From Ignavibacteriota bacterium (GTDB taxonomy: Bacteria; Bacteroidota; Ignavibacteria; UBA10030), in NCBI GenBank assembly GCA_963727825.1, contig CAVSHO010000011.1, positions 395,282 through 459,281 of the forward strand: a DNA stretch of 64,000 bases, read 5' to 3'. The notes under the pieces were generated by a model. The model did no database searches. It had not been told where the DNA came from and saw only the letters and a program-made list of their open reading frames with translations. The translations under genes were made by a program, and so were the position numbers. How positions within the stretch are numbered: the stretch's first letter is position 1; each line of letters starts with the position of its first letter. Shown piece after piece: positions 1 through 64,000 of this stretch.

Positions 1-1601
1 TACCTCTTAAGCGTATCTTTTTCTTGCCCGACATTAATCGAACAGGCAACTCCACTAACTGGAATTACAGTAATATTAACGACAATTGAGTCCACATCTA
101 TACTATCGGCAGCTATAAACTCAAACGGCTGTGTCCCGGAAATACTTGTCCCTGAACTACCTTTACAGTGCAGTTTTCCATACCGTGCATCGGCATCCAT
201 TGAAGCAACAAATATTTGACCTGAGGGATATGGAAAAACTCCTTGCTCCGTTTGTGCCATCACACTGATGGTTGTTTTGTTACCTGGAGATATCTCTGAT
301 TTCGATAAAGATACAACTAGACAGGCGGGCTCTACGTCAATATTACACCAACCGTTCCGTTCAGGAAATTCTGTTCGACACACGATTATCTGTGCGTTAT
401 TTTCATCGACAAGGTCCATTATATCAAGCTTGCTATAGTATTTTACACTACCGCTCTTTGCCTGATTATAGGTAACAGTTACCTGAGTCGGTATTGTATC
501 TGAACCGACAATAAAACTTCCCGTGTTGGATCCATCGGAAAATGTTATGCTCTTTTCCCCATCCAATGCTACTTCGTTATCATTGATATCTTTGGCAATA
601 GCACGAACGTTCACAGACTGTCCGGCGTATATCGTGTCTAAGTCCGGTGTTACGGTAAAATGATTAGGAAGAGCTTTTATTAGCTGTATCGTTTTTACTG
701 CCGAAACGCCGTATGCCTCTGCCCGTATGGATACATTTTCTATCATTTCCGAAGGACCACTCCCATCCCATTCGAAGAAAATACTGGTGGGACCTTCAAG
801 GGGAACCACAATAGAAACGTCTCCAATAATACTGGATCCATCGGTGTTCCACCCTCTGAGTCTCATACCGCTTGATGGATTTTCAATCGTGAATGTCATC
901 CTCATAGGAGATGTATATTGCTGATCAATTATAAACGGGTTTCCAGAACCGTTATACAAGAATGCGGTAATGTACGATTGATAGATTTCGTCGTAATCGA
1001 AAGATTCTAAAGATGGTGGAGATGCGATCAAACTACAACTATCGAGTTCATACGCTGACAAGGGTATGACATTGACAGTTGCCGATGCGACAGTTGCTGT
1101 TCCTGCAGTCCATGTATAATTGACTTGATTATCGGACACTAATCCTACCGACAATGGTGCACTACCACAACCATTAAATAAGTCAACATTAACTAGATAG
1201 CCCCCTTGAACTTCAAAGTTTGCCACTGAGTCGTATATAGAAGTCTTCCAAATCGAATAGAGATTGTGCTCTCACCAGTCATTATTCCAGCCTTCCCCCG
1301 ATATCGACATCACAGCGTAACTTAATCCACCACCAGCCCATTGATAGTTGATGTTGCCAAAAGCATTGATTTGGCATGGACGAGTGGTCCTTATACGAGA
1401 CCATATGGTATCTATGTACAGCAGTGGTATTGTAGAATTTGTCATTGAGTTTAAATTCATTTGTTTCAAAATTTTTGTTCTTGGCGAAATCGAAATCTTT
1501 TCATGTATTTTTATCTGTGCGATAAGCACAGCAATAGAAAGCAGGGAAAGAATTGCAAGAATCGAAAGTCTGCGTAGAATTAAAAAGGTAGTTACTTTCA
1601 T
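1..1601 (-). CDS. Secreted beta-rich hypothetical protein interrupted by one in-frame TGA (1272-1274); runs off the left window edge
   Basis: ORF 1601->1272 has a signal-peptide-like N-terminus. Manual translation after TGG-TGA continues in the same frame (EHNLYSIWKTS...NVGQEKDTLKR) without a stop to position 1. Confidence 0.7.
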
Positions 1602-1814
1602 ATCGCCTCTCAGTTAAGTGAAAGCTTGTGGTGCTTATAGTGTAGCTTAATGAAAAACAATAAATCAGAAGTGTGTTTGTATTATACTAAAGTGTTTTAA
1701 TGCTGTCAACAATATTTTACCGGAAATCAACACATTTTTTGCTACAAGCAACTTGTTAAAATACGACAAGGTTCTCGGGAACTTTTTCAGAAATATGCAT
1801 CTGCAATTTATCCG

Positions 1815-2090
1815 GTTGCCAACTCCCGACTAATGCCTCCTGTCATATGTTGACGCGTTTTGGGAGAACATTTATCCGCCGTCTGTGTGGCGGGCTTCTC
1901 AGCCGTGTGTGCTTTTTGCCTGCTCGTAGCAGGCGGGAACTCTGCAACTTTAATTACCATCATTGATTGATACGATGTTGTTCGTGGTACAACTCACTCA
2001 CAACTGAAAAATGAGCCTTTAGCTGGGAGGGAGTTGCACTCCCGACCAATAACCTCCCCCCATATGTTGACGCGTTTCGGGAGAATATCT
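1815..2090. repeat. Two imperfect copies of a ~55-bp REP-like element plus small GC palindromes
   Basis: ctcccgactaatgcctcctgtcatatgttgacgcgttttgggagaac (~1823-1869) vs ctcccgaccaataacctcccccatatgttgacgcgtttcgggagaat (~2039-2086); each has CTCCC...GGGAG inverted ends. Confidence 0.7.
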
Positions 2091-2114
2091 CCCTTACAAC
2101 AAAGACAACCAGTT

Positions 2115-2138
2115 GGACACACAATTGTGTGTCCCTAC
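2115..2138 (-). repeat. GTAG-type REP palindrome
   Basis: Perfect 20-bp palindrome GGACACACAATTGTGTGTCC (2115-2134) followed by CTAC, i.e. GTAG on the minus strand. Confidence 0.65.
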
Positions 2139-2148
2139 GAATTCATCT

Positions 2149-2177
2149 TTGACTTTGCGCGTATATTTGGATAGATT
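2149..2177 (+). promoter_or_regulatory. Sigma70-type promoter of the HIT-icd operon
   Basis: TTGACT-N17-TAGATT ending 22 bp before the ATG at 2200. Confidence 0.55.
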
Positions 2178-2199
2178 TTCTACAAGAGAAAAAAAATCT

Positions 2200-2625
2200 A
2201 TGACTGAATGTATTTTCTGCAAAATTGTTTCCAAAGAAATTCCATCGGAAGTCCTGTATGAGAACGAAGATGTTATTGCTGTTCTCGACATCAATCCAAT
2301 TCATTTTGGACATGCCCTAATTATACCGAAACAGCATTGCGACGATTTTCTAGACCTGCCGGATGGAGCGTATCATTCAATACTTCAAGCAGCTAAAATT
2401 GTCACAAAGGCATTGGTTCAGAGTCTAAAGCTTGAAGGATATAATCTTTTTTCCAATAACGGAAGAATTGCAGGACAATCCGTGTTTCACTTTCACCTCC
2501 ATATCACACCGCGATATCGTGATGACAATATTAGATTCCTTCTCAATCTTAAAAAATATTCCGATGGCGAAATGAAAAGGTACGGTACGATGATTCGAAA
2601 ATTTATCAAACCAACAACATTATAG
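2200..2625 (+). CDS. HIT family nucleotide hydrolase (HinT-like)
   Basis: N-terminal CIFC and histidine triad HFHLHI; ATG 2200 preferred over TTG 2113. Confidence 0.92.
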   Translation: MTECIFCKIVSKEIPSEVLYENEDVIAVLDINPIHFGHALIIPKQHCDDFLDLPDGAYHSILQAAKIVTKALVQSLKLEGYNLFSNNGRIAGQSVFHFHLHITPRYRDDNIRFLLNLKKYSDGEMKRYGTMIRKFIKPTTL

Positions 2626-2641
2626 AAGATTACGAAAATAG

Positions 2642-3889
2642 ATGGCACAATACATTAAGCTAACACCGCCAGCCGCAGGACAACCAATACGATTTGTTAA
2701 TGGCAAACTCGACGTTCCGGATTTACCCATCATCCCATTTATTGAAGGCGACGGTACAGGACCGGATATCTGGCACGCATCACAACGTGTATTCGATGCT
2801 GCCGTTGCGAAAGCATACAGCGGGAAGAAAAAGATAATTTGGTTTGAAGTATTCGCCGGCGAAAAAGCGAACGAAGTATATGGCCCAAACACCTGGCTCC
2901 ATGATGATACACTCGTCGCCATCAAAGAGTACATTGTTGCAATCAAGGGACCCCTGACAACGCCAATCGGCGGCGGCATTCGTTCTATCAATGTCTCATT
3001 GCGGCAAATGCTGGATCTATACGTATGTTTGCGGCCTGTTCAATATTTTGCCGGAGTGCCATCGCCGGTGAAACATCCGGAATTAATCGATATGGTCATC
3101 TTCCGCGAAAACACAGAAGATATTTACGCAGGCATCGAATGGAAAGCCGGAACACCGGAGGCGAAAAAAATCGTGGCATGGCTGCAAAAAGAAATGGGTG
3201 TGAAGAAGATTCGATTTCCCGAAACTTCCAGCATCGGTATTAAACCGGTCTCCGAGGAAGGAACTAAACGGTTAGTTCGCGCAGCGATTCAATATGCCAT
3301 CACTCATAAGCGTAAATCTGTGACGTTAGTGCACAAGGGCAATATTATGAAATTCACAGAAGGCAGCTTCCGGGATTGGGGCTATGAACTTGCGCAAAAA
3401 GAATTTGGCGGTACGCTCATCGATGGCGGTCCATGGGTAAAACTCCCGAACGGAATTATCATTAAGGATGTTATCGCGGATGCATTCCTTCAACAAATTC
3501 TCACGCGTCCCAATGAATACGATATCATCGCTACACTCAATCTTAATGGCGATTATATTTCTGACGCGCTTGCCGCGCAAGTCGGCGGCATAGGTATTGC
3601 ACCCGGCGGCAATATCAATTATGAAAACGGCTTTGCAGTCTTCGAAGCAACTCATGGAACTGCCCCAAAGTACGCTAACCAGGATAAAGTGAATCCCGGC
3701 TCTGTCATTCTCTCCGGCGAAATGATGCTGCGTTATATGGGTTGGAATGAAGCCGCCGATCTCATCATCAAGGGACTCAATAAAAGCATTCAGGCAAAAA
3801 CTGTCACGTACGACTTTGCCCGACTGATGGATGGAGCAAAGGAAGTGAAATGTTCAGAGTTTGGCGATGCTATAATTAGGAATATGTAA
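2642..3889 (+). CDS. icd: NADP-dependent isocitrate dehydrogenase
   Basis: [60 protein letters not shown] motifs. Confidence 0.98.
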
Positions 3890-3901
3890 GCGCAACGAAC
3901 C

Positions 3902-3938
3902 TTAACCTTGTCAAAGGTTGGAACTTTGACAAGGTTAA
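3902..3938. repeat. Palindrome (REP-like or terminator) after icd
   Basis: TTAACCTTGTCAAAG-gttggaa-CTTTGACAAGGTTAA: 15-bp perfect arms. Confidence 0.75.
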
Positions 3939-3949
3939 CAATTCATTCC

Positions 3950-4549
3950 ATGGAAAACATCAATCAGGTCAGCTATATCGTCACTTTGGGCTACGTAATA
4001 CTTTGCTGGATTGTTTTTGCCATCAGTTTTCTCTTCCGAGAAAAACCGGAAAAGATGCGGAACATCAAAAGTGGTGAAGCATCCAAGATGGGTATTAGCA
4101 TGGTAGGAATAGGATTTATAATGGTATTTAGTCTCCATCGAACAGCATGCACACCGATTCTTCCTTCGTGGGATATTATAATTACTTTCATCTCATTACT
4201 GACCGTAGTAATCAGCACGTACTCCGTTTGGCTGCTCCTTTCAGGGGTTCGATATCTTGGAAAACAATGGCAAATGAAAGCGGGGATCGTCGAACACCAT
4301 CAACTGATTACAAGCGGTCCGTATGCAATCGTTCGACATCCAATTTATACGGGAATGTTGGGAATGTTGATGGCAACAGGTCTGGCAATGACCGCTTTTC
4401 AGGTATTTATGTATGCAAGTATTATTGCTATTATTGGAACATTACTACTAATACAGAAAGAAGAGATTCTTCTCCGTGAGCAATTTGGAGAGAAGTTTGA
4501 AAAATATGCTGCCTCCGTTCCCACCCTTTTTCCCTTTATGAAATGGTGA
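3950..4549 (+). CDS. Isoprenylcysteine carboxyl methyltransferase (ICMT/PEMT) family membrane protein
   Basis: HQLITSGPYAIVRHPIYTG and EE-L--FG--FEKYAA-VP motifs; several TM segments. Confidence 0.88.
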   Translation: MENINQVSYIVTLGYVILCWIVFAISFLFREKPEKMRNIKSGEASKMGISMVGIGFIMVFSLHRTACTPILPSWDIIITFISLLTVVISTYSVWLLLSGVRYLGKQWQMKAGIVEHHQLITSGPYAIVRHPIYTGMLGMLMATGLAMTAFQVFMYASIIAIIGTLLLIQKEEILLREQFGEKFEKYAASVPTLFPFMKW

Positions 4550-4629
4550 ATTTGCATCTCAAGCCTGTTTCTTGAAAGACTGGGCATTTTTCAGTATTAT
4601 ATATACAAAATTCGTAACAGAGAATTGCC

Positions 4630-4920
4630 ATGACTCAAGCTCCAATACAAAATCCGACTCTGCAGGAAGAAAAGGATACCGATATACTGATTGAACAACC
4701 GGCGAAAGTAATTTTGTTCAACGATGAGATTCATTCGTTCGACGAAGTAATCGGACAGATTATCAAAGCCACTGGCTGCGATACAGCGAAAGCAGAAGCA
4801 TTAACGTGGGAAGTTCACAACAGCGGCAAAGCGATGGTGTTTGAGGGACAAATGGATAACTGCTTGAAAGTGTCTCATATATTAGAAGAGATCGCCCTTA
4901 ACACGCAGATTGAAATATGA
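4630..4920 (+). CDS. clpS: ATP-dependent Clp protease adaptor ClpS
   Basis: KVILFNDEIHSFDEVI...EVHNSGKA signature. Confidence 0.9.
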   Translation: MTQAPIQNPTLQEEKDTDILIEQPAKVILFNDEIHSFDEVIGQIIKATGCDTAKAEALTWEVHNSGKAMVFEGQMDNCLKVSHILEEIALNTQIEI

Positions 4921-4935
4921 AAGGGGGATATTGCC

Positions 4936-5136
4936 ATGCCGAATATGGTGAAAGAAACTCAAGTTCTTTATAATGCTCACGGTAAAAGGACACATGTGAT
5001 CTTGCCAATCAAGAGCTATGAAGAACTTCTTGCACGTATCGAAGATGCTGATGATATTAAAGCGATAAAAGCTGTGTTCCATGAAAAAACTATACCATGG
5101 AGTCAAGTAAAAAAACAATTACACAAGAATCGTTAA
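4936..5136 (+). CDS. Putative type II antitoxin (RelE/ParE partner)
   Basis: 66 aa; GKRTHVILPIKSYEELL-RIED-DD...IPWSQVKK pattern; abuts the toxin gene. Confidence 0.75.
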   Translation: MPNMVKETQVLYNAHGKRTHVILPIKSYEELLARIEDADDIKAIKAVFHEKTIPWSQVKKQLHKNR

Positions 5137-5391
5137 GTGTACTCCATCGTTTTCACATCTTCTGCGTCCAAGGATATTATTTCTCTTCCAATTATTGTTC
5201 AAAGAAGATGCGAAATCTTAATTGGTCGATTTACATACCACCCTAAACCAGATGGTTGTAAAAAATTAAAGGGGTTGGATAATACATGGAGAATCCGTAT
5301 TGGAAACTACAGAATTTTATACGGCATTGATGACATTTACAAGATACTAACGATTTACAGAATTCTTCACCGTAAAGAAGCATACAGATGA
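5137..5391 (+). CDS. relE: RelE/ParE family toxin
   Basis: [12 protein letters not shown]...CKKLKG...[12 protein letters not shown]...ILHRKEAYR; stop overlaps the alaS start (ATGA). Confidence 0.88.
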
Positions 5392-8182
5392 CATCAGCTG
5401 AAATCCGAAACAGTTTCTTAAAATATTTTGAAGAACGCGGTCACACAATTATTCCAAGTTCACCTGTTGTTCCTTATGACGATCCAACACTTCTATTCGC
5501 AAATGCTGGAATGAATCAATTCAAGGATGTATTCCTTGGCACCGGCAGGCGAACGTACAAACGCGTGGTAAATACACAAAAGTGTATCCGTGTCAGCGGG
5601 AAACACAACGACCTTGAAGAAGTCGGACGCGATACATACCACCACACTTTTTTCGAAATGCTTGGCAACTGGTCGTTCGGCGACTATTATAAAAAGGAAG
5701 CTATCACGTGGGCGTGGGAATTGTTGACAAAAATCTGGGGACTGCCCAAGAATCGCCTCTGGGCAACAATTTATAAAGATGACGAGGAAGCTGAGCAATT
5801 TTGGAAAACTCTCACTGACATAGACCCGAGCCATATTTTACGATTTGGTGAAAAAGATAATTTTTGGGAAATGGGTGAAGCCGGGCCGTGCGGGCCGTGC
5901 TCTGAAATACACATTGACCGCACACAAAACGGAACTGCAACTGCAGAAATGGTGAATGCCGGAATACCGGAAGTGATGGAGATTTGGAATCTCGTCTTTA
6001 TCCAATACAATCGTGATGAAACCGGCAAAGCTTACTCCCCTGCCAGCAAAACACGTTGACACCGGAATGGGTTTCGAGCGCGTCTGCGCAGTACTACAAG
6101 GAAAGAATTCCAATTACGATACCGATGTTTTTACTCCGATCATCAATAAAATTAGTGAGATAACAAAACAGCAATATAGTGGCAATATTCAATCTGCAAT
6201 CGACAATCGTCCCGACAAAAAGAGTCGGGATGCACAAAACGCACAATCGGAAATCGATACATCTATGCGCGTCATTGCTGATCACGTGCGCACACTGACT
6301 TTCGCGATTGGCGATGGTGCTCTGCCGAGCAACGAAGGACGCGGATATGTTCTTCGCCGAATTTTACGCCGCGCTGCCCGTTTCGGGCGCAATCTTGACA
6401 TGCACGAGCCGTTCATTTATCAGCTTGTACCTACTCTTGTTGAGACAATGAGTTACATCTTCCCGGAAATCAAAACACAGCAAGAACACATTCAAAAAGT
6501 GATCAAAGGTGAAGAAGAAAGCTTTCAATTCAACATTGGATAATGGATTAAAAATCTTCGAAGAGCTTATTACAAAGCCTGAAACGCAGACTTCAAAAGC
6601 AATTTTCGGTGAAGACGCATTTCAAGCTCTATGACACATTTGGCTTCCCACTCGACCTCACGGAATTAATGGCAAGCGAGCATGGACTAAAAGTTGACGT
6701 GGAGACTTTTAATAAATTGATGGAAGAGCAAAAAGAGCGGTCTCGAACAGGTTCGGCAAATTTAAAAATTCCGATGCAAATATTAAGCGCGACTGGAACA
6801 TATATACCACCTGAGAAGACTTTATTCTTAGGATATTCTTGAAACAAAACTCAATTCTACAGTATTAGCTAATGGAGTACTTTCTAATGGTCTTCAGTGG
6901 ATTGCTCTCCGTAAAACCCCATTTTATTCGGAAAGTGGTGGACAGGTAGGGGATACTGGATTTAATCATTGCGGATGGAATCCAATATAAAGTGATTGAC
7001 ACAAGAAGAGAACAAGGCATTTACGCGCACATAACAAAAGGTAATCTTCTTGACATCAAAAATAAAATCGTTACAGCAGAAATTGATTTGGAACGCCGCC
7101 TTTCCATCCAACGCAATCACTCAGCTACGCATTTGCTTCACAATGCACTGCGTAGGATTCTTGGAACGCACGTGCATCAAGCCGGATCGCTCGTTGCACC
7201 GGATTATTTGCGATTCGACTTCGCGCACTTTGCCAAGTTAAGTGATCAGGAACTTGCCGACATTGAAGCGTTAGTAAACGAGAAGATCAAAAAAAATATT
7301 CCGCGCACTCCCGGATTAAATAATATTCCTTTCGAAGATGCTAAGAAGATGGGCGCATTAATGTTCTTCGGCGATAAATATGGAGAGCGCGTAAATGTGA
7401 TTCAGTTTGGAGATTTCAGTACAGAATTTTGCGGTGGCACGCACGTGAACAACACCGGCGAAATCGGCTATTTCAAAATTTGCGAAGAGAGCAGCGTTGC
7501 AAGCGGCACAAGGCGTATCGTTGCGGTAACGGGCTCGTATGCACTTGATTATCTAAACGAACAAGAGCATGATTTCAAATCTGTATATAATTCTGCATTT
7601 AACCGCATTGAGGAAATATTCAAACCACAAATTAAAGATCTTAAAGAGCTTCCGCCCATTCCGAATCAGGCTTCGCCAGAATTAGCCGGTTATTTTGCTC
7701 AGTTATACAAAAACAAAATAATTTTAAAAAACGTTATTGAACAAGACAACGAGGAAAAGAAGAAGCTGGAAAAAGAACGTGCGAAATCCCGACTGCAATC
7801 GTTTTCCGGTTCAATGGATGAATTGATTACATCTGCTGTTTCAATTGGGAACATCAAGATGGTCGCAGCAAAAGTCTCTGCTACTTCGATAGATGAATTA
7901 AAAAACCTTGGCGACTCGCTTCGTGCAAAACTTGGCAGCGGTGTTGGATTGTTAGCTGCCGTTATTGAAGATAAAGTCCAGTTTGTCTGCGTCGTTACAG
8001 ATGATCTCGTCGCTGCAAAAAAGATTGAAGCCGGGAAAGTTGTCGGTGCAATCGCTAAATTAGTTGGCGGCGGCGGCGGCGGACGTCCGCACATGGCAAC
8101 TGCCGGCGGCAAGGATGTATTAAAATTAGATGAAGCATTAGCACAAACAAAATCGGTTGTGGAATCTCTTTTACGAAAGTGA
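5388..8182 (+). CDS. alaS: Alanine--tRNA ligase, about 5 apparent +1 frameshifts (probably assembly errors)
   Basis: [73 protein letters not shown] spread over ORFs 5388-6059, 6013-6543, 6609-6842, 6992-8182. Extra bases in short runs near 6028, 6524, 6621, 6840, 6964. Confidence 0.96.
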
Positions 8183-8192
8183 ATAAAATCAG

Positions 8193-8936
8193 ATGACAAC
8201 CTTCGAACAACTCTTAAAAATCAAGCGTGATCGAGGCGCAGGATATTTGCTGCTCATTGATCCGGATAAAATTGAGTCAAAGAAGCTGCCCGCTTTCATC
8301 CGCGAAGCAGCCAAAGCAGGAACAGATGCTTTTCTTGTCGGCGGCAGTTTAATGCTCTCAAATGAATTCGACAAGACTCTGAAAACCATCAAAGAGAATA
8401 CGAAAGCACCGGTTATTATTTTCCCCGGCGGCGTGTCGCAGGTTTCAACTGAGGCTGATGCGATTCTGTTCCTCTTGCTCATCAGCGGACGCAACCCGGA
8501 TTATCTTATCGGCAATCAAGTAAATGCCGCTCCGATTATTAAACGGATGAATCTTGAAGCCATCTCGACCGGATATATGTTGATTGAAGGCGGAAATGTT
8601 ACTTCGGCAGAATTTATGAGCAATACGAAACCGATTCCGCGTGAGAAGCCGGACATCGCCGTTGCACACGCACTTGCGGCAGAACTTATCGGCTTGAAAT
8701 TGCTCTATTTAGAAGCAGGCAGCGGCGCTAAACAATCTGTGCCGGATGCAATGGTAAAGAAAGTAACGAAGTATTGTTCATTGCCGGTCATTGTCGGCGG
8801 TGGAATAAGAACACCGGAAGAAGCAAAAAATAAAGTAAAAGCCGGCGCTTCATTCATAGTAACGGGAACAATCATCGAAGAGAATTCACACAGTTCAATC
8901 ATTCAAGAGTTTGCAAGTGCAATCCACACATCATAA
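8193..8936 (+). CDS. Geranylgeranylglyceryl/heptaprenylglyceryl phosphate synthase (PcrB/GGGPS family, group II-like)
   Basis: LIDPDK, LVGGS, IIFPG, ISGRNPDYLIG, YLEAGSG, IVGGGIR, IVTGT motifs. Confidence 0.92.
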   Translation: MTTFEQLLKIKRDRGAGYLLLIDPDKIESKKLPAFIREAAKAGTDAFLVGGSLMLSNEFDKTLKTIKENTKAPVIIFPGGVSQVSTEADAILFLLLISGRNPDYLIGNQVNAAPIIKRMNLEAISTGYMLIEGGNVTSAEFMSNTKPIPREKPDIAVAHALAAELIGLKLLYLEAGSGAKQSVPDAMVKKVTKYCSLPVIVGGGIRTPEEAKNKVKAGASFIVTGTIIEENSHSSIIQEFASAIHTS

Positions 8937-8961
8937 GCAAAAAAACATGATCGGGCTTCCA

Positions 8962-9576
8962 ATGAAAACATCCGCAAATAAAAAAATTTCACGCGATAAA
9001 TTCATCAGCGATTCGCTTAAAGAAAGCAGCGAGACAAAGCTCCGCATTCTAAAGCAATGTTCGCCGGATATTTCAAAAGCAGTGGATATTATTATTAGCG
9101 CATTCAACAATAAGAAGAAAATTCTACTTTGCGGTAATGGCGGCAGCGCGGCAGATGCACAGCATCTTGCAACAGAATTTGTGATTCGCCTCAGCCCTCA
9201 CATCAAACGTCCGGGCCTGCCGGCAATCGCGCTCACCACCAATTCATCTATGCTGACTGCCGGCGCCAACGATCTCGGTTATGATAACGTTTTCACCCGG
9301 TCTATTGAAGCGCTGGGCAATAAAGGTGACGTGCTTATCGGAATTTCCACAAGCGGCAATTCTCCTAGTGTGAACAATGCATTCCAAAAAGCTCACGAGA
9401 TGAAATTAGTAACAATTGGCTTTCTCGGAAAAAGCGGCGGCAAATCGAAGAACCTCGTTGATCTTGCCATCATCGTTCCTTCAGACGATACGCAGCGTAT
9501 TCAAGAAGGGCATATCACGATCGGACATATTATTTTCCAAGAAGTCGAACAGGAAATGTTTGGTGAAGTTGGATAA
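8962..9576 (+). CDS. gmhA: Phosphoheptose (sedoheptulose-7-phosphate) isomerase
   Basis: CGNGGSAADAQH, ISTSGNS, QRIQEGH; start could also be ATG 8947. Confidence 0.95.
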   Translation: MKTSANKKISRDKFISDSLKESSETKLRILKQCSPDISKAVDIIISAFNNKKKILLCGNGGSAADAQHLATEFVIRLSPHIKRPGLPAIALTTNSSMLTAGANDLGYDNVFTRSIEALGNKGDVLIGISTSGNSPSVNNAFQKAHEMKLVTIGFLGKSGGKSKNLVDLAIIVPSDDTQRIQEGHITIGHIIFQEVEQEMFGEVG

Positions 9577-9620
9577 AATTTTCTGATAAATGATTAGAAT
9601 CCATCTCAAAAATAGAACCC

Positions 9621-9686
9621 GTCACATTGAGCCTGTCGAAATGTAATTATCTGGTATATATCAGGCTTCGACTGGCTCAGCCTGAC
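9621..9686. repeat. REP-like inverted pair
   Basis: GTCACATTGAGCCTGTCGAA ... TTCGACTGGCTCAGCCTGAC inverted arms. Confidence 0.7.
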
Positions 9687-9721
9687 AGAAATAAATAAGT
9701 TCTACTAATAACAGACAACTA

Positions 9722-11137
9722 ATGTCACATAAGCGACGACAAGATCTATTAATTCCACTTCTCACCGTCATCTCAGATGCAGTTGCTATAGAAGCGTCGT
9801 TTCTTTTCTCGTACTGGCTCAGATTCTTTTCTATACTCACGCGATACATTCCAATATCGTACGGCCTTCCACCATTAGAAGCATATATTGAAAGTTCCCT
9901 TGTTGTTATTCCGGTATGGTGCTGGTTATTTCATACACGTAATTTGTATCTTCCACGGCGAATTACATCCTTCTCTGACGAATTTTTTGCAATTGTCCGT
10001 GTCGTTATACTCGGCATGTTAGTTGTAATGGCAGGCGCTTTTTTCTACCGCACATTTTCTTATTCGCGCATCGTATTCTGGATCCTCGGTATTTCTGCAG
10101 TGACGTTCATCTCAATCGGACGATTTATTATTTTGAAGTTTGAACAACTTTGGTATGCGCATGGCAAAGACCTGAGACGAGTGATAATTGTGGGAACAAA
10201 CCCTGTCGTAAGTAAAATCTTTCGATCCCTTACCACACGGCAATCACTTGGATACGAAGCTCTCGGCTATTGTTCTGCGGAGGGCAACATGGAAAACACA
10301 TTGCAAGATATTCCGTACTTGGGATCAATCGCTTCTGTACCAGATTTAATCAAAACACATAACGTAGATGTTATATTGATTGCATTTAGCGAAACAGAGC
10401 ATTCACTTCTACACGATCTCGTACGCGACTGCCAAGGATTAAATGTAGAAATGATGATGGTTCCGGACATCCTTGAGTTAATGACCAGTCAAGTTCAAAT
10501 CAAGCATATTGAAGGAATTCCATTCCTCGGCATTAAAAGTCCTACTCTCAGCACATGGAATCTTATCGTCAAGCGAACATTCGACCTACTTTTCGCCTCA
10601 CTTATCCTCTTGCTCGCAAGTCCAATTATTCTCTTGATTGCAATTCTCATCAAGCTTGACTCTAAGGAGCCGATCTTTTATTTACAGGAACGTGTAGGTT
10701 TGGATGGCGAAGTATTTAAAGTCATTAAGTTCAGATCGATGCGCACTGATGCAGAGCAAGCGACCGGACCGGTCTGGTCGCGAAAAGATGATCCGAGAAC
10801 AACGCGGTTGGGTCGATTTCTTCGCCGCTTCAGTTTAGATGAACTTCCTCAGTTGATTAATGTTCTCAAAGGCGACATGAGCGTTGTTGGTCCACGTCCG
10901 GAGCGTCCGTACTTTGTCGAGAAATTCAAAAATCAGGTGCCGCGATACCTGGAACGGCATCGCGCAAAAACCGGTATGACAGGTTGGGCACAAGTCAACG
11001 GACTGCGAGGTAATGTTTCCATTGCTGAACGAACAAAGTACGACATTTATTACATCGAACATTGGTCGCTCGTATTTGATCTGAAAATTATTCTCAAGAC
11101 TATTCACGCCGTATTTTTTGGCAATGATGCATACTAA
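9722..11137 (+). CDS. Undecaprenyl-phosphate glucose phosphotransferase (WcaJ/WbaP family)
   Basis: N-terminal TM helices; KRTFD, KFRSM, DDPRTT, SLDELPQL, VGPRPERP, GMTGWAQVNG. Confidence 0.93.
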   Translation: MSHKRRQDLLIPLLTVISDAVAIEASFLFSYWLRFFSILTRYIPISYGLPPLEAYIESSLVVIPVWCWLFHTRNLYLPRRITSFSDEFFAIVRVVILGMLVVMAGAFFYRTFSYSRIVFWILGISAVTFISIGRFIILKFEQLWYAHGKDLRRVIIVGTNPVVSKIFRSLTTRQSLGYEALGYCSAEGNMENTLQDIPYLGSIASVPDLIKTHNVDVILIAFSETEHSLLHDLVRDCQGLNVEMMMVPDILELMTSQVQIKHIEGIPFLGIKSPTLSTWNLIVKRTFDLLFASLILLLASPIILLIAILIKLDSKEPIFYLQERVGLDGEVFKVIKFRSMRTDAEQATGPVWSRKDDPRTTRLGRFLRRFSLDELPQLINVLKGDMSVVGPRPERPYFVEKFKNQVPRYLERHRAKTGMTGWAQVNGLRGNVSIAERTKYDIYYIEHWSLVFDLKIILKTIHAVFFGNDAY

Positions 11138-11256
11138 ATAAATTATCAATGCAAAAGGAATATAATTAACAAGTACAAATACGTTTTAACGTGTTTTCTT
11201 TTTCATTTTTACTTTTATTTTTTTTACTTGTGACTTCTAACTTTTGACATAATTCT

Positions 11257-11628
11257 ATGGTTGCTGCATATATTTTCTTTTTACATATTGTACTTGTAGT
11301 TTTTGTTTTTATTAAATATAGAAAAGAAAGCATTGGTGAAGGGTTTCTTGCAGTAGCATTCGTCGGTATTATTTTTGCTGTCGGCTGGACAATTGGCTCA
11401 ATACTAACAGACCTCCTCTTCGCTCCTGAATGGTTTATTAAATGGTATTGGCAACCGCTGGATTCTTGGGTGTGGCAGCGTATCAGAAAAGAAATCAGCC
11501 GTGATACGATTTCTCTTTTAATTCTTACAACCCTTGAAATTATATTTTACTACTTCTACATTCTGACGGAACCGAAGAAGGATAACGAAAAGAAAAAAGA
11601 GACAGATCCTCCAACTACTTCAACTTAA
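11257..11628 (+). CDS. Hypothetical membrane protein
   Basis: 123-aa ORF, three hydrophobic segments, charged tail. Confidence 0.7.
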   Translation: MVAAYIFFLHIVLVVFVFIKYRKESIGEGFLAVAFVGIIFAVGWTIGSILTDLLFAPEWFIKWYWQPLDSWVWQRIRKEISRDTISLLILTTLEIIFYYFYILTEPKKDNEKKKETDPPTTST

Positions 11629-12574
11629 AAGAAAATGTGATGATACAGGATTGTTCAATTTGCGGCAGAGACGATCCAAGCGGTTCAAACTTCCAGAAAC
11701 GAATTGCTTTCATCGCGGCTTCTTCTAAAAGATGATTCGCCTTTTGTTCCGGTTGAACAGAACGTACAGTTCCATCAGGTAAAACAATCGTAAGAATTCG
11801 AACTTGCGCTGAAACATTCGCCCCTTGTGGATATTTCGGTAATTCTCCGCTAAGCTTATGGCGCGTCATTCCATGAAGCCATTTCATAGAAAATGCTCCG
11901 GTTCCTTCTCCATCACCGTTTTCGCCTGATCCTAAACCATAAGCCGTTGTTCCAGCAGATGGTTTAGAAGAACTTCCGATTCCTGAACGATCAACTCCAC
12001 TTGGCGGCTCACCGCTTTTTCCTGGCACAGGGCGTCCGCCTTTTCGCCACGGCTCACGCGATTCTCCGCTGCCCCCTGCAATATCATTATGATCAGCCGG
12101 AGCGCTCATATTGCCCATATCGTTCGGATAAGTCGACCTGTCATCCGCTTGAATTTTATCTACTCCAATCTGTCCAGGCAAAGAGCTTAAACCTTCGCCA
12201 AGCCGCCGTTCTCCCGGAATACCTTGTTTTCTAGAATTTGATTTACTCCGAAAAGCTGTTGCCGGGAATGATTCATTAGGCAAAACGGCTTCCGAAGAGA
12301 TGGATTGATCTTGAAGAACAGGATATGCCGACATGCCAATTTCTACATTGCTAAATGAACGTGGAAGTTCAATTTCTGAATACTTGAAAATACGGACAAC
12401 ATGCTGCGGTGGGGGATTGAAAGTTTCTGGATCTACTATTAGCCGAAGAGAACTAAGAATAGTAAATGTAAATACGACGGCAAGAATAAATGCAAGCGAC
12501 ATTTGTTTTACATAAGCTCGCTGCAATTCTTTTGCACCGTACGGGACTCTTCCCAAATGCGGCGATACATTCAC
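11615..12574 (-). CDS. Energy transducer TonB family protein
   Basis: YGAKELQRAY plus a TM helix, Gly/Ser/Pro-rich linker, C-terminal LPKYP...V-PDGTV...AAMKAIRFWKFEP...ITFSFKLK. Confidence 0.85.
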   Translation of the reverse strand: MNVSPHLGRVPYGAKELQRAYVKQMSLAFILAVVFTFTILSSLRLIVDPETFNPPPQHVVRIFKYSEIELPRSFSNVEIGMSAYPVLQDQSISSEAVLPNESFPATAFRSKSNSRKQGIPGERRLGEGLSSLPGQIGVDKIQADDRSTYPNDMGNMSAPADHNDIAGGSGESREPWRKGGRPVPGKSGEPPSGVDRSGIGSSSKPSAGTTAYGLGSGENGDGEGTGAFSMKWLHGMTRHKLSGELPKYPQGANVSAQVRILTIVLPDGTVRSVQPEQKANHLLEEAAMKAIRFWKFEPLGSSLPQIEQSCIITFSFKLK

Positions 12575-12704
12575 ATCTGCTCCTTTACGCCGCGCTTCAC
12601 ACTCATAACCGGCATTACCTGATTTGCCTCATACTCTCGTTCATTCATCCAGATAACCGTTCCTCGGTAATGTAAAATTGGACGAGAGGAATCTCCAAAA
12701 ACAT

Positions 12705-13436
12705 TTACTTCGATCGAACCTTGTCGATAACGTAATGCGCCTGCAATTGCTCTGCGAACGACTGCACCGCTTTTTTCGCTTCATCACGAGATGCATAGTG
12801 TCCGATGCGAACAGTGTACCAATCGCCGCCCTTCATCGGAATCTTTTGAACGAACGAAGGATATCCGGAAAACTCTAAATTCTTTGCTGTCTCTTCTGCC
12901 CTACTCTTTTCGCGATAAGCGATAACCTGAACTGTAAATTCACCTTTCATCTCGCTGAGTTTAGAAGTGGATTCGGTCTCTACTACTGCTTCGTTCTTTT
13001 TTATTGATTTTGTTTTTTTCTCAGTCGGTTCTTTTGCCTTTGCCTCTGGCGTCTTTACAGCTTCGGGTTCCTTTACACTTTCAGATTGCTTCCCAGCTTC
13101 TGCTTTTTCTTCTACGGAAGTTGTATCTAGCAATGCAACTTCGTTCGTATCTGCTTGTTTTTGTGCCTGTGCAGATTGAGCTGGGGCTTCCGGTGGGAAT
13201 TGTTCTTCTTGAACTTGCGCAATCTGATGATGCTTCTTGCCCCAAAGCTTAATAATCCCACGCTGGTTCAAATAATACACAGCTGCTCCCGCTATACATA
13301 AAACAAGCACTAAGATTACAATTGTTTTTCCACCTCCGCCACCGCTGCTTTTTACAATCTTTTTTGTTGGTGGGGCAACCGGCGCCTCTGGTACTTCTTC
13401 AAGCTCGCCTTCATCAATGAGATTCAAATCTGGCAT
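12705..13436 (-). CDS. SPOR-domain membrane protein
   Basis: Single TM helix, low-complexity linker, FTVQVIAY...WYTVRIGHYASRDEA. Confidence 0.88.
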   Translation of the reverse strand: MPDLNLIDEGELEEVPEAPVAPPTKKIVKSSGGGGGKTIVILVLVLCIAGAAVYYLNQRGIIKLWGKKHHQIAQVQEEQFPPEAPAQSAQAQKQADTNEVALLDTTSVEEKAEAGKQSESVKEPEAVKTPEAKAKEPTEKKTKSIKKNEAVVETESTSKLSEMKGEFTVQVIAYREKSRAEETAKNLEFSGYPSFVQKIPMKGGDWYTVRIGHYASRDEAKKAVQSFAEQLQAHYVIDKVRSK

Positions 13437-13490
13437 TGAATAATCCTCCTTGTATGTTTAGTATGTGCTATATTCACGAACATTTATTCT

Positions 13491-15203
13491 TCACCATTTT
13501 ATTTGTGCATCTACTTGCAGTGTCAATGGAAATTCTTTGTATCCACGCCATATTTCATACTGTGAATCTGTTAAATTTTTGACACCAACTGCAAGTCTTA
13601 AAAAATCAAACGGCGTATATTCACCGCTCACATCAATGACAGCATAATTTGAGATTGAAAGCGAATCTGTACCGGCAACATCAGTTGTTCGCTTTCCAAC
13701 AAACCTTACATCTGCACTTACTGCCATCGACGGTCCAAATCTATGAATTGCTGTACACCATGCTTCGATCGTCGGTGCGTAAGGAATTTTCGCGCCAAAA
13801 AAAGAATCGTTTGTAGAACGAAGCAAAATATTAGAAGCAAAATAATCATTTGAGTTCAACTTTGCAACCATTTCCGCACAGAATGTTACGATTCTTGCCT
13901 GTCCTCCGTACGCAAGCATCCAGACACCTTGGCGGGAAGAATCGGAAAACATCGGTAAATCGCTGGTAGATTTCACATTTAGTGATACACGGCTCCTTAT
14001 TGCCTCTGTCCAATTGGATTCTATGCCAAGCTCGCCTGCATCTCTAACATATTCATGTTTAACTATTGAAGCGGTAGATAGAAACCGATTCGCGATACTG
14101 TTTGATGCCAAAGTCATAGGAATAAATATTGGTTCATAAGATAAATATACACGATGCTGAGACGTAACTTGATAGCTTGCCATTAACTGCGGACACAGAC
14201 GTACTAAATTCTGCCCTGCCATTCCTTTTGCCCAATATAAATGTAACGATCCTTCAAAAAGGATACCGCTATACCAATAGTTTTGCACACCAGCTGACAG
14301 ATCCATAAACCTCAATCCGCCTGTGGCTGACATAAAATGGAGCTTTGTTTGAACAGGAAGAGATGCAATCGGGAATGAGGTCTGGTAATTCAAATCGAAT
14401 CGAGTTTCTGTTGTCGATGCGGATGAATCCGATATAGAAAAACTTTCTAAAGAAATTCCGGCTGAATAAGGAAGATAATTTAATGTCTGATTCTCTAACT
14501 CGGTCTGCAAATGGGAATCCGAAAGCGTGCGTTGAAGATCCGGTGTCGCAGATCCATAAAAACGAAATGATTCACTTCGATAACCTAAACTGCCATCTAA
14601 CGCTGCATTCCGAAGTAGCGGCGTACTGGATGTAAGCGTTGTTCCTCCCAATGCCATTAAACCACCGCTGGATTGATCTGTATTCGATGCGTAACCCTTA
14701 GTAAGAAAATAATTACCAGCTAGAGAATAAAAATATTCGGGGAATGATTGCCCAAATTGAAGTTCCGCTTGCGGCGTGAAGTACGTGCCAATACCAGCTT
14801 TTGCAAATCCCGAATACTTATTTGTTTGTGTCTGCGAATCTCCTTCCCTGTTCTTCATCTCAAGTTCCAGCGTTTCACGATCTCGCAAAATATTTTCAGA
14901 AGATTTCAACATTTGCTGCGATACAATGGCAGAATCATCAATTATAACTTTTTCTAATTTCGGCAAATCGATTGATGCAACACCGGTAATGACAAATTCG
15001 GGCAAATCAATTTTGGGAAGAAGCCGCTGTGCAGTATTTATCGGCACCTTGTTCGTATCCTGTTGCGGCGCACTGATTCCCATCTGTTGCATAACCGGAT
15101 TTTTCTTCGCGGGATCTATCGGTTCTTCTTGTGCAACTAAAGCCGAAGTCTGCACGATAAGCAGAAGAATCGCCAAATCCCGTAAACGAGACACTACGCG
15201 CAC
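13491..15203 (-). CDS. Outer-membrane beta-barrel, TonB-dependent-receptor-like
   Basis: Signal peptide, LPEFVITG, C-terminal VKNLTDSQYEIWRGY and terminal W. Confidence 0.75.
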   Translation of the reverse strand: MRVVSRLRDLAILLLIVQTSALVAQEEPIDPAKKNPVMQQMGISAPQQDTNKVPINTAQRLLPKIDLPEFVITGVASIDLPKLEKVIIDDSAIVSQQMLKSSENILRDRETLELEMKNREGDSQTQTNKYSGFAKAGIGTYFTPQAELQFGQSFPEYFYSLAGNYFLTKGYASNTDQSSGGLMALGGTTLTSSTPLLRNAALDGSLGYRSESFRFYGSATPDLQRTLSDSHLQTELENQTLNYLPYSAGISLESFSISDSSASTTETRFDLNYQTSFPIASLPVQTKLHFMSATGGLRFMDLSAGVQNYWYSGILFEGSLHLYWAKGMAGQNLVRLCPQLMASYQVTSQHRVYLSYEPIFIPMTLASNSIANRFLSTASIVKHEYVRDAGELGIESNWTEAIRSRVSLNVKSTSDLPMFSDSSRQGVWMLAYGGQARIVTFCAEMVAKLNSNDYFASNILLRSTNDSFFGAKIPYAPTIEAWCTAIHRFGPSMAVSADVRFVGKRTTDVAGTDSLSISNYAVIDVSGEYTPFDFLRLAVGVKNLTDSQYEIWRGYKEFPLTLQVDAQIKW

Positions 15204-18200
15204 TACTGCTGCTCCATTCTTTTAAACGACGTTGAGCTTCTTCGATTACCGAGGTGTCCGTCTTTAGTTTCAGAACCGCCAGATAAGATTCGCGCGCATG
15301 GCGCACGTCCTTTGTTTGTTCGTAGGCATCACCCAAACCAAGATATGCCCTTCCGACCCACCGCTCGTACGACGGAAATACATATTTCACTCGAAGCAGA
15401 GCAGTGATCACATTGGCCCAATCTTTCTTCCCCGCAAGCGATGCACCTACAATGTATTGCGCTTCTGCGCCTATTTCATCTTTTCGCGACGTTGCAACCT
15501 TTTCGGCAGTAACGTTTGCCCGATCGTATTCCTTCAATTCAAAATACATCCGGGCTTGCGCTATCCGCGCTTCGTCTGCAATAGGCAAGTCGCCATAATC
15601 TTTCGATACCTGTTCGAATTGTATGTTCGCTTCTGCATTTTTTCCAAGCGATCGTAATACATCGCCTGTACGCAATTTTGCTTCGGCAATAATCTCTGGA
15701 TCTTTTACTTTCTGTTGAAGATTCTGCAAAGTGAGAATTGCTTTATCAGAATTTTGTTGAAGGTTGTAAATCTCCGCCGCTTCCAATAAAGATTCGCCAA
15801 TTACTTTTTCTGTTGCATTTGGCACATTAGCGGCTCGCTCAAATGCTAATGCTGCTTCATCGGGACTCCCTTGCACACGGTAACACATCGCTAAAGCATA
15901 CCGTGCGTTTGCAAGAAGTTTTGAGTTTGGATACTTATCAGCAAACCCTCGGTAGACAGCCACAGCATCTGAATATTTTTTCTGATTGAAAAGGAGATCG
16001 CCCTTCTTTAGCAGAAGTTCTTCGCCAACCGGTGAAGTCGGGTTTTCTTTTACAAACTCATCTAAAACTTCGACTGCTTCGTTTTCTTTCCCTAATGCTA
16101 TTAAGCAATACTGAATTCCGGTGACGGCATCTGCAACATAGGAGCTTTTAGGAAACTGTCTTAGTACTTCACGGTAAGATTTTTCTGACGCTTCATACTG
16201 CTGAATATTGTAGTAACTATCGCCAAGACTGTAATACGCTCGCGCTGCAAGTTTACTATTAGGATAAGTTTTTATCAGCTTATTGAATTCCTTAATAGCT
16301 TCGCCGTATTCTTTCCGCTGAAAGTTGATCCATCCTAACGCAAACTGCGCTTCAACGGCAAGCGCCGATTGTGGTAATGCTTTTACTAATCCATCAAGAG
16401 CTTTGAATGCCTCGGTGTTGTCGCCGTCCTTTAGATAACACTGGCCCATCTGATAATATGCATAATCGATGGAAGCGCTGTCTGGATACATCCGGATGAT
16501 TGTGTGAAAAATGCCGGCAGCTTTTTTATAGTCTTTCTGAAAGAAATTAGCATCGCCAAGACGCAAGCGTGCGTCAAATGCAAATTTGCCTCTCGGATAT
16601 TCCACCAACAGCTTTTCAAATGATTCGATTGCCTCTGGAAATTTTCCCTGCTTGTAAAATGCCCAGGCAATTCCATATAAAGCTTCTTCTTTCTTCACCA
16701 ATCCCGAACTCTTCGCGGATTCCTGATAGAGCTGTGTCGATGTATTATAGTTTCCAAGCCTGTACTCTGCTTCCGCTTGATAGAATTTTGCCTCATCTGC
16801 TTTCGGATGTTTTGGATATTGCGAAATAAACTCTGCAAACTTTGCCGAAGCGTCTTTAAAATCTTTCAGCTTAAATGCACAAAACGCTGATTGGAAACTT
16901 GCTTCAACTTTTACTTCGAATGATGCCTCCGGAATCTCCAGAACTTTCTTGAACCATATCTGCGCTTCTTTGAAGTTTCCTTCGATCAATAAACAATCGC
17001 CTAACATTTTATATGCGTCCGGCAGAATATCGCTTTTCGGAAATTCGGTGGCTACATGATGAAAGTACGGCTTCGCACCGCTTGCATTCGTTTCATCAAA
17101 GAAAATACTGCCGGCATCGAACAGCGCATTGTCCGACCACTCGCCCTGCGGTTCGCGTTTGACAACCTCGTCAAATGTTTTTAGCGCTTTCACATTTTGC
17201 CCGGCAAGACGCTCCGCAGTTCCGCGCCGATATAAAGCTGCATATCCGAGTTCATCAGATCGATTTGCCAGCGTATCAAAGACCTGAATCGCCCTTGAAT
17301 AATTCTTCTGATTGAACAAACTCCATGCAAGATTATATGTTACTTCGGGCGCAAGTGTGTTTTTCGGATAATCGAGTAGAAATTTCTCATATTGTTTTTG
17401 CGCTTCTGCGAAATTACCAAGTTTGTAAAATGCCTCGGCAATTAAATAATCGGCGTTTGCCAATTCTTCTTCATCACGAATCTCTGTGCGGGATTTTGTA
17501 AGCGCATCGATAGCCCGCTGATAGTCTTTCGCATAATAGAAACATTCGCCAATGCGAACGCGCGCACCCGGTGTTAAACTGCTTTGCGGGAATTCAGCTA
17601 TTAGTTTGCCGTACTGCTCGGCGGCTTTTGCATATTCGGCTCGCTTTTGAAGTGTCCACGCAACGGAATATAAGGCGTAGTCGCGCAGGCGATTCCTTGG
17701 AAAATTCTCGTACGCAAGCGTGTAATATTTAAGCGCGTTTTGGGTATCGTCATTTCGCAAAGACGCTTCACCGATCCAATATGCTGCTTCGCCGGCAGAT
17801 TCACTTTCGCCGTAATTGTCCAATACTTTTTTAAATGCGGAAATTGCTTCGCCGTTCTTTTTTAGATTGATAAATGACTGGCCAAGTTTTAGATAAGCTT
17901 CCGGCACATATTTGGAGCTTGGATTATTTTGGACGAATTCATTGTACTTCGTGGCGGCGTTTTGATATTGCGCCGTCTGAAATAAACACTCCGCGCCGAA
18001 GAATTCTGCATCCTGTCGTTTGATGCTCTTTGGATATTTTTGAACGAAAGTTTCAAATTGTTGACCGGCAAGCTGGAAGAGACTGTCGCTGTAAAGTCCG
18101 AAAGCAAATGCAAAGTCCTGCTCTTCCACTATAGAAGGAGGCGATACAGGTGAAATTTCTTGTGCAGATACTGATAAAAGGAATCCGGATGCTGTTAATA

Positions 18201-18306
18201 AGAAAAAGAATAGAAATGTAAGACAGTTCAGATTACTGCCACGCTTTATTTTGTGGTCAGAATAATTATAGAGAGTTATCAATGCGGATTTAAAGTATTG
18301 TTTCAA
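15007..18306 (-). CDS. Large tetratricopeptide-repeat periplasmic protein (CpoB/BamD-like repeats); true end probably 15203
   Basis: Many F----YP-S----A-Y--G repeats. One extra A in the run near 15221 would give LKRMEQQ* with TAG overlapping the next gene's GTG; start position uncertain. Confidence 0.9.
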   Translation of the reverse strand: MKQYFKSALITLYNYSDHKIKRGSNLNCLTFLFFFLLTASGFLLSVSAQEISPVSPPSIVEEQDFAFAFGLYSDSLFQLAGQQFETFVQKYPKSIKRQDAEFFGAECLFQTAQYQNAATKYNEFVQNNPSSKYVPEAYLKLGQSFINLKKNGEAISAFKKVLDNYGESESAGEAAYWIGEASLRNDDTQNALKYYTLAYENFPRNRLRDYALYSVAWTLQKRAEYAKAAEQYGKLIAEFPQSSLTPGARVRIGECFYYAKDYQRAIDALTKSRTEIRDEEELANADYLIAEAFYKLGNFAEAQKQYEKFLLDYPKNTLAPEVTYNLAWSLFNQKNYSRAIQVFDTLANRSDELGYAALYRRGTAERLAGQNVKALKTFDEVVKREPQGEWSDNALFDAGSIFFDETNASGAKPYFHHVATEFPKSDILPDAYKMLGDCLLIEGNFKEAQIWFKKVLEIPEASFEVKVEASFQSAFCAFKLKDFKDASAKFAEFISQYPKHPKADEAKFYQAEAEYRLGNYNTSTQLYQESAKSSGLVKKEEALYGIAWAFYKQGKFPEAIESFEKLLVEYPRGKFAFDARLRLGDANFFQKDYKKAAGIFHTIIRMYPDSASIDYAYYQMGQCYLKDGDNTEAFKALDGLVKALPQSALAVEAQFALGWINFQRKEYGEAIKEFNKLIKTYPNSKLAARAYYSLGDSYYNIQQYEASEKSYREVLRQFPKSSYVADAVTGIQYCLIALGKENEAVEVLDEFVKENPTSPVGEELLLKKGDLLFNQKKYSDAVAVYRGFADKYPNSKLLANARYALAMCYRVQGSPDEAALAFERAANVPNATEKVIGESLLEAAEIYNLQQNSDKAILTLQNLQQKVKDPEIIAEAKLRTGDVLRSLGKNAEANIQFEQVSKDYGDLPIADEARIAQARMYFELKEYDRANVTAEKVATSRKDEIGAEAQYIVGASLAGKKDWANVITALLRVKYVFPSYERWVGRAYLGLGDAYEQTKDVRHARESYLAVLKLKTDTSVIEEAQRRLKEWSSSSARSVSFTGFGDSSAYRADFGFSCTRRTDRSREEKSGYATDGNQCAATGYEQGADKYCTAASSQN

Positions 18307-18479
18307 GTGTTACCGCTAATGGTATAATGTAACAGAAAGCCGATTGGAAAGCAAGAACAACCCGACGGGAACTGTTTACGCCTGTACCAACCGGAATTCC
18401 GGGGTTATTAAATGAAGTGCTAATTGGGATGTTAGAAGCGGTTCAGCGACGGTTGAGAGCGTTGATTTGTGTCTCTAAC

Positions 18480-18875
18480 TTACTTATGAGTTCCAACGTT
18501 TTTAATCGGAGTTGCACAATACTTAGAAATGTCAGATAGCCAATAACCCGGATCACTTTGCCAGGGTTTGAGTTTCATCGCAAGTATTATTCGTTCTACT
18601 GCCAGGGCTTTACTTTTCTCTTCCAGGATAAGACTTTCCACGGCAAAGATTTTTCTTTTAACCGCCAGATCTTTACTTTTCTTTCCCAGGGTTGGACTTT
18701 CCGCGGCAAGAGCTGTTCTTTTCTCTGCCAGAGTTCGCCTTTTTTCCAATAGGATTAGACTTGCCGTGGCCATTGCCATTCTTCTCACTGACAGAGATTC
18801 ACTTTTCTCCACCTGAGCCTTTTTTTCCGGGAGTTGTTCAAGAGGTTGTATTATAGGTGCAGAAATAGAACGCAC
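18480..18875 (-). CDS. Heptad-repeat (coiled-coil) hypothetical protein or gene remnant
   Basis: 21-bp periodic repeats (LAEKRTA LAAESPT LGKKSKD LAVKRKI FAVESLI LEEKSKA LAVERII); GTG start lies inside a duplicated leader. Confidence 0.4.
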   Translation of the reverse strand: MRSISAPIIQPLEQLPEKKAQVEKSESLSVRRMAMATASLILLEKRRTLAEKRTALAAESPTLGKKSKDLAVKRKIFAVESLILEEKSKALAVERIILAMKLKPWQSDPGYWLSDISKYCATPIKNVGTHK

Positions 18876-19007
18876 AGGCGATGCTTTCTATTAGAAAAAA
18901 CAATTAATGGGGTTTTGATTAGAACAAAGATGAAAAATCAGTACGAAAAGCGCAATCACGCAAACGCGTGTTTTTTAAAATATGTAAAGATTACAAGTGA
19001 AAGGCTG
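18864..19007. repeat. Duplicated ~140-bp upstream/leader region, copy 1
   Basis: Aligns with 19691-19831 (aatagaaYgcacaggYgatgctttctatta ... gcaatcacgcaaaYgcgtgttttt ... aaatatgtaaagatta). Confidence 0.85.
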
Positions 19008-19087
19008 TGGAAATGGATTACAGAAGGAGGCGTTTGTTTTTGAGAATTTGGGAACGAGATGATTGAATATTTTGATGAAAATATATT

Positions 19088-19591
19088 CTAATTATAATTG
19101 ACCGTTACACTTAAACCGGAAGTATTTTTGTAAGTATCGGCTGCTGTAGATGCAGGTATATTCAATGTAGCGCCAATATTTACTGTCTGAGTGCCTGCAC
19201 TCAACTTACCTGTCGAAGCAGGATTACTAACAAATGCACCTACTGTCACACCATTAGTAGTACCATTAAGTACTATAGGTGAACTTGGTAACGATATAGT
19301 ATACGTGTAACTTCCTGAGCCTGTAACAGCAAAAGAAGCGGCTGTAACCGTTCCTGCGGAAGCAGGAAGTGTTACACCACCATTGGGTGTGCGTGTACCA
19401 TCAGTACTTAGAACGACTGTGCCTGATGCTGTTGTTGCAGCTATATTGCCAAAAACCATATCAACTGATTTAGTGATGCCTATAGGTGTTACAATAGTAA
19501 CCGCTATGTTGGCTGTTGCAATTGCTTGAGCAAAAACATTTGCCGGGAATCCGATCAGTAAGAGAGCAAAATATTTAGTTATGCTTTTCAT
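19088..19591 (-). CDS. DUF4402-like secreted beta-sandwich (fimbrial-subunit-like) protein
   Basis: Signal peptide, PIGITKSVDMVFG, GTVVLSTDGTR, AASFAVTG, C-terminal VTVNYN. Confidence 0.8.
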   Translation of the reverse strand: MKSITKYFALLLIGFPANVFAQAIATANIAVTIVTPIGITKSVDMVFGNIAATTASGTVVLSTDGTRTPNGGVTLPASAGTVTAASFAVTGSGSYTYTISLPSSPIVLNGTTNGVTVGAFVSNPASTGKLSAGTQTVNIGATLNIPASTAADTYKNTSGLSVTVNYN

Positions 19592-19690
19592 TTCGCGAAC
19601 CCATATCATTTAAATTTTATTAGAAAAGCCCGACTAACGTGTCAGAGAAAAATCTTTTTATTCTCGTGGATTTGTTCTAATAAGTGTTGT

Positions 19691-19831
19691 AATAGAATGC
19701 ACAGGTGATGCTTTCTATTAAAAAAAATCGAATAGGGTTTTGACTAGTAGGAAGATACAAAATCGGTATGAAAAATGCAATCACGCAAATGCGTGTTTTT
19801 AAAAATATGTAAAGATTATAAGGAAAAGCTG
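19691..19831. repeat. Duplicated ~140-bp upstream/leader region, copy 2
   Basis: Aligns with 18864-19007. Confidence 0.85.
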
Positions 19832-20044
19832 AAAAAAGAGATCATCGGAGATAGTCTACCTTTTACTTCCTTGTTAGTTGTGATGGTCGTGTTTTTACTT
19901 CTCTCCAGTTAATGCCGGAAAGAATCATTCCCTTGTAGTATCGCTAAGTATGAACTCGTTGACTTTCAAACGGAGAGCTTTCTTTATTCTGTTTATGCAA
20001 CAACACATTTTTATGTGTGTCAAGTTAAGTTTCTTGATTCATAA

Positions 20045-23000
20045 TCAGTCGTCCATGAAATCTCTTTTCTTTTCCCACTCCATTTGTCTTCTCAAGCTTG
20101 AAATATGTTTTTCAATCAACTGTTTGTGTTCAAGAAGATCAGACTTATTGAAAATTAACAAGAGAGATTCAAAATAGTCAATCTCCTCTTTAAGAACGGG
20201 GACATGGCTTCCACTCCATGACTTGATACTTGGTTCTAACGAAAGTTTCTCGAAATCCTTGAATCTTTTATTGAATGCAACAAAAAGAGTTATGTACCTT
20301 TTTCGTCTCTCCGGTTCAAATGAGGCAATTACAAGAAAGATCAATTTCATTACTGCAGAATTTTGATTTTGCTTTTCTATAAGGTCTCCAATGAATTTGT
20401 CCTGCCTTTCCTTTATCAACTCCATATCCCGTGCATCTTGTCGAAGTACAAAAAAAGTTTCTAGATACGAATCGAATATCATTTCCCTTCTTAGCTCAAT
20501 CGCAAGGACACAATCCACGATTCGAGTTATAACCTTTTCAAAGTCGTTTCGTCGCCACAAAAACGAATAATCATGTGAATCATCGTGTTTACTTAAACAT
20601 TCCTTTTTATTGTACATCCAGTGTATATAATCAATCATTATACTGGAGTCGACATCAAGAATCTTGTTGATTGTCGTCCCGTTATAATCTGCATCTGGGT
20701 CCACTTCAAGCACACAGAAGAAAGCCTCCTTTAACAGATCAAAGTGATCTTGATATATTTCAATAATTTTCTTGTTGACTTCTAAGTACGAATTAAAGAG
20801 AAGAGAGAGACAAAACCCGAATCGACGATCTTTTCTCGACTTACGAAGTACCACTCTCGTTATGCGGATAAACAAATGCTTATCAAATTCCCAATACTTG
20901 AGTAAGTAATCCAAGTGATGAGGTGGTTCATCTCGCATCGCTCTTTTGTATAATCGATAGACCTGTTTTGCCCTACTTCTTGTAACTTCGCTAGGAGGGA
21001 TCGTTTGGTAGTATGCAAACAACCACTTGCGTTGAGTTGAATATGGTACTTTTCGACGAATCCAGAGTACTAAAAGTAATGCAAATCTAACAACTGCATT
21101 TGCATTACTAATTGGTAATCTAAGAATAGCAAGGACACCGGTCGTATCAAGCACTTTGAAAAGTCTATCCACCAAAACAGGTGAATCCAGGGCGAAGGGG
21201 TCACCGTTTGTCAGGTAATATTGAATAACATTTTTATATAGTTCCAAATCACGCTCAGCAAAAGAAATGAGAACTTCGGTAACACCTTCTTTAAATTGGA
21301 ATTCTCTATTGGTCCCCTTAACTGTAGCCCATATTTGACTACAACTATCAAAGAATTGCTTATAATCGATCATGATAAATTTGCTAAAATGCTCAGCAAT
21401 TCGATGCAGTTTCAATTTCTTGTATTCTTCATATTCCAGATTTAGGTTTCTCATCTCGATATGATCGTCGAAGAGGATCTTAGTCAGTTCGTGAGTTTTA
21501 TTTGTGAATGTAGATCTCAGCTTCTGATCGAAGGACACTTTATGATTCTCAAAAAGATCAAGTAGATTGTGGACTAACACACAATCCAAATAGTTATCTG
21601 GGTTAAGTTTTGAGACCACAAATTGAATTATTTCAGTCGAATCCTTTTCGACAATCTCATCGACAGAAATGGAGTACCCCGAAGAGCTATAATGTTTGAG
21701 AGTAATAAGGACTTGAGCACGAAGTTCAGGAATGTTGTAAAGTTCGAATAAGTTTTTCCAAATTTCACATCTTAATTCATTGAGTGCAGGCGTTAGCGGT
21801 AGTTGAAAATCGATGATATTGACTGCGTAGCGATCTGTAGACTCTACTGTATGAAATCGTGTTTGAAGATAATTGGTATATAGGAGGAACTGTAGTTTCG
21901 TGAGTATTAAATCTGTGCTTTTATGTGTTCTCTCCCACAAAGTCTCTACGACGGTTCTCTGCATATAGAAATCACGTAAGTACGACTTTTGTTGAAATCC
22001 AAATGCCTCGGTTAATATGTAATATACTTTTGGCAGGTCAGCAGGACGTTTCTGAAGATAGTCGTAGATAAGAGCCAAGGCAACTTTTAGGTTTTCTTCG
22101 CCTGACTGGTTGAACTTTTTTAGAACACTTAATATTGAAGGCGAATGTATATTTGAGTCTGGCTTGATTTCGTCGTCAGATTGCGGTGTTGCGTCTGGCT
22201 CTAAGTTTGATATCGATTCTTTGATGCAAACAAGAACATCCGTTTCTTTTGCAAACCAGAAAGCCTCACAAAGAGATAGAATCAATTCAGTATTCCCGAC
22301 AGCATAAAAGTTGTCCCAAACGCGATCGATATCTTTTCGCACTTTGTTCATAAGTTGATCGCTATAGAATGCATTCAATACGGGATAGAAGGAGTCATAA
22401 AGACGTTCTTTGTGCTTAGGGAAGTAAGTTATTAAGAGGTCTGCGAAACTCAACGCCCTTTGTTTGAAGAAGCAGAGATAGAATATATACGTCGCAAGAA
22501 CTTGATCGGAGAAGCGAACAACTTCGTTCTCCCATAAGTCAAGAATCTCTGTTTCATGAAGTCTCACCGCATAGTTCCAAAAGGAGTCCTTAGAAAAACC
22601 AAATGAAGTTTCAATCGACTTCATCATTTCTTGATTGGTTTTATCAATAGATCGAAAGAAAGCCACCAATCCTGCTACGCCTACGATTGAACTGTCGCCA
22701 AGATCCTCGATGTCCTTTCGGATAGAACTGAAGTACTCGTCATAGAGACCAGAAACATCCGTGATGCTATCTAGCCTATTCTCATGACTGGCAACTCTGC
22801 CAGCCATAATTGCCAATCGTGGATTTCCTTTAGCTATATTAGCGATTCGATCAAGATATAGATGATTTTTGATGCCGCACTCATCTTCTACTAATTGTTT
22901 GATTTGATCCTTTTCAAAGTTAGGCAATTCTTTGTACTCGCTACAGCCGTAGACTTTAGAAGCATTTCTCACCTTATTTGCGGCATAATCACGTGTTGTC

Positions 23001-23875
23001 GCAATCAGTTTAATCCTTCTATTTTCGTTCTGCTGATGTAGTAATTGAAGTATATAGTCAAACTTATTAATGCGGTTTGCATCATCCACGAAGATTAGGT
23101 AGCATCCTGGTTCAGAGAAATGGACTTGAAGGTCGGTGAAGAGATCTGGGCCTCGATTGAAGATACAATACGCGTGGAACTCAGATTGTTCTTTTAGAAA
23201 CTCTCTACAACATTCGATTGCAAATCGGGATTTACCCACCCCTGCTTTGCCACCAATGATGACAAGATCACTCGATTTGAGGAGTTTAACTGCTTCTTTA
23301 AGCTCATTCTGCCGAAAATGGAAAGCAGTATCAAGAGGAGTTGCAAGAACGTTTTTGTTATAAGCTGAAACAAACTCATCAAGGTCTACAATCTGACCAG
23401 TGTCTACATCGATCTCAAGAAATTCTTTTGCAAGTCCAGGATACTTGAAAAGAATGTCATATGAGATGCGACTGGTTTCGAACAGATTGAGGTTGACTTG
23501 GTTCTTTTGACATTGTTCTCGTAGACTATCTATTTCCGATGTATTAAGTGGCGCTGTAAAGCAAAAGACTACTTCAGCTATCTTTGAGATGGAGATACCT
23601 GTTTTCGCATCATTAAAGCACTTTGTTAAATCGTTGTTTAATTTCTCGTAAAGATTGGTCTGTTGTGTTGTATGTTCAGCAAATATATACTTACCGTTCG
23701 GGAGGGATATTAATGTGTCCGGCGTACTTTTTCGAACCTTGTCCGCTCCGATAAAGGAACCGAGAGAATTTAACTGCTCGTACCCTTTTTTGTAAAGATA
23801 TGCGTCTGCGAACTTCTGGAAAGCTGCATCGCCTAACTCAAGTAACTTTTTTTGAATCTGGTTGAGTCTTGACAT
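20045..23875 (-). CDS. STAND-class P-loop NTPase with N-terminal PD-(D/E)xK-like domain; candidate anti-phage (Avs-like) protein
   Basis: Walker A GKAGVGKS, Walker B LIFVDDAN, ATTRDY, GNPRLA (GxP); N-terminal FQKFADAYL...TPD...AEHT; long helical C-terminus. Confidence 0.75.
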   Translation of the reverse strand: MSRLNQIQKKLLELGDAAFQKFADAYLYKKGYEQLNSLGSFIGADKVRKSTPDTLISLPNGKYIFAEHTTQQTNLYEKLNNDLTKCFNDAKTGISISKIAEVVFCFTAPLNTSEIDSLREQCQKNQVNLNLFETSRISYDILFKYPGLAKEFLEIDVDTGQIVDLDEFVSAYNKNVLATPLDTAFHFRQNELKEAVKLLKSSDLVIIGGKAGVGKSRFAIECCREFLKEQSEFHAYCIFNRGPDLFTDLQVHFSEPGCYLIFVDDANRINKFDYILQLLHQQNENRRIKLIATTRDYAANKVRNASKVYGCSEYKELPNFEKDQIKQLVEDECGIKNHLYLDRIANIAKGNPRLAIMAGRVASHENRLDSITDVSGLYDEYFSSIRKDIEDLGDSSIVGVAGLVAFFRSIDKTNQEMMKSIETSFGFSKDSFWNYAVRLHETEILDLWENEVVRFSDQVLATYIFYLCFFKQRALSFADLLITYFPKHKERLYDSFYPVLNAFYSDQLMNKVRKDIDRVWDNFYAVGNTELILSLCEAFWFAKETDVLVCIKESISNLEPDATPQSDDEIKPDSNIHSPSILSVLKKFNQSGEENLKVALALIYDYLQKRPADLPKVYYILTEAFGFQQKSYLRDFYMQRTVVETLWERTHKSTDLILTKLQFLLYTNYLQTRFHTVESTDRYAVNIIDFQLPLTPALNELRCEIWKNLFELYNIPELRAQVLITLKHYSSSGYSISVDEIVEKDSTEIIQFVVSKLNPDNYLDCVLVHNLLDLFENHKVSFDQKLRSTFTNKTHELTKILFDDHIEMRNLNLEYEEYKKLKLHRIAEHFSKFIMIDYKQFFDSCSQIWATVKGTNREFQFKEGVTEVLISFAERDLELYKNVIQYYLTNGDPFALDSPVLVDRLFKVLDTTGVLAILRLPISNANAVVRFALLLVLWIRRKVPYSTQRKWLFAYYQTIPPSEVTRSRAKQVYRLYKRAMRDEPPHHLDYLLKYWEFDKHLFIRITRVVLRKSRKDRRFGFCLSLLFNSYLEVNKKIIEIYQDHFDLLKEAFFCVLEVDPDADYNGTTINKILDVDSSIMIDYIHWMYNKKECLSKHDDSHDYSFLWRRNDFEKVITRIVDCVLAIELRREMIFDSYLETFFVLRQDARDMELIKERQDKFIGDLIEKQNQNSAVMKLIFLVIASFEPERRKRYITLFVAFNKRFKDFEKLSLEPSIKSWSGSHVPVLKEEIDYFESLLLIFNKSDLLEHKQLIEKHISSLRRQMEWEKKRDFMDD

Positions 23876-23929
23876 AATTCAATAATGGAGATTTAGTTTA
23901 TCCAACATAACGGTAAGGGAATGACACTT

Positions 23930-24246
23930 CCAACCAATCGTCTCATTTGGACGGATTCTAGCCCTGTATAAATATTTTTTTGGTACCAACGAATCTGCAT
24001 TCATCATACCAAACCTGTTTTGGGAAATTGAGCGTGAACTTTTGAGATATCCCTATATCTTTACATCTTGTTCAGAGGCAGAGTTGCGTAGTTTTTGTAA
24101 TCCTGCGAGACTCTAAAATAGAATCAAGCTTACGCTTGATACATTCTCAGGCCTCCGGCTGGTTTAATAGTACTTAGTTTTAAAGTTATACACAAGAATA
24201 AAACCCATTCACATTATCCAAATGGGCAGGCGCTGCAGTGTTGTGT
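23930..24246. repeat. Long fold-back intergenic element, copy A
   Basis: 37-bp core TTTGGTACCAACGAATCTGCATTCATCATACCAAACC (23979-24015) identical to copy C; GCCTCCGGC at 24151; CATTTGGA/TCCAAATG inverted ends. Confidence 0.85.
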
Positions 24247-24268
24247 GTATCTAGCGTTTGCGCTACTT

Positions 24269-25591
24269 TTACTCTTTTGGAATTCCTTTTTGTGTCACTA
24301 ACCTGTTCAACAATGCCGCGCAGTTGCCACTCTTATCGTGCTGCGAGACATACATTTGGAATTCATCATACGTGAGTATCTTTCCGAGGAAATCTCTGTA
24401 CAGGTCCTGCAAAAGAGCCTTCCACTGGTCATCGCCTAATTGAGTATGTAGCTTGCTGATAACAAGCGGGCCTTTGCCATAAAGGATCAGACCCTTTTCT
24501 TTAGTGTTCGGGTAATCGACATCAATAATTGGAACATCGTTTTCCTTCCCGGCAAACTTTTCATACTGTTTCACCGGTTCATGCAGCGCTTCATTGAATG
24601 CCTCTTCGCCCTTCGAGTGACGAACATACATAAGACGGAGATAATGCGGCAGAGAAATAGTAAGGAACCAGAAGCCGGGTTGATGGAACTTTGCGAAAAC
24701 ACCTGCACCTATCCACTGCTCCGCAATTGTGAGACGAAGACCATCAAAATCTCCCTTTCCCATTCCATTAAGCGAGGCTGAGCCGACCATTAACAGGCCG
24801 CTTGAAATATCAATCCCATCGAAATAGGGAACTTCAACCAGAGTCAGGCGTTCGTGAGGGTATTTTCCAATGACGTTTGTAAAAAAAGTGAATACATTTT
24901 TTGCTTCAGTCAAAATAGAATCGATAGAGATGGTATCGGTAGCCGAGGAGTAAATAACAATCTTCTTTCGCAGAACTTCACCGGAATCTTTCTTAAGCGA
25001 ACTTGATTTGAACACCACCAATGGCAACTTGAAGATAGGTATCCTGGTTTCCCAGACAAATTGAGAAGCGATGCCTGATTCTTTTATTTCAAGCAAATCG
25101 CCTGCCGAAAGGACAGTATAATCACGCGGGACTTCGCATCTCAGCCGCATTTTAGCTATCTGATCAGAAATGAGTGGATACCAGCGGCTTCCCCTGTCCA
25201 AGAGCAATAAGGAATCGCCGAGTGGGCTGATCGGGAAGGTGTATTTAAACTCAATCGTGAGTGTATCCGCCTGGCGCATTGTTAACGGAAAGTGCAACTG
25301 CAAAGTATCCCTGCCGACAAATTGAAACGGAATTTCTGACCAGCGGCCGTTTGTGAAAGACCGGACAGCCTGCAACCTGGAATCTGAGTTTAGCAATAAT
25401 ACTGACTGTGAGGTTGTATCGGTTTTTTGTATAAGACATGTCGCCGTTATATCGACCTTGTCATCATGTACACCAATTATAGCATCAATATCATACGAAA
25501 TGATATTGATTCCGTGACCTTGACTCATCGCAAATTGAGCTATAGAAGCAAGGAGTCCAAAGAGCATTAGTATGGTTCTATGATAATGCAT
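24269..25591 (-). CDS. M1 aminopeptidase-like secreted protein lacking the HEXXH zinc motif
   Basis: Signal peptide from ATG 25591; WYP, GKYP-ERL-LVE, AEQWIG, YGKGPLV; LTIAEQW replaces HExxHQW. Confidence 0.75.
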   Translation of the reverse strand: MHYHRTILMLFGLLASIAQFAMSQGHGINIISYDIDAIIGVHDDKVDITATCLIQKTDTTSQSVLLLNSDSRLQAVRSFTNGRWSEIPFQFVGRDTLQLHFPLTMRQADTLTIEFKYTFPISPLGDSLLLLDRGSRWYPLISDQIAKMRLRCEVPRDYTVLSAGDLLEIKESGIASQFVWETRIPIFKLPLVVFKSSSLKKDSGEVLRKKIVIYSSATDTISIDSILTEAKNVFTFFTNVIGKYPHERLTLVEVPYFDGIDISSGLLMVGSASLNGMGKGDFDGLRLTIAEQWIGAGVFAKFHQPGFWFLTISLPHYLRLMYVRHSKGEEAFNEALHEPVKQYEKFAGKENDVPIIDVDYPNTKEKGLILYGKGPLVISKLHTQLGDDQWKALLQDLYRDFLGKILTYDEFQMYVSQHDKSGNCAALLNRLVTQKGIPKE

Positions 25592-25806
25592 TACGTTTAT
25601 TGGGCAGACTCCATCCTTACGCAAATATTTCTTTGGTACCCACGAATCTGCATCTTACCAAACCTGTTTTGGAAAGATTGTTTTTGTTAACTGAGGACTT
25701 CCAATCATGCAGTGTCAGTGCCTCCGGCGTCTGCATGCTGGCAGTATGGTAATGAGTTTTCCATTTATCCGCAAGTAATTGGAAGCAAGATAATGTTGCC
25801 AATATT
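25587..25806. repeat. Long fold-back intergenic element, copy B
   Basis: TTTGGTACCCACGAATCTGCAT-CTTACCAAACCTGTTTTGG; GCCTCCGGC at 25720; TATTGG/CCAATA inverted ends. Confidence 0.8.
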
Positions 25807-25827
25807 TAAAAAATACTTCATTTTTCA

Positions 25828-25856
25828 TGTAACTTTTCCTTATATCGAAGATAGTA
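25828..25856 (+). promoter_or_regulatory. Possible autoregulatory ECF promoter (near-leaderless)
   Basis: TGTAAC (-35-like) at 25828-25833 about 35 bp before the sigma ATG; -10 not well defined. Confidence 0.3.
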
Positions 25857-25866
25857 TAGTATAGAT

Positions 25867-26376
25867 ATGAGCATGAATCTTCTCACGTTCAATCAGTTGT
25901 ATCACACATATGCAAAGGATGTGCACCGGTTTGCGTTCTGGCTGTGCGGCGATACGGATGAGGCGAACGATATTACGCTGGAAACGTTCGAGCGTGCATG
26001 GCTTACCGATTCCGAAATACGCACCGAGACCGTGAAAGCTTACCTATTCACGATTGCGCGGAATCGCTTTCTGTATAAACAGAAGCGGCATAAACGCCAC
26101 ACATCGCTTAACGAGGCAATGCCCGATAACGCAATGGCGTTAGAAACAAGAACAGAGCTTCAATCGGAATTGCAATTTACCTTAGAGGCAATGCAGCAAT
26201 TGCCGGAGATCGATCGGGCAGTATTGATTCTGCGAGCTGAAGAGGGATTATCATACGAAGAGATTGCACGCACAACCGGCTTAACAGTTGTCGCAGCAAA
26301 AGTAAAAGTGTTTCGCGCGCGCGCAAAATTAGTTTCTCTATTATCTAAAACCACAACAAGGAATTTCCATGAATGA
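25867..26376 (+). CDS. ECF RNA polymerase sigma factor
   Basis: Region 2 (EANDITLETFERAW...AYLFTIARN) and region 4 (LPEIDRAVLILR-EEGLSYEEIA...KVKVFRAR). Confidence 0.93.
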   Translation: MSMNLLTFNQLYHTYAKDVHRFAFWLCGDTDEANDITLETFERAWLTDSEIRTETVKAYLFTIARNRFLYKQKRHKRHTSLNEAMPDNAMALETRTELQSELQFTLEAMQQLPEIDRAVLILRAEEGLSYEEIARTTGLTVVAAKVKVFRARAKLVSLLSKTTTRNFHE

Positions 26377-27286
26377 TGATTTGATTACACAAGAAGTGCC
26401 TCAATCTTTTTTTCATCGCGTCTTCATTGGCAAGCAGGGAATTCGTGCCGGTTGGAGCATTGGCATCTTCTTTCTTCTTATGGGGTTGTTTACTGCAGCC
26501 TTCTTTATGCCGACCATAACTCTTCTTAAACATTACAATATATCACCAGAGGATATACAGCCTTTGTCGGCTTGCGCTACCGAGTTTGCCGCATTCCTCG
26601 GGCTGCTGACCGCCACAATGGTCATGTCCCGCATCGAACATAAGCCAATTATTTTTTACGGATTGGAAGGAACGCGTCGCTTTGTGCGATTTCTCTATGG
26701 ATTATTCTGCGGCGTGATCGCTCTTTCAATCCTGGTAGGCGTGTTGAATCTCAGCGGTTTGCTTATCTTCGATGGCCAGCAATTGTTCGGTAAAGCAGCA
26801 GCCGTATACGCAATAGGTTGGGGCGTTGGATTCTTTTTAGTCGGCCTCTATGAAGAATACTTAATGCGCGGATACATGATGGTTACATTAACGCGCGGCA
26901 TTGGATTCTGGTGGAGCGCCCTTGTTTTTTCCATTCTCTTCGGGTGCATTCACCTTCAAAATCCCGGAGAATCATCGGTGGGAATAATTTCCGCTGCACT
27001 CGTCGGTTTTGTTTTCTGCATCAGTCTCTGGTACTTAAAAAACCTCTGGTGGGCAATAGGTTTCCATGCCTCATGGGATTGGGCGGAATCTTATCTTTGG
27101 GGAACGGCGGACAGCGGAAGAGTTGTACAGGGACATCTGTTTGCCGTACATCCGCAGGGAAATATTCTTTTGAGCGGCGGCGCAACAGGTCCGGAAGGAA
27201 GTTTGCTGATTATACCACTGCTTCTCATTATAGCCGCATTGATGTGGCTGGCATGGGGACGGAATAAAAATGCCGCCGACAAATAA
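26369..27286 (+). CDS. CPBP (CAAX/Abi) family intramembrane metalloprotease
   Basis: EEYLMRG, FGCIH, AIGFHASWD, GPEGS motifs. Confidence 0.92.
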   Translation: MNDDLITQEVPQSFFHRVFIGKQGIRAGWSIGIFFLLMGLFTAAFFMPTITLLKHYNISPEDIQPLSACATEFAAFLGLLTATMVMSRIEHKPIIFYGLEGTRRFVRFLYGLFCGVIALSILVGVLNLSGLLIFDGQQLFGKAAAVYAIGWGVGFFLVGLYEEYLMRGYMMVTLTRGIGFWWSALVFSILFGCIHLQNPGESSVGIISAALVGFVFCISLWYLKNLWWAIGFHASWDWAESYLWGTADSGRVVQGHLFAVHPQGNILLSGGATGPEGSLLIIPLLLIIAALMWLAWGRNKNAADK

Positions 27287-27295
27287 TTTCATAAT

Positions 27296-27391
27296 GCGCG
27301 CAATTGACGTAACGATGGCTGTGAACGTAAAAGCGTTTCGTAAACGAGTAAAATTAGTTTCTTTATTTTCGATACAAGGAGAAGTTGTATG
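27296..27391 (+). pseudogene. Degenerate duplicate of the ECF sigma 3' end
   Basis: gtaaaagcgtttcgtaaacgagtaaaattagtttctttattttc...acaagga...atg matches gtaaaagtgtttcgcgcgcgcgcaaaattagtttctctattatc...acaagga...atg at 26266-26371. Confidence 0.75.
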
Positions 27392-27802
27392 AAGATAACT
27401 GAAGAAGTGATGAACGATCTGCTGCCGCTGTATTTTGCAACCGAATGCAGCAGCGATACAAAGAAGTTGGTGGAAGAATATTTTCAGGAACATCCGGAGT
27501 TTGAACAACAATCACGACAGAATTATAAAGATCCGTTTATCGAAAAAGATGTTCCTTCGCTGACGCCTACTGAAGAAGTGAAAGCATTGAAATCCACGCG
27601 GCGATGGATAAAGGTGCGGTCGTTCGTGCTTGCTTTCGCCATTTTCTTTTCGCTGTGCCCGTTTTCATATTATCATACCGACAACGGGTCAGCTTTTCTA
27701 TTCCTTGAACATCCATCTGAGGCGTTGATCTATGTACCGTTTGCAGTGGTATTCTGGTGTATTTATTTCGGCATGAAGCGAAGACTGCGAACGGGACAAT
27801 AG
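27389..27802 (+). CDS. Putative membrane anti-sigma factor (zf-HC2-like N-terminus)
   Basis: VMNDLLPLY...S-DTKKLVEEY N-terminus plus two TM helices. Confidence 0.75.
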   Translation: MKITEEVMNDLLPLYFATECSSDTKKLVEEYFQEHPEFEQQSRQNYKDPFIEKDVPSLTPTEEVKALKSTRRWIKVRSFVLAFAIFFSLCPFSYYHTDNGSAFLFLEHPSEALIYVPFAVVFWCIYFGMKRRLRTGQ

Positions 27803-27902
27803 TTTAGGATTTTTTAAATAAGATTTTTTTTAAACGAAATTGCTTTAACTAAGTCGATCTTATCCCTGCTGCCTAGCAGATGGCAACCAATGTCTGTAAT
27901 AG

Positions 27903-28120
27903 TGCATTGCATTTATTGGACACACTCTAGCCCTGCAAAAATGGTTCTTTGGTACCAACGAATCTGCATTCATCATACCAAACCAGTTCTAGAAAATTAA
28001 ACTACGAGTTGCTAAGACATCCCTGCTATTATGCCTCCGGCTGGTGTTATGGTACTTGGTTTTACAGTTATCTGCAAGAGTAAAATCTATTTGCCAGATC
28101 CCAATGAGCTAGCGGCGGCA
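27903..28120. repeat. Long fold-back intergenic element, copy C
   Basis: 37-bp core at 27948-27984 identical to copy A; GCCTCCGGCTGG at 28033; ATTGG/CCAAT inverted ends. Confidence 0.85.
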
Positions 28121-28339
28121 AGCCATCAATAGTGAGCTGGTTCAAGGATTCATTATAATAGATATTGCATTTCCGAAATATTCAAAGTACACTCATTCAG
28201 TTTCAACGATGTGCTCTACCTCAGCTCTATCGTTGTAATGGATGGAACACACCAAAAAAAACGTAACCAATTCCAGAGCGGTAAAAAAAACCTTCATTAA
28301 TACAATATCATCTACCACATATCAAGGAGATTGTCAATT

Positions 28340-28999
28340 ATGAATGCATCACTCAAATTGATTCTCTGGCTGCTTGCCGGCATTCTTTTACCGTTTGCTG
28401 CATTTTATTTATTGGGCAGCACGAATGATCACTGGACGTCTCTCAATATTGCAGGCGTTGTCACATTGATATTCCTTTTTGTTTTTCTCTGTTATTGTAT
28501 GCGCTCCCCTTTCTCCATTAAGACCCGCATTACAACCTGGACTATATTTGTTCTTGTCGCTGCTGTCGGTGCGATTGGTTGGAGAGGAATGGAAGGTTTA
28601 TCGAAGTACCAGCGCAGGACATTAATGGAAATACATACGATGATCACCAAAGGTATCCTTCAAGAAGAACTCTATACACCACTGCACAAAACGCTCGCTG
28701 CTTATTATGGTCAACCAGGAAAGAAGAAAGAGACACTCGGGCGAGTATTTCAACGATTGTATCCTAATGGAAAAGTTGGTGAAAATATTCATAATGTTCA
28801 TCAACAAGATCCAAAGGGAGACGATAGTCTTCGCGTTGTTGTCGCTGCTATTTCTGACAATGAAATTGGGCTTGTTGGGTACCACTATTATTCCAGAGGC
28901 ATAAATAAAGATTTTAAAAATTACAACGGCCGCTTCGGTTTTGTACAATCTATAGCAGTGATGACGGAGAAGGGAGTGCGCTATGAATCAGAAAACTGA
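28340..28999 (+). CDS. Hypothetical membrane protein (3 TM plus soluble C-domain)
   Basis: AAGGAGA SD before ATG 28340; overlaps the next gene. Confidence 0.75.
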   Translation: MNASLKLILWLLAGILLPFAAFYLLGSTNDHWTSLNIAGVVTLIFLFVFLCYCMRSPFSIKTRITTWTIFVLVAAVGAIGWRGMEGLSKYQRRTLMEIHTMITKGILQEELYTPLHKTLAAYYGQPGKKKETLGRVFQRLYPNGKVGENIHNVHQQDPKGDDSLRVVVAAISDNEIGLVGYHYYSRGINKDFKNYNGRFGFVQSIAVMTEKGVRYESEN

Positions 29000-29753
29000 T
29001 CCAAACAATGCATCCACATCGGAGTTCTCTCCTAAGTTTTTACGCTGGATCTCAATTACCACTCTTGGCGCACTGTTAATCGTTCTTGTTCCAGTACATC
29101 GGATTTATCCATATTCATTTAATATATTCCACAATCCTGCATTTCAAGCCATGGGAATAACGATCTCGATGGGGCTTAGCGAGTTTTCAGGTCATGTTCC
29201 TTGCATCAGCCCAAAAGAGCTTTTACACTTGATCACTGCCCTTGTACTCCTTTATATCATCGGACCGGTTCTCTGTTTGTACAGCTGGCGGATACTGGAA
29301 CAGAAAAAAGCTGCGGGTACCCCCATTACAAAGATCTTCAACATCTGGCCACTGTTGTTCATCATCGGTGGAGCCTTAATCTTTAGAATGGTTTTTTTTG
29401 AAGTAATTATGACTGCGAGCAATCGGATAGTCTCCGCACATTTGTACAAAGCTCAAGACGTGCAGAGAACCAAAGACCTCCTCATCTACGACCTTAATCA
29501 AGCTGCCTTTGAAGCGTACGATTACTGGATTCTTCCAAAATCACTTAGCGGCGGCAACGGGTCATATGAAGGATTTTGCCTCTCTCGACAGAGAGCAAAA
29601 AATGACAACGGAGAGATATTAATTGTCGAAGCGCGCTCCCAGACGATTACATTTCTTGCTGTTTCCTCGAAGAATCTTGTTAACACGATTATGGTCTCTG
29701 TCGATTCCATCGGACGAGCATCCCGGTGGACATATTCCGGAGACTATAAATAA
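28983..29753 (+). CDS. Hypothetical membrane protein (3 TM plus C-domain with AYDYWILPKSLSGGNGSY motif)
   Basis: 256-aa ORF in an operon-like arrangement. Confidence 0.75.
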   Translation: MNQKTDPNNASTSEFSPKFLRWISITTLGALLIVLVPVHRIYPYSFNIFHNPAFQAMGITISMGLSEFSGHVPCISPKELLHLITALVLLYIIGPVLCLYSWRILEQKKAAGTPITKIFNIWPLLFIIGGALIFRMVFFEVIMTASNRIVSAHLYKAQDVQRTKDLLIYDLNQAAFEAYDYWILPKSLSGGNGSYEGFCLSRQRAKNDNGEILIVEARSQTITFLAVSSKNLVNTIMVSVDSIGRASRWTYSGDYK

Positions 29754-29776
29754 TTACTTGAACTACGGAGGATTCT

Positions 29777-30196
29777 ATGAACAACGTACGAGAATCGATA
29801 AAAATAAGCCGCACTGTAAATTGGCAATGGGTGTGGGTTGGATTTTGTTTACTCGTGACATTCCATCTCGTTCCGACAGTATTTATTTTACATATTTTTA
29901 ATCTTTGGAATGGATCAAACATAATATTACCGCTCTGGATCTTCTTTGGATTGGTGCTTACAAGTATGTATATCAGCTACCGATCAACAGGTGTCACTAT
30001 TATGGAGCCGATGATCTCTTCCATTGCCTATCTGTTTGTTCTTGGTATAGCAATGAATACTCAATTTGGAATTCTAAGTAATAGAGAGGATTTCCTCAGA
30101 ATGTTGGCTTGGATGGCGCCGGGATTATTCTGTTCGGTTCTCGGCGCTTGGATTGGTGAATTGATACAATTGAAGAAGGAACAACATACTGGATAA
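29777..30196 (+). CDS. Small 4-TM membrane protein, paralogue of the next gene
   Basis: W-WV...GVTIMEP...LGAWIGE shared with 30253-30651. Confidence 0.8.
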   Translation: MNNVRESIKISRTVNWQWVWVGFCLLVTFHLVPTVFILHIFNLWNGSNIILPLWIFFGLVLTSMYISYRSTGVTIMEPMISSIAYLFVLGIAMNTQFGILSNREDFLRMLAWMAPGLFCSVLGAWIGELIQLKKEQHTG

Positions 30197-30252
30197 TTTT
30201 CGATAAGAGCGATATTAAACGAACCATTCATAAAATATATGGAGAAATCGTC

Positions 30253-30651
30253 ATGGCCGAATCATTAACATCATCCAAAAAATTGGAGTGGAAATGGGTT
30301 GGAATTACATTGATTTTGTATGCGGTTTTCTATTTACTGCCACTCTTCTTTTTATTTCGAATAGCGGAGTTTCTCGGTGATGCTTGGCTTTTTTCAGGAA
30401 TCATAATTATTGCTGCGGTTGCAGCATATTTGTCTAAGGGTATTACTATTTGGGAACCCGCCATCGCGGGTGCAGGATTATTTTTGCTTTTTTTCATCGG
30501 CATGATAATATTTTTTCGACTTCCACCATTTCGAGCCTATATAGCAATCGTCATTACTATGGCAATTGTCTTTCTAATGTCGCTCTTAGGTGCATGGTTA
30601 GGAGAACGCGCGCAAAAATTGTGGAAGGCAAAATCTCCCGAATCAACTTAG
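30253..30651 (+). CDS. Small 4-TM membrane protein, paralogue of the previous gene
   Basis: WKWV...GITIWEP...LGAWLGE. Confidence 0.8.
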   Translation: MAESLTSSKKLEWKWVGITLILYAVFYLLPLFFLFRIAEFLGDAWLFSGIIIIAAVAAYLSKGITIWEPAIAGAGLFLLFFIGMIIFFRLPPFRAYIAIVITMAIVFLMSLLGAWLGERAQKLWKAKSPEST

Positions 30652-30714
30652 TGCTTGTTATGATGAGGAGAAAAGCGCACACTTGCAATAACAACATCAA
30701 GAAGAGGATCCAAT

Positions 30715-33015
30715 ATGCCTGACATAACAAACCCAGAAAGCCAAAGACACCTTTCTGTCATTATGTTTTCCGACATCGTCGGCTATAGCAAGATGATGCA
30801 GGAGGATGAAGATCTCACCATGAAGCTTCTTGCCCGTCACATTCAAATCGTGAGAGATGTGCTCGTCAAACACGATGGCAAGGAAATCAAGATGATAGGT
30901 GATGCCTTCCTTGTGAGTTTTACAACAGTTGCTAATGCTGTTAGGTGTGCTATTGATATACAGGAATGTTTCGCTAAATATAACGAGAGCACTGCGGAGA
31001 AAGAAAAGATACTTCTTCGTATTGGTATTCATATGGGCGATATTATCGTCAAAGATGACGATGTGTTTGGCGATGGTGTAAACATCGCTTCTCGTATTGA
31101 ACCGTTGGCTGAACCCGGGGGCATTTGTATTTCACAGGAGGTGTATAATTTAGTAAGGCACAAATTAGACCTGCAAGTAGTCTCGCTCGGGCCAAAAGAG
31201 CTCAAGAATATCAAAGAGAAAATTGAGATTTATGAAATTCTTGTCGGTTCCATCACATCCGATGCACACAAAGCGAAGGAGAGGAAAAAGAAAAGAAGAA
31301 ATTGGATATATGCTTTAGCAGGATTGTTTTTGGCAACCATTGTTATTTTCATTGCAATTACGCTGTTCAACAAGTCTTCAACCCCAATGGTGACACGGAT
31401 ATTGAAAACAGGGGGCAATAATGTTAATGATCCAAACATTTCGCCTGACGGAAACTGGATTGTTTACGTTGCCCTCGATTCCAGAATGCGTCAAAACTTG
31501 TATGTTGTTCCCGCTTCAGGCGGTGAGCCAAGGAAAATTACAAACGACACAACGTCAGTTTATTACAAGTCTCCCTGCTTCTCGCCTGATGCCAGCCAGA
31601 TTATTTATTTTTATTCCTTCCCTTCCGCCGAGAATTATAAGAACGAAATAGACATCATCCCAACTCTGGGCGGAACATCTCACAAACTGGTCGGTGATGG
31701 TGACCTTCCAGTGTGGTCACCAGACGGAAAACATATTGCCTTCTACAGTACCGATGCAAAGGAGCTCTCCATTGTTAACCCTGACGGAACGGAAAGGAAA
31801 AAAGTTATTGAGTTCGCAGAAACCGGGTTCATTAATATCGCATGGTCTCCTGATTCAAAGCGTCTTGCTTTCCTGAGAAATTTTGAAACCAATACAACCA
31901 GTCATTACACGGAAATATTCTCTCGCACATTGGATGATAGCACCGAACATCAGATAACGTTTGACAAAAAGATCATTGATGATTTTTGCTGGACTTCAAC
32001 TGGAGAGATCGTCTTCAATTCAAACCGCGGCGGGGGTGTCGGCTTATGGGTTATACCGGAGGAGGGTGGAACACCGAAGCAGCTCACACTTGGTGCTGGT
32101 GCCGACAGGTTCCCACGCATATCAAAGGATGCTAAACGCCTTGTCTATTTGAATGAATCTAAACCATCTAATCTCTGGAAAATCGACCTTCAGACAAAGG
32201 AACTTCAGCAATTGACATTCGAGGTAGATGCGCAGATTTGGAGTGTTGCATATTCTCCGGATGGAAGCAAACTCATCTACGGGTTGGAAAACGAATTCGA
32301 ATCCTCACAAGATGGATTTGTGATATGCAATAAGGATGGAGGTGGGCCAACCAAAATTACACCGAAAATCGAGAAATACAAATTATCAACGGCCTTCGTG
32401 ATACGTTGGTCCGCAGATATGAAATCGGTTCTTTTCAATGGCTCTCGAAGTGATACAATAAGAAAAAATCCGGATTCCATAGTTGTTATGAGCAGTTTCT
32501 TTGAGTATGAGCTTGCCACAAATATAACTCGGAAATTAGGAGATGGCAGATTATTTGACATCTCAAGGGACGGAAAGTATCTCTTATATGGACCTGATCT
32601 AAATTTTCCCTATCGAGCAGTTCTTGCGCTTAAATCTGCACCCGCCAAGATGATAAAGGAAATCGCTATAAACGGAGTAATACCGCACTTTTCGTGGGAC
32701 TCAAAGAATGCAATAATTCAAGACTCAACGGGTGTATGGTTCGTACCTGTGGATATGGGTAGAAGTAGACAATTTATTAAAACCCCAAAATCTTTTCGGC
32801 TCCAGAATTCCATGCCTGACGATAAATCAATTCTCGGATTCATTGTGGTTCCAACTTTCCAAAAGGCTACTTTGATAAAACTGTATTGTGCAAACGGCAA
32901 GTTTGAAGAGTTAGCACATGGGGTCTTCCCAGTAGTTTCTCCTGATGGCAATACAATGGTTTTCATAAGAGGGGAATCCAAGAACAGGGCCATTGTGATA
33001 GATAATTTCCGCTGA
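30715..33015 (+). CDS. Class III adenylate cyclase with TM helix and extracytoplasmic TolB/PD40 beta-propeller
   Basis: FSDIVGYS, KMIGDAF, RIGIHMGD, DVFGDGVNIASR; repeated SPDG motifs after the TM helix. Confidence 0.9.
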   Translation: MPDITNPESQRHLSVIMFSDIVGYSKMMQEDEDLTMKLLARHIQIVRDVLVKHDGKEIKMIGDAFLVSFTTVANAVRCAIDIQECFAKYNESTAEKEKILLRIGIHMGDIIVKDDDVFGDGVNIASRIEPLAEPGGICISQEVYNLVRHKLDLQVVSLGPKELKNIKEKIEIYEILVGSITSDAHKAKERKKKRRNWIYALAGLFLATIVIFIAITLFNKSSTPMVTRILKTGGNNVNDPNISPDGNWIVYVALDSRMRQNLYVVPASGGEPRKITNDTTSVYYKSPCFSPDASQIIYFYSFPSAENYKNEIDIIPTLGGTSHKLVGDGDLPVWSPDGKHIAFYSTDAKELSIVNPDGTERKKVIEFAETGFINIAWSPDSKRLAFLRNFETNTTSHYTEIFSRTLDDSTEHQITFDKKIIDDFCWTSTGEIVFNSNRGGGVGLWVIPEEGGTPKQLTLGAGADRFPRISKDAKRLVYLNESKPSNLWKIDLQTKELQQLTFEVDAQIWSVAYSPDGSKLIYGLENEFESSQDGFVICNKDGGGPTKITPKIEKYKLSTAFVIRWSADMKSVLFNGSRSDTIRKNPDSIVVMSSFFEYELATNITRKLGDGRLFDISRDGKYLLYGPDLNFPYRAVLALKSAPAKMIKEIAINGVIPHFSWDSKNAIIQDSTGVWFVPVDMGRSRQFIKTPKSFRLQNSMPDDKSILGFIVVPTFQKATLIKLYCANGKFEELAHGVFPVVSPDGNTMVFIRGESKNRAIVIDNFR

Positions 33016-33060
33016 TAGCTTCCTCCAAACAGCAGGATCATTGGGAATTTGAATTTCACC

Positions 33061-33092
33061 GCCCCAGACATACACCATCTGGGGCTTTTTTT
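33061..33092 (+). terminator. Rho-independent terminator
   Basis: GCCCCAGA-catacacca-TCTGGGGC followed by a T tract. Confidence 0.85.
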
Positions 33093-33143
33093 ATTCGAAC
33101 CAAAAAGTGGTGATGGTTATCACTCTTTTATCCTGGAAATAAT

Positions 33144-33314
33144 TTGACATTATGTTTCGATATTACTAATTTCAACCATTCACACATTGACCCCAGCTTA
33201 CCTTATGGGGACTCCTATGTGTTGGCAACATTCCGGATAAAAACTTAGAAGCCTCTGTTGGCAAAACTTGTCCCGTCGTTTTGGGACGGGAGCTGGCAGA
33301 GGCTTTACTGTTTT
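33144..33314 (+). promoter_or_regulatory. Promoter plus structured 5' leader with a short ORF and terminator-like hairpin
   Basis: TTGACA-N17-TAATTT; ORF (MGTP)MCWQHSG at 33205/33217-33240; AAGCCTCTG/CAGAGGCTT stem extended by G-U pairs on the + strand. Confidence 0.45.
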
Positions 33315-33422
33315 AAATCTTCTTGCAGGTTTTTAGAAATTTAAAATTAAAAATATGCAGGACTGTGGTTTTTGTAACATTAGTTCCGATTGCCTTTCAC
33401 TATTTCGTAAAAGGAGAAACAC

Positions 33423-35548
33423 ATGAAAAACATTCTACGATTTCTCTTTGTGGTGTTTTGCCTCTTCACCGCTACGAATCCCTTGCATGCACAATGGACT
33501 CAGACCAATGGACCCTACGGTGGTTATATTTCGTGTTTTGTCGTCTCCGGCACGAATCTCTTTGCTGGCACTGAAGGCGGTGGCCCTTGGCAAGGTGGCG
33601 CCGGCGTTTTTCTTTCCACGAACAACGGTACTAGTTGGACTCCAGTCAATACGGGCTTGACGAACACTGCTGTGTCTTCTCTGGCTTTAAGCGGCACGAA
33701 TCTCTTTGCCGGGACATATGGCGGCGGCGTATTTCTATCAACCAACAACGGTACAAGTTGGACTCAAGTCAATTCAGGATTGACTAACACTACTGTCTTG
33801 TCTCTTGCTATCTCCGGCACAAGTCTTTTTGCAGGTACTGCTGGCGGCGAATTTCTATCAACCAACAGCGGCACAAGTTGGGCTGCTGTTGCCGTCAATA
33901 CCGGTTTAACGAACATTTCTAATGCTCTTGTCATTTCGGGCACGAATCTTTTTGCAGGTACTGATAGCGGCGTCTTTCTATCAACCAACAATGGTACAAG
34001 CTGGACTGCTGTCAATACCGGCTTGACGAACACTTCAGTCCAGGCTCTTACCATCTCCGGGACAAATCTCTTTGCCGGGACTTATGGCGGCGGCATATTT
34101 CTATCAACCAACAACGGCACAAGTTGGACTGTAGTCAATACTGGCTTGACGGGCAATGCTCTTTATGTCGAAGCTTTTGCCATCTCCGGCACGAATCTTT
34201 TCGCGGGGACCAGTAGTGGCGTCTTTCTTTCCACGAACAACGGCACTAGTTGGACTGCCGTCAATACCGGCTTGATGAATACTTATGTCCGAGCTTTTGC
34301 CGCCTCCGGCACGAATCTCTTTGCAGGGACTGATGGCGGTGGTGTCTTTCTTTCCACCAACAACGGCACAAGCTGGACTGCAGTCAATACCGGCTTGACG
34401 AATACTTCTGTATATACTCTTGCCGTCTCCGGCACAAATCTCTTTGCAGGGACTGAGAACGGTGGCGTCTTTCTTTCTACCAACAACGGTACAAGCTGGT
34501 CTACAGTCAATACTGGGTTAACGAACACTACTGTCTATTCTCTTGCTGTCTCCGGCACGAATCTCTTTGCAGGGACCAATGGTGGCGTTTTTCTATCGAC
34601 GAACAATGGCATAAGTTGGATTCAAGTCAATACAGGCTTGACGAATACTTCTGTATATACTCTTGCCGTCTCCGGCACGAATCTCTTTGCCGGGACTCTT
34701 GGCGGTGGCGTCTTTCTATCCACCAACAACGGCACAAGCTGGACTGCAGTCAATACAGGCTTGACGAACACTACGGTTCAGGCTCTTGCCGTCTCCGGCA
34801 CGAATCTCTTTGCTGGCACTCAGAACGGTGGCGTCTTTCTTTCCACCAACAACGGCACAAATTGGACTGTCGTCAATACGGGCTTGACGAGTACTTATGT
34901 CCAGGCTCTTGCCGTCTCTGGCACGAATCTCTTTGCCGGGACCCAAAGCAATGTCTTTCTCTCCACCAATAATGGCACAAGCTGGACTGTAGTCAAAACC
35001 GGCTCGTGTACACTTATTTTAATACTTTCGTCGTCACAGGTACGAATCTTTTTGCCGGGACTGAGAACGGTGGTGTCTTTCTTTCCACCAACAAAGGCAC
35101 AAGCTGGAGTGAAGTCGATACTGGTTTGACGAAAGTTTTTATCGGTACTCTTGCCGTCTCTGGCACAAATCTCTTTGTTGGGACTTATTTAGGCGGCGTT
35201 TGGAGGCGACCGTTGTCAGAGATGATCACAGCAGTAGAAAGTCCCTTGACTGATTTGCCGACGCATTTCAATCTCGACCAGAACTTTCCGAACCCGTTCA
35301 ATCCGTCAACGACTATTTCCTTTAGCCTTCCATCTCAATCGTTTGTATCACTGAAAGTTTTTGATGCTTTAGGAAGAGAAGTGGCAACGGTTGTCTCTGA
35401 AGAAATGTCGGCAGGAAGTTACAAACGTCAATGGAACGCCGCGACTATGTCGAGCGGAATTTATTTTTATCGTCTACAAGCCCGCCAAACATCCGGCGGG
35501 CAAGCTGGCTCATTTACAGAGACTAAAAAACTTGTTTTAATGAAGTGA
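33423..35548 (+). CDS. T9SS-secreted BNR/Asp-box repeat protein, 14 blades (two 7-blade propellers); one frameshift near 35005
   Basis: Signal peptide; 14 xLFAGT-type repeats with STNNGTSW Asp-boxes; CTD QNFPNPFNPSTTI...TKKLVLMK in ORF 35006-35548. Confidence 0.88.
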
Positions 35549-35588
35549 TGGGCAACTGCAACTAAAAATTAGCCGAAAGGAAAAGATT

Positions 35589-36812
35589 ATGAAACGTATT
35601 TGTCCATTTTTTTTCTTGGTGCTTGTAATATTCGCCTATACACATTTATTGAACGCCCAATGGGTGCAATCCAATAGCCCCTTTGTCAGCAACGTTGTTA
35701 GTTTTGCCGTCATTGGCTCGAATCTTTTTGCCGGATCTGACAGTAGCGGCGTTTATCTTTCCATTAATAACGGAACAAGCTGGACTGCGGTCAATACAGG
35801 CTTGATGAACACTTATGTTAGTTCTCTTGCCGTCTCTGGAACGAATCTTTTTGCCGGGGCAGGCGGTGCCGTCTTTCTTTCCACGAACAACGGCACGAGT
35901 TGGGCTGTGGCCAGTACCGGGTTATCATCCGGAATCAGTGTTCTTGCCGCCTCAGGCACAAATCTTTTTGCTGGTTCTTCTAATAATGGCGCCGTCTATC
36001 TTTCCACCAACAACGGTACGAGCTGGACTATAACCAGTAACGGTTCACAGACCAGAGAAATCCTTGCTTTTGCAGTCTCCGGGACGAATCTCTTTGCTGC
36101 GACTCTTCACCGTGTCGATCTTTCCATTGACAGCGGCAAAAGTTGGACTGATGTCAATTTAGGTTTGACACCTAATCCTGTTTTGTCATTCGCCGTTTCA
36201 GATACGAATCTATTTGCAGGGATTATATCGAGTGGCGTTTACCTTTCTACCAACAACGGTAAGAGCTGGACTGCAGTCAATACGGGCTTGACAAATCGTT
36301 CTGTTTTTTCATTAGCCGTCAGCGGCTCGAATCTTTTTGCCGGGACTGATAGCAGCGGTGTTTATCTTTCCAATAATAATGGCAAGAGCTGGACTGCAGT
36401 CAATACAGGCTTGCCAAATATTTATGTTAATGTAAATTCACTTGTCATTTCAGGGACAAATCTCGTTGCCGGGACTACTGGTGGGGTCTGGAGACGGCCG
36501 TTGTCGGAGATGATCACAGCAGTAGAAAGTCCCTTGACTGACTTGCCGACGCATTTTAATCTCGACCAGAACTATCCAAATCCGTTCAATCCAACGACGA
36601 CTATTTCCTTTAGTCTTTCATTTAAATCGTTTGTATCATTGAAAGTATTTAATTTGATTGGAAGAGAGGTAGCAACAATTGTCTCAGAGGAAATGCCGGC
36701 AGGAAATTATATAAAGCAATGGAATGCAGCGAATATGTCGAGCGGAATTTATTTTTATCGTTTGCAGGTATGTTCATTGACCGAGACAAAGAAAATGATT
36801 TTGCTAAAATGA
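35589..36812 (+). CDS. T9SS-secreted BNR/Asp-box repeat protein, 7 blades
   Basis: Signal peptide, 7 repeats, CTD QNYPNPFNP...TKKMILLK. Confidence 0.9.
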   Translation: MKRICPFFFLVLVIFAYTHLLNAQWVQSNSPFVSNVVSFAVIGSNLFAGSDSSGVYLSINNGTSWTAVNTGLMNTYVSSLAVSGTNLFAGAGGAVFLSTNNGTSWAVASTGLSSGISVLAASGTNLFAGSSNNGAVYLSTNNGTSWTITSNGSQTREILAFAVSGTNLFAATLHRVDLSIDSGKSWTDVNLGLTPNPVLSFAVSDTNLFAGIISSGVYLSTNNGKSWTAVNTGLTNRSVFSLAVSGSNLFAGTDSSGVYLSNNNGKSWTAVNTGLPNIYVNVNSLVISGTNLVAGTTGGVWRRPLSEMITAVESPLTDLPTHFNLDQNYPNPFNPTTTISFSLSFKSFVSLKVFNLIGREVATIVSEEMPAGNYIKQWNAANMSSGIYFYRLQVCSLTETKKMILLK

Positions 36813-36820
36813 GGCATCTC

Positions 36821-37363
36821 ATGAAATCTCAATACCCATACTTATTAGTATCCCTGATGATTTTCCTGAGTTGCAAATCCAATGATTCACCAACTGGAAA
36901 TTCCGACAAAGAAACCAATTGGATGAGTGCCAAAATCGACGGGGCATCTTGGGTGACTGAAGGCAATAGCAGCTTGGGACGAAAAAATGTCTACGTGTAC
37001 TACGATTCTTCTTTATCGAGGTACGTAATCCAAGGGACTACAGATTATTTATATCCAAGAATTGTCATCGAGATCACGACCCTAAGGGTTGGAACATTTC
37101 AATTGGGGGATATAGCTACTAATAACGCTGAGGCATCGTACTGTCCGAGTACTTTTATTGAGGATTGGTTCTACACTACCAGTCATTTCGTTGATGGTAA
37201 TGCGTATATGGGTATAGTCACTTTGAATAGAGTTGATAAAACCAATAATGTATTATCTGGAACATTCAACTTTAAAGCTGTTCGAGGTGGTGGTTGGATG
37301 AAATATGATTCTATGATGGTGACAGATGGCCAGTTTGAGATGGATTTAAATAGTACAAATTGA
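36821..37363 (+). CDS. Lipoprotein (DUF6252-like)
   Basis: Lipobox FLSC; MSAKIDG...LSGTFNFKA...VTDGQF. Confidence 0.75.
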   Translation: MKSQYPYLLVSLMIFLSCKSNDSPTGNSDKETNWMSAKIDGASWVTEGNSSLGRKNVYVYYDSSLSRYVIQGTTDYLYPRIVIEITTLRVGTFQLGDIATNNAEASYCPSTFIEDWFYTTSHFVDGNAYMGIVTLNRVDKTNNVLSGTFNFKAVRGGGWMKYDSMMVTDGQFEMDLNSTN

Positions 37364-37391
37364 TAGAAATTCTATCACAAAGACAAAGGAG

Positions 37392-37898
37392 ATGACAATG
37401 AGAATAGGTTTAATAGCTATTGTAATATTATTCTCTTTTTGTGCAACGCAATTGTATTGTCAACCCGAGAATTCATTTGCATTTGGATTGCAGGCAGCTC
37501 CATTCCCCCTTTTTGGAATAAGCGCAAAATGCATTATTAATCCACAAATTTGCGTTGAAATGTTCGGGAGACCACAATTCGCTAACACTGCATTCATTGC
37601 TTTACGTGGCCAATATCTTTTTATACATGATTCTGTTCATAATATACATGCTACGGGCCTCATTGGTTCATTTAAGGATTGCGAGTCAGATTTTCTAACT
37701 AACAAAACTGATACAGCTCCAGGTTATGGGATTGGTATAGGTTATGAGCATATCTTTTCGGGGGTTCCAAATCTTGCTTGGAATGCAGGAATCGATTATA
37801 TCTATATAAAATGGAACGACGTATGGTGGGTCAAGCTCAACAATAAAGACTATTTCTCATTGGTAATGCTTGGCTTTGGATTTCATTATTATTTGTGA
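37392..37898 (+). CDS. Small outer-membrane beta-barrel protein
   Basis: Signal peptide, amphipathic strands, C-terminal GFGFHYYL. Confidence 0.7.
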   Translation: MTMRIGLIAIVILFSFCATQLYCQPENSFAFGLQAAPFPLFGISAKCIINPQICVEMFGRPQFANTAFIALRGQYLFIHDSVHNIHATGLIGSFKDCESDFLTNKTDTAPGYGIGIGYEHIFSGVPNLAWNAGIDYIYIKWNDVWWVKLNNKDYFSLVMLGFGFHYYL

Positions 37899-38020
37899 GC
37901 TCGGTATATTTTCTTAAGCAGGCAAATGCATCTATCAATATGCAACAAAGTGTTTACTTACTTGACAGGGCCATATAAATATTATCTCTTATAGCCTCGG
38001 TAATTCATCATCTGGGGCTT

Positions 38021-38266
38021 CCATTTCTGACCTCAACCATCCAATATGGATTACCTGCACGAAGCACTGTACGACTCGTTATCTATAATGTCCTCGGTCA
38101 AGTGGTAAAAGAATTAATAAACACTGAGCAGCAAGCGGGGATTCAATCGGTAGTATGGAATGCGAATATCTCTTCAGGAATATATTTCTATCGGCTCGAA
38201 GCCACGTCGAAAGACGATCCTTCGAAACGGTTTGTTGAAACGAAGAAGATGTTGTTATTAAAATGA
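38021..38266 (+). pseudogene. Orphan T9SS C-terminal sorting domain with no start codon or cargo
   Basis: Uninterrupted frame PFLTSTIQYGLPARSTVRLVIYNVLGQVVKEL...SSGIYFYRLEA...VETKKMLLLK*; upstream in-frame TAA at 37976. Confidence 0.85.
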
Positions 38267-38384
38267 CTCTTCTAGCCACACTGCCCGTTGATGGAGCTTA
38301 TAGGAACCATAGCCGTGCAAACGGTACATAATATTGGTAGCAACATGAACTTCACATTCATACAATGCATATGGAGGTTGTCAT

Positions 38385-39662
38385 ATGATGAAATCTTCCT
38401 CTGCCATTTCCCGATCATCTCTATCATTGGTCGTCTTGCTTCACATACTTCTTGTACAGGATCTGGTTGCCGCACAATATCATGTGAAAAATAATTGCGT
38501 GGTAAGCAATACTGATTGTTCACTTTATAAATTGATTGTGATCTTGCCTCTTGCGCAGACCAATCAATACCAAATTGTAAAGAATGTGAACGTGAATGGC
38601 GGTCAAGTGTTGACGATTCCTGAATCAGATGACAGCTATATCAGGTGGACATATACATCGGGTCTCCCTGCGGCGGGTCAGCCAAAAGAAATTGGATATG
38701 AATTCGATGTGGAATTGAAAAGCGTCGTTTTTGATTTTAATTCAGTTACTACAATTTATCCATATAATACTTCCTCGAATATTTATCAATGGTACACCGG
38801 TGCAAGTGGGGTCTATGTCGATCCTAACAATTCAACCATTCAAACTATCGGCACCACACTTTGGAATCAATCATCAAGTATTGTTGATTATGCCCGGCGG
38901 TGTTATTACTATGTGGCACAGAACTACCAGTATCTTGATGCCTATACAGGGTTGCACACTCTTTCCGATATTTTGGTATCCGGGGGTGGAGATTGTGGAA
39001 ATCTAAGTTCAATATATGTCTCATTGCTTCGATTTAAGGGAATTCCTTCTCGTCATATCGTTACCGTACGTCCCGATGGATCATACCACGTTTGGGCGGA
39101 ATTTTATCTCGAGACCTATGGCTGGATACCCGTGGACGTAACATATAAAAACAGCAATCCTTCAGGTGACTACTTTGGCAAGTATGATGGAAATGGAATC
39201 GTGATGACCAAAGAAGTCTGGCTCTTATTAGACAGAGGCGACGGATACTCATATTACTGCGCTCTTCTTCAGTCTTACAACTGGTTCTATTGGTATTCCA
39301 GCGGTGGCGGGCATATAACATCTTCACATTCCGTAGTCTCGACAATAACCGATGTTAAAGAAGAGATATCCTTTCCACATCATTCTATATTGGAACAAAA
39401 TTATCCCAATCCATTTAACCCAACAACAAACATTTCTTTCAATCTTCCAACGCGATCCTTTGTGTCATTGAAAGTATTTGATTTACTTGGAAGAAAAGTC
39501 TCAACACTTGTCGATGAATCGTTATCAGCAGGTACGTACTCGCGTCAATGGAATGCAGAAAACGTGGCAAGCGGAATGTATATCTACAGGTTGGATGCTG
39601 TCTCGTCCGAGAATCCTTCAAAACGTTATGTCGAAACGAAAAAGATGTTGCTGCTGAAGTAA
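38385..39662 (+). CDS. T9SS-secreted transglutaminase-like protein
   Basis: GDCGNLS...GIPSR...HVWAEFY...GWIPVD (Cys-His-Asp triad) plus CTD. Confidence 0.9.
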   Translation: MMKSSSAISRSSLSLVVLLHILLVQDLVAAQYHVKNNCVVSNTDCSLYKLIVILPLAQTNQYQIVKNVNVNGGQVLTIPESDDSYIRWTYTSGLPAAGQPKEIGYEFDVELKSVVFDFNSVTTIYPYNTSSNIYQWYTGASGVYVDPNNSTIQTIGTTLWNQSSSIVDYARRCYYYVAQNYQYLDAYTGLHTLSDILVSGGGDCGNLSSIYVSLLRFKGIPSRHIVTVRPDGSYHVWAEFYLETYGWIPVDVTYKNSNPSGDYFGKYDGNGIVMTKEVWLLLDRGDGYSYYCALLQSYNWFYWYSSGGGHITSSHSVVSTITDVKEEISFPHHSILEQNYPNPFNPTTNISFNLPTRSFVSLKVFDLLGRKVSTLVDESLSAGTYSRQWNAENVASGMYIYRLDAVSSENPSKRYVETKKMLLLK

Positions 39663-39669
39663 GTTTATC

Positions 39670-39703
39670 GCCCCAGACATACATCATCTGGGGCTTTTTA
39701 TTT
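39670..39703 (+). terminator. Rho-independent terminator, near-identical to 33061-33092
   Basis: GCCCCAGA-catacatca-TCTGGGGC-TTTTT. Confidence 0.85.
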
Positions 39704-39852
39704 ACTTGAGATTCAAATAAAATAAATGTAGGATTCTGGTGGTCAAATTGAGAGGTGCTCGACCGATGCACCATCGTTTACCGGGGAACACTTCAAGATA
39801 TTTTTATATTACTAAAGTCGTTTATTAAATTCCTAATGTGGGAGTTATGACT

Positions 39853-42672
39853 ATGAAGTGTCCTCAATGTTCAACAGAAATTCTTGATTCTACAAAATTC
39901 TGTCCCGAATGCGGTAATCCTCTATCACCTTTGGTGAAGCTTCCTGATCTAAATGTTGATCGCACTAATCTTTTACAAACTTACATTCCGGCGGAACTCG
40001 CTAAAAGAATTCTTTCTGCCGGCAAGCAGATCGAAAGTGAGCGCCGATTGGTCACCGTAGTCTTTGCCGATGTCAGCGGTTTCACTGCAATGTCTGAAAA
40101 GCTCGATCCTGAAGAAGTCTCTTCTGTACTAAATGACTGCTTTAGAGGGCTCATCTCCATCGTCTACAAGTACGAAGGAGTAATCGATAAATTCATCGGT
40201 GACGAAATCATGGCCATCTTCGGAGCTCCTCTGACACACGAGAATGACCCGGAGCGAGCTGTACGCTGCTCAATGGAAATGATGGAATATATGGAACGCT
40301 TCAATCAACTCAGTCCTGTAGCATTACCAGAACCGCTTGGGATACATATTTCGATGAATACCGGTATGGTAGTCGCAGGTAACGTCGGCAGCGATTTAAG
40401 GATGAACTACTCTATCATCGGAGATACGGTTAATCTTGCAAGCAGATTGAAACACTTTGCTGAACGCGGTGAGATTGTTGTCAGTGAGGATACTTATAGA
40501 ATTGTATCATCTCTTATTTCAACAGAAGAACCACAACTGGTAGAAATAAAAGGAAAAAGTGAACCGGTGAAGGTCTATAAAATTCTTTCGCTGAAAGGAG
40601 GAATAGAACCGGGAACGAGAGTGACACAAAAGAACCCCATCATTGGTAGAGAACAGGAAATAGAGCAACTTAAAAAAGCTATCCAGCAAGTTCTCCATAA
40701 AAAAGAACAGCGGTTGTTCATACGCGGTGAAGCTGGTGTGGGAAAAACCCGGTTGAAACTGGAGTTAATCCAGCATGCAAAATCATCTGGTATTACGGCT
40801 TATGAAGGAAAATGTTCGAGCTTTGAGATCAATACTCCATATTACCTATGGACAACATTATTGAAAGACATCCTTCAACTGAAAGCAGATGCCATAGAAA
40901 GCGAAACACGCAAGCGACTTCACGATATGCTTCAGATCCTCTCACTAGAAAAGCAGGAGCCATATCTGGCCACGTTATTGTCTTTGAGATACGAAGAGAT
41001 ACTATTGGAAGAAGATCAAGGGCGCAAGAAGCGCATATTTGAATCTTTGAAGGAGTTAATCCGAGCGTTAGCTAATAGAAAGCCGTTACTGTTTCTTCTT
41101 GAAGACGTTCACTGGATCGACCGATTCTCGCAGGATATGCTAAAATATTTATTCACTGAAGAACGGCTTGCACCCGCGATGTTCGTGACGTTATTCAGAG
41201 ATGAGTATACGCATTCCAAAGAACTGATTGAAAAAGGTGGCACACTCATAGATCTAAACCGATTAACAAGACCAGATGCGCAGAAACTGATGTGTGCAAG
41301 ATTAAATGCAGATGAAGTACCAAACAATCTTGCCGAACTCATCTACAAACGCTCAGAGGGGAATCCGTTCTTCATCGAAGAGTTAGTAAAGACATTAATA
41401 GATAAAAACATTGTTGCCGTCAAAAAACAGAAACTGGAGATATTGAAATCAGACTTCGAGAGCATACTTCCCGAGACCGTTCAAGGAGTCATTATGGCAC
41501 GCATTGATCGTCTGGAAGAGAAACTAAAAGATGTTCTTTACAGTGCATCGGTAATCGGAAGAGAGTTCGATAAATCGCTCCTGAAAGAGATTTTGAAGAA
41601 GAAGGAAGCCGTTGATCCGTCGCTCACCGAATTGCTGTCTCTGGAGTTGATTCTGGAGAAGGAAGAAGCAAAGGAATTAGGGTATCTCTTCAAGCATTAC
41701 CTGATTCAGGAAGTCGCGTACAACACAATCCTGCAAAAAAAGCGTAGAGAACTCCACAAGCTGATCGCACAGGCGATTGAGAAGGTTTATGCCGAGAAGC
41801 TGAAAGATTTCTTCGAACTCCTCTCCTTCCATTACGAAAAGGCGGAAGAGTGGGAGAAAGCTGCCGATTATCTTAGCCGGGCGGGGAGAAAAGTAGGAGA
41901 GATTTTTTCAAAGGATGAGTCAAATGGATTTGTTGAACGTAAAGAAGTCGCCATTAACAGACTATTTGAATCAAAAGGTGAGCGTCGCTTAGGGTGGGTA
42001 ATCGCCGCGGGGTTGACAGCTGCTATTGCATTCATATTGGTGGTCCTGACTGTTTTGCCTACGTTATTTGTCTGGGGCATGTTGTACTTTATTATGACGC
42101 ACATCTATTTTTCATTAGAATTTAAAACCATTGTCATTATCATATATGCTTTATTGCTGATGCCCTGGGTCAGTGCAATTTTATTTTTCTATGGAGTTCT
42201 TCCAGCAATAAGAAGGCGACCAAAAATGATAGAACTTCTTGAGGATTGTATTATTATACGCTTTAAGGGTAACAAAGTCTTCAACATCTTTTTTTCCGAG
42301 ATCGAGAGTATACGATTGTTTGACCACACGCAGAAAAGCAAGAGAGCGTTGAAATATCGGTTGCTTGATCCTTTTTACAGAATCGCTGACTATTCGAAAT
42401 TTAGTATTGTGATGTGGCTCAATGATGTCGTTCTCGGAATTCTACCTCCCTATTTCTTTGGCTTCGGGTCTAAGAAAGGAGAAGTGCTGATTCGGAGGAA
42501 AAAAGGATGGAACAGACTAAGGTTGTTTATGCCTTGGCTAAATACAAGAAAGAGAAGCCGTACACTTAGTCTAACTCCCTCAGACCCAAAAGAATATTTC
42601 CAACAGATGGAATTGGCTTATGCAAAATGGAAAAGATTAACTTCATCTGAAAACAATCAGTTAAAGGTGTGA
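39853..42672 (+). CDS. Zinc ribbon-class III cyclase-AAA/STAND ATPase protein with C-terminal TM helices
   Basis: CPQC...CPECG, FADVSGFT, DKFIGDE, GDTVNLASRL, GEAGVGKT, LEDVHWID, EGNPFF; hydrophobic segments near the C-terminus. Confidence 0.9.
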   Translation: MKCPQCSTEILDSTKFCPECGNPLSPLVKLPDLNVDRTNLLQTYIPAELAKRILSAGKQIESERRLVTVVFADVSGFTAMSEKLDPEEVSSVLNDCFRGLISIVYKYEGVIDKFIGDEIMAIFGAPLTHENDPERAVRCSMEMMEYMERFNQLSPVALPEPLGIHISMNTGMVVAGNVGSDLRMNYSIIGDTVNLASRLKHFAERGEIVVSEDTYRIVSSLISTEEPQLVEIKGKSEPVKVYKILSLKGGIEPGTRVTQKNPIIGREQEIEQLKKAIQQVLHKKEQRLFIRGEAGVGKTRLKLELIQHAKSSGITAYEGKCSSFEINTPYYLWTTLLKDILQLKADAIESETRKRLHDMLQILSLEKQEPYLATLLSLRYEEILLEEDQGRKKRIFESLKELIRALANRKPLLFLLEDVHWIDRFSQDMLKYLFTEERLAPAMFVTLFRDEYTHSKELIEKGGTLIDLNRLTRPDAQKLMCARLNADEVPNNLAELIYKRSEGNPFFIEELVKTLIDKNIVAVKKQKLEILKSDFESILPETVQGVIMARIDRLEEKLKDVLYSASVIGREFDKSLLKEILKKKEAVDPSLTELLSLELILEKEEAKELGYLFKHYLIQEVAYNTILQKKRRELHKLIAQAIEKVYAEKLKDFFELLSFHYEKAEEWEKAADYLSRAGRKVGEIFSKDESNGFVERKEVAINRLFESKGERRLGWVIAAGLTAAIAFILVVLTVLPTLFVWGMLYFIMTHIYFSLEFKTIVIIIYALLLMPWVSAILFFYGVLPAIRRRPKMIELLEDCIIIRFKGNKVFNIFFSEIESIRLFDHTQKSKRALKYRLLDPFYRIADYSKFSIVMWLNDVVLGILPPYFFGFGSKKGEVLIRRKKGWNRLRLFMPWLNTRKRSRTLSLTPSDPKEYFQQMELAYAKWKRLTSSENNQLKV

Positions 42673-42771
42673 TGATTTCTTTTTAATTGTTACTTCAGCC
42701 CTTTATTTGCGAAAGATGCTATTAGAACAATGACGGTACTAAAATCTAAAATATAATTTGATGGGACATTT

Positions 42772-43878
42772 ATGAGCACGATGAGAACACGAAAAATGTT
42801 ATTATTATTAGCGATAGTGCTATTCTGTTTGGGATGCAACAAACAGGATGACTTACTTATACGCACCATTGTAATAGGAGGCGGATTATTCTCAGACGCG
42901 AATACTTTCAATATAGGTGCGTTTATTGTGTTTACACCTGATGGAACGACTATTGTAAATGGTTCTGGTAAGTGGTCATCGAATGACAATGTGATGAAAC
43001 TGTGGCGCGTGAGCGACGGAAGTCTCCAATATACAATCCGGATGAATGCCAAAAATGGCAATGTTCCTGCCGTCACTGCAATAACTTTTGATCCTTCCGG
43101 GCGACTATTAGCGACTGGGCACAGCGACAATATTATTAGAATATGGCGACTTAGTGACGGATCATTACTAAAAGCTTTCAAATCACCATACGTGGTTATC
43201 ACGGGTCTTAGCTATAGTCCCGATGGAAAAATCCTCGCCGGTTGTCATTCCGTCGGAACCCTTATATTGTGGAATATGGAAAATGATTCAATTATTCGAA
43301 CCCAATGGCCGTCCAGCAAGATGGAAGGATCATTCGTCAGAGCAAAATTCAATTCTGACGGTAGTGAGCTTATAACAGGAATGCTCAATGGAGAAATACT
43401 AATTCTACGTGTGAAAGATGGTGAACTTCTGCGAAAATTTGGTGAAAGTGATATTCCTGGTTATCCGGAAATGATTTCTCTTGTTGTGGCTCGCAGCGAA
43501 AATGTCTTAGCGACTATCCATACGGACGGCTTCGTTAAAATTTGGCGAATCAGTGATGGTTCTCTTGTGAAAACGATTAAATCAGATCCATCAATCTTCA
43601 ACCGTGTCGCTCTAAACACACAGGGAAACCTGTTGGCGATTGGTTCCTATTATTCTGAAGCCAGAGAGGCAGGGCCAAGCGATTGGTTTGGTATGATATT
43701 TGACAAAAGAAACTATAGTGTGAAGCTGTACAGGACTTCTGATGGAATTCTTCTTCATTCTTTTAAAGGACACAAATGGGATGTAACTTCAGTGAACTTC
43801 AGTCCAGATGATAAACTCCTGGCGAGTTTCGGAATGGATAGATCTATTAAAATTTGGGATATCAGAGGATTTAAATAA
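42772..43878 (+). CDS. WD40-repeat lipoprotein
   Basis: Lipobox CLGC; repeats such as GHKWDVTSVNFSPDDKLLAS...IKIWD. Confidence 0.88.
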   Translation: MSTMRTRKMLLLLAIVLFCLGCNKQDDLLIRTIVIGGGLFSDANTFNIGAFIVFTPDGTTIVNGSGKWSSNDNVMKLWRVSDGSLQYTIRMNAKNGNVPAVTAITFDPSGRLLATGHSDNIIRIWRLSDGSLLKAFKSPYVVITGLSYSPDGKILAGCHSVGTLILWNMENDSIIRTQWPSSKMEGSFVRAKFNSDGSELITGMLNGEILILRVKDGELLRKFGESDIPGYPEMISLVVARSENVLATIHTDGFVKIWRISDGSLVKTIKSDPSIFNRVALNTQGNLLAIGSYYSEAREAGPSDWFGMIFDKRNYSVKLYRTSDGILLHSFKGHKWDVTSVNFSPDDKLLASFGMDRSIKIWDIRGFK

Positions 43879-43989
43879 GTAAACTGTAAGGTTATAGTGA
43901 TGAAAGAAGTGCTTACAAGGACTCTATCTTTTTACAGGGGCACAATTAAAAAAACCTTTTAAACCTTTTAACAGATTTGAAATCGAATT

Positions 43990-44694
43990 ATGAAACTAAC
44001 CGAATTCAAGAGATATATTCTCATCGTTTGCCTGGCTGTGTCAGTTTTGGAAAGCTGCGACAGTCAAACATCCACCCGCATCCTGTTCATCGGCAATAGT
44101 TACACATTCTTCAACGGCGGTCTTAACAAACAATTAAAAGGGCTGGCTCCTTCAATTGAAACAGAGTGTATTGCTGTAGGTGGATATACTCTTGAGAAGC
44201 ATTGGACAGAAGGCAATGCCGTCCAAATGATTCGTGATGGAAAATGGGACTATGTCATTTTGCAGGAACAAAGCCAGATCCCAGTCATTAATCAGAAAAA
44301 GTTCTATGACTTTGCTCGAAAGTTCGACGAGGAAATCCGACAAAGTGGTGCAAAGACCATACTCTTAATGACGTGGGAACGACCTGACAGTAAACAACTT
44401 GGAGTCACAACGGACAACTTGGCAACCGCTTATACAGCTGTTGGAAAAGAACTGGGCGTCAAGGTAGCCCCAGCGGGACTAGCTTTCGCACGTTCCATTA
44501 GTGACAAGCCCGAACTTGCATTGTACAATCAGGATGGACATCCGACCGTGGAGGGGACTTACCTGGCAGCATGTGTTCTTTACCAAACAATATTTGAAAA
44601 CAGTCCTGTTGGAAATCCGTATTCGGAGGAATCTATTCCCGCTGAAATAAGAGCTTATCTACAAGGAATAGCGGCAGAGAATCCGGGGTTATGA
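43990..44694 (+). CDS. SGNH/GDSL hydrolase (DUF4886-like) lipoprotein
   Basis: LFIGNSYT, WDYVILQEQS, DGHP. Confidence 0.88.
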   Translation: MKLTEFKRYILIVCLAVSVLESCDSQTSTRILFIGNSYTFFNGGLNKQLKGLAPSIETECIAVGGYTLEKHWTEGNAVQMIRDGKWDYVILQEQSQIPVINQKKFYDFARKFDEEIRQSGAKTILLMTWERPDSKQLGVTTDNLATAYTAVGKELGVKVAPAGLAFARSISDKPELALYNQDGHPTVEGTYLAACVLYQTIFENSPVGNPYSEESIPAEIRAYLQGIAAENPGL

Positions 44695-44808
44695 CCGAGC
44701 AGAGTTTAGACATTGCGATTAGATTTAAACTGGTTTTAAATTAATCATTATTTAGTTCTACCTACTTTTATATGTATCTATAAATGCGAGGAAAAAATAG
44801 GATAGACA

Positions 44809-46086
44809 ATGTCTCCCACAAAGAAAAAATCCGTCTCAGCGCGACCGAATATCCGGAAGCTTGAATCGCTTATTGATGCAGCGAAACAACTCAACACCAC
44901 ATTTGATCTGGATAAACTTCTCTCCATCATTCTCGACCATGCCACGAAGAATCTCAATGCAGCACGAGGAACGATCTATCTCGTCGATGAACAGACAAAG
45001 GAGATTTGGTCGAAAGTGGTGAAAGGGACCGGGCTTATTGAAATCAGATTACCGATTGGGACTGGCATTTCCGGAACAGTTGCTAAGACAGGAAAAACAA
45101 TCAATGTGAAAGACGCAAGCAAAGATAAACGATTCTATTCGGCTATTGACAATAAATCTGGCTTCCATACAAAAACGATGCTTTGCAGGCCAATGAGAAA
45201 TAGAAATGGAGCCATTATAGGAGTCTTCCAGATCATCAACAAAAAACGAGGCGTTTTTAATCGTAACGATGAATTATTTCTGGATGCGTTTTCTGAGCAT
45301 GCGTCACTCGCCCTCGAAAATGCGAGACTATATCAAGCTGATCTTGAACATGCGCGAGTGGATAAAGAAATTCAGATCGCCGCTGAAATGCAGCAGCAGC
45401 TTTTCCCGAAAGAAATAATTCAAATCCCGTCGTATGAACTTTCTGCAACTGTCCAACCGTGTGCATCAATCGGCGGTGATTCGTACGACATCATTCCGCT
45501 CAAGGATGGAAAATTTGCTATCACTATCGCTAATGTCTCCGGAAAAGGAATCCCAGCCGCTCTTTTAGTATCGACTTTGCATGCTTTATTGCGAGTGTAC
45601 CTGCAGTATCCAATAGAATTGGTCGAGCTGGTTAGGAGATTGCATACTCTCGTTTACGATAATAGTCCGATAGAACGCTTCATCACTTTCTTTATCATGA
45701 TTTTTGATCCGATCAATCATAAGTTCACATATGTGAATGCCGGGCATAACCCGCCATTCCTTTTCCGAAAAAACAGAAATGATATTAACGAACTTATGGC
45801 AAGCGGTTTGCCTCTGGGAATGATGAAAGAACAGCAGTTTGAAATCCATCAAATAGATCTGGATCATGGCGATGTGTTGGTTTTGTATACTGACGGAGTG
45901 ACAGAGGCGGCAAATAAAAAGCTTCAGCAATTTGGTGAAGAGAAATTGCGGAAATGTGTTTTCAAAAACTTAGACATGACAGCCGACACGATTAAAGAAT
46001 GTGTAGTGAGGGATGTTCGAGGATTCGTCGGAAATTTTCCGATGTCCGATGATTTAACCTTAATGGTGCTGAAGAGAAACTCGTAG
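44809..46086 (+). CDS. GAF plus PP2C (SpoIIE/RsbU-type) phosphatase
   Basis: GAF domain (IIGVFQIINK), GGDSYD, NVSGKG, NAGHNPP, YTDGVTEA, SDDLT. Confidence 0.9.
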   Translation: MSPTKKKSVSARPNIRKLESLIDAAKQLNTTFDLDKLLSIILDHATKNLNAARGTIYLVDEQTKEIWSKVVKGTGLIEIRLPIGTGISGTVAKTGKTINVKDASKDKRFYSAIDNKSGFHTKTMLCRPMRNRNGAIIGVFQIINKKRGVFNRNDELFLDAFSEHASLALENARLYQADLEHARVDKEIQIAAEMQQQLFPKEIIQIPSYELSATVQPCASIGGDSYDIIPLKDGKFAITIANVSGKGIPAALLVSTLHALLRVYLQYPIELVELVRRLHTLVYDNSPIERFITFFIMIFDPINHKFTYVNAGHNPPFLFRKNRNDINELMASGLPLGMMKEQQFEIHQIDLDHGDVLVLYTDGVTEAANKKLQQFGEEKLRKCVFKNLDMTADTIKECVVRDVRGFVGNFPMSDDLTLMVLKRNS

Positions 46087-46248
46087 GCATTGAGGGAGGT
46101 ATTAAATTTAGGATACGAGAGGGTATTATCTAAAGCCAGGGGCATCGCACCCTGTTCCCGATGTATGGGGCAATATTTCTGCAAGGTCATGGGGATTAAG
46201 CCGGGCGATGGATTATTTCGAAACAAATAAAAGCATTGATGCGAAACG

Positions 46249-47892
46249 TTATATGCCCGGCTGAATATATCGAACAGGTGCAAAATAAAGCCGCTCATAT
46301 CTGCGTGGATCATTTTCAATTCGCGGTGGTAAATCAAAAATCATTGTTGGTCTGGTTTCTAAATTAAACCGCGGCCACTCGGGAATTGTTTTAATATTAG
46401 GATTACCAGTACGCGCAAACGCAATCCAGACGTCACTTATTATATCCGCCATCTTCTGTGCATCGGTAGTATTGTTTACCATCGTGGGGCAATATGCAAT
46501 ATTATCGAATGAAAGTGGAATATCCAATCCGTGAGGTGATTTCCATTTTCCGCCGTTGACCGGCGTCCGCCAATTAAGCTGATATACGTACGTAGGTGCC
46601 GCGTTTTGTATCGCTCTTCGTTCCGATTCAATTACGAATCCCTTCCACGAACGCGCCGCAGTCGATGCGGCAAAGAAAATATCTGATGGCGAATACTGCG
46701 GATACCATTGCCGGTATGCAGCGATGATATCTTGTGGAGTGAGATCACCGATGAATTGTTTTACGGATTTTTGAATTCGTGCCGGCAATTCTTCCCACGA
46801 GAGATCGAACAATGTCGAGTCGCCGCCGCCGATCAGAATCGTTGTCTCGTCATGTGTATTTCCCATCATCATTGGAATATCGGCAGACAAAGGTGATGCA
46901 TCGGGATCGAACGGATCGCGCGGTAACACAAGACTGTCGGTGACCGGTCCGAAATACATATCGCGGGAAGCTTCAATCAAGCGCTCCATTGGAATTGTAT
47001 CGAGTTCGCTGGAGCGATCGGGCATTAGCCCCAGGTTCTTCAACACCTGCAATGCCGTTTCTGTAGCATGCTTTTTTGTCCTTCCGGTAAGCTGTTGTCC
47101 GCTTTCTGTAATGACGCGTTGGAATAATCCTTTCGCAGCAGGCATTGCCGTCAGTGTTGCGCATTTTGCGCCGCCACCGGATTGTCCGAATATCGTTACA
47201 TTCTTCGGATCGCCACCGAATTCTGTAATATTATCCCGCACCCATTGCAAGGCGAGGACCAAATCCAGCATACCGGCGTTTCCTGATTCTGCAAATTCTT
47301 TTCCGCGTATTTCTGCTAGATAAAGATAACCGAAAACATTCAACCGATGATTGACTGTAACAACGACGACATCTCCTCTCTTGCATAAACGAACGCCATC
47401 CAGCATATCGAAGTTACTTGACGAATTATTATATCCTCCGCCATGAATATACACCATCACGGGTCGTTTGTTACCGTCGTGTAATGCCGGAGTCCATACA
47501 TTTAAATGCAGGCAATCCTCACTTATCCGGGTTCCTTCCTTAGGCGACGGGAAAAAAATATATCTGCCTGTCATCTGTTGTGGGGCGAACGGCCCAAACT
47601 CCTGCGCATCGCGTATGCCGCTCCATAGCTTTGGTGGAAGAGGCGGTTTAAAACGATGCAGCGCTGTATTGTCGCCGTACGGAATTCCTTTAAAGGCGCA
47701 AATACCGTTATCGATATAACCGCGAATTATTCCCGCTGTTGTTGTCGCGATGGGTGCATTATCTGCTGCTGAAACTGCGGACAAATGCATGCCAGAAAAT
47801 AATACCGCAATCATCCAATGTTTTAGGCTCAATACCGTGCTGCTGTGTAATGGTTTTATACTGTTCTCATTGAGCAGAAGTAATTGCTTCAA
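46249..47892 (-). CDS. Carboxylesterase type B (PnbA-like)
   Basis: FKGIPYG, SEDCLHLNVW, HGGG, FGGDPKNVTIFGQSGG. Confidence 0.93.
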   Translation of the reverse strand: MKQLLLLNENSIKPLHSSTVLSLKHWMIAVLFSGMHLSAVSAADNAPIATTTAGIIRGYIDNGICAFKGIPYGDNTALHRFKPPLPPKLWSGIRDAQEFGPFAPQQMTGRYIFFPSPKEGTRISEDCLHLNVWTPALHDGNKRPVMVYIHGGGYNNSSSNFDMLDGVRLCKRGDVVVVTVNHRLNVFGYLYLAEIRGKEFAESGNAGMLDLVLALQWVRDNITEFGGDPKNVTIFGQSGGGAKCATLTAMPAAKGLFQRVITESGQQLTGRTKKHATETALQVLKNLGLMPDRSSELDTIPMERLIEASRDMYFGPVTDSLVLPRDPFDPDASPLSADIPMMMGNTHDETTILIGGGDSTLFDLSWEELPARIQKSVKQFIGDLTPQDIIAAYRQWYPQYSPSDIFFAASTAARSWKGFVIESERRAIQNAAPTYVYQLNWRTPVNGGKWKSPHGLDIPLSFDNIAYCPTMVNNTTDAQKMADIISDVWIAFARTGNPNIKTIPEWPRFNLETRPTMIFDLPPRIENDPRRYERLYFAPVRYIQPGI

Positions 47893-48251
47893 TTTACTAT
47901 CACGGAATAATTCATCTCTTTTAATTTTTCTGCCGCACGTGCTCGCTGATCACCTTGCAGTTCAATCTTTCCTTCTTTCACAGTGCCGCCGGTTCCGCAA
48001 AATTGCTTCAACATTCGCGCTATATCTTCCATTGTCGCCGGATTATGTCGTAAGCCGTTTATAATCGTTACAATTTTTCCTTTTCTTCCATGTGTATCCA
48101 GAGCAAGATGAACTGTTTTTCCTTTGCCATCGTGCTTTCGCTTTTCAGGAGCAGGAATAGTCATTTGTGGTTCAAGCAGTCGTTCCAAATCCGAAAGAGA
48201 ATGATATTTTTTTTGACGTTCCATTTTGGGTGCAAGATAAGCAGCATTCAA
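47889..48251 (-). CDS. Translation initiation factor SUI1/YciH family
   Basis: GRKGKIVT, LKQFCGTGGTVKEG-IELQGD; start uncertain. Confidence 0.9.
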   Translation of the reverse strand: MNAAYLAPKMERQKKYHSLSDLERLLEPQMTIPAPEKRKHDGKGKTVHLALDTHGRKGKIVTIINGLRHNPATMEDIARMLKQFCGTGGTVKEGKIELQGDQRARAAEKLKEMNYSVIVN

Positions 48252-48380
48252 TATAACGGACAGTTAAAGGGGAAGATTAGTAAGTTTTAAAAATTGAAAT
48301 GATATGCGGTGTATAGAGTTATTGCACGACACCGTATAAGATATCTTATAATTCCAACAAAATATAATTATCTACGATTC

Positions 48381-48704
48381 CTATTTAATAGATGCTCGTA
48401 GCTTAACTTTTAAATCGTGAATGTGCTGACGGATATCTTTCAGCTGAGCGTAGTCTTTGCTCGCTACAGCTGTAGAGCGTTTCTTCTTCCAATTCCGAAT
48501 CTCCAACTTCATAGAACTTTTTCCAGCTATCTTTGCTTGATGATGAACGTGACCTTCGATACCCAGCGCTATACAAAGTGCAGGCACAAGTTTTTCTTTA
48601 TGCATCGTAATGTGCCCATGAACGGCTTCGTGATCGATACCGTCGGCGATCTTCCGCAGTTCGCTTACCGACATCTTGTTGAGTTCTTCATATGTGTATG
48701 CCAT
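48381..48704 (-). CDS. Small basic protein with Rho-N-like helix-extension-helix
   Basis: EELNKMSVSELRKIA...KEKLV; AGGAGG SD. Confidence 0.65.
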   Translation of the reverse strand: MAYTYEELNKMSVSELRKIADGIDHEAVHGHITMHKEKLVPALCIALGIEGHVHHQAKIAGKSSMKLEIRNWKKKRSTAVASKDYAQLKDIRQHIHDLKVKLRASIK

Positions 48705-48770
48705 TGAGCATCCTCCTGTGTTGTATGATTACCACAATTACATAAGTTGTTTTCGAGAATAAATCTGAAT

Positions 48771-49328
48771 TCAAATCTTTTTAAATACTGCTGAATGACT
48801 TTTCCTTATGTTTGGCGAATCTAAAAGTTTCATCCCCTTGTTTTGCACAATAGAAAGTGTATTCTGAAATTCTTCTTTTGTAACATGTCCCTGAGGCTCA
48901 GAAATTAACAACAATCCGTCTTTTTTGAGTGATTGAATAATTTCAGAGAACAGCTGCTTTTGATCAGGCACTTCATGCACAACTGCGAATGCTAGCGCGA
49001 AATCTACAATACCTGCAAGATCATTTATTTGAAGCGAGGATTCGCTGCAAAGACGAATATCAATTCTATCAAGAAGATTCCTTTTTGAAGCGCGGCGTTG
49101 AAGACTTTTCAGCATTTTTTCTTGCATATCAACACAATAAATACGTCCTTTTTCTCCAACAAGTCTCGCCATTGGTATGCTGAAGAATCCCATCCCAGGG
49201 CCAACTTCTAAAACCTTCATTCCATGTTTTATATATGGACTGAGAATCTTTTCTGGATTCTGAAATAAACGCCGCAAAGGATTTGCTAAGAAATATCCCA
49301 AGTACCATGGACATACATGCGTTCCCAT
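48771..49328 (-). CDS. Class I SAM-dependent methyltransferase
   Basis: VLEVGPGMGFF, CVDMQ, VVHEV. Confidence 0.9.
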   Translation of the reverse strand: MGTHVCPWYLGYFLANPLRRLFQNPEKILSPYIKHGMKVLEVGPGMGFFSIPMARLVGEKGRIYCVDMQEKMLKSLQRRASKRNLLDRIDIRLCSESSLQINDLAGIVDFALAFAVVHEVPDQKQLFSEIIQSLKKDGLLLISEPQGHVTKEEFQNTLSIVQNKGMKLLDSPNIRKSHSAVFKKI

Positions 49329-49453
49329 ATTATTCTTTCCTTCGCTACAAAATTAATCAGAAATTCTAAACCATAATGGACATTTTCATAGTTAAATATT
49401 AGGCCTGAAGCAAATAACTCGAAATGAAGATGGATGCACAGCGACAGATACGC

Positions 49454-51523
49454 TCAGCATGATCGTAAGCCATCAATACAATAAAAGTCTATCTCATAGT
49501 TTTTTCCATCTGATAGAGTGATATTCGCTCCAAGTACCGAGCCCGATGGCATCACATCGCTTATCTCGATATTTCTAATTGGTGACAACTCTGCTTCACT
49601 CCATTCGGAGTCATCTGTCTTATGAAGCATAACTGTAATCATTAATTCTATCGCAGGATTCTTCGTAGTCCTTTCGCGATTTGTATATATGACCGTGCTT
49701 TCTTCTGATTCCGCATTACAGCCTTTATGTGTGAAACTCCCCAATGTATCCCAACCTCTGTATGTCAAGAGAGCCAAGCTTCTTCCATGAATCGAAGCTG
49801 TGATGACTTTTTTCGTTTTATCCTCGAATTGATGAATGATAGGCTTTTTCCCATCGATATGAGGAAGACCGTAATGGCCGAGCGTCAATTCATGTTCGAA
49901 CGCCAGGCGGCAACGATCGATTCTGATTACGCCTCCAGGGATTGTGATTTCAGCAAGATCAATTATATATCCAACACCATTGTTCGGCGGCTTTCGCATT
50001 ATCAATTGCCGATATAAAACATCTTTCCTTACTCCGCCGAAAAGAATGCTTTGAGAGGTCACGAACTCAACATTTTTTTGAGCGTCATTTTTTACGGTTC
50101 GCCCTGTAAGATAGAAATTGACGTCCATGCCTCTTGTGTCTCTCGGGTCAAGACTGCGAAAACAATATTCCATCGCGGTTCCGCCGTTGAGATTATGATC
50201 TTCCCATGGAAAATGCGTATTGAACGAAAGCTTGGAGTAATTGTGATCGTCATCATAGACCTTGCCTGGAATAATTTCGGATGTGCCAGTTTTTCCATGA
50301 TCGACCAGAACAATTCCCGGTTTTTCTAGAATAGTCCTTATCGAAGCGCTTCCTATGCTTTCCCATATCCCTTCGTTTTCTTTCGCAGTCCAAAATGGAG
50401 AGTCTTCCGGCAACGCGAGACTCAAAAAAGGCATAAACATAATAAAGGGGCTTGCAGAGCAACTATAGTTTTGAAGCATGTACTCCCTGTGTCCATAAAA
50501 GCCGAGACTTGGAATATCATTTTCAAAAAAATCTTCTCTTGTAACGAATTGCAATAAAGATCCGGAACAAAGCCTTCTTGCCCAGCCGGGATTCAGTGGA
50601 GACGACGGTTTCAGCATGAAGGCAATCGGGAATCCTCCTGAAATCCAGAGCCTGTAGCAAATACTTCGCGCCCACATGTTTATGAAACCATTCCTGGCAA
50701 AAAAATTAGAATATGTCTTCATTAATTCATGCGCACTTTTTTCTAGCGTGCCTGCGATTTCCGGATAATGCTCATCTCCAAATGCCCTGCACCAGACGGT
50801 TCCGTATACGATAAACAAGCTAATAGTATAATAATTATAACTTTGTTCCAGATACCAACCACCTCCTGCGTGATATGAAGCAACCCAGAGAAGATGACTT
50901 TTTAAAAGATCATCGTCGATATCGTAACCGTTCTTTTTTAGAAAAGAGAGCATTTCGATATTGAAAATTCTCCAATTGTTTTGCGTTGTTCTGTGGTGCG
51001 CCCATTTTGAGATTGTTGTTGCTATTTCGTTTTTTTGGTCCAGCGAAAAATACGGCCATATTACATCCGGCATGAGCAAGAGAAATTTACATAATCCCCC
51101 GAACTCGCATGTAAATTGATATGTTGCATCTGGTAAATCTTCGGGTAACGGAATTGAATTAGAATGACCTGGAGTCAACGCGTTGTAAATGTGATGGCAA
51201 TAATATTCTCTCAGATTAATTCCATGGATCGCTATCTCCGGCTCGACGTGCATAAGAGGCGCTGCAAGCGATAATGTCCTGATTAAAGCTTCAAATTCAG
51301 AAGAACGGTAACGCCATGTAGGATCATTAGGCTGCGGATATGTTTTACCTGGAACTGTTGGAAATGCGATAGGTGTATCAAATGATTCGACACGTCGAAA
51401 CGTTCTTTCCAGGATATATTTCGCACATTCAATGTAGTGTTTTCTCGTCATTCCAGTATATGGACTGATACCGAAATCTGGGGCTCTAACTATAAACGCA
51501 TTTTTCAAGCGATTCGCAACCAC
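49454..51523 (-). CDS. DUF2264 domain protein
   Basis: SPYTGMTR-H, NNWRIF, GGGWY, WARSICYR, QNYSC-ASP. Confidence 0.8.
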   Translation of the reverse strand: MVANRLKNAFIVRAPDFGISPYTGMTRKHYIECAKYILERTFRRVESFDTPIAFPTVPGKTYPQPNDPTWRYRSSEFEALIRTLSLAAPLMHVEPEIAIHGINLREYYCHHIYNALTPGHSNSIPLPEDLPDATYQFTCEFGGLCKFLLLMPDVIWPYFSLDQKNEIATTISKWAHHRTTQNNWRIFNIEMLSFLKKNGYDIDDDLLKSHLLWVASYHAGGGWYLEQSYNYYTISLFIVYGTVWCRAFGDEHYPEIAGTLEKSAHELMKTYSNFFARNGFINMWARSICYRLWISGGFPIAFMLKPSSPLNPGWARRLCSGSLLQFVTREDFFENDIPSLGFYGHREYMLQNYSCSASPFIMFMPFLSLALPEDSPFWTAKENEGIWESIGSASIRTILEKPGIVLVDHGKTGTSEIIPGKVYDDDHNYSKLSFNTHFPWEDHNLNGGTAMEYCFRSLDPRDTRGMDVNFYLTGRTVKNDAQKNVEFVTSQSILFGGVRKDVLYRQLIMRKPPNNGVGYIIDLAEITIPGGVIRIDRCRLAFEHELTLGHYGLPHIDGKKPIIHQFEDKTKKVITASIHGRSLALLTYRGWDTLGSFTHKGCNAESEESTVIYTNRERTTKNPAIELMITVMLHKTDDSEWSEAELSPIRNIEISDVMPSGSVLGANITLSDGKNYEIDFYCIDGLRSC

Positions 51524-51655
51524 CCTTCTTACCTAAGCAGTGTTTTGATCTTAACTACCGCAACAGATTTAATTCGTCCGAATAACTCATCGCATACTGA
51601 AGACCAGTAATACCTCTTACGGCTTTTTTCTTCACTATTTAATTTTAGAATAATT

Positions 51656-53479
51656 TCAGACACTTTCTTTCAAATATTCCTGAATACTTTTCACTGTTAG
51701 CCCGCCTTCCTGTTCTTTCTGAATTGCCTTGACCGCTGTAGCTGCGGCAGAGAGTGTAGTAATGAAAGCAACTTTGTTTTCCAATGCTGCCCAGCCAATG
51801 GCGTACTCATCATAGCGGGAAGTTTCACCGAGTGGTGTGTTGATGACAAGCTGTATCTTCCCGTTCTTAATCAGATCCACAGAATTTGGCCGACTTTCGT
51901 TCACTTTAAAAACCCGGTCGCATGGAATTCCATTTGAGTTAAAAAAGGTCGCAGTTCCTTCCGTTGCAACAAAAGAAAATCCCAGTGCTTGTAGCTCGCG
52001 TGCTATATTCAATGTAATTTCATTCTTATCATTATTATTCACACTGAAAAATACTGTTCCTTCTGTCGGTAAAGTGTTACTTGCGGCAATTTGCGATTTA
52101 GCAATGGATGCACCGACACTATCGGAAATTCCCATCACCTCGCCGGTAGAACGCATTTCGGGGCCAAGGAACACTCGAGTCTTTGGAAATTTTGCAAACG
52201 GGAATACGGCTTCCTTTACAGAAATGTGTTTTACTTTCCTGAAATCGAAATCTTTGCAGCCGAGTTCTTCCAACGTTCTTCCTACCATAACTTTTGCAGC
52301 AATCTTGGCCAGTGGTAATCCTATTGCTTTGCTTACAAATGGTACTGTCCGTGATGCTCGTGGGTTCACTTCCAGCACATAAACAACATCATCTTTCATA
52401 GCATACTGAACATTCATCAATCCAATAACCTTCAATGCCTTTGCCAATTTCACCGTGATGTTGATCATTTCATTAAGGTTTTTTTCGGAGATCATATACG
52501 GTGGAAGCACACAACTGCTGTCGCCGGAATGAATACCCGCCTCTTCAATGTGTTCCATCACACCGCCAATCATCACATCTTTGCCATCGCATACACAATC
52601 AACATCATACTCAAAAGCATCTTCAAGAAAACGGTCGATGAGCACAGGATGGTCGGGGGAAACATCTACAGCTTTCCTCATATATTCACGCAATGAATCT
52701 TTTGTATAGCAGACTTCCATTGCGCGGCCTCCAAGCACATATGAGGGACGCACAAGCACAGGAAAACCAATTTGCTCAGCAACGAGCACTGCGTTGTTCA
52801 CAGTGTAAGCTGTGCCGTATTTTGGATGTTGAATATTATTTCGCCGAAGAAGTGCACCAAACCTCTCGCGGTCTTCCGCAAGATCAATTCCTTCAGGCGA
52901 TGTACCGAGAATTTTAACTCCGTTCTCATCTAATGCCTTCGCTATCTTCAACGGTGTTTGTCCGCCAAATGCGACGATGATGCCGTCCGGTTGTTCTTGA
53001 TCGCAAATGTTGAGCACGTCTTCAAGCGTAAGCGGTTCAAAATATAATTTATCAGTTGTGTCGTAATCAGTTGAAACAGTTTCCGGATTACAATTAATCA
53101 TTATAGTTTCAAACCCTTCTTCGCGAAGAGCCATTACGCCATGCACGCAACAATAATCAAATTCAATTCCCTGCCCGATGCGGTTCGGCCCGCCGCCAAG
53201 AATGATTACTTTTTTCTTCGTGCTTCGTATAGATTCATTTTCCCGCTCATATGTTGAGTAGTGATAAGGTGTTGAAGCTGCAAATTCTGCTGCGCAAGTA
53301 TCGACCGTCTTATAGACCGGTATCACGCCCATCTTCTTCCGTATCATTCGTACGGCTGCTTCATTCATTCCCCAGATTTCTGATAACTGTCGATCGGAGA
53401 AACCGTACTCTTTTGCTTTTCGCATAATTTCCGGCGTTACCTTCACCGGCATTTCATTCTTTGCTTTACTTAACTTCAC
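51656..53479 (-). CDS. carB: Carbamoyl-phosphate synthase large subunit, C-terminal part (split gene)
   Basis: GFSDRQL, YKTVDTCAAEF, GPNRIGQGIEFDY, EVNPRASRT, GPEMRSTGEVM, MGS domain. Confidence 0.95.
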   Translation of the reverse strand: MKLSKAKNEMPVKVTPEIMRKAKEYGFSDRQLSEIWGMNEAAVRMIRKKMGVIPVYKTVDTCAAEFAASTPYHYSTYERENESIRSTKKKVIILGGGPNRIGQGIEFDYCCVHGVMALREEGFETIMINCNPETVSTDYDTTDKLYFEPLTLEDVLNICDQEQPDGIIVAFGGQTPLKIAKALDENGVKILGTSPEGIDLAEDRERFGALLRRNNIQHPKYGTAYTVNNAVLVAEQIGFPVLVRPSYVLGGRAMEVCYTKDSLREYMRKAVDVSPDHPVLIDRFLEDAFEYDVDCVCDGKDVMIGGVMEHIEEAGIHSGDSSCVLPPYMISEKNLNEMINITVKLAKALKVIGLMNVQYAMKDDVVYVLEVNPRASRTVPFVSKAIGLPLAKIAAKVMVGRTLEELGCKDFDFRKVKHISVKEAVFPFAKFPKTRVFLGPEMRSTGEVMGISDSVGASIAKSQIAASNTLPTEGTVFFSVNNNDKNEITLNIARELQALGFSFVATEGTATFFNSNGIPCDRVFKVNESRPNSVDLIKNGKIQLVINTPLGETSRYDEYAIGWAALENKVAFITTLSAAATAVKAIQKEQEGGLTVKSIQEYLKESV

Positions 53480-53946
53480 TTGCCAGTAATTCCTTTAATC
53501 GTTCCCATTGATTGACAGACAGGATTTGTTTTTCCTTCAAATATATTTGCAGGTGCACAAATCGCAAGTCAGCCCGCATTTTGCCGATTCGCTCGAGTTT
53601 ATCCCGCAGCGTTTTCTCGTTTAGAGTACCTGATTCAAAAAGTTTGTTCAATTCTTCCTCTGTCTCAACAATCTCCTGCCCTTTTACAGTCGCTGAAATC
53701 GGTAGATTCGTTAACATCTCGTTGATTTTTCTCAGCTGGTCTTTTGTTAATCCAAGCTGATCTTTGAACGAAATGATCTTTTGCGGGGCAGGAAAACCAT
53801 TTTTCTCTGCTACTAATGTTTGTCCGGTTGCTTCGCCACTTAATAATATGATCTTTATCCGGTGGAATAGTGACTTGAGCGTTTACCACCGCATCTATAA
53901 CAAGCGAAAATAAAAATATTAGATGACCGATCTTCAGTGTTTTCAT
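53466..53946 (-). CDS. Spy/CpxP-like periplasmic helical protein, frameshifted
   Basis: Signal peptide in 53665-53946; LRFVHL...ILSVNQWERL in 53466-53717. Confidence 0.55.
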
Positions 53947-54046
53947 AAAATCTTTCCATATAACTATTCAATTAAGTTATCATAAGAAATATTTTTTGAA
54001 CTAGTCAATATGTTTTTTGATAATGCAATTTTCAACTATAGGTTTT

Positions 54047-54125
54047 CCTCTCATCTTAGGGGAGGACTAAGGTGGGGTCATTTCTTTTTTTGACCTCACT
54101 CCGACCCTCTCCTATGAGGAGAGGG
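54047..54125. repeat. REP-like inverted pair
   Basis: CCTCTCATCTTAGGGGAGG...GGTGGGGTCA / TGACCTCACT...CCCTCTCCTATGAGGAGAGGG. Confidence 0.7.
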
Positions 54126-54192
54126 AATTATTCCGCTCTTTACAAAATAAATATTAAGTAGCTACCTTTTTTCGCCAATATGAAAATCCAGA

Positions 54193-55665
54193 TTATGCTT
54201 TATATGAATACAGCTCTTCTTCCATCTCCACAATCTGTTTGATATTGTAAAGGAACCACGGATCAATGCAAGATGCCTGGAAAAGTTCTTCTATCGTCAA
54301 CCCGAGCTGGAAACCATAACGGAGGAAGAAAATATTGTGCGGGCGCGGAGTTTTGATCCGATCTAAGACTTTTCGTTTCCATTCAATCTTTTCATCATCC
54401 GACAACTCACGAATGTTTACAACATCTTTTCCATCTGCACCAAGACCGGAACGTCCCTGTTCCAGCGAGCGGAGCGCTTTTTGCAGCGCTTCTTTGAATG
54501 TACGTCCGATTGACATTGCTTCGCCGACAGATTTCATCTGTACACCGAGCGAATCATCCACACCTTTGAATTTTTCAAAATCCCATCGCGGAATTTTTAC
54601 GACGCAATAATCAATTGTCGGTTCAAATGAAGCCGGAGTTAACTTTGTAATGTCATTTGGAATTTCGTCAAGTGTGTAACCGACGGCGAGCAACGCTGCA
54701 ATTTTTGCAATCGGAAAACCAGTAGCTTTTGATGCCAACGCAGATGAACGCGATACGCGCGGATTCATTTCAATTACCAGCAATTGTCCATTCTTTGGAT
54801 TGACTGCAAACTGAATATTCGATCCGCCTGTTTCAACACCAATTTCACGTATAATTTTGAGCGATGCATCCCGCAATTGTTGATATTCTTTGTCGGTAAG
54901 AGTCTGTGCAGGCGCCACAGTTATCGAATCTCCGGTATGAACACCCATTGGATCGAAGTTCTCGATTGAACAAATGACAACTACGTTATCCTTTAAGTCG
55001 CGCATCACTTCTAGTTCATATTCCTTCCAACCAATCACCGATTCTTCAATAAGAGCCTGATGGATAGGACTGCTGGTTAGTCCATGGACTACTTTAGTTT
55101 GGAATTCTTCTACATTGTAAGCTGTACCACCGCCTGTTCCACCAAGTGTGAATGACGGACGGATGATAAGTGGAAAACCAATTTGATTCGCAATCATTAA
55201 TGCTTCATCAAATGAATGTACAAACCCGCCTCGTGCACTTTGCAAGCCAGCCCGATCCATCGCAGCACGAAACAACTCGCGATCTTCTGCCATTTTAATG
55301 GCTTCAAGCTTTGCACCAATCAATTCGACGTTGTATTTCTTTAACACCCCGCTTTCTGCCAACTCAACCGCCACGTTGAGAGCTGTCTGACCGCCCATCG
55401 TTGGAAGTATAACGTCCGGCCGCTCACGTTCAATAATCTTTTCGACAAATTCTGGAGTAATTGGTTCGATATAAGTGGCATCGGCAAATTCAGGATCAGT
55501 CATAATCGTTGCAGGATTACTGTTGACGAGAATAATGCGATAACCTTCCTGGCGAAGAACACGACATGCTTGGGTTCCGGAATAATCAAACTCGCACGCC
55601 TGTCCGATTACAATTGGTCCAGAACCAATAATTAGGATGGAATGAATATCAGTCCGCTTGGGCAA
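54193..55665 (-). CDS. carB: Carbamoyl-phosphate synthase large subunit, N-terminal part (split gene)
   Basis: MPKRTDI...[41 protein letters not shown]; ends EEELYSYKA*. Confidence 0.95.
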
Positions 55666-55863
55666 TTCCTTGTATATTCTCCTTTAAAAATATCTATTAT
55701 AAAAATATAGTGAGAAGTGACCTGTTATTCAACTGATATGGAATTTAGGTAGTGGTGCATTTTCGATTTAACAAAACCCGATTTTTCCTCTTTAACAGGA
55801 ACGAATTAGAGAACGTTCATTATAAAAGTTGAAGAAGGATAAAAAATAATATAAATTAGCTCA

Positions 55864-56856
55864 ATGGACATCAAATTAATAAACTATGAAAGCCCAGAAA
55901 AATCTGCTAATAAAGAGATTTCGCAACAACAAATAGAAATATTCTATGAACAATACAGTATAAGTAAATATGAAGAGCGGAGCGAACAAGGTAGAGATCA
56001 ATTTATTGTAGATTTGAAGTATTGGATTAACAAATTAGAAGCGGCAGAAAAACTTAAAACCAAGTGTCTTTCTTTGCGAAATTCACTTGTTTCGTTTACA
56101 GGGGCGGAAATCTTTCAACATCAAGCACAATTAGAAATAGCCAAGACACTACTTCCATTTCTTAAAGCTCAATTAGCATTAACGCAGAGTATGCAACTTC
56201 CAAAGTTGCGTAAAGATGCAATATTACCATTAGGAAGCTTGACAGCACGAGAAATGTTGCTACAAGTAGCAGAACGAGTTCCCGACATTGCTCAACTAAG
56301 CCAAGAAGAACAGCTCAAGCATGTCAATCAATCTATTCAAAAAGTTGGGGAACTCGTTAGTAAGATAGACCTGAACACTTGGGCAATGGATACGACAACC
56401 CTTAATTCTTTAAAGTTGCAACAATGGAGGGAAAACATAGAAAAGCATAGACAACTTATGATATTGAGGGAGAAACTTCTAAAAGATATTGAAAATTCTC
56501 CAACCGATTTACCACACGAAAAGAGAGTTATTCTTCAACGGCAAAGTGTCGAAGTTGGCTTAAGGATTGTGGAATTTGAAAAATGGATCAAAGAAAATAG
56601 TATAGAGGTTCATGTAGAACCCGAAAAACCAACTCAGCAAGTTGAAGAGATCACGGCAGAAAAGTCCACAAATGTAAGGAAATGGAGAGGTACAAAATCA
56701 GAGTTTTGCCAAAAAATAAAAGATGATTACGATAAAAATAGGGGAAAATATAAAAGCGTGCGGGATGCTACATATAAAATATTTCCCAAATATATCTTTG
56801 AAGATAAGGATTGGAAAGTAGAACAATGTTATGAATTGTTAAAGAAATTACCATAG
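55864..56856 (+). CDS. Hypothetical helical protein, possible C-terminal DNA-binding domain
   Basis: 330-aa AT-rich ORF; basic C-terminus beginning RKWRGTKSEF. Confidence 0.6.
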   Translation: MDIKLINYESPEKSANKEISQQQIEIFYEQYSISKYEERSEQGRDQFIVDLKYWINKLEAAEKLKTKCLSLRNSLVSFTGAEIFQHQAQLEIAKTLLPFLKAQLALTQSMQLPKLRKDAILPLGSLTAREMLLQVAERVPDIAQLSQEEQLKHVNQSIQKVGELVSKIDLNTWAMDTTTLNSLKLQQWRENIEKHRQLMILREKLLKDIENSPTDLPHEKRVILQRQSVEVGLRIVEFEKWIKENSIEVHVEPEKPTQQVEEITAEKSTNVRKWRGTKSEFCQKIKDDYDKNRGKYKSVRDATYKIFPKYIFEDKDWKVEQCYELLKKLP

Positions 56857-56903
56857 GGAACGCATGGGGAACGTATAGGGAACTTTGGGGAGCATCGGGG
56901 AAT
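56853..56903 (+). repeat. Five helically phased GGGA(A/G) direct repeats
   Basis: GGGA at 56856, 56867, 56878, 56888, 56898 (spacing 11, 11, 10, 10). Confidence 0.8.
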
Positions 56904-56941
56904 GACAGGCTTACCGCATTTTCTTACCTTATAACAGCTTT

Positions 56942-57080
56942 AAAATAAGAAAGGCTCCCGAAGGAGCCATATTCCATAAACCTATAACCGAAGTGTTACG
57001 AGCACTTCAAGAAAGGCAGGGCTGCATGCGCGTAAAGCGAAGTAGGAGGTAATCCCGCCACCGGAAGGTGGCTCTGCCTG
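56942..57080 (-). ncRNA. Candidate ~140-nt structured small/antisense RNA
   Basis: Minus-strand TTGACA(57115-57110)-N18-TATATT(57091-57086); ends in GGCTCC-TTCG-GGAGCC-TTTCTTATTTT. Confidence 0.55.
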
Positions 57081-57139
57081 ATTTTAATATAAGCAATTCA
57101 GCCATGATTTGTCAAGATAAAAATAATTGAAAATAACAC

Positions 57140-57525
57140 TTGACAATTGATTACGGACAAGTTCATAAGAATTATGCAGAAGAGTTCAAAACAGAAAAAC
57201 GGTATAGTCCAGCACACATAGTTTCAACTTCTCTTAGGATAATACTCAGAGAACCATTAAAGAAACGAATTAGTACAAACCATATAGAACGCCAAAATCT
57301 TACGATGCGCATGAACATGAGACGGCTGACACGGCTACAAACGCATTCAGCAAGAAGCTTGAAAACCATAAAGCCGCCATTGCTTTACATTTCTTTTATT
57401 ATAACTTTATGCGTATTCATCAAACGCTTAGAGTTACACCTGCGATGCAGGCAAGTGTCACAAATCGCATTTGGACATGGGAAAAGTTTTTGGGCTTTAA
57501 GCAGGAAATGCGCAAGGTGGCATAA
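57140..57525 (+). mobile_element. IS1-family transposase C-terminal remnant, frameshifted
   Basis: RYSP...ISTNHIERQNLTMRMNMRRLTRL / TNAFSKKLENH...YYNFMRIHQTLRVTPAM...IWTWE. Confidence 0.85.
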
Positions 57526-57575
57526 TATTAAATACTCAAAGTCTCTGGACATTCTGCGGATGGTTGTATATATTA

Positions 57576-57645
57576 AATAAAAACGCCAGCGACCCAAAGA
57601 TCGTCTGGCGTATAACAAGAGAGACTATCTCTTGTGTGGTAAGAC
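57576..57645 (-). ncRNA. Candidate ~70-nt small RNA antisense to the NYN gene leader
   Basis: Minus-strand TTGACT(57680-57675)-N17-TATCTT(57657-57652); two hairpins, the last followed by a T tract (TTTTATTT). Confidence 0.55.
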
Positions 57646-57693
57646 ATCTACAAGATACTCTTCGCCCCATTAAAAGTCAAGTTAAAAATCATT

Positions 57694-58299
57694 GTGAAAA
57701 CCATTGTATATATAGACGGCTTTAATCTTTATTATGGACTTAAATCCAAAAAGTTTTACAAGTACCTATGGCTTGACCTATATGATCTATCAAGAAGGAT
57801 CACGCCAAAAGGCACCAATTTGGTGGCTGTTAAATATTTCACTACAAGACAAGGAACGCCACGCGAAAAATACTTGCGCCAAAAAACTTTTATTGAGGCG
57901 CTCGAATCATATACACCTATTCAAGTTTTTTATGGACAATACACAACAAAAAAGGACAAAATATTCTGGTTTTTTAAACATAAAAGATATGTGGAAAAGC
58001 GCACGGACGTAAATATTGCAACGCATATGATCTCTGATGCGTTTAGGGATGAATTTGACTATTTCGTTTTGGTTTCTGGAGACTCCGATCAAGTTCCGAC
58101 AATCGAAAAAATAAAAGAATATTGCCCAAACAAAAAATACATTGCAGCATTCCCCCCAAGAAGATATACCAACCATTTGGCAAGGCTGGCATATGATAAA
58201 TTTGAGATCGGTGAAAAACTACTTAAAAGATGTTTGCTCCCCTTAGAAATAAGAAAAAAGGATGGCTATATCTTGCGTAAACCATCCCTTTGGTCTTAA
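57694..58299 (+). CDS. NYN (LabA/DUF88, PIN-fold) ribonuclease
   Basis: YIDGFNLYYG, EKRTDVNIA, LVSGDSD, AFPP. Confidence 0.92.
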   Translation: MKTIVYIDGFNLYYGLKSKKFYKYLWLDLYDLSRRITPKGTNLVAVKYFTTRQGTPREKYLRQKTFIEALESYTPIQVFYGQYTTKKDKIFWFFKHKRYVEKRTDVNIATHMISDAFRDEFDYFVLVSGDSDQVPTIEKIKEYCPNKKYIAAFPPRRYTNHLARLAYDKFEIGEKLLKRCLLPLEIRKKDGYILRKPSLWS

Positions 58300-58376
58300 T
58301 CATAATTTTCAGTTTAGTTCCTGATCTCCCGCCTTGTCTTACATTTCTTAACAATTTGAATAATGCAACCATTTTT

Positions 58377-58544
58377 TCAATGAAAAAATCTAATCACTTC
58401 CAAAATTACAAGAACTAAGAGCAAAAGGTTTATGCTTTTCAGATACGTTTTATTCGTTTGATAAATATTGTCTATTTTCCTATATATTCTTCCATACAGA
58501 TCATCGGGGTTGTCAAACTGATCTCTATGTTCATTGGTTTCCAT
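58377..58544 (-). CDS. Small protein with C-terminal TM helix
   Basis: AGAGG SD before ATG 58544; 55 aa. Confidence 0.5.
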   Translation of the reverse strand: METNEHRDQFDNPDDLYGRIYRKIDNIYQTNKTYLKSINLLLLVLVILEVIRFFH

Positions 58545-58670
58545 GTTATTGTTACCTCTTTTTGTTTTAGTGAATACATCCAATTTATAAAATATTATCT
58601 TGTTTCAAAATGCACCACTACCGGAATTTAGAAAAAACTATATAGAAACTTGTAACTTAGAAAGTATAAA

Positions 58671-58702
58671 AAAAGGAAGCCTGCTGCCTTGCTTCCTTTT
58701 TA
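58671..58702. terminator. Bidirectional terminator-like hairpin
   Basis: AAAAGGAAGC-N10-GCTTCCTTTT. Confidence 0.6.
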
Positions 58703-58731
58703 GTCTAAGAGTTATAATCCTTCTTCGAATA

Positions 58732-60371
58732 CTACTGAGCAAAAACTTTCTCCAACATTTTTTCTAAACTCGCACCGCGCAATCTCCTTCAGTGCAACAA
58801 TTTTACCAGTTTTATCTACCAAAATCGGATTCGGTATCACCTATAATATCAAATTGTTCTGTGGCTACATCGTTAGTCGAAGCCTTTTTCTACGAATGAA
58901 TTGAACCATGGCATGTTCCATTTATCCTTGCGGAATTTGATAACATCCTCCAGTCTTTTCATCAAACGAAAGCTAAGGATTTCAAATCCTTTCGATTTAT
59001 ACTTTTCATATGCTTTATGAAGATTTCCATATCCCCGACACAACCACCGCACCAAGTTGCCCAAAAATCGATCAAGTACACCTTTCCTAAAAGAGTTTTA
59101 TTCGTGTACACAGTTTTAGAATTGTCTATAGAGACAAAGGAAAAATCCGGAATACAATTTCCTACTTGAACTTAATTTCACGGGGATATTGTTGCTTCAC
59201 CATTTTCCACTGATCTGCATCCTTAAATTCTGTATCCATCTTATCATATAGCTTAGAATATTCTTCCATCTGATTTGCAAAGCGCGCATTCAACATTCGA
59301 TTCTAATAACTAAATATGCTCTTACATTGATATCAGGATTAGTTTCTTCAATATCTTTCATATACTTTTCTGTTTTTTCTTTTTCCCTGATGGTGAAATG
59401 GGAAGAAATAAATATGGACTCTAAAGACCATAAGGGAGATTTAGGAAGATATTTCTGAAAATACAAGCCTTACTATGTTAGAATCCAAATCCCGTTCGCC
59501 ATACATGATAAATCAAGATAACTCAAGATATACATCTGTTTGAGAAGCGGTTCCTTTTCTTTCATAATCTGTGAAGTAATATATGATTTATTTACTGACC
59601 AATCATATTTAAAGTTATTTCGCATCTTTGCCTGTCTTCTTATATGCATCTGCGCATTTAATAATGGCATCCTCTTCTTATTGTCATCTCGTTGTAGATT
59701 GAAGAGAATCTACTGTTAAGTGAATCGTCTCCGAGGAAGTGTGATTGGGCAATAGCATTCGAACGCACAATTTTAGCAGGGTCAAATACAATTTTCACTT
59801 TTCCATTATTTGATTTCACGATAGAGAGATAATCTCCGCCCCCATCATACTTATATCCATCAGATTGAGTTCCATTGATACTCCTTCCTGTTGCTTCAAC
59901 ACTAAGTAATTGATATTGAAATGAGTCAGCTTTAATTTCAAATTCGGAAATATAAGTCCCATCTTGCTGCTTTGTCATATGCTGTGCATTTGCCAGTCGA
60001 ACTTATTGAAATCTCCAACTATACCCACATTAGACAAACTATCAACATATTCATACGTGCACAGTTGAACATCCAGTCCGATCGACTTTTGTTTTCTCGA
60101 CATATAACGCAACATCGTATGGATTATGATTCGCACCAGTAAATGTGAGAAGAATAACTCCCGATTCATTCGTCGTCAGACTATACGTGCCATCATTTGC
60201 CACTGTTGTTTCTACAATCGATTTTTGTAAAAGGGGTTTTATGAGGTGAACATCCGCCCGGATAATTGGTTTACCATCATAACCGGTTACTCTACCCGAA
60301 ATAATTGCCTGGCAGAACAATGCATAGCTTATAACGCTAAGTAAAGCAACAACCGAGAGTAGCTTTTTCAT
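58732..60371 (-). pseudogene. TlpA-like thioredoxin with N-terminal carboxypeptidase-regulatory-like domain; many frameshifts (decay or assembly error)
   Basis: Signal peptide plus ISGRVTGYDGKP; GKVYLIDFWATWCGGC near 59040-59090; pieces in several frames ending VFAQ*. Confidence 0.75.
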
Positions 60372-60437
60372 AATTACTCCTTCCTAAAAGATGCGTCATT
60401 AAATTAATCGGAGATAGATAAGAGAATTATTGTAATA

Positions 60438-61730
60438 TCATTTTTTCTTTTTTTCTTCTTTGATCTGTCTTGTTAATTCTTGAACACGTTTCTTTGCATA
60501 ATTCATAAGTTGTTCATCATTCCCGGATGTATTTTGCAGAAATTTGTTATACCACTGCAATGCATTTTCCTTCCATTCCGGTGAGAAATCATAGCTCAGT
60601 GCTAATCCGTACATCGCTTGCGCATTTGCCGAAGACAAATCAATCGCTTGCTTATATGCATTGATGGCGCTAAACAACGATCGTTGTTTATAATATATCC
60701 CTCCAAGAGATGTAAGAATTGAAGCACTTAGGTCCAATGAATTTTTGGAAAGGATGTACGCCGTATTCAACTCGTTCTTTGCTGCATCTAAACTATCTTT
60801 TTTAAGAAGCGTTGAACCCAAATTGTAATGAGGTACAGGATTTAATGAATCAAGCCGTACGGCACGATCGAAATAGACAAGTGCCGAATCATACTCGCTT
60901 CTCGCATAGAACCAGCCACCTATACGTCCTAAATCCATAGCATTATAATCGCTTGAGAGATCAAAATATTTTTGCATAAACCGGATTGCAATAGAATAGT
61001 CCTCTTTTGTTTTACGCTGACTGAAACAAATTGCGAGTTTCCGGACCGCCGGAGAGGCATCTTTAAAATAAAATATCAACGACGAATACGCACCAAGAGC
61101 GTAATCGAAATTTTCCATTCCGAAATAAATATCGCCAAGAAGCATTTGTGCAGCATAACTTTTTTCGTCAAGCTTGATTGCCTTAAGTGCAAATGGCAAC
61201 GCTGTTTGATATTTCGTTGCAGACATAAGCCCACGCCCAACTGTTATCAATTCATCTATTGAATTTGTGTCTACAATCGTAAGTGCATCGTCAAATCGTT
61301 GAACGAGACACAATATTTTCAGCAGTTCGATACGGGCCGGTCGAAACGTAGAATCCCTTCTGATTGCTTCTTCATAATCTTTGATAGCTAGAGGAAACAA
61401 ACCTAAGCTCGCATTCACCCGACCGCGCTGAAAATATGAATCTTTCGAAAGACTATCATTATGAATCGAAATCGAAAAGTTCCCTTGTGCAAGCGGATAG
61501 TTTCCTAATTGATATTCGCATAATCCGGAATAATAATTTGCAAGCGTGTCATTTGTAGAATCATTCAAACACGCCTTCAATGTCGACGCCGCACCGCGAT
61601 AATCACCCTGCACAAACAATTGAATTCCGTGGTAACGCAAAGATACTGCAGAATCCAGCTTTGTTTGTGCAATTATTGCCTGGACGAAAACGCTAATAAC
61701 TATAAGAATTGCAGGTAGTATTCTATTCAT
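60438..61730 (-). CDS. Secreted tetratricopeptide-repeat protein
   Basis: Signal peptide and repeated TPR motifs. Confidence 0.88.
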
Positions 61731-61835
61731 TTGAAACAAATATACATGTATAATTTTTTAAAAACAGAGCCATTTCCGGTTATTTTTTTTATATTAGAAG
61801 CATCGAAAAATCGTATTCAATCTGGATGTATAATT

Positions 61836-64000
61836 GTGATAAAGAGTATCGATTCATTTCAAACAAAAAGAATTCTCCATGCAGGCGGAAAAGATATGAC
61901 CATCTTTTCCCTTTCTGCATTGCAAAACTCCGTGGATATTCAGCTTTCGCGCCTCCCATTTTCCCTGCGAATTCTGCTGGAAAATCTGCTGCGTTATGAA
62001 GATGGAAAAATAGTACATAAAGAAGATATTGAAGCTTTGGTACGCTGGGATTCCAAAGCAAGACCGGATAAAGAAATTGCCTTCATGCCTGCACGCGTTT
62101 TATTACAGGATTTTACCGGCGTGCCTTGCATCGTTGATCTTGCGATAATGAGAGACGCGATGATCAGTATGGGTGGCGACCCGAATAAAATTAATCCAAT
62201 GCAACCTGTGGATCTTGTCATCGACCATTCTGTGCAGGTAGATGAATATGGAACTTCGGCAGCCCTCAGGAATAATACAACGTTAGAGTTTGAACGAAAC
62301 CGCGAACGGTATGCCTTTCTGCGCTGGGGACAGCAGGCATTTAAAAATTTCCGCGTCGTTCCGCCGGATACCGGCATTGTTCATCAAATTAATCTTGAAT
62401 ATCTTGCACAGGTCGTCTTTGCCTCACAGAACGACAGCGAAACACTTGCATATCCAGACACCGTTGTTGGTACCGACTCTCACACAACAATGATCAACGG
62501 ACTTGGCGTGCTTGGCTGGGGTGTAGGCGGTATCGAAGCAGAAGCGGCAATGCTTGGTCAACCTATTTCGATGCTGATTCCGCAAGTTGTTGGTTTCAAG
62601 CTGCACGGAAAACTGAAACCCGGCACGACCGCCACCGATCTTGTACTGACAATAACACAAATGCTGCGGAAAAAAGGTGTCGTAGGAAAGTTTGTTGAGT
62701 TCTTTGGTCCTGGACTTTCTTCGCTCGCACTTGCAGATCGAGCAACGATAGCGAATATGGCTCCAGAGTATGGCGCAACGATGGGTTTCTTCCCCGTTGA
62801 TGTTGAAACCATAAATTTCCTTCGTTTCACAGGACGGAACGAAGAAAAAATTACTTTAGTAGAATCATATCTAAAAGAACAAGGACTCATTCACACAGCA
62901 GATACACCAGATCCGGAGTTCTCTGAAATCATTGATTTTGATCTCGCCACTGTTGAACCAAGCATTGCTGGACCAAAGCGGCCACAAGACCGTATTCCAT
63001 TATCGAAGTCAAAGACTTCGTTCCGGTCATCACTCGTTGAAACACTAACAAGCAAAGGCGTATCCATAGACAAGATGGCTGCAGCTAATTGGGCATATTA
63101 TGCGGATGATTCTGTTAAACTTGATTTTCTTAAGAGTGTAGCTGTTGAAATTGGAGAATCTAAGTTCAATCTGCAGCATGGTTCTGTTGTAATCGCAGCA
63201 ATTACAAGTTGCACTAACACATCGAATCCTTCTTTGCTTATCACTGCCGGACTTCTTGCAAAGAAAGCATCTGAAAAAGGATTAAAATCAAAGCCATGGG
63301 TAAAAACAAGTCTCGCACCCGGCTCTAAAGTTGTCACTGAATATTTGCGCAACGCCAATCTAATACAGCCGCTTGAAGCGCTTGGGTTCAACATTGTCGG
63401 TTACGGCTGTACAACATGCATTGGCAATAGTGGCCCATTACCTGAAGTAATTTCGAGAGCAATTCAAGAAAACGATCTTATGGCAGCGGCAGTTCTTTCA
63501 GGCAACCGCAATTTTGAAGGACGTATCAATCCGAACACGAGCTCAAATTATCTTGCATCTCCGCCACTTGTCATAGCGTACGCACTTGCTGGTACAATGA
63601 ATATCGACTTCCTAATAGATCCTATTGGAACTGGAAAACATAACGAACCGATCTTTCTAAGGGACATCTGGCCGACATCACTTGAGATTGAACAAACGAT
63701 GCAGCAGAGTGTAAAATCAGAAATGTTCAAACAGGAATATTCCAACATATTTGAAGGCGAAGCGGAATGGAAGAATTTATCAGTACCTATAGGCGTACAG
63801 TATGCATGGGAATCAAATTCTACATACATCAAAGCAGCGCCGTATTTTGAAAATTTTCCACGCGAACCAAAACCTCTGCAAAATATCCACAATGCACACG
63901 TACTTGCCTTGCTTGGCGATTCTGTTACAACAGACCATATATCACCTGCCGGTTCCTTCAATGAAAAAAGTCCCGCAGGTGAATTTCTTATTGCACATGG
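61836..64000 (+). CDS. acnA: Aconitate hydratase A, truncated by the window edge
   Basis: [86 protein letters not shown]. Confidence 0.98.

Follow-up and report, generated by a model that had tools for sequence, protein, structure and literature searches.

What kind of element is repeated, in a single orientation, between genes that are unrelated to one another is the question raised by a locus of the 64-kb window analysed here, the window being the whole stretch of 64,000 nucleotides from a contig of an Ignavibacteriota bacterium. A first-pass annotation had described three long fold-back elements at this locus, and had proposed that they are attC-like recombination sites of an integrase-less array, a MITE, or a non-coding RNA family. 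The answer that is tentatively preferred, with somewhat less than even confidence and on the basis of sequence comparison, is that the repeat may be a lineage-specific promoter and 5' leader of a neighbouring 440-aa gene which has been copied before other, mostly accessory genes, and whose direct repeats may also permit recombinational gene shuffling.

Three co-oriented copies of a non-coding repeat

The repeat search of the window detects a 77-nt repeat family on one strand at 23924-24000, 25577-25653 and 27893-27969, in copies designated A, B and C, and the A/C pairs extend further, over 83 nt at 86% identity and 82 nt at 76%. The 22-nt core has 3 matches in the window at no more than 3 mismatches, compared to 0.00 expected from 100 shuffles. 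The nhmmer envelopes lie at 23937-24205 (A), 25590-25784 (B) and 27906-28087 (C), so that both methods recover all of the same-orientation copies annotated at first pass, which are real, lie where they had been placed, and are far beyond chance. The 37 nt described as identical in A and C and the GCCTCCGGC block are present in the sequence, and the arm coordinates quoted for A (ATTCT 23955/AGAAT 24195 and TGTATAA 23965/TTATACA 24186) and for C (ACTCT 27924/AGAGT 28077 and TGCA 27934/28073) are all correct. A search of the whole window with nhmmer at E<=10 detects no fourth copy, and leaves the other 60 kb empty of copies.

In a scan of the genome collection, two related Bacteroidota MAGs from soil bacteria contribute a further five full copies and one that is disrupted, at loci designated L001 (with copies L001a, L001b and L001c), L007 and L009; the scan worked from an exact 20-base pattern, which is why only three genomes are known to have the family. 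The repeat unit is non-coding and about 180-275 bp long, and all copies within one locus share one orientation (three in the window, three in L001). The copies are also clustered, those of the window within 4.2 kb of 64 kb and those of L001 within 4.5 kb. For two details of the earlier description no significance could be confirmed: the TTGG/CCAA “inverted ends” are 4-mers, the 3' CCAA lying outside the conserved unit in relatives with a B-type end (L001b, L001c and L009), and the “attC-like” strings CGTAATGCA and GTTATGT have no complementary R'' partner.

Table 1. Features of the repeat copies and their neighbouring genes (positions in the window)
Feature	Position	Strand	Basis or remark
1276-aa STAND-type NTPase, downstream of A	20045..23875	-	Pfam nSTAND3, E 3.9e-08
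Copy A, long form	23925..24246	-	Repeat search, nhmmer
Closing-stem (P1) 3' arm of A	23963..23970	-	Alignment and pairing
Core hairpin of A	23979..24013	-	35/35 identical in A, C, L001b, L009
Optional insert, ~90 nt, only in A, L001b, L009	24049..24150	-	Alignment
-10-like TACTAT of A, 17 nt after TTGTGT	24167..24172	-	Consensus match only, putative function
Closing-stem (P1) 5' arm of A	24189..24196	-	Overlaps -35-like TTGTGT
Terminator-like hairpin and T-run, directly after stop of 440-aa gene; part of unit common to A and C	24203..24227	-	Repeat comparison
440-aa secreted protein (gene451), conserved in Ignavibacteria-like genomes	24269..25591	-	Homologue comparison
Copy B, short form, hairpin with 4-nt deletion	25574..25784	-	nhmmer and sequence
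ECF sigma factor, CPBP/Rce1-like protease, 137-aa membrane protein; between B and C	25867..27802	+	Pfam and related searches
Copy C, short form, A-type ends	27893..28125	-	nhmmer and sequence

Copy A comprises, in minus-strand order, the terminator-like hairpin, the 5' arm of the closing stem, the 90-nt insert, the core hairpin, the 3' arm and a tail, and the STAND gene starts 62 nt beyond it. The insert of A itself contains a terminator-like hairpin (24140-24123) followed by TCTATTTTAG. On the minus strand, no co-oriented gene follows copy C. The “peptidase-like” label formerly given to the 440-aa gene finds no sequence support in Pfam, NCBIfam or PDB, its sole basis being a language-model look-alike to M1-peptidase-like clusters, and PADLOC has no match for the STAND-type NTPase. 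The ECF unit is oriented against the other array genes and is syntenic with L009 at 87.7%. The Pfam scan of 50 window ORFs and 13 ORFs of the related loci detects no Phage_integrase, other recombinase or transposase, which agrees with the earlier statement that the window contains no recombinase.

Hairpin, closing stem and strand

The core hairpin of A folds at -12.9 kcal/mol as minus-strand RNA (z -3.26, with 1 of 200 shuffles as good) and at -6.1 kcal/mol (z -1.65) as plus-strand RNA, the minus strand being twice as stable. The hairpin of B, which is the most divergent copy, is weak (-6.4 kcal/mol, with 49 of 200 shuffles as good), and the covariation check finds no hairpin pair with a change on both sides. 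In the 8-bp closing stem, by comparison, 4 of 8 pairs are changed on both sides across 8 copies, a number equalled by 5 of 500 shuffles. The covariation claimed for the outer arms is borne out to that extent, but with few copies, all of them related to one another, it constitutes moderate evidence only. All six substitutions in the 8-bp stem of A preserve pairing; the closing stems of L001a and L001b are broken. A and C carry a one-sided 5-nt bulge (GGGCU, minus strand) between the two arm segments, where the other copies pair straight through. Where cells of the two supported helices depart from Watson-Crick pairing, they read on the minus strand as G.U in 28 cases and as A.C in 7, and both structures fold more favourably on that strand.

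A closing stem with compensatory changes around a highly conserved interior, a G.U bias that indicates one strand, and an optional internal domain of the kind typical of structured RNAs would all be expected if the element were a structured RNA in its own right, either a riboswitch-like sensor in leaders or a small trans-acting RNA family, and on the minus strand the fold of the whole element of A surpasses its shuffles (z -2.77, with 0 of 200 as good). This explanation is nevertheless quite unlikely, because the other five of the six whole-element folds are no better than shuffles (minus-strand z values of -0.99 for B and +0.73 for C, plus-strand values of -1.19, -0.07 and +0.81), RNAalifold retains the hairpin and the closing stem and nothing else, and the hairpin lacks doubly changed pairs. 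The scan with Rfam 15 that the first-pass annotation had suggested recognizes no family in the copies: there are 0 matches in the window at the gathering threshold, 2 weak matches at E<=10 in 23800-28300, both outside the copies, and 2 weak unrelated matches in L001, L007 and L009. The genes downstream share no common metabolic theme, and orthologous copies diverge no more slowly than the DNA beside them. An elaborate non-coding RNA family is thus not what the folds and the Rfam searches indicate.

Gene-start tail and promoter-like motif

On the minus strand, a co-oriented gene start follows the tail after 0-116 nt in six of seven distinct loci (A, B, L001a, L001b, L001c and L009), C being the exception, and the genes concerned are six different ones: the STAND NTPase, the 440-aa gene, a TPR-PIN protein, a 144-aa protein, a PKD protein, and a Cas12f-like gene with a CRISPR array. 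Similar upstream sequence therefore precedes non-homologous genes, as is expected of a propagated promoter. B supplies the ATG of the 440-aa gene, as had been noticed at first pass: the start codon (25591-25589, minus strand) lies within the tail, which reads ATG CAT TAT CAT AGA and encodes the N-terminus MHYHR. Because 7 of the 17 closest homologues of the protein (P0002-P0018) begin with MH-x-x-R followed by the same signal peptide, this ATG is the native start of the gene. Decayed copies of the gene start are kept in C and L001b (MHYYR, MHCCR), the stretch has a 4-nt deletion in A and L001c, and the ATG is lost in L009 and in the L007 ortholog of C. A minus-strand end made of the decaying first codons of a conserved gene points to the copying of that gene's upstream region. 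The match to a decayed protein gene against which the first-pass annotation had weighed its own reading is accordingly present in the last 15-18 nt, which are the decaying first 5-6 codons, but the remainder of the repeat is not coding. The repeat as a protein gene or pseudogene was rejected, its frames being broken by stops and the 4-nt indel, and two translated frames find no protein sharing words among 5.8 billion.

Of the 5' parts of the elements, 8 of 9 have a sigma-70-like TTGNNN-N17-TANNNT consensus match at the homologous position. Upstream of the window's genes, motifs of this type show a mild enrichment (14 observed where 7.7 would be expected); the Bacteroides-type TAnnTTTG shows none there (2 in 7200 nt). 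On the minus strand, the full unit begins in some copies with a terminator-like hairpin, and continues through the putative promoter motif, a short GCC-GGA-GGC hairpin, the optional 90-nt insert with its terminator-like hairpin (three copies), the strongly conserved 35-nt hairpin, and the 3' arm, which is complementary to the -35 region, before its tail reaches the opening 5-6 codons of the 440-aa gene. Such a unit could supply transcription and leader functions to any gene downstream, and the conserved hairpin could be a binding or regulatory site. Homologous recombination between direct repeats of at least 200 bp, by unequal crossing-over or by Campbell-type insertion of circles carrying one copy, could then insert, delete and swap the intervening genes, and the outcome would be cassette-like arrays without a dedicated recombinase.

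The position of the copies, the gene-start tail, the conserved TTGNNN-N17-TANNNT, the strand bias, the varied contexts, the mosaicism of the copies and the absence of a recombinase all argue for the promoter and leader. Several observations argue against it. If transcription starts after the -10-like hexamer, then the 5' arm of the closing stem is absent from the RNA, and the covarying stem is left unexplained. Only four loci, those between tandem genes, inform on orientation, and 3 of these 4 fit, which is not significant. C is well preserved though it lacks a downstream gene, and divergence is greatest, and the hairpin weak, in B, which is the very copy that stands before the 440-aa gene. 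B is 89.6% identical to its L007 ortholog, which is no better than its flanks (91.5-94.9%). The tight co-oriented clustering, finally, would also be produced by a cassette system.

The same decay of the gene-start remnants, together with the broken closing stems of L001a and L001b, the disruption of the L007 ortholog of C without visible consequence, and the conservation of orthologous copies at a level no better than that of the flanks, is what would be seen if the copies were functionless leftovers, produced by local duplications of the 5' region of the 440-aa gene whose gene bodies were then lost or replaced. The apparent covariation would in that case reflect shared ancestry or template-switch correction; template switching between inverted arms can mimic covariation. 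Leftovers are unlikely, however, given that four copies, from two genomes with ~88% identity in orthologous DNA, have one and the same 35-nt hairpin, while the neighbouring segments of these copies are only 50-90% identical, and given that the substitutions in the stem of A keep every pair intact. If the promoter and leader reading is true, the family is a clear case of the reuse of a native promoter-leader to express newly acquired genes, defence genes among them, and its long direct repeats make a chromosomal region a shuffling ground without a dedicated enzyme.

Variation between genomes and comparison with mobile systems

The array in the window has the order C-ECF unit-B-440-aa gene-A-STAND, and that of L001 the order c-PKD-b-144aa-a-Cas12f/CRISPR. 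The claim that the genes between the copies are unrelated is upheld, and the gene content around the copies also differs between related genomes: the window differs from SPRUCE 123, and is conserved with respect to SPRUCE 379 except inside C. Copy A and L001b are 88% identical over 250 nt, yet their flanking genes are unrelated; orthologous DNA between these genomes is 87.7% identical, which is about equal. In the L007 ortholog of C, the centre is replaced by 1.1 kb, with a class D beta-lactamase-like gene at the site, and the event is the replacement of ~85 nt in the middle of the element rather than an insertion at a fixed end. The L009 copy is a mosaic with B-like ends (tail 21/25, arm 10/11) and an A-like middle (17/23, compared to 5/23 for B, plus the long insert). 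The outer boundaries of the copies are ragged rather than sharp.

Same-orientation repeats that part unrelated, strain-variable genes are found in both the window and L001, and they are what an integron-like cassette array would present, in which the elements would be long recombination sites folded on the minus strand, the recombinase would be encoded elsewhere, and the intervening genes would be mobile cassettes. The direct orientation of all copies in a locus whatever the gene orientation, the closing stem that still pairs while its sequence varies, and the cassette-typical contents (defence-type genes, and the beta-lactamase-like gene of L007) are consistent with such an array, for which the rAID-1 system of Bacteroidales, with its repetitive intergenic sequences and XerD-like recombinase, provides a precedent as outlined in its description (10.1101/471110). 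The array is decidedly unlikely all the same, because the interior enclosed by the stem is strongly conserved, where a terminal structure would be variable, the scans of the 50 window ORFs and of the related loci reveal no tyrosine recombinase, the copies are mosaic with ragged boundaries, one of which falls inside a gene start, and the L007 event is in the middle of the element. An attC site is defined, in the terms given by PMC4889954, by an AAC...GTT triplet in the R''/R' boxes at the base of the outer stem and by a variable terminal structure of 20-100 nt. The outer arms here (ACTCT/AGAGT, ATTCT/AGAAT, CTTGCG/CGCAAG) contain no AAC/GTT pair on either strand and no R/L boxes, and the closing stem encloses 150-240 nt, including the 35-nt block identical in 4 copies; both counts speak against attC sites, and the absence of an IntI from the 50 window ORFs and 13 locus ORFs scanned speaks against a complete integron. 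A non-integron cassette system has the same low probability. Circular gene-plus-element molecules would in that case enter and leave via the 200-bp direct repeats, through host recombination or through a recombinase not linked to the array that acts on the minus strand when folded, and captured genes would gain a promoter and leader. Either cassette system, if real, would represent a new platform for gene capture, in a soil lineage that has been little studied, and the non-integron cassettes would assemble defence islands in Ignavibacteria-like Bacteroidota (STAND, PIN-TPR, minimal Cas12f-CRISPR and the class D beta-lactamase-like gene).

A non-autonomous transposable element, MITE-like or derived from IS200/IS605, with its transposase in trans and the hairpin as transposase binding site, would account for several similar copies in differing gene contexts, for the conserved imperfect hairpin and inverted arms, and for length classes separated by the internal 90-nt segment, and one copy (L001a) adjoins a TnpB-family gene. 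That gene is followed by a CRISPR array, however, and its product is therefore a Cas12f-like effector and not an IS. L001a was also considered as the tracrRNA of this locus and rejected, its best repeat duplex reaching -16.5 or -15.1 kcal/mol compared to a shuffled mean of -18.4 (sd 2.8). The inverted arms are moreover internal and not terminal, with a tail of 35-50 nt outside the 3' arm that is a gene-start fragment; inspection of the boundaries shows no target-site duplication; the copies are clustered and co-oriented, with none dispersed over the rest of the window; the ORF scan finds no transposase; and blastn against 72,556 plasmid and 50,697 phage records gives no match to the repeat. 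A MITE is thus very unlikely. Of the first-pass reading, the repeat family itself is upheld, with its conserved hairpin, its closing stem in which pairing persists through changes, and its one orientation between unrelated genes; attC, a MITE and an elaborate RNA are not supported. REP/REPIN, ERIC and Correia elements are likewise multi-copy non-coding sequences that form hairpins, and they are co-transcribed with the genes beside them or regulate these; they are shorter, dispersed and found in either orientation, and REPINs depend on a RAYT transposase, whereas the present repeat is longer, locally clustered and of one orientation.

The same mixture of likeness and difference is evident in the comparison with CALIN, as described in PMC4889954, in which same-orientation structured repeats also part unrelated genes, some of them defence genes, the pairing of the outer arms is kept as the sequence varies, and no integrase is nearby. 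The repeat here differs in being 2-4 times longer, with a conserved interior, no AAC/GTT triplet or R/L boxes, and ragged boundaries, and in being tied to the start of the downstream gene and not to the end of the upstream gene. If the promoter and leader reading is right, structured-repeat arrays between unrelated genes can mimic integrons. The rAID-1 arrays, compared by their description (10.1101/471110), belong to the same phylum in the wide sense and consist of accessory genes with repetitive intergenic sequences called reminiscent of integrons, but they have a conserved XerD-family recombinase and immunity genes, where here no recombinase is found and no immunity-gene families are recognized. 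The closest precedent for the preferred promoter and leader reading is the described prokaryotic phenomenon of “mobile promoters”, in which, in the outline given by PMC3575422, highly similar upstream regions stand before non-homologous genes within genomes and between related ones. The present repeat differs in its length of 180-275 bp and in having a conserved hairpin and a closing stem that pairs; it also takes in the opening codons of the gene from which it would derive, and its copies are stacked in co-oriented local arrays.

Distribution and mosaic composition of the repeat family

The three copies of the element placed in the window by the first-pass annotation (A, B and C) are recovered there by repeat search as a three-member family of 77 nt, and A and C also match each other over longer stretches, of 83 nt (86%) and 82 nt (76%). 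The sequence bears out the quoted arm coordinates, the 37-nt run that A and C share without change, and the GCCTCCGGC block. The 22-nt core has 3 matches at no more than three mismatches, compared to 0.00 expected (100 shuffles), and the 10-bp palindrome TTGGTACCAA has exact occurrences in the copies only. Searching the 64-kb window with a profile of all copies (E<=10) adds no further copy, so the three are confined to 4.2 kb. The repeat family is real.

Relatives were sought by one scan of genome contigs with an exact 20-base gapped pattern, a search that would not reach more diverged copies. Nine loci were returned, six of which (L002-L006 and L008) are chance matches without any further similarity, leaving three real relatives. 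L007 (MAG SPRUCE 379) shows synteny with the window. L009 (MAG SPRUCE 123) has the ECF sigma unit, 87.7% identical, with one copy preceding it; L001, also from SPRUCE 123, holds three copies (L001a, b and c) inside 4.5 kb. By nhmmer the family counts 8 full copies, plus one ortholog of C that is disrupted and detected as two halves; within each locus all copies have the same orientation.

The 35-nt core hairpin is identical at 35/35 positions in A, C, L001b and L009, which come from two genomes sharing about 88% identity across orthologous DNA, and at 28-30 of 35 in the remaining copies, while the arm and tail segments beside it are just 50-90% identical. An optional insert of about 90 nt is restricted to A, L001b and L009. 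Because the L009 copy combines B-like ends (tail 21/25, arm 10/11) with an A-like middle (17/23, versus 5/23 for B), the copies are mosaics. B and its L007 ortholog (L007B) are 89.6% identical, and their flanks 91.5-94.9%.

In L007, about 85 nt from the centre of C, among them the GCCTCCGGC block and the hairpin's 5' arm, are exchanged for 1075 nt that contain two hairpin repeats and, in minus orientation, a 272-aa class D beta-lactamase-like gene (NF012161, 235.6 bits against a cut-off of 250; Pfam Transpeptidase, 9.9e-30). This event replaced the interior of the element and did not insert DNA at a fixed end.

Coordinates of the copies and of neighbouring features, with the stretch at the gene-start position of each tail and the gene downstream (minus-strand reading)
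Sequence	Position	Feature	Gene-start stretch	Gene downstream
Window	5388-6059, 6013-6543, 6992-8182	Alanyl-tRNA synthetase (5388-8182) in three ORFs, with an overlap and a 450-nt gap		
Window	18528-19925	Repetitive small gene and its flanks		
Window	18601-18733	63-nt tandem units of that gene		
Window	23924	Copy A	4-nt deletion	STAND NTPase
Window	25577	Copy B	ATG CAT TAT CAT AGA	440-aa gene
Window	25170-27966	Synteny with L007, 92.4%		
Window	26299-26345	Last 47 nt of ECF sigma gene		
Window	27324-27370	Recurrence of those 47 nt, 79% identical, directly before 137-aa gene		
Window	27893	Copy C	ATG CAC TAT TAC AGA	No co-oriented gene start
Window	28046-29665	Synteny with L007, 87.5%		
Window	30715-33015	Large protein with nucleotide cyclase domain; weak PADLOC PycC matches, best 2.5e-11		
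Window	33596-35185	123-nt unit, 13 times in tandem, within 568-aa BNR/sortilin-like ORF		
Window	39838-42672	Large protein, nucleotide cyclase domain fused to AAA_16/STAND-like ATPase		
Window	51656-55665	Carbamoyl-phosphate synthase large chain in two ORFs, ~700-nt gap		
L001	920-1620	Region similar to window 18528-19925 (71-78%)		
L001	2077-2565	CRISPR array, 35-nt repeats, period 65, 7.6 copies		
L001	2246-2629	127-aa ORF, false, over the CRISPR array		
L001	2821-4269 (-)	482-aa TnpB/Cas12f-like gene		
L001	5230-5400	GTCATTCC...GGAATC hairpins		
L001		Copy L001a		482-aa TnpB/Cas12f-like protein
L001		Copy L001b	ATG CAT TGT TGC AGA	144-aa protein
L001		Copy L001c	4-nt deletion	983-aa PKD protein
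L007	1622-2693	272-aa beta-lactamase-like ORF; two GC-rich hairpin repeats upstream		
L007	about 1690-1720	GTCATTCC...GGAATC hairpins		
L007		Ortholog of C	ATG lost	
L009	3803-3830, 5914-5945	GC-rich hairpin repeat (GGGGCGAGGTCACCT...)		
L009		L009 copy	ATG lost	930-aa TPR protein (PIN-TPR-GreABC match, E 1.7e-05)

Gene starts and a promoter-like motif

The minus-strand end, or tail, of B carries the start of a conserved gene for a secreted protein of 440 aa, which has 253 homologues at E<=1e-10, assigned, where names are given, to Ignavibacteria or Ignavibacteriaceae. Since 7 of the 17 closest homologues open with MH-x-x-R and continue into the same signal peptide, the start in the B tail is the native one. 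The presence of the gene-start stretch in the tails implies that the repeat unit spans from the 5' arm of the closing stem, an 8-bp helix formed by the outer arms, to about 15-18 nt inside the 440-aa gene. The unit would then be the upstream region of this gene, copied to other places. A comparison of two translated frames of A with a set of 5.8 billion proteins, in which mis-annotated copies were sought, gave no candidate. A small ORF that would begin at the ATGATG of the hairpin was discarded, since a 4-nt deletion shifts B and L007B to a different frame and substitutions show no preference for silent positions.

On the minus strand, a co-oriented gene starts 0-116 nt past the element in 6 of 7 distinct loci, and on the plus strand a co-oriented gene lies within about 200 nt in 4 of 7; only four loci, those between tandem genes, are informative on orientation, and three of them fit. 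The pattern TTGNNN-N17-TANNNT stands at a homologous place in 8 of the 9 element 5' parts, and motifs of this type are mildly enriched upstream of window genes (14 observed, 7.7 expected). TAnnTTTG, the promoter type of Bacteroides, does not occur in the copies and shows no enrichment upstream of window genes. Similar promoter regions ahead of unrelated genes are a phenomenon described in PMC3575422. The family is best read, at somewhat short of an even chance, as a promoter/5' leader module that has been propagated and whose direct repeats also allow genes to be shuffled by recombination. The -35-like hexamer coincides with the closing stem's 5' arm, which is difficult to square with a role for each in the same RNA.

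Folding of the copies and comparison with known elements

RNAalifold retains nothing but the hairpin and small local pairs on the plus strand, and the hairpin together with the closing stem on the minus strand. Pairing is found in 90.9% of the 176 cells of the minus-strand alignment, and in 36-48% when partners are slid; the non-Watson-Crick cells comprise 28 G.U and 7 A.C as read on the minus strand. The covariation claimed for the outer arms is moderately supported: in the closing stem 4 of 8 pairs are changed on both sides (reached by 5/500 shuffles). No pair of this kind occurs in the hairpin. The covariation score of the closing stem is reached by 9/500 shuffles and its number of pair types by 184/500, and the stem is broken in L001a and L001b. 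Folded as RNA, the A-type hairpin reaches -12.9 kcal/mol for the minus strand (z -3.26) against -6.1 kcal/mol for the plus strand (z -1.65). The B-type hairpin forms only a weak fold from either strand; DNA folding parameters give the same ranking. Two structural features of the repeat family are moderately supported.

Taken whole, only A on the minus strand exceeds its shuffles in stability (z -2.77, with -0.99 for B and +0.73 for C); the plus strand gives no such excess for any of the three (z -1.19, -0.07 and +0.81). This counts against an elaborate fold. A brute-force search of both strands for covarying helices yielded only noise in AT-rich sequence. A second long-range helix, CCAGCC/GGCTGG, which with the closing stem would make a pseudoknot, was rejected, being mismatched in A, B and C and favouring the opposite strand. 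The suggestion of an ncRNA family found no Rfam counterpart inside the copies of the window and the three related loci, at gathering or permissive thresholds.

The copies had also been proposed to be attC-like recombination sites of an integrase-less array. The attC site, as defined in PMC4889954, has R and L boxes, an AAC/GTT triplet, an unpaired central spacer, extrahelical bases and a variable terminal structure of 20-100 nt; the copies share the array architecture and depart from this definition in triplet, size and variable interior, and an integron-like cassette reading is improbable. Pfam searches of 50 window ORFs detect no recombinase or transposase. The third proposal, a MITE, is not supported: the copies show neither terminal repeats nor target duplication, and neither dispersed copies nor an autonomous relative were seen. 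The rAID-1 arrays of Bacteroidales resemble the copies in their repetitive intergenic sequences but differ in having a XerD-family recombinase, according to 10.1101/471110. Plasmid and phage collections contain no match to A (blastn, distant mode), and no description of the element was met in the literature on related systems, to which the search extended.

Neighbouring genes and other repeats

The window comes from a genome of the FCB group that has T9SS sorting domains and 41.5% G+C. Relative to the element array, the repetitive small gene of the window and the similar region of L001 occupy the same side. They could mark a common site, but a similarity this weak and repetitive does not allow one orthologous array site to be claimed. 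The Cas12f-like gene of L001 (PADLOC Cas12f model 9.2e-112; NCBIfam guided_TnpB 178 bits) is followed after about 255 nt by the CRISPR array, and cas1 and cas2 are absent from the 10-kb locus. The adjoining copy L001a was considered as the tracrRNA of this gene and rejected.

The 47-nt repeat at the end of the ECF sigma gene makes the CPBP/Rce1-like gene look inserted between sigma and the presumed anti-sigma; this arrangement recurs in L009. The GGGGCGAGGTCACCT hairpin repeats of L009, on both sides of the ECF unit, form a second repeat family, shorter than the main element. The GTCATTCC hairpins, a further type, lie in the spacer that separates copy b from the PKD gene in L001, and within the insert of L007. 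The split alanyl-tRNA synthetase could reflect frameshifts, assembly errors or a pseudogene, and the two proteins with nucleotide cyclase domains suggest a neighbourhood rich in signalling or defence.
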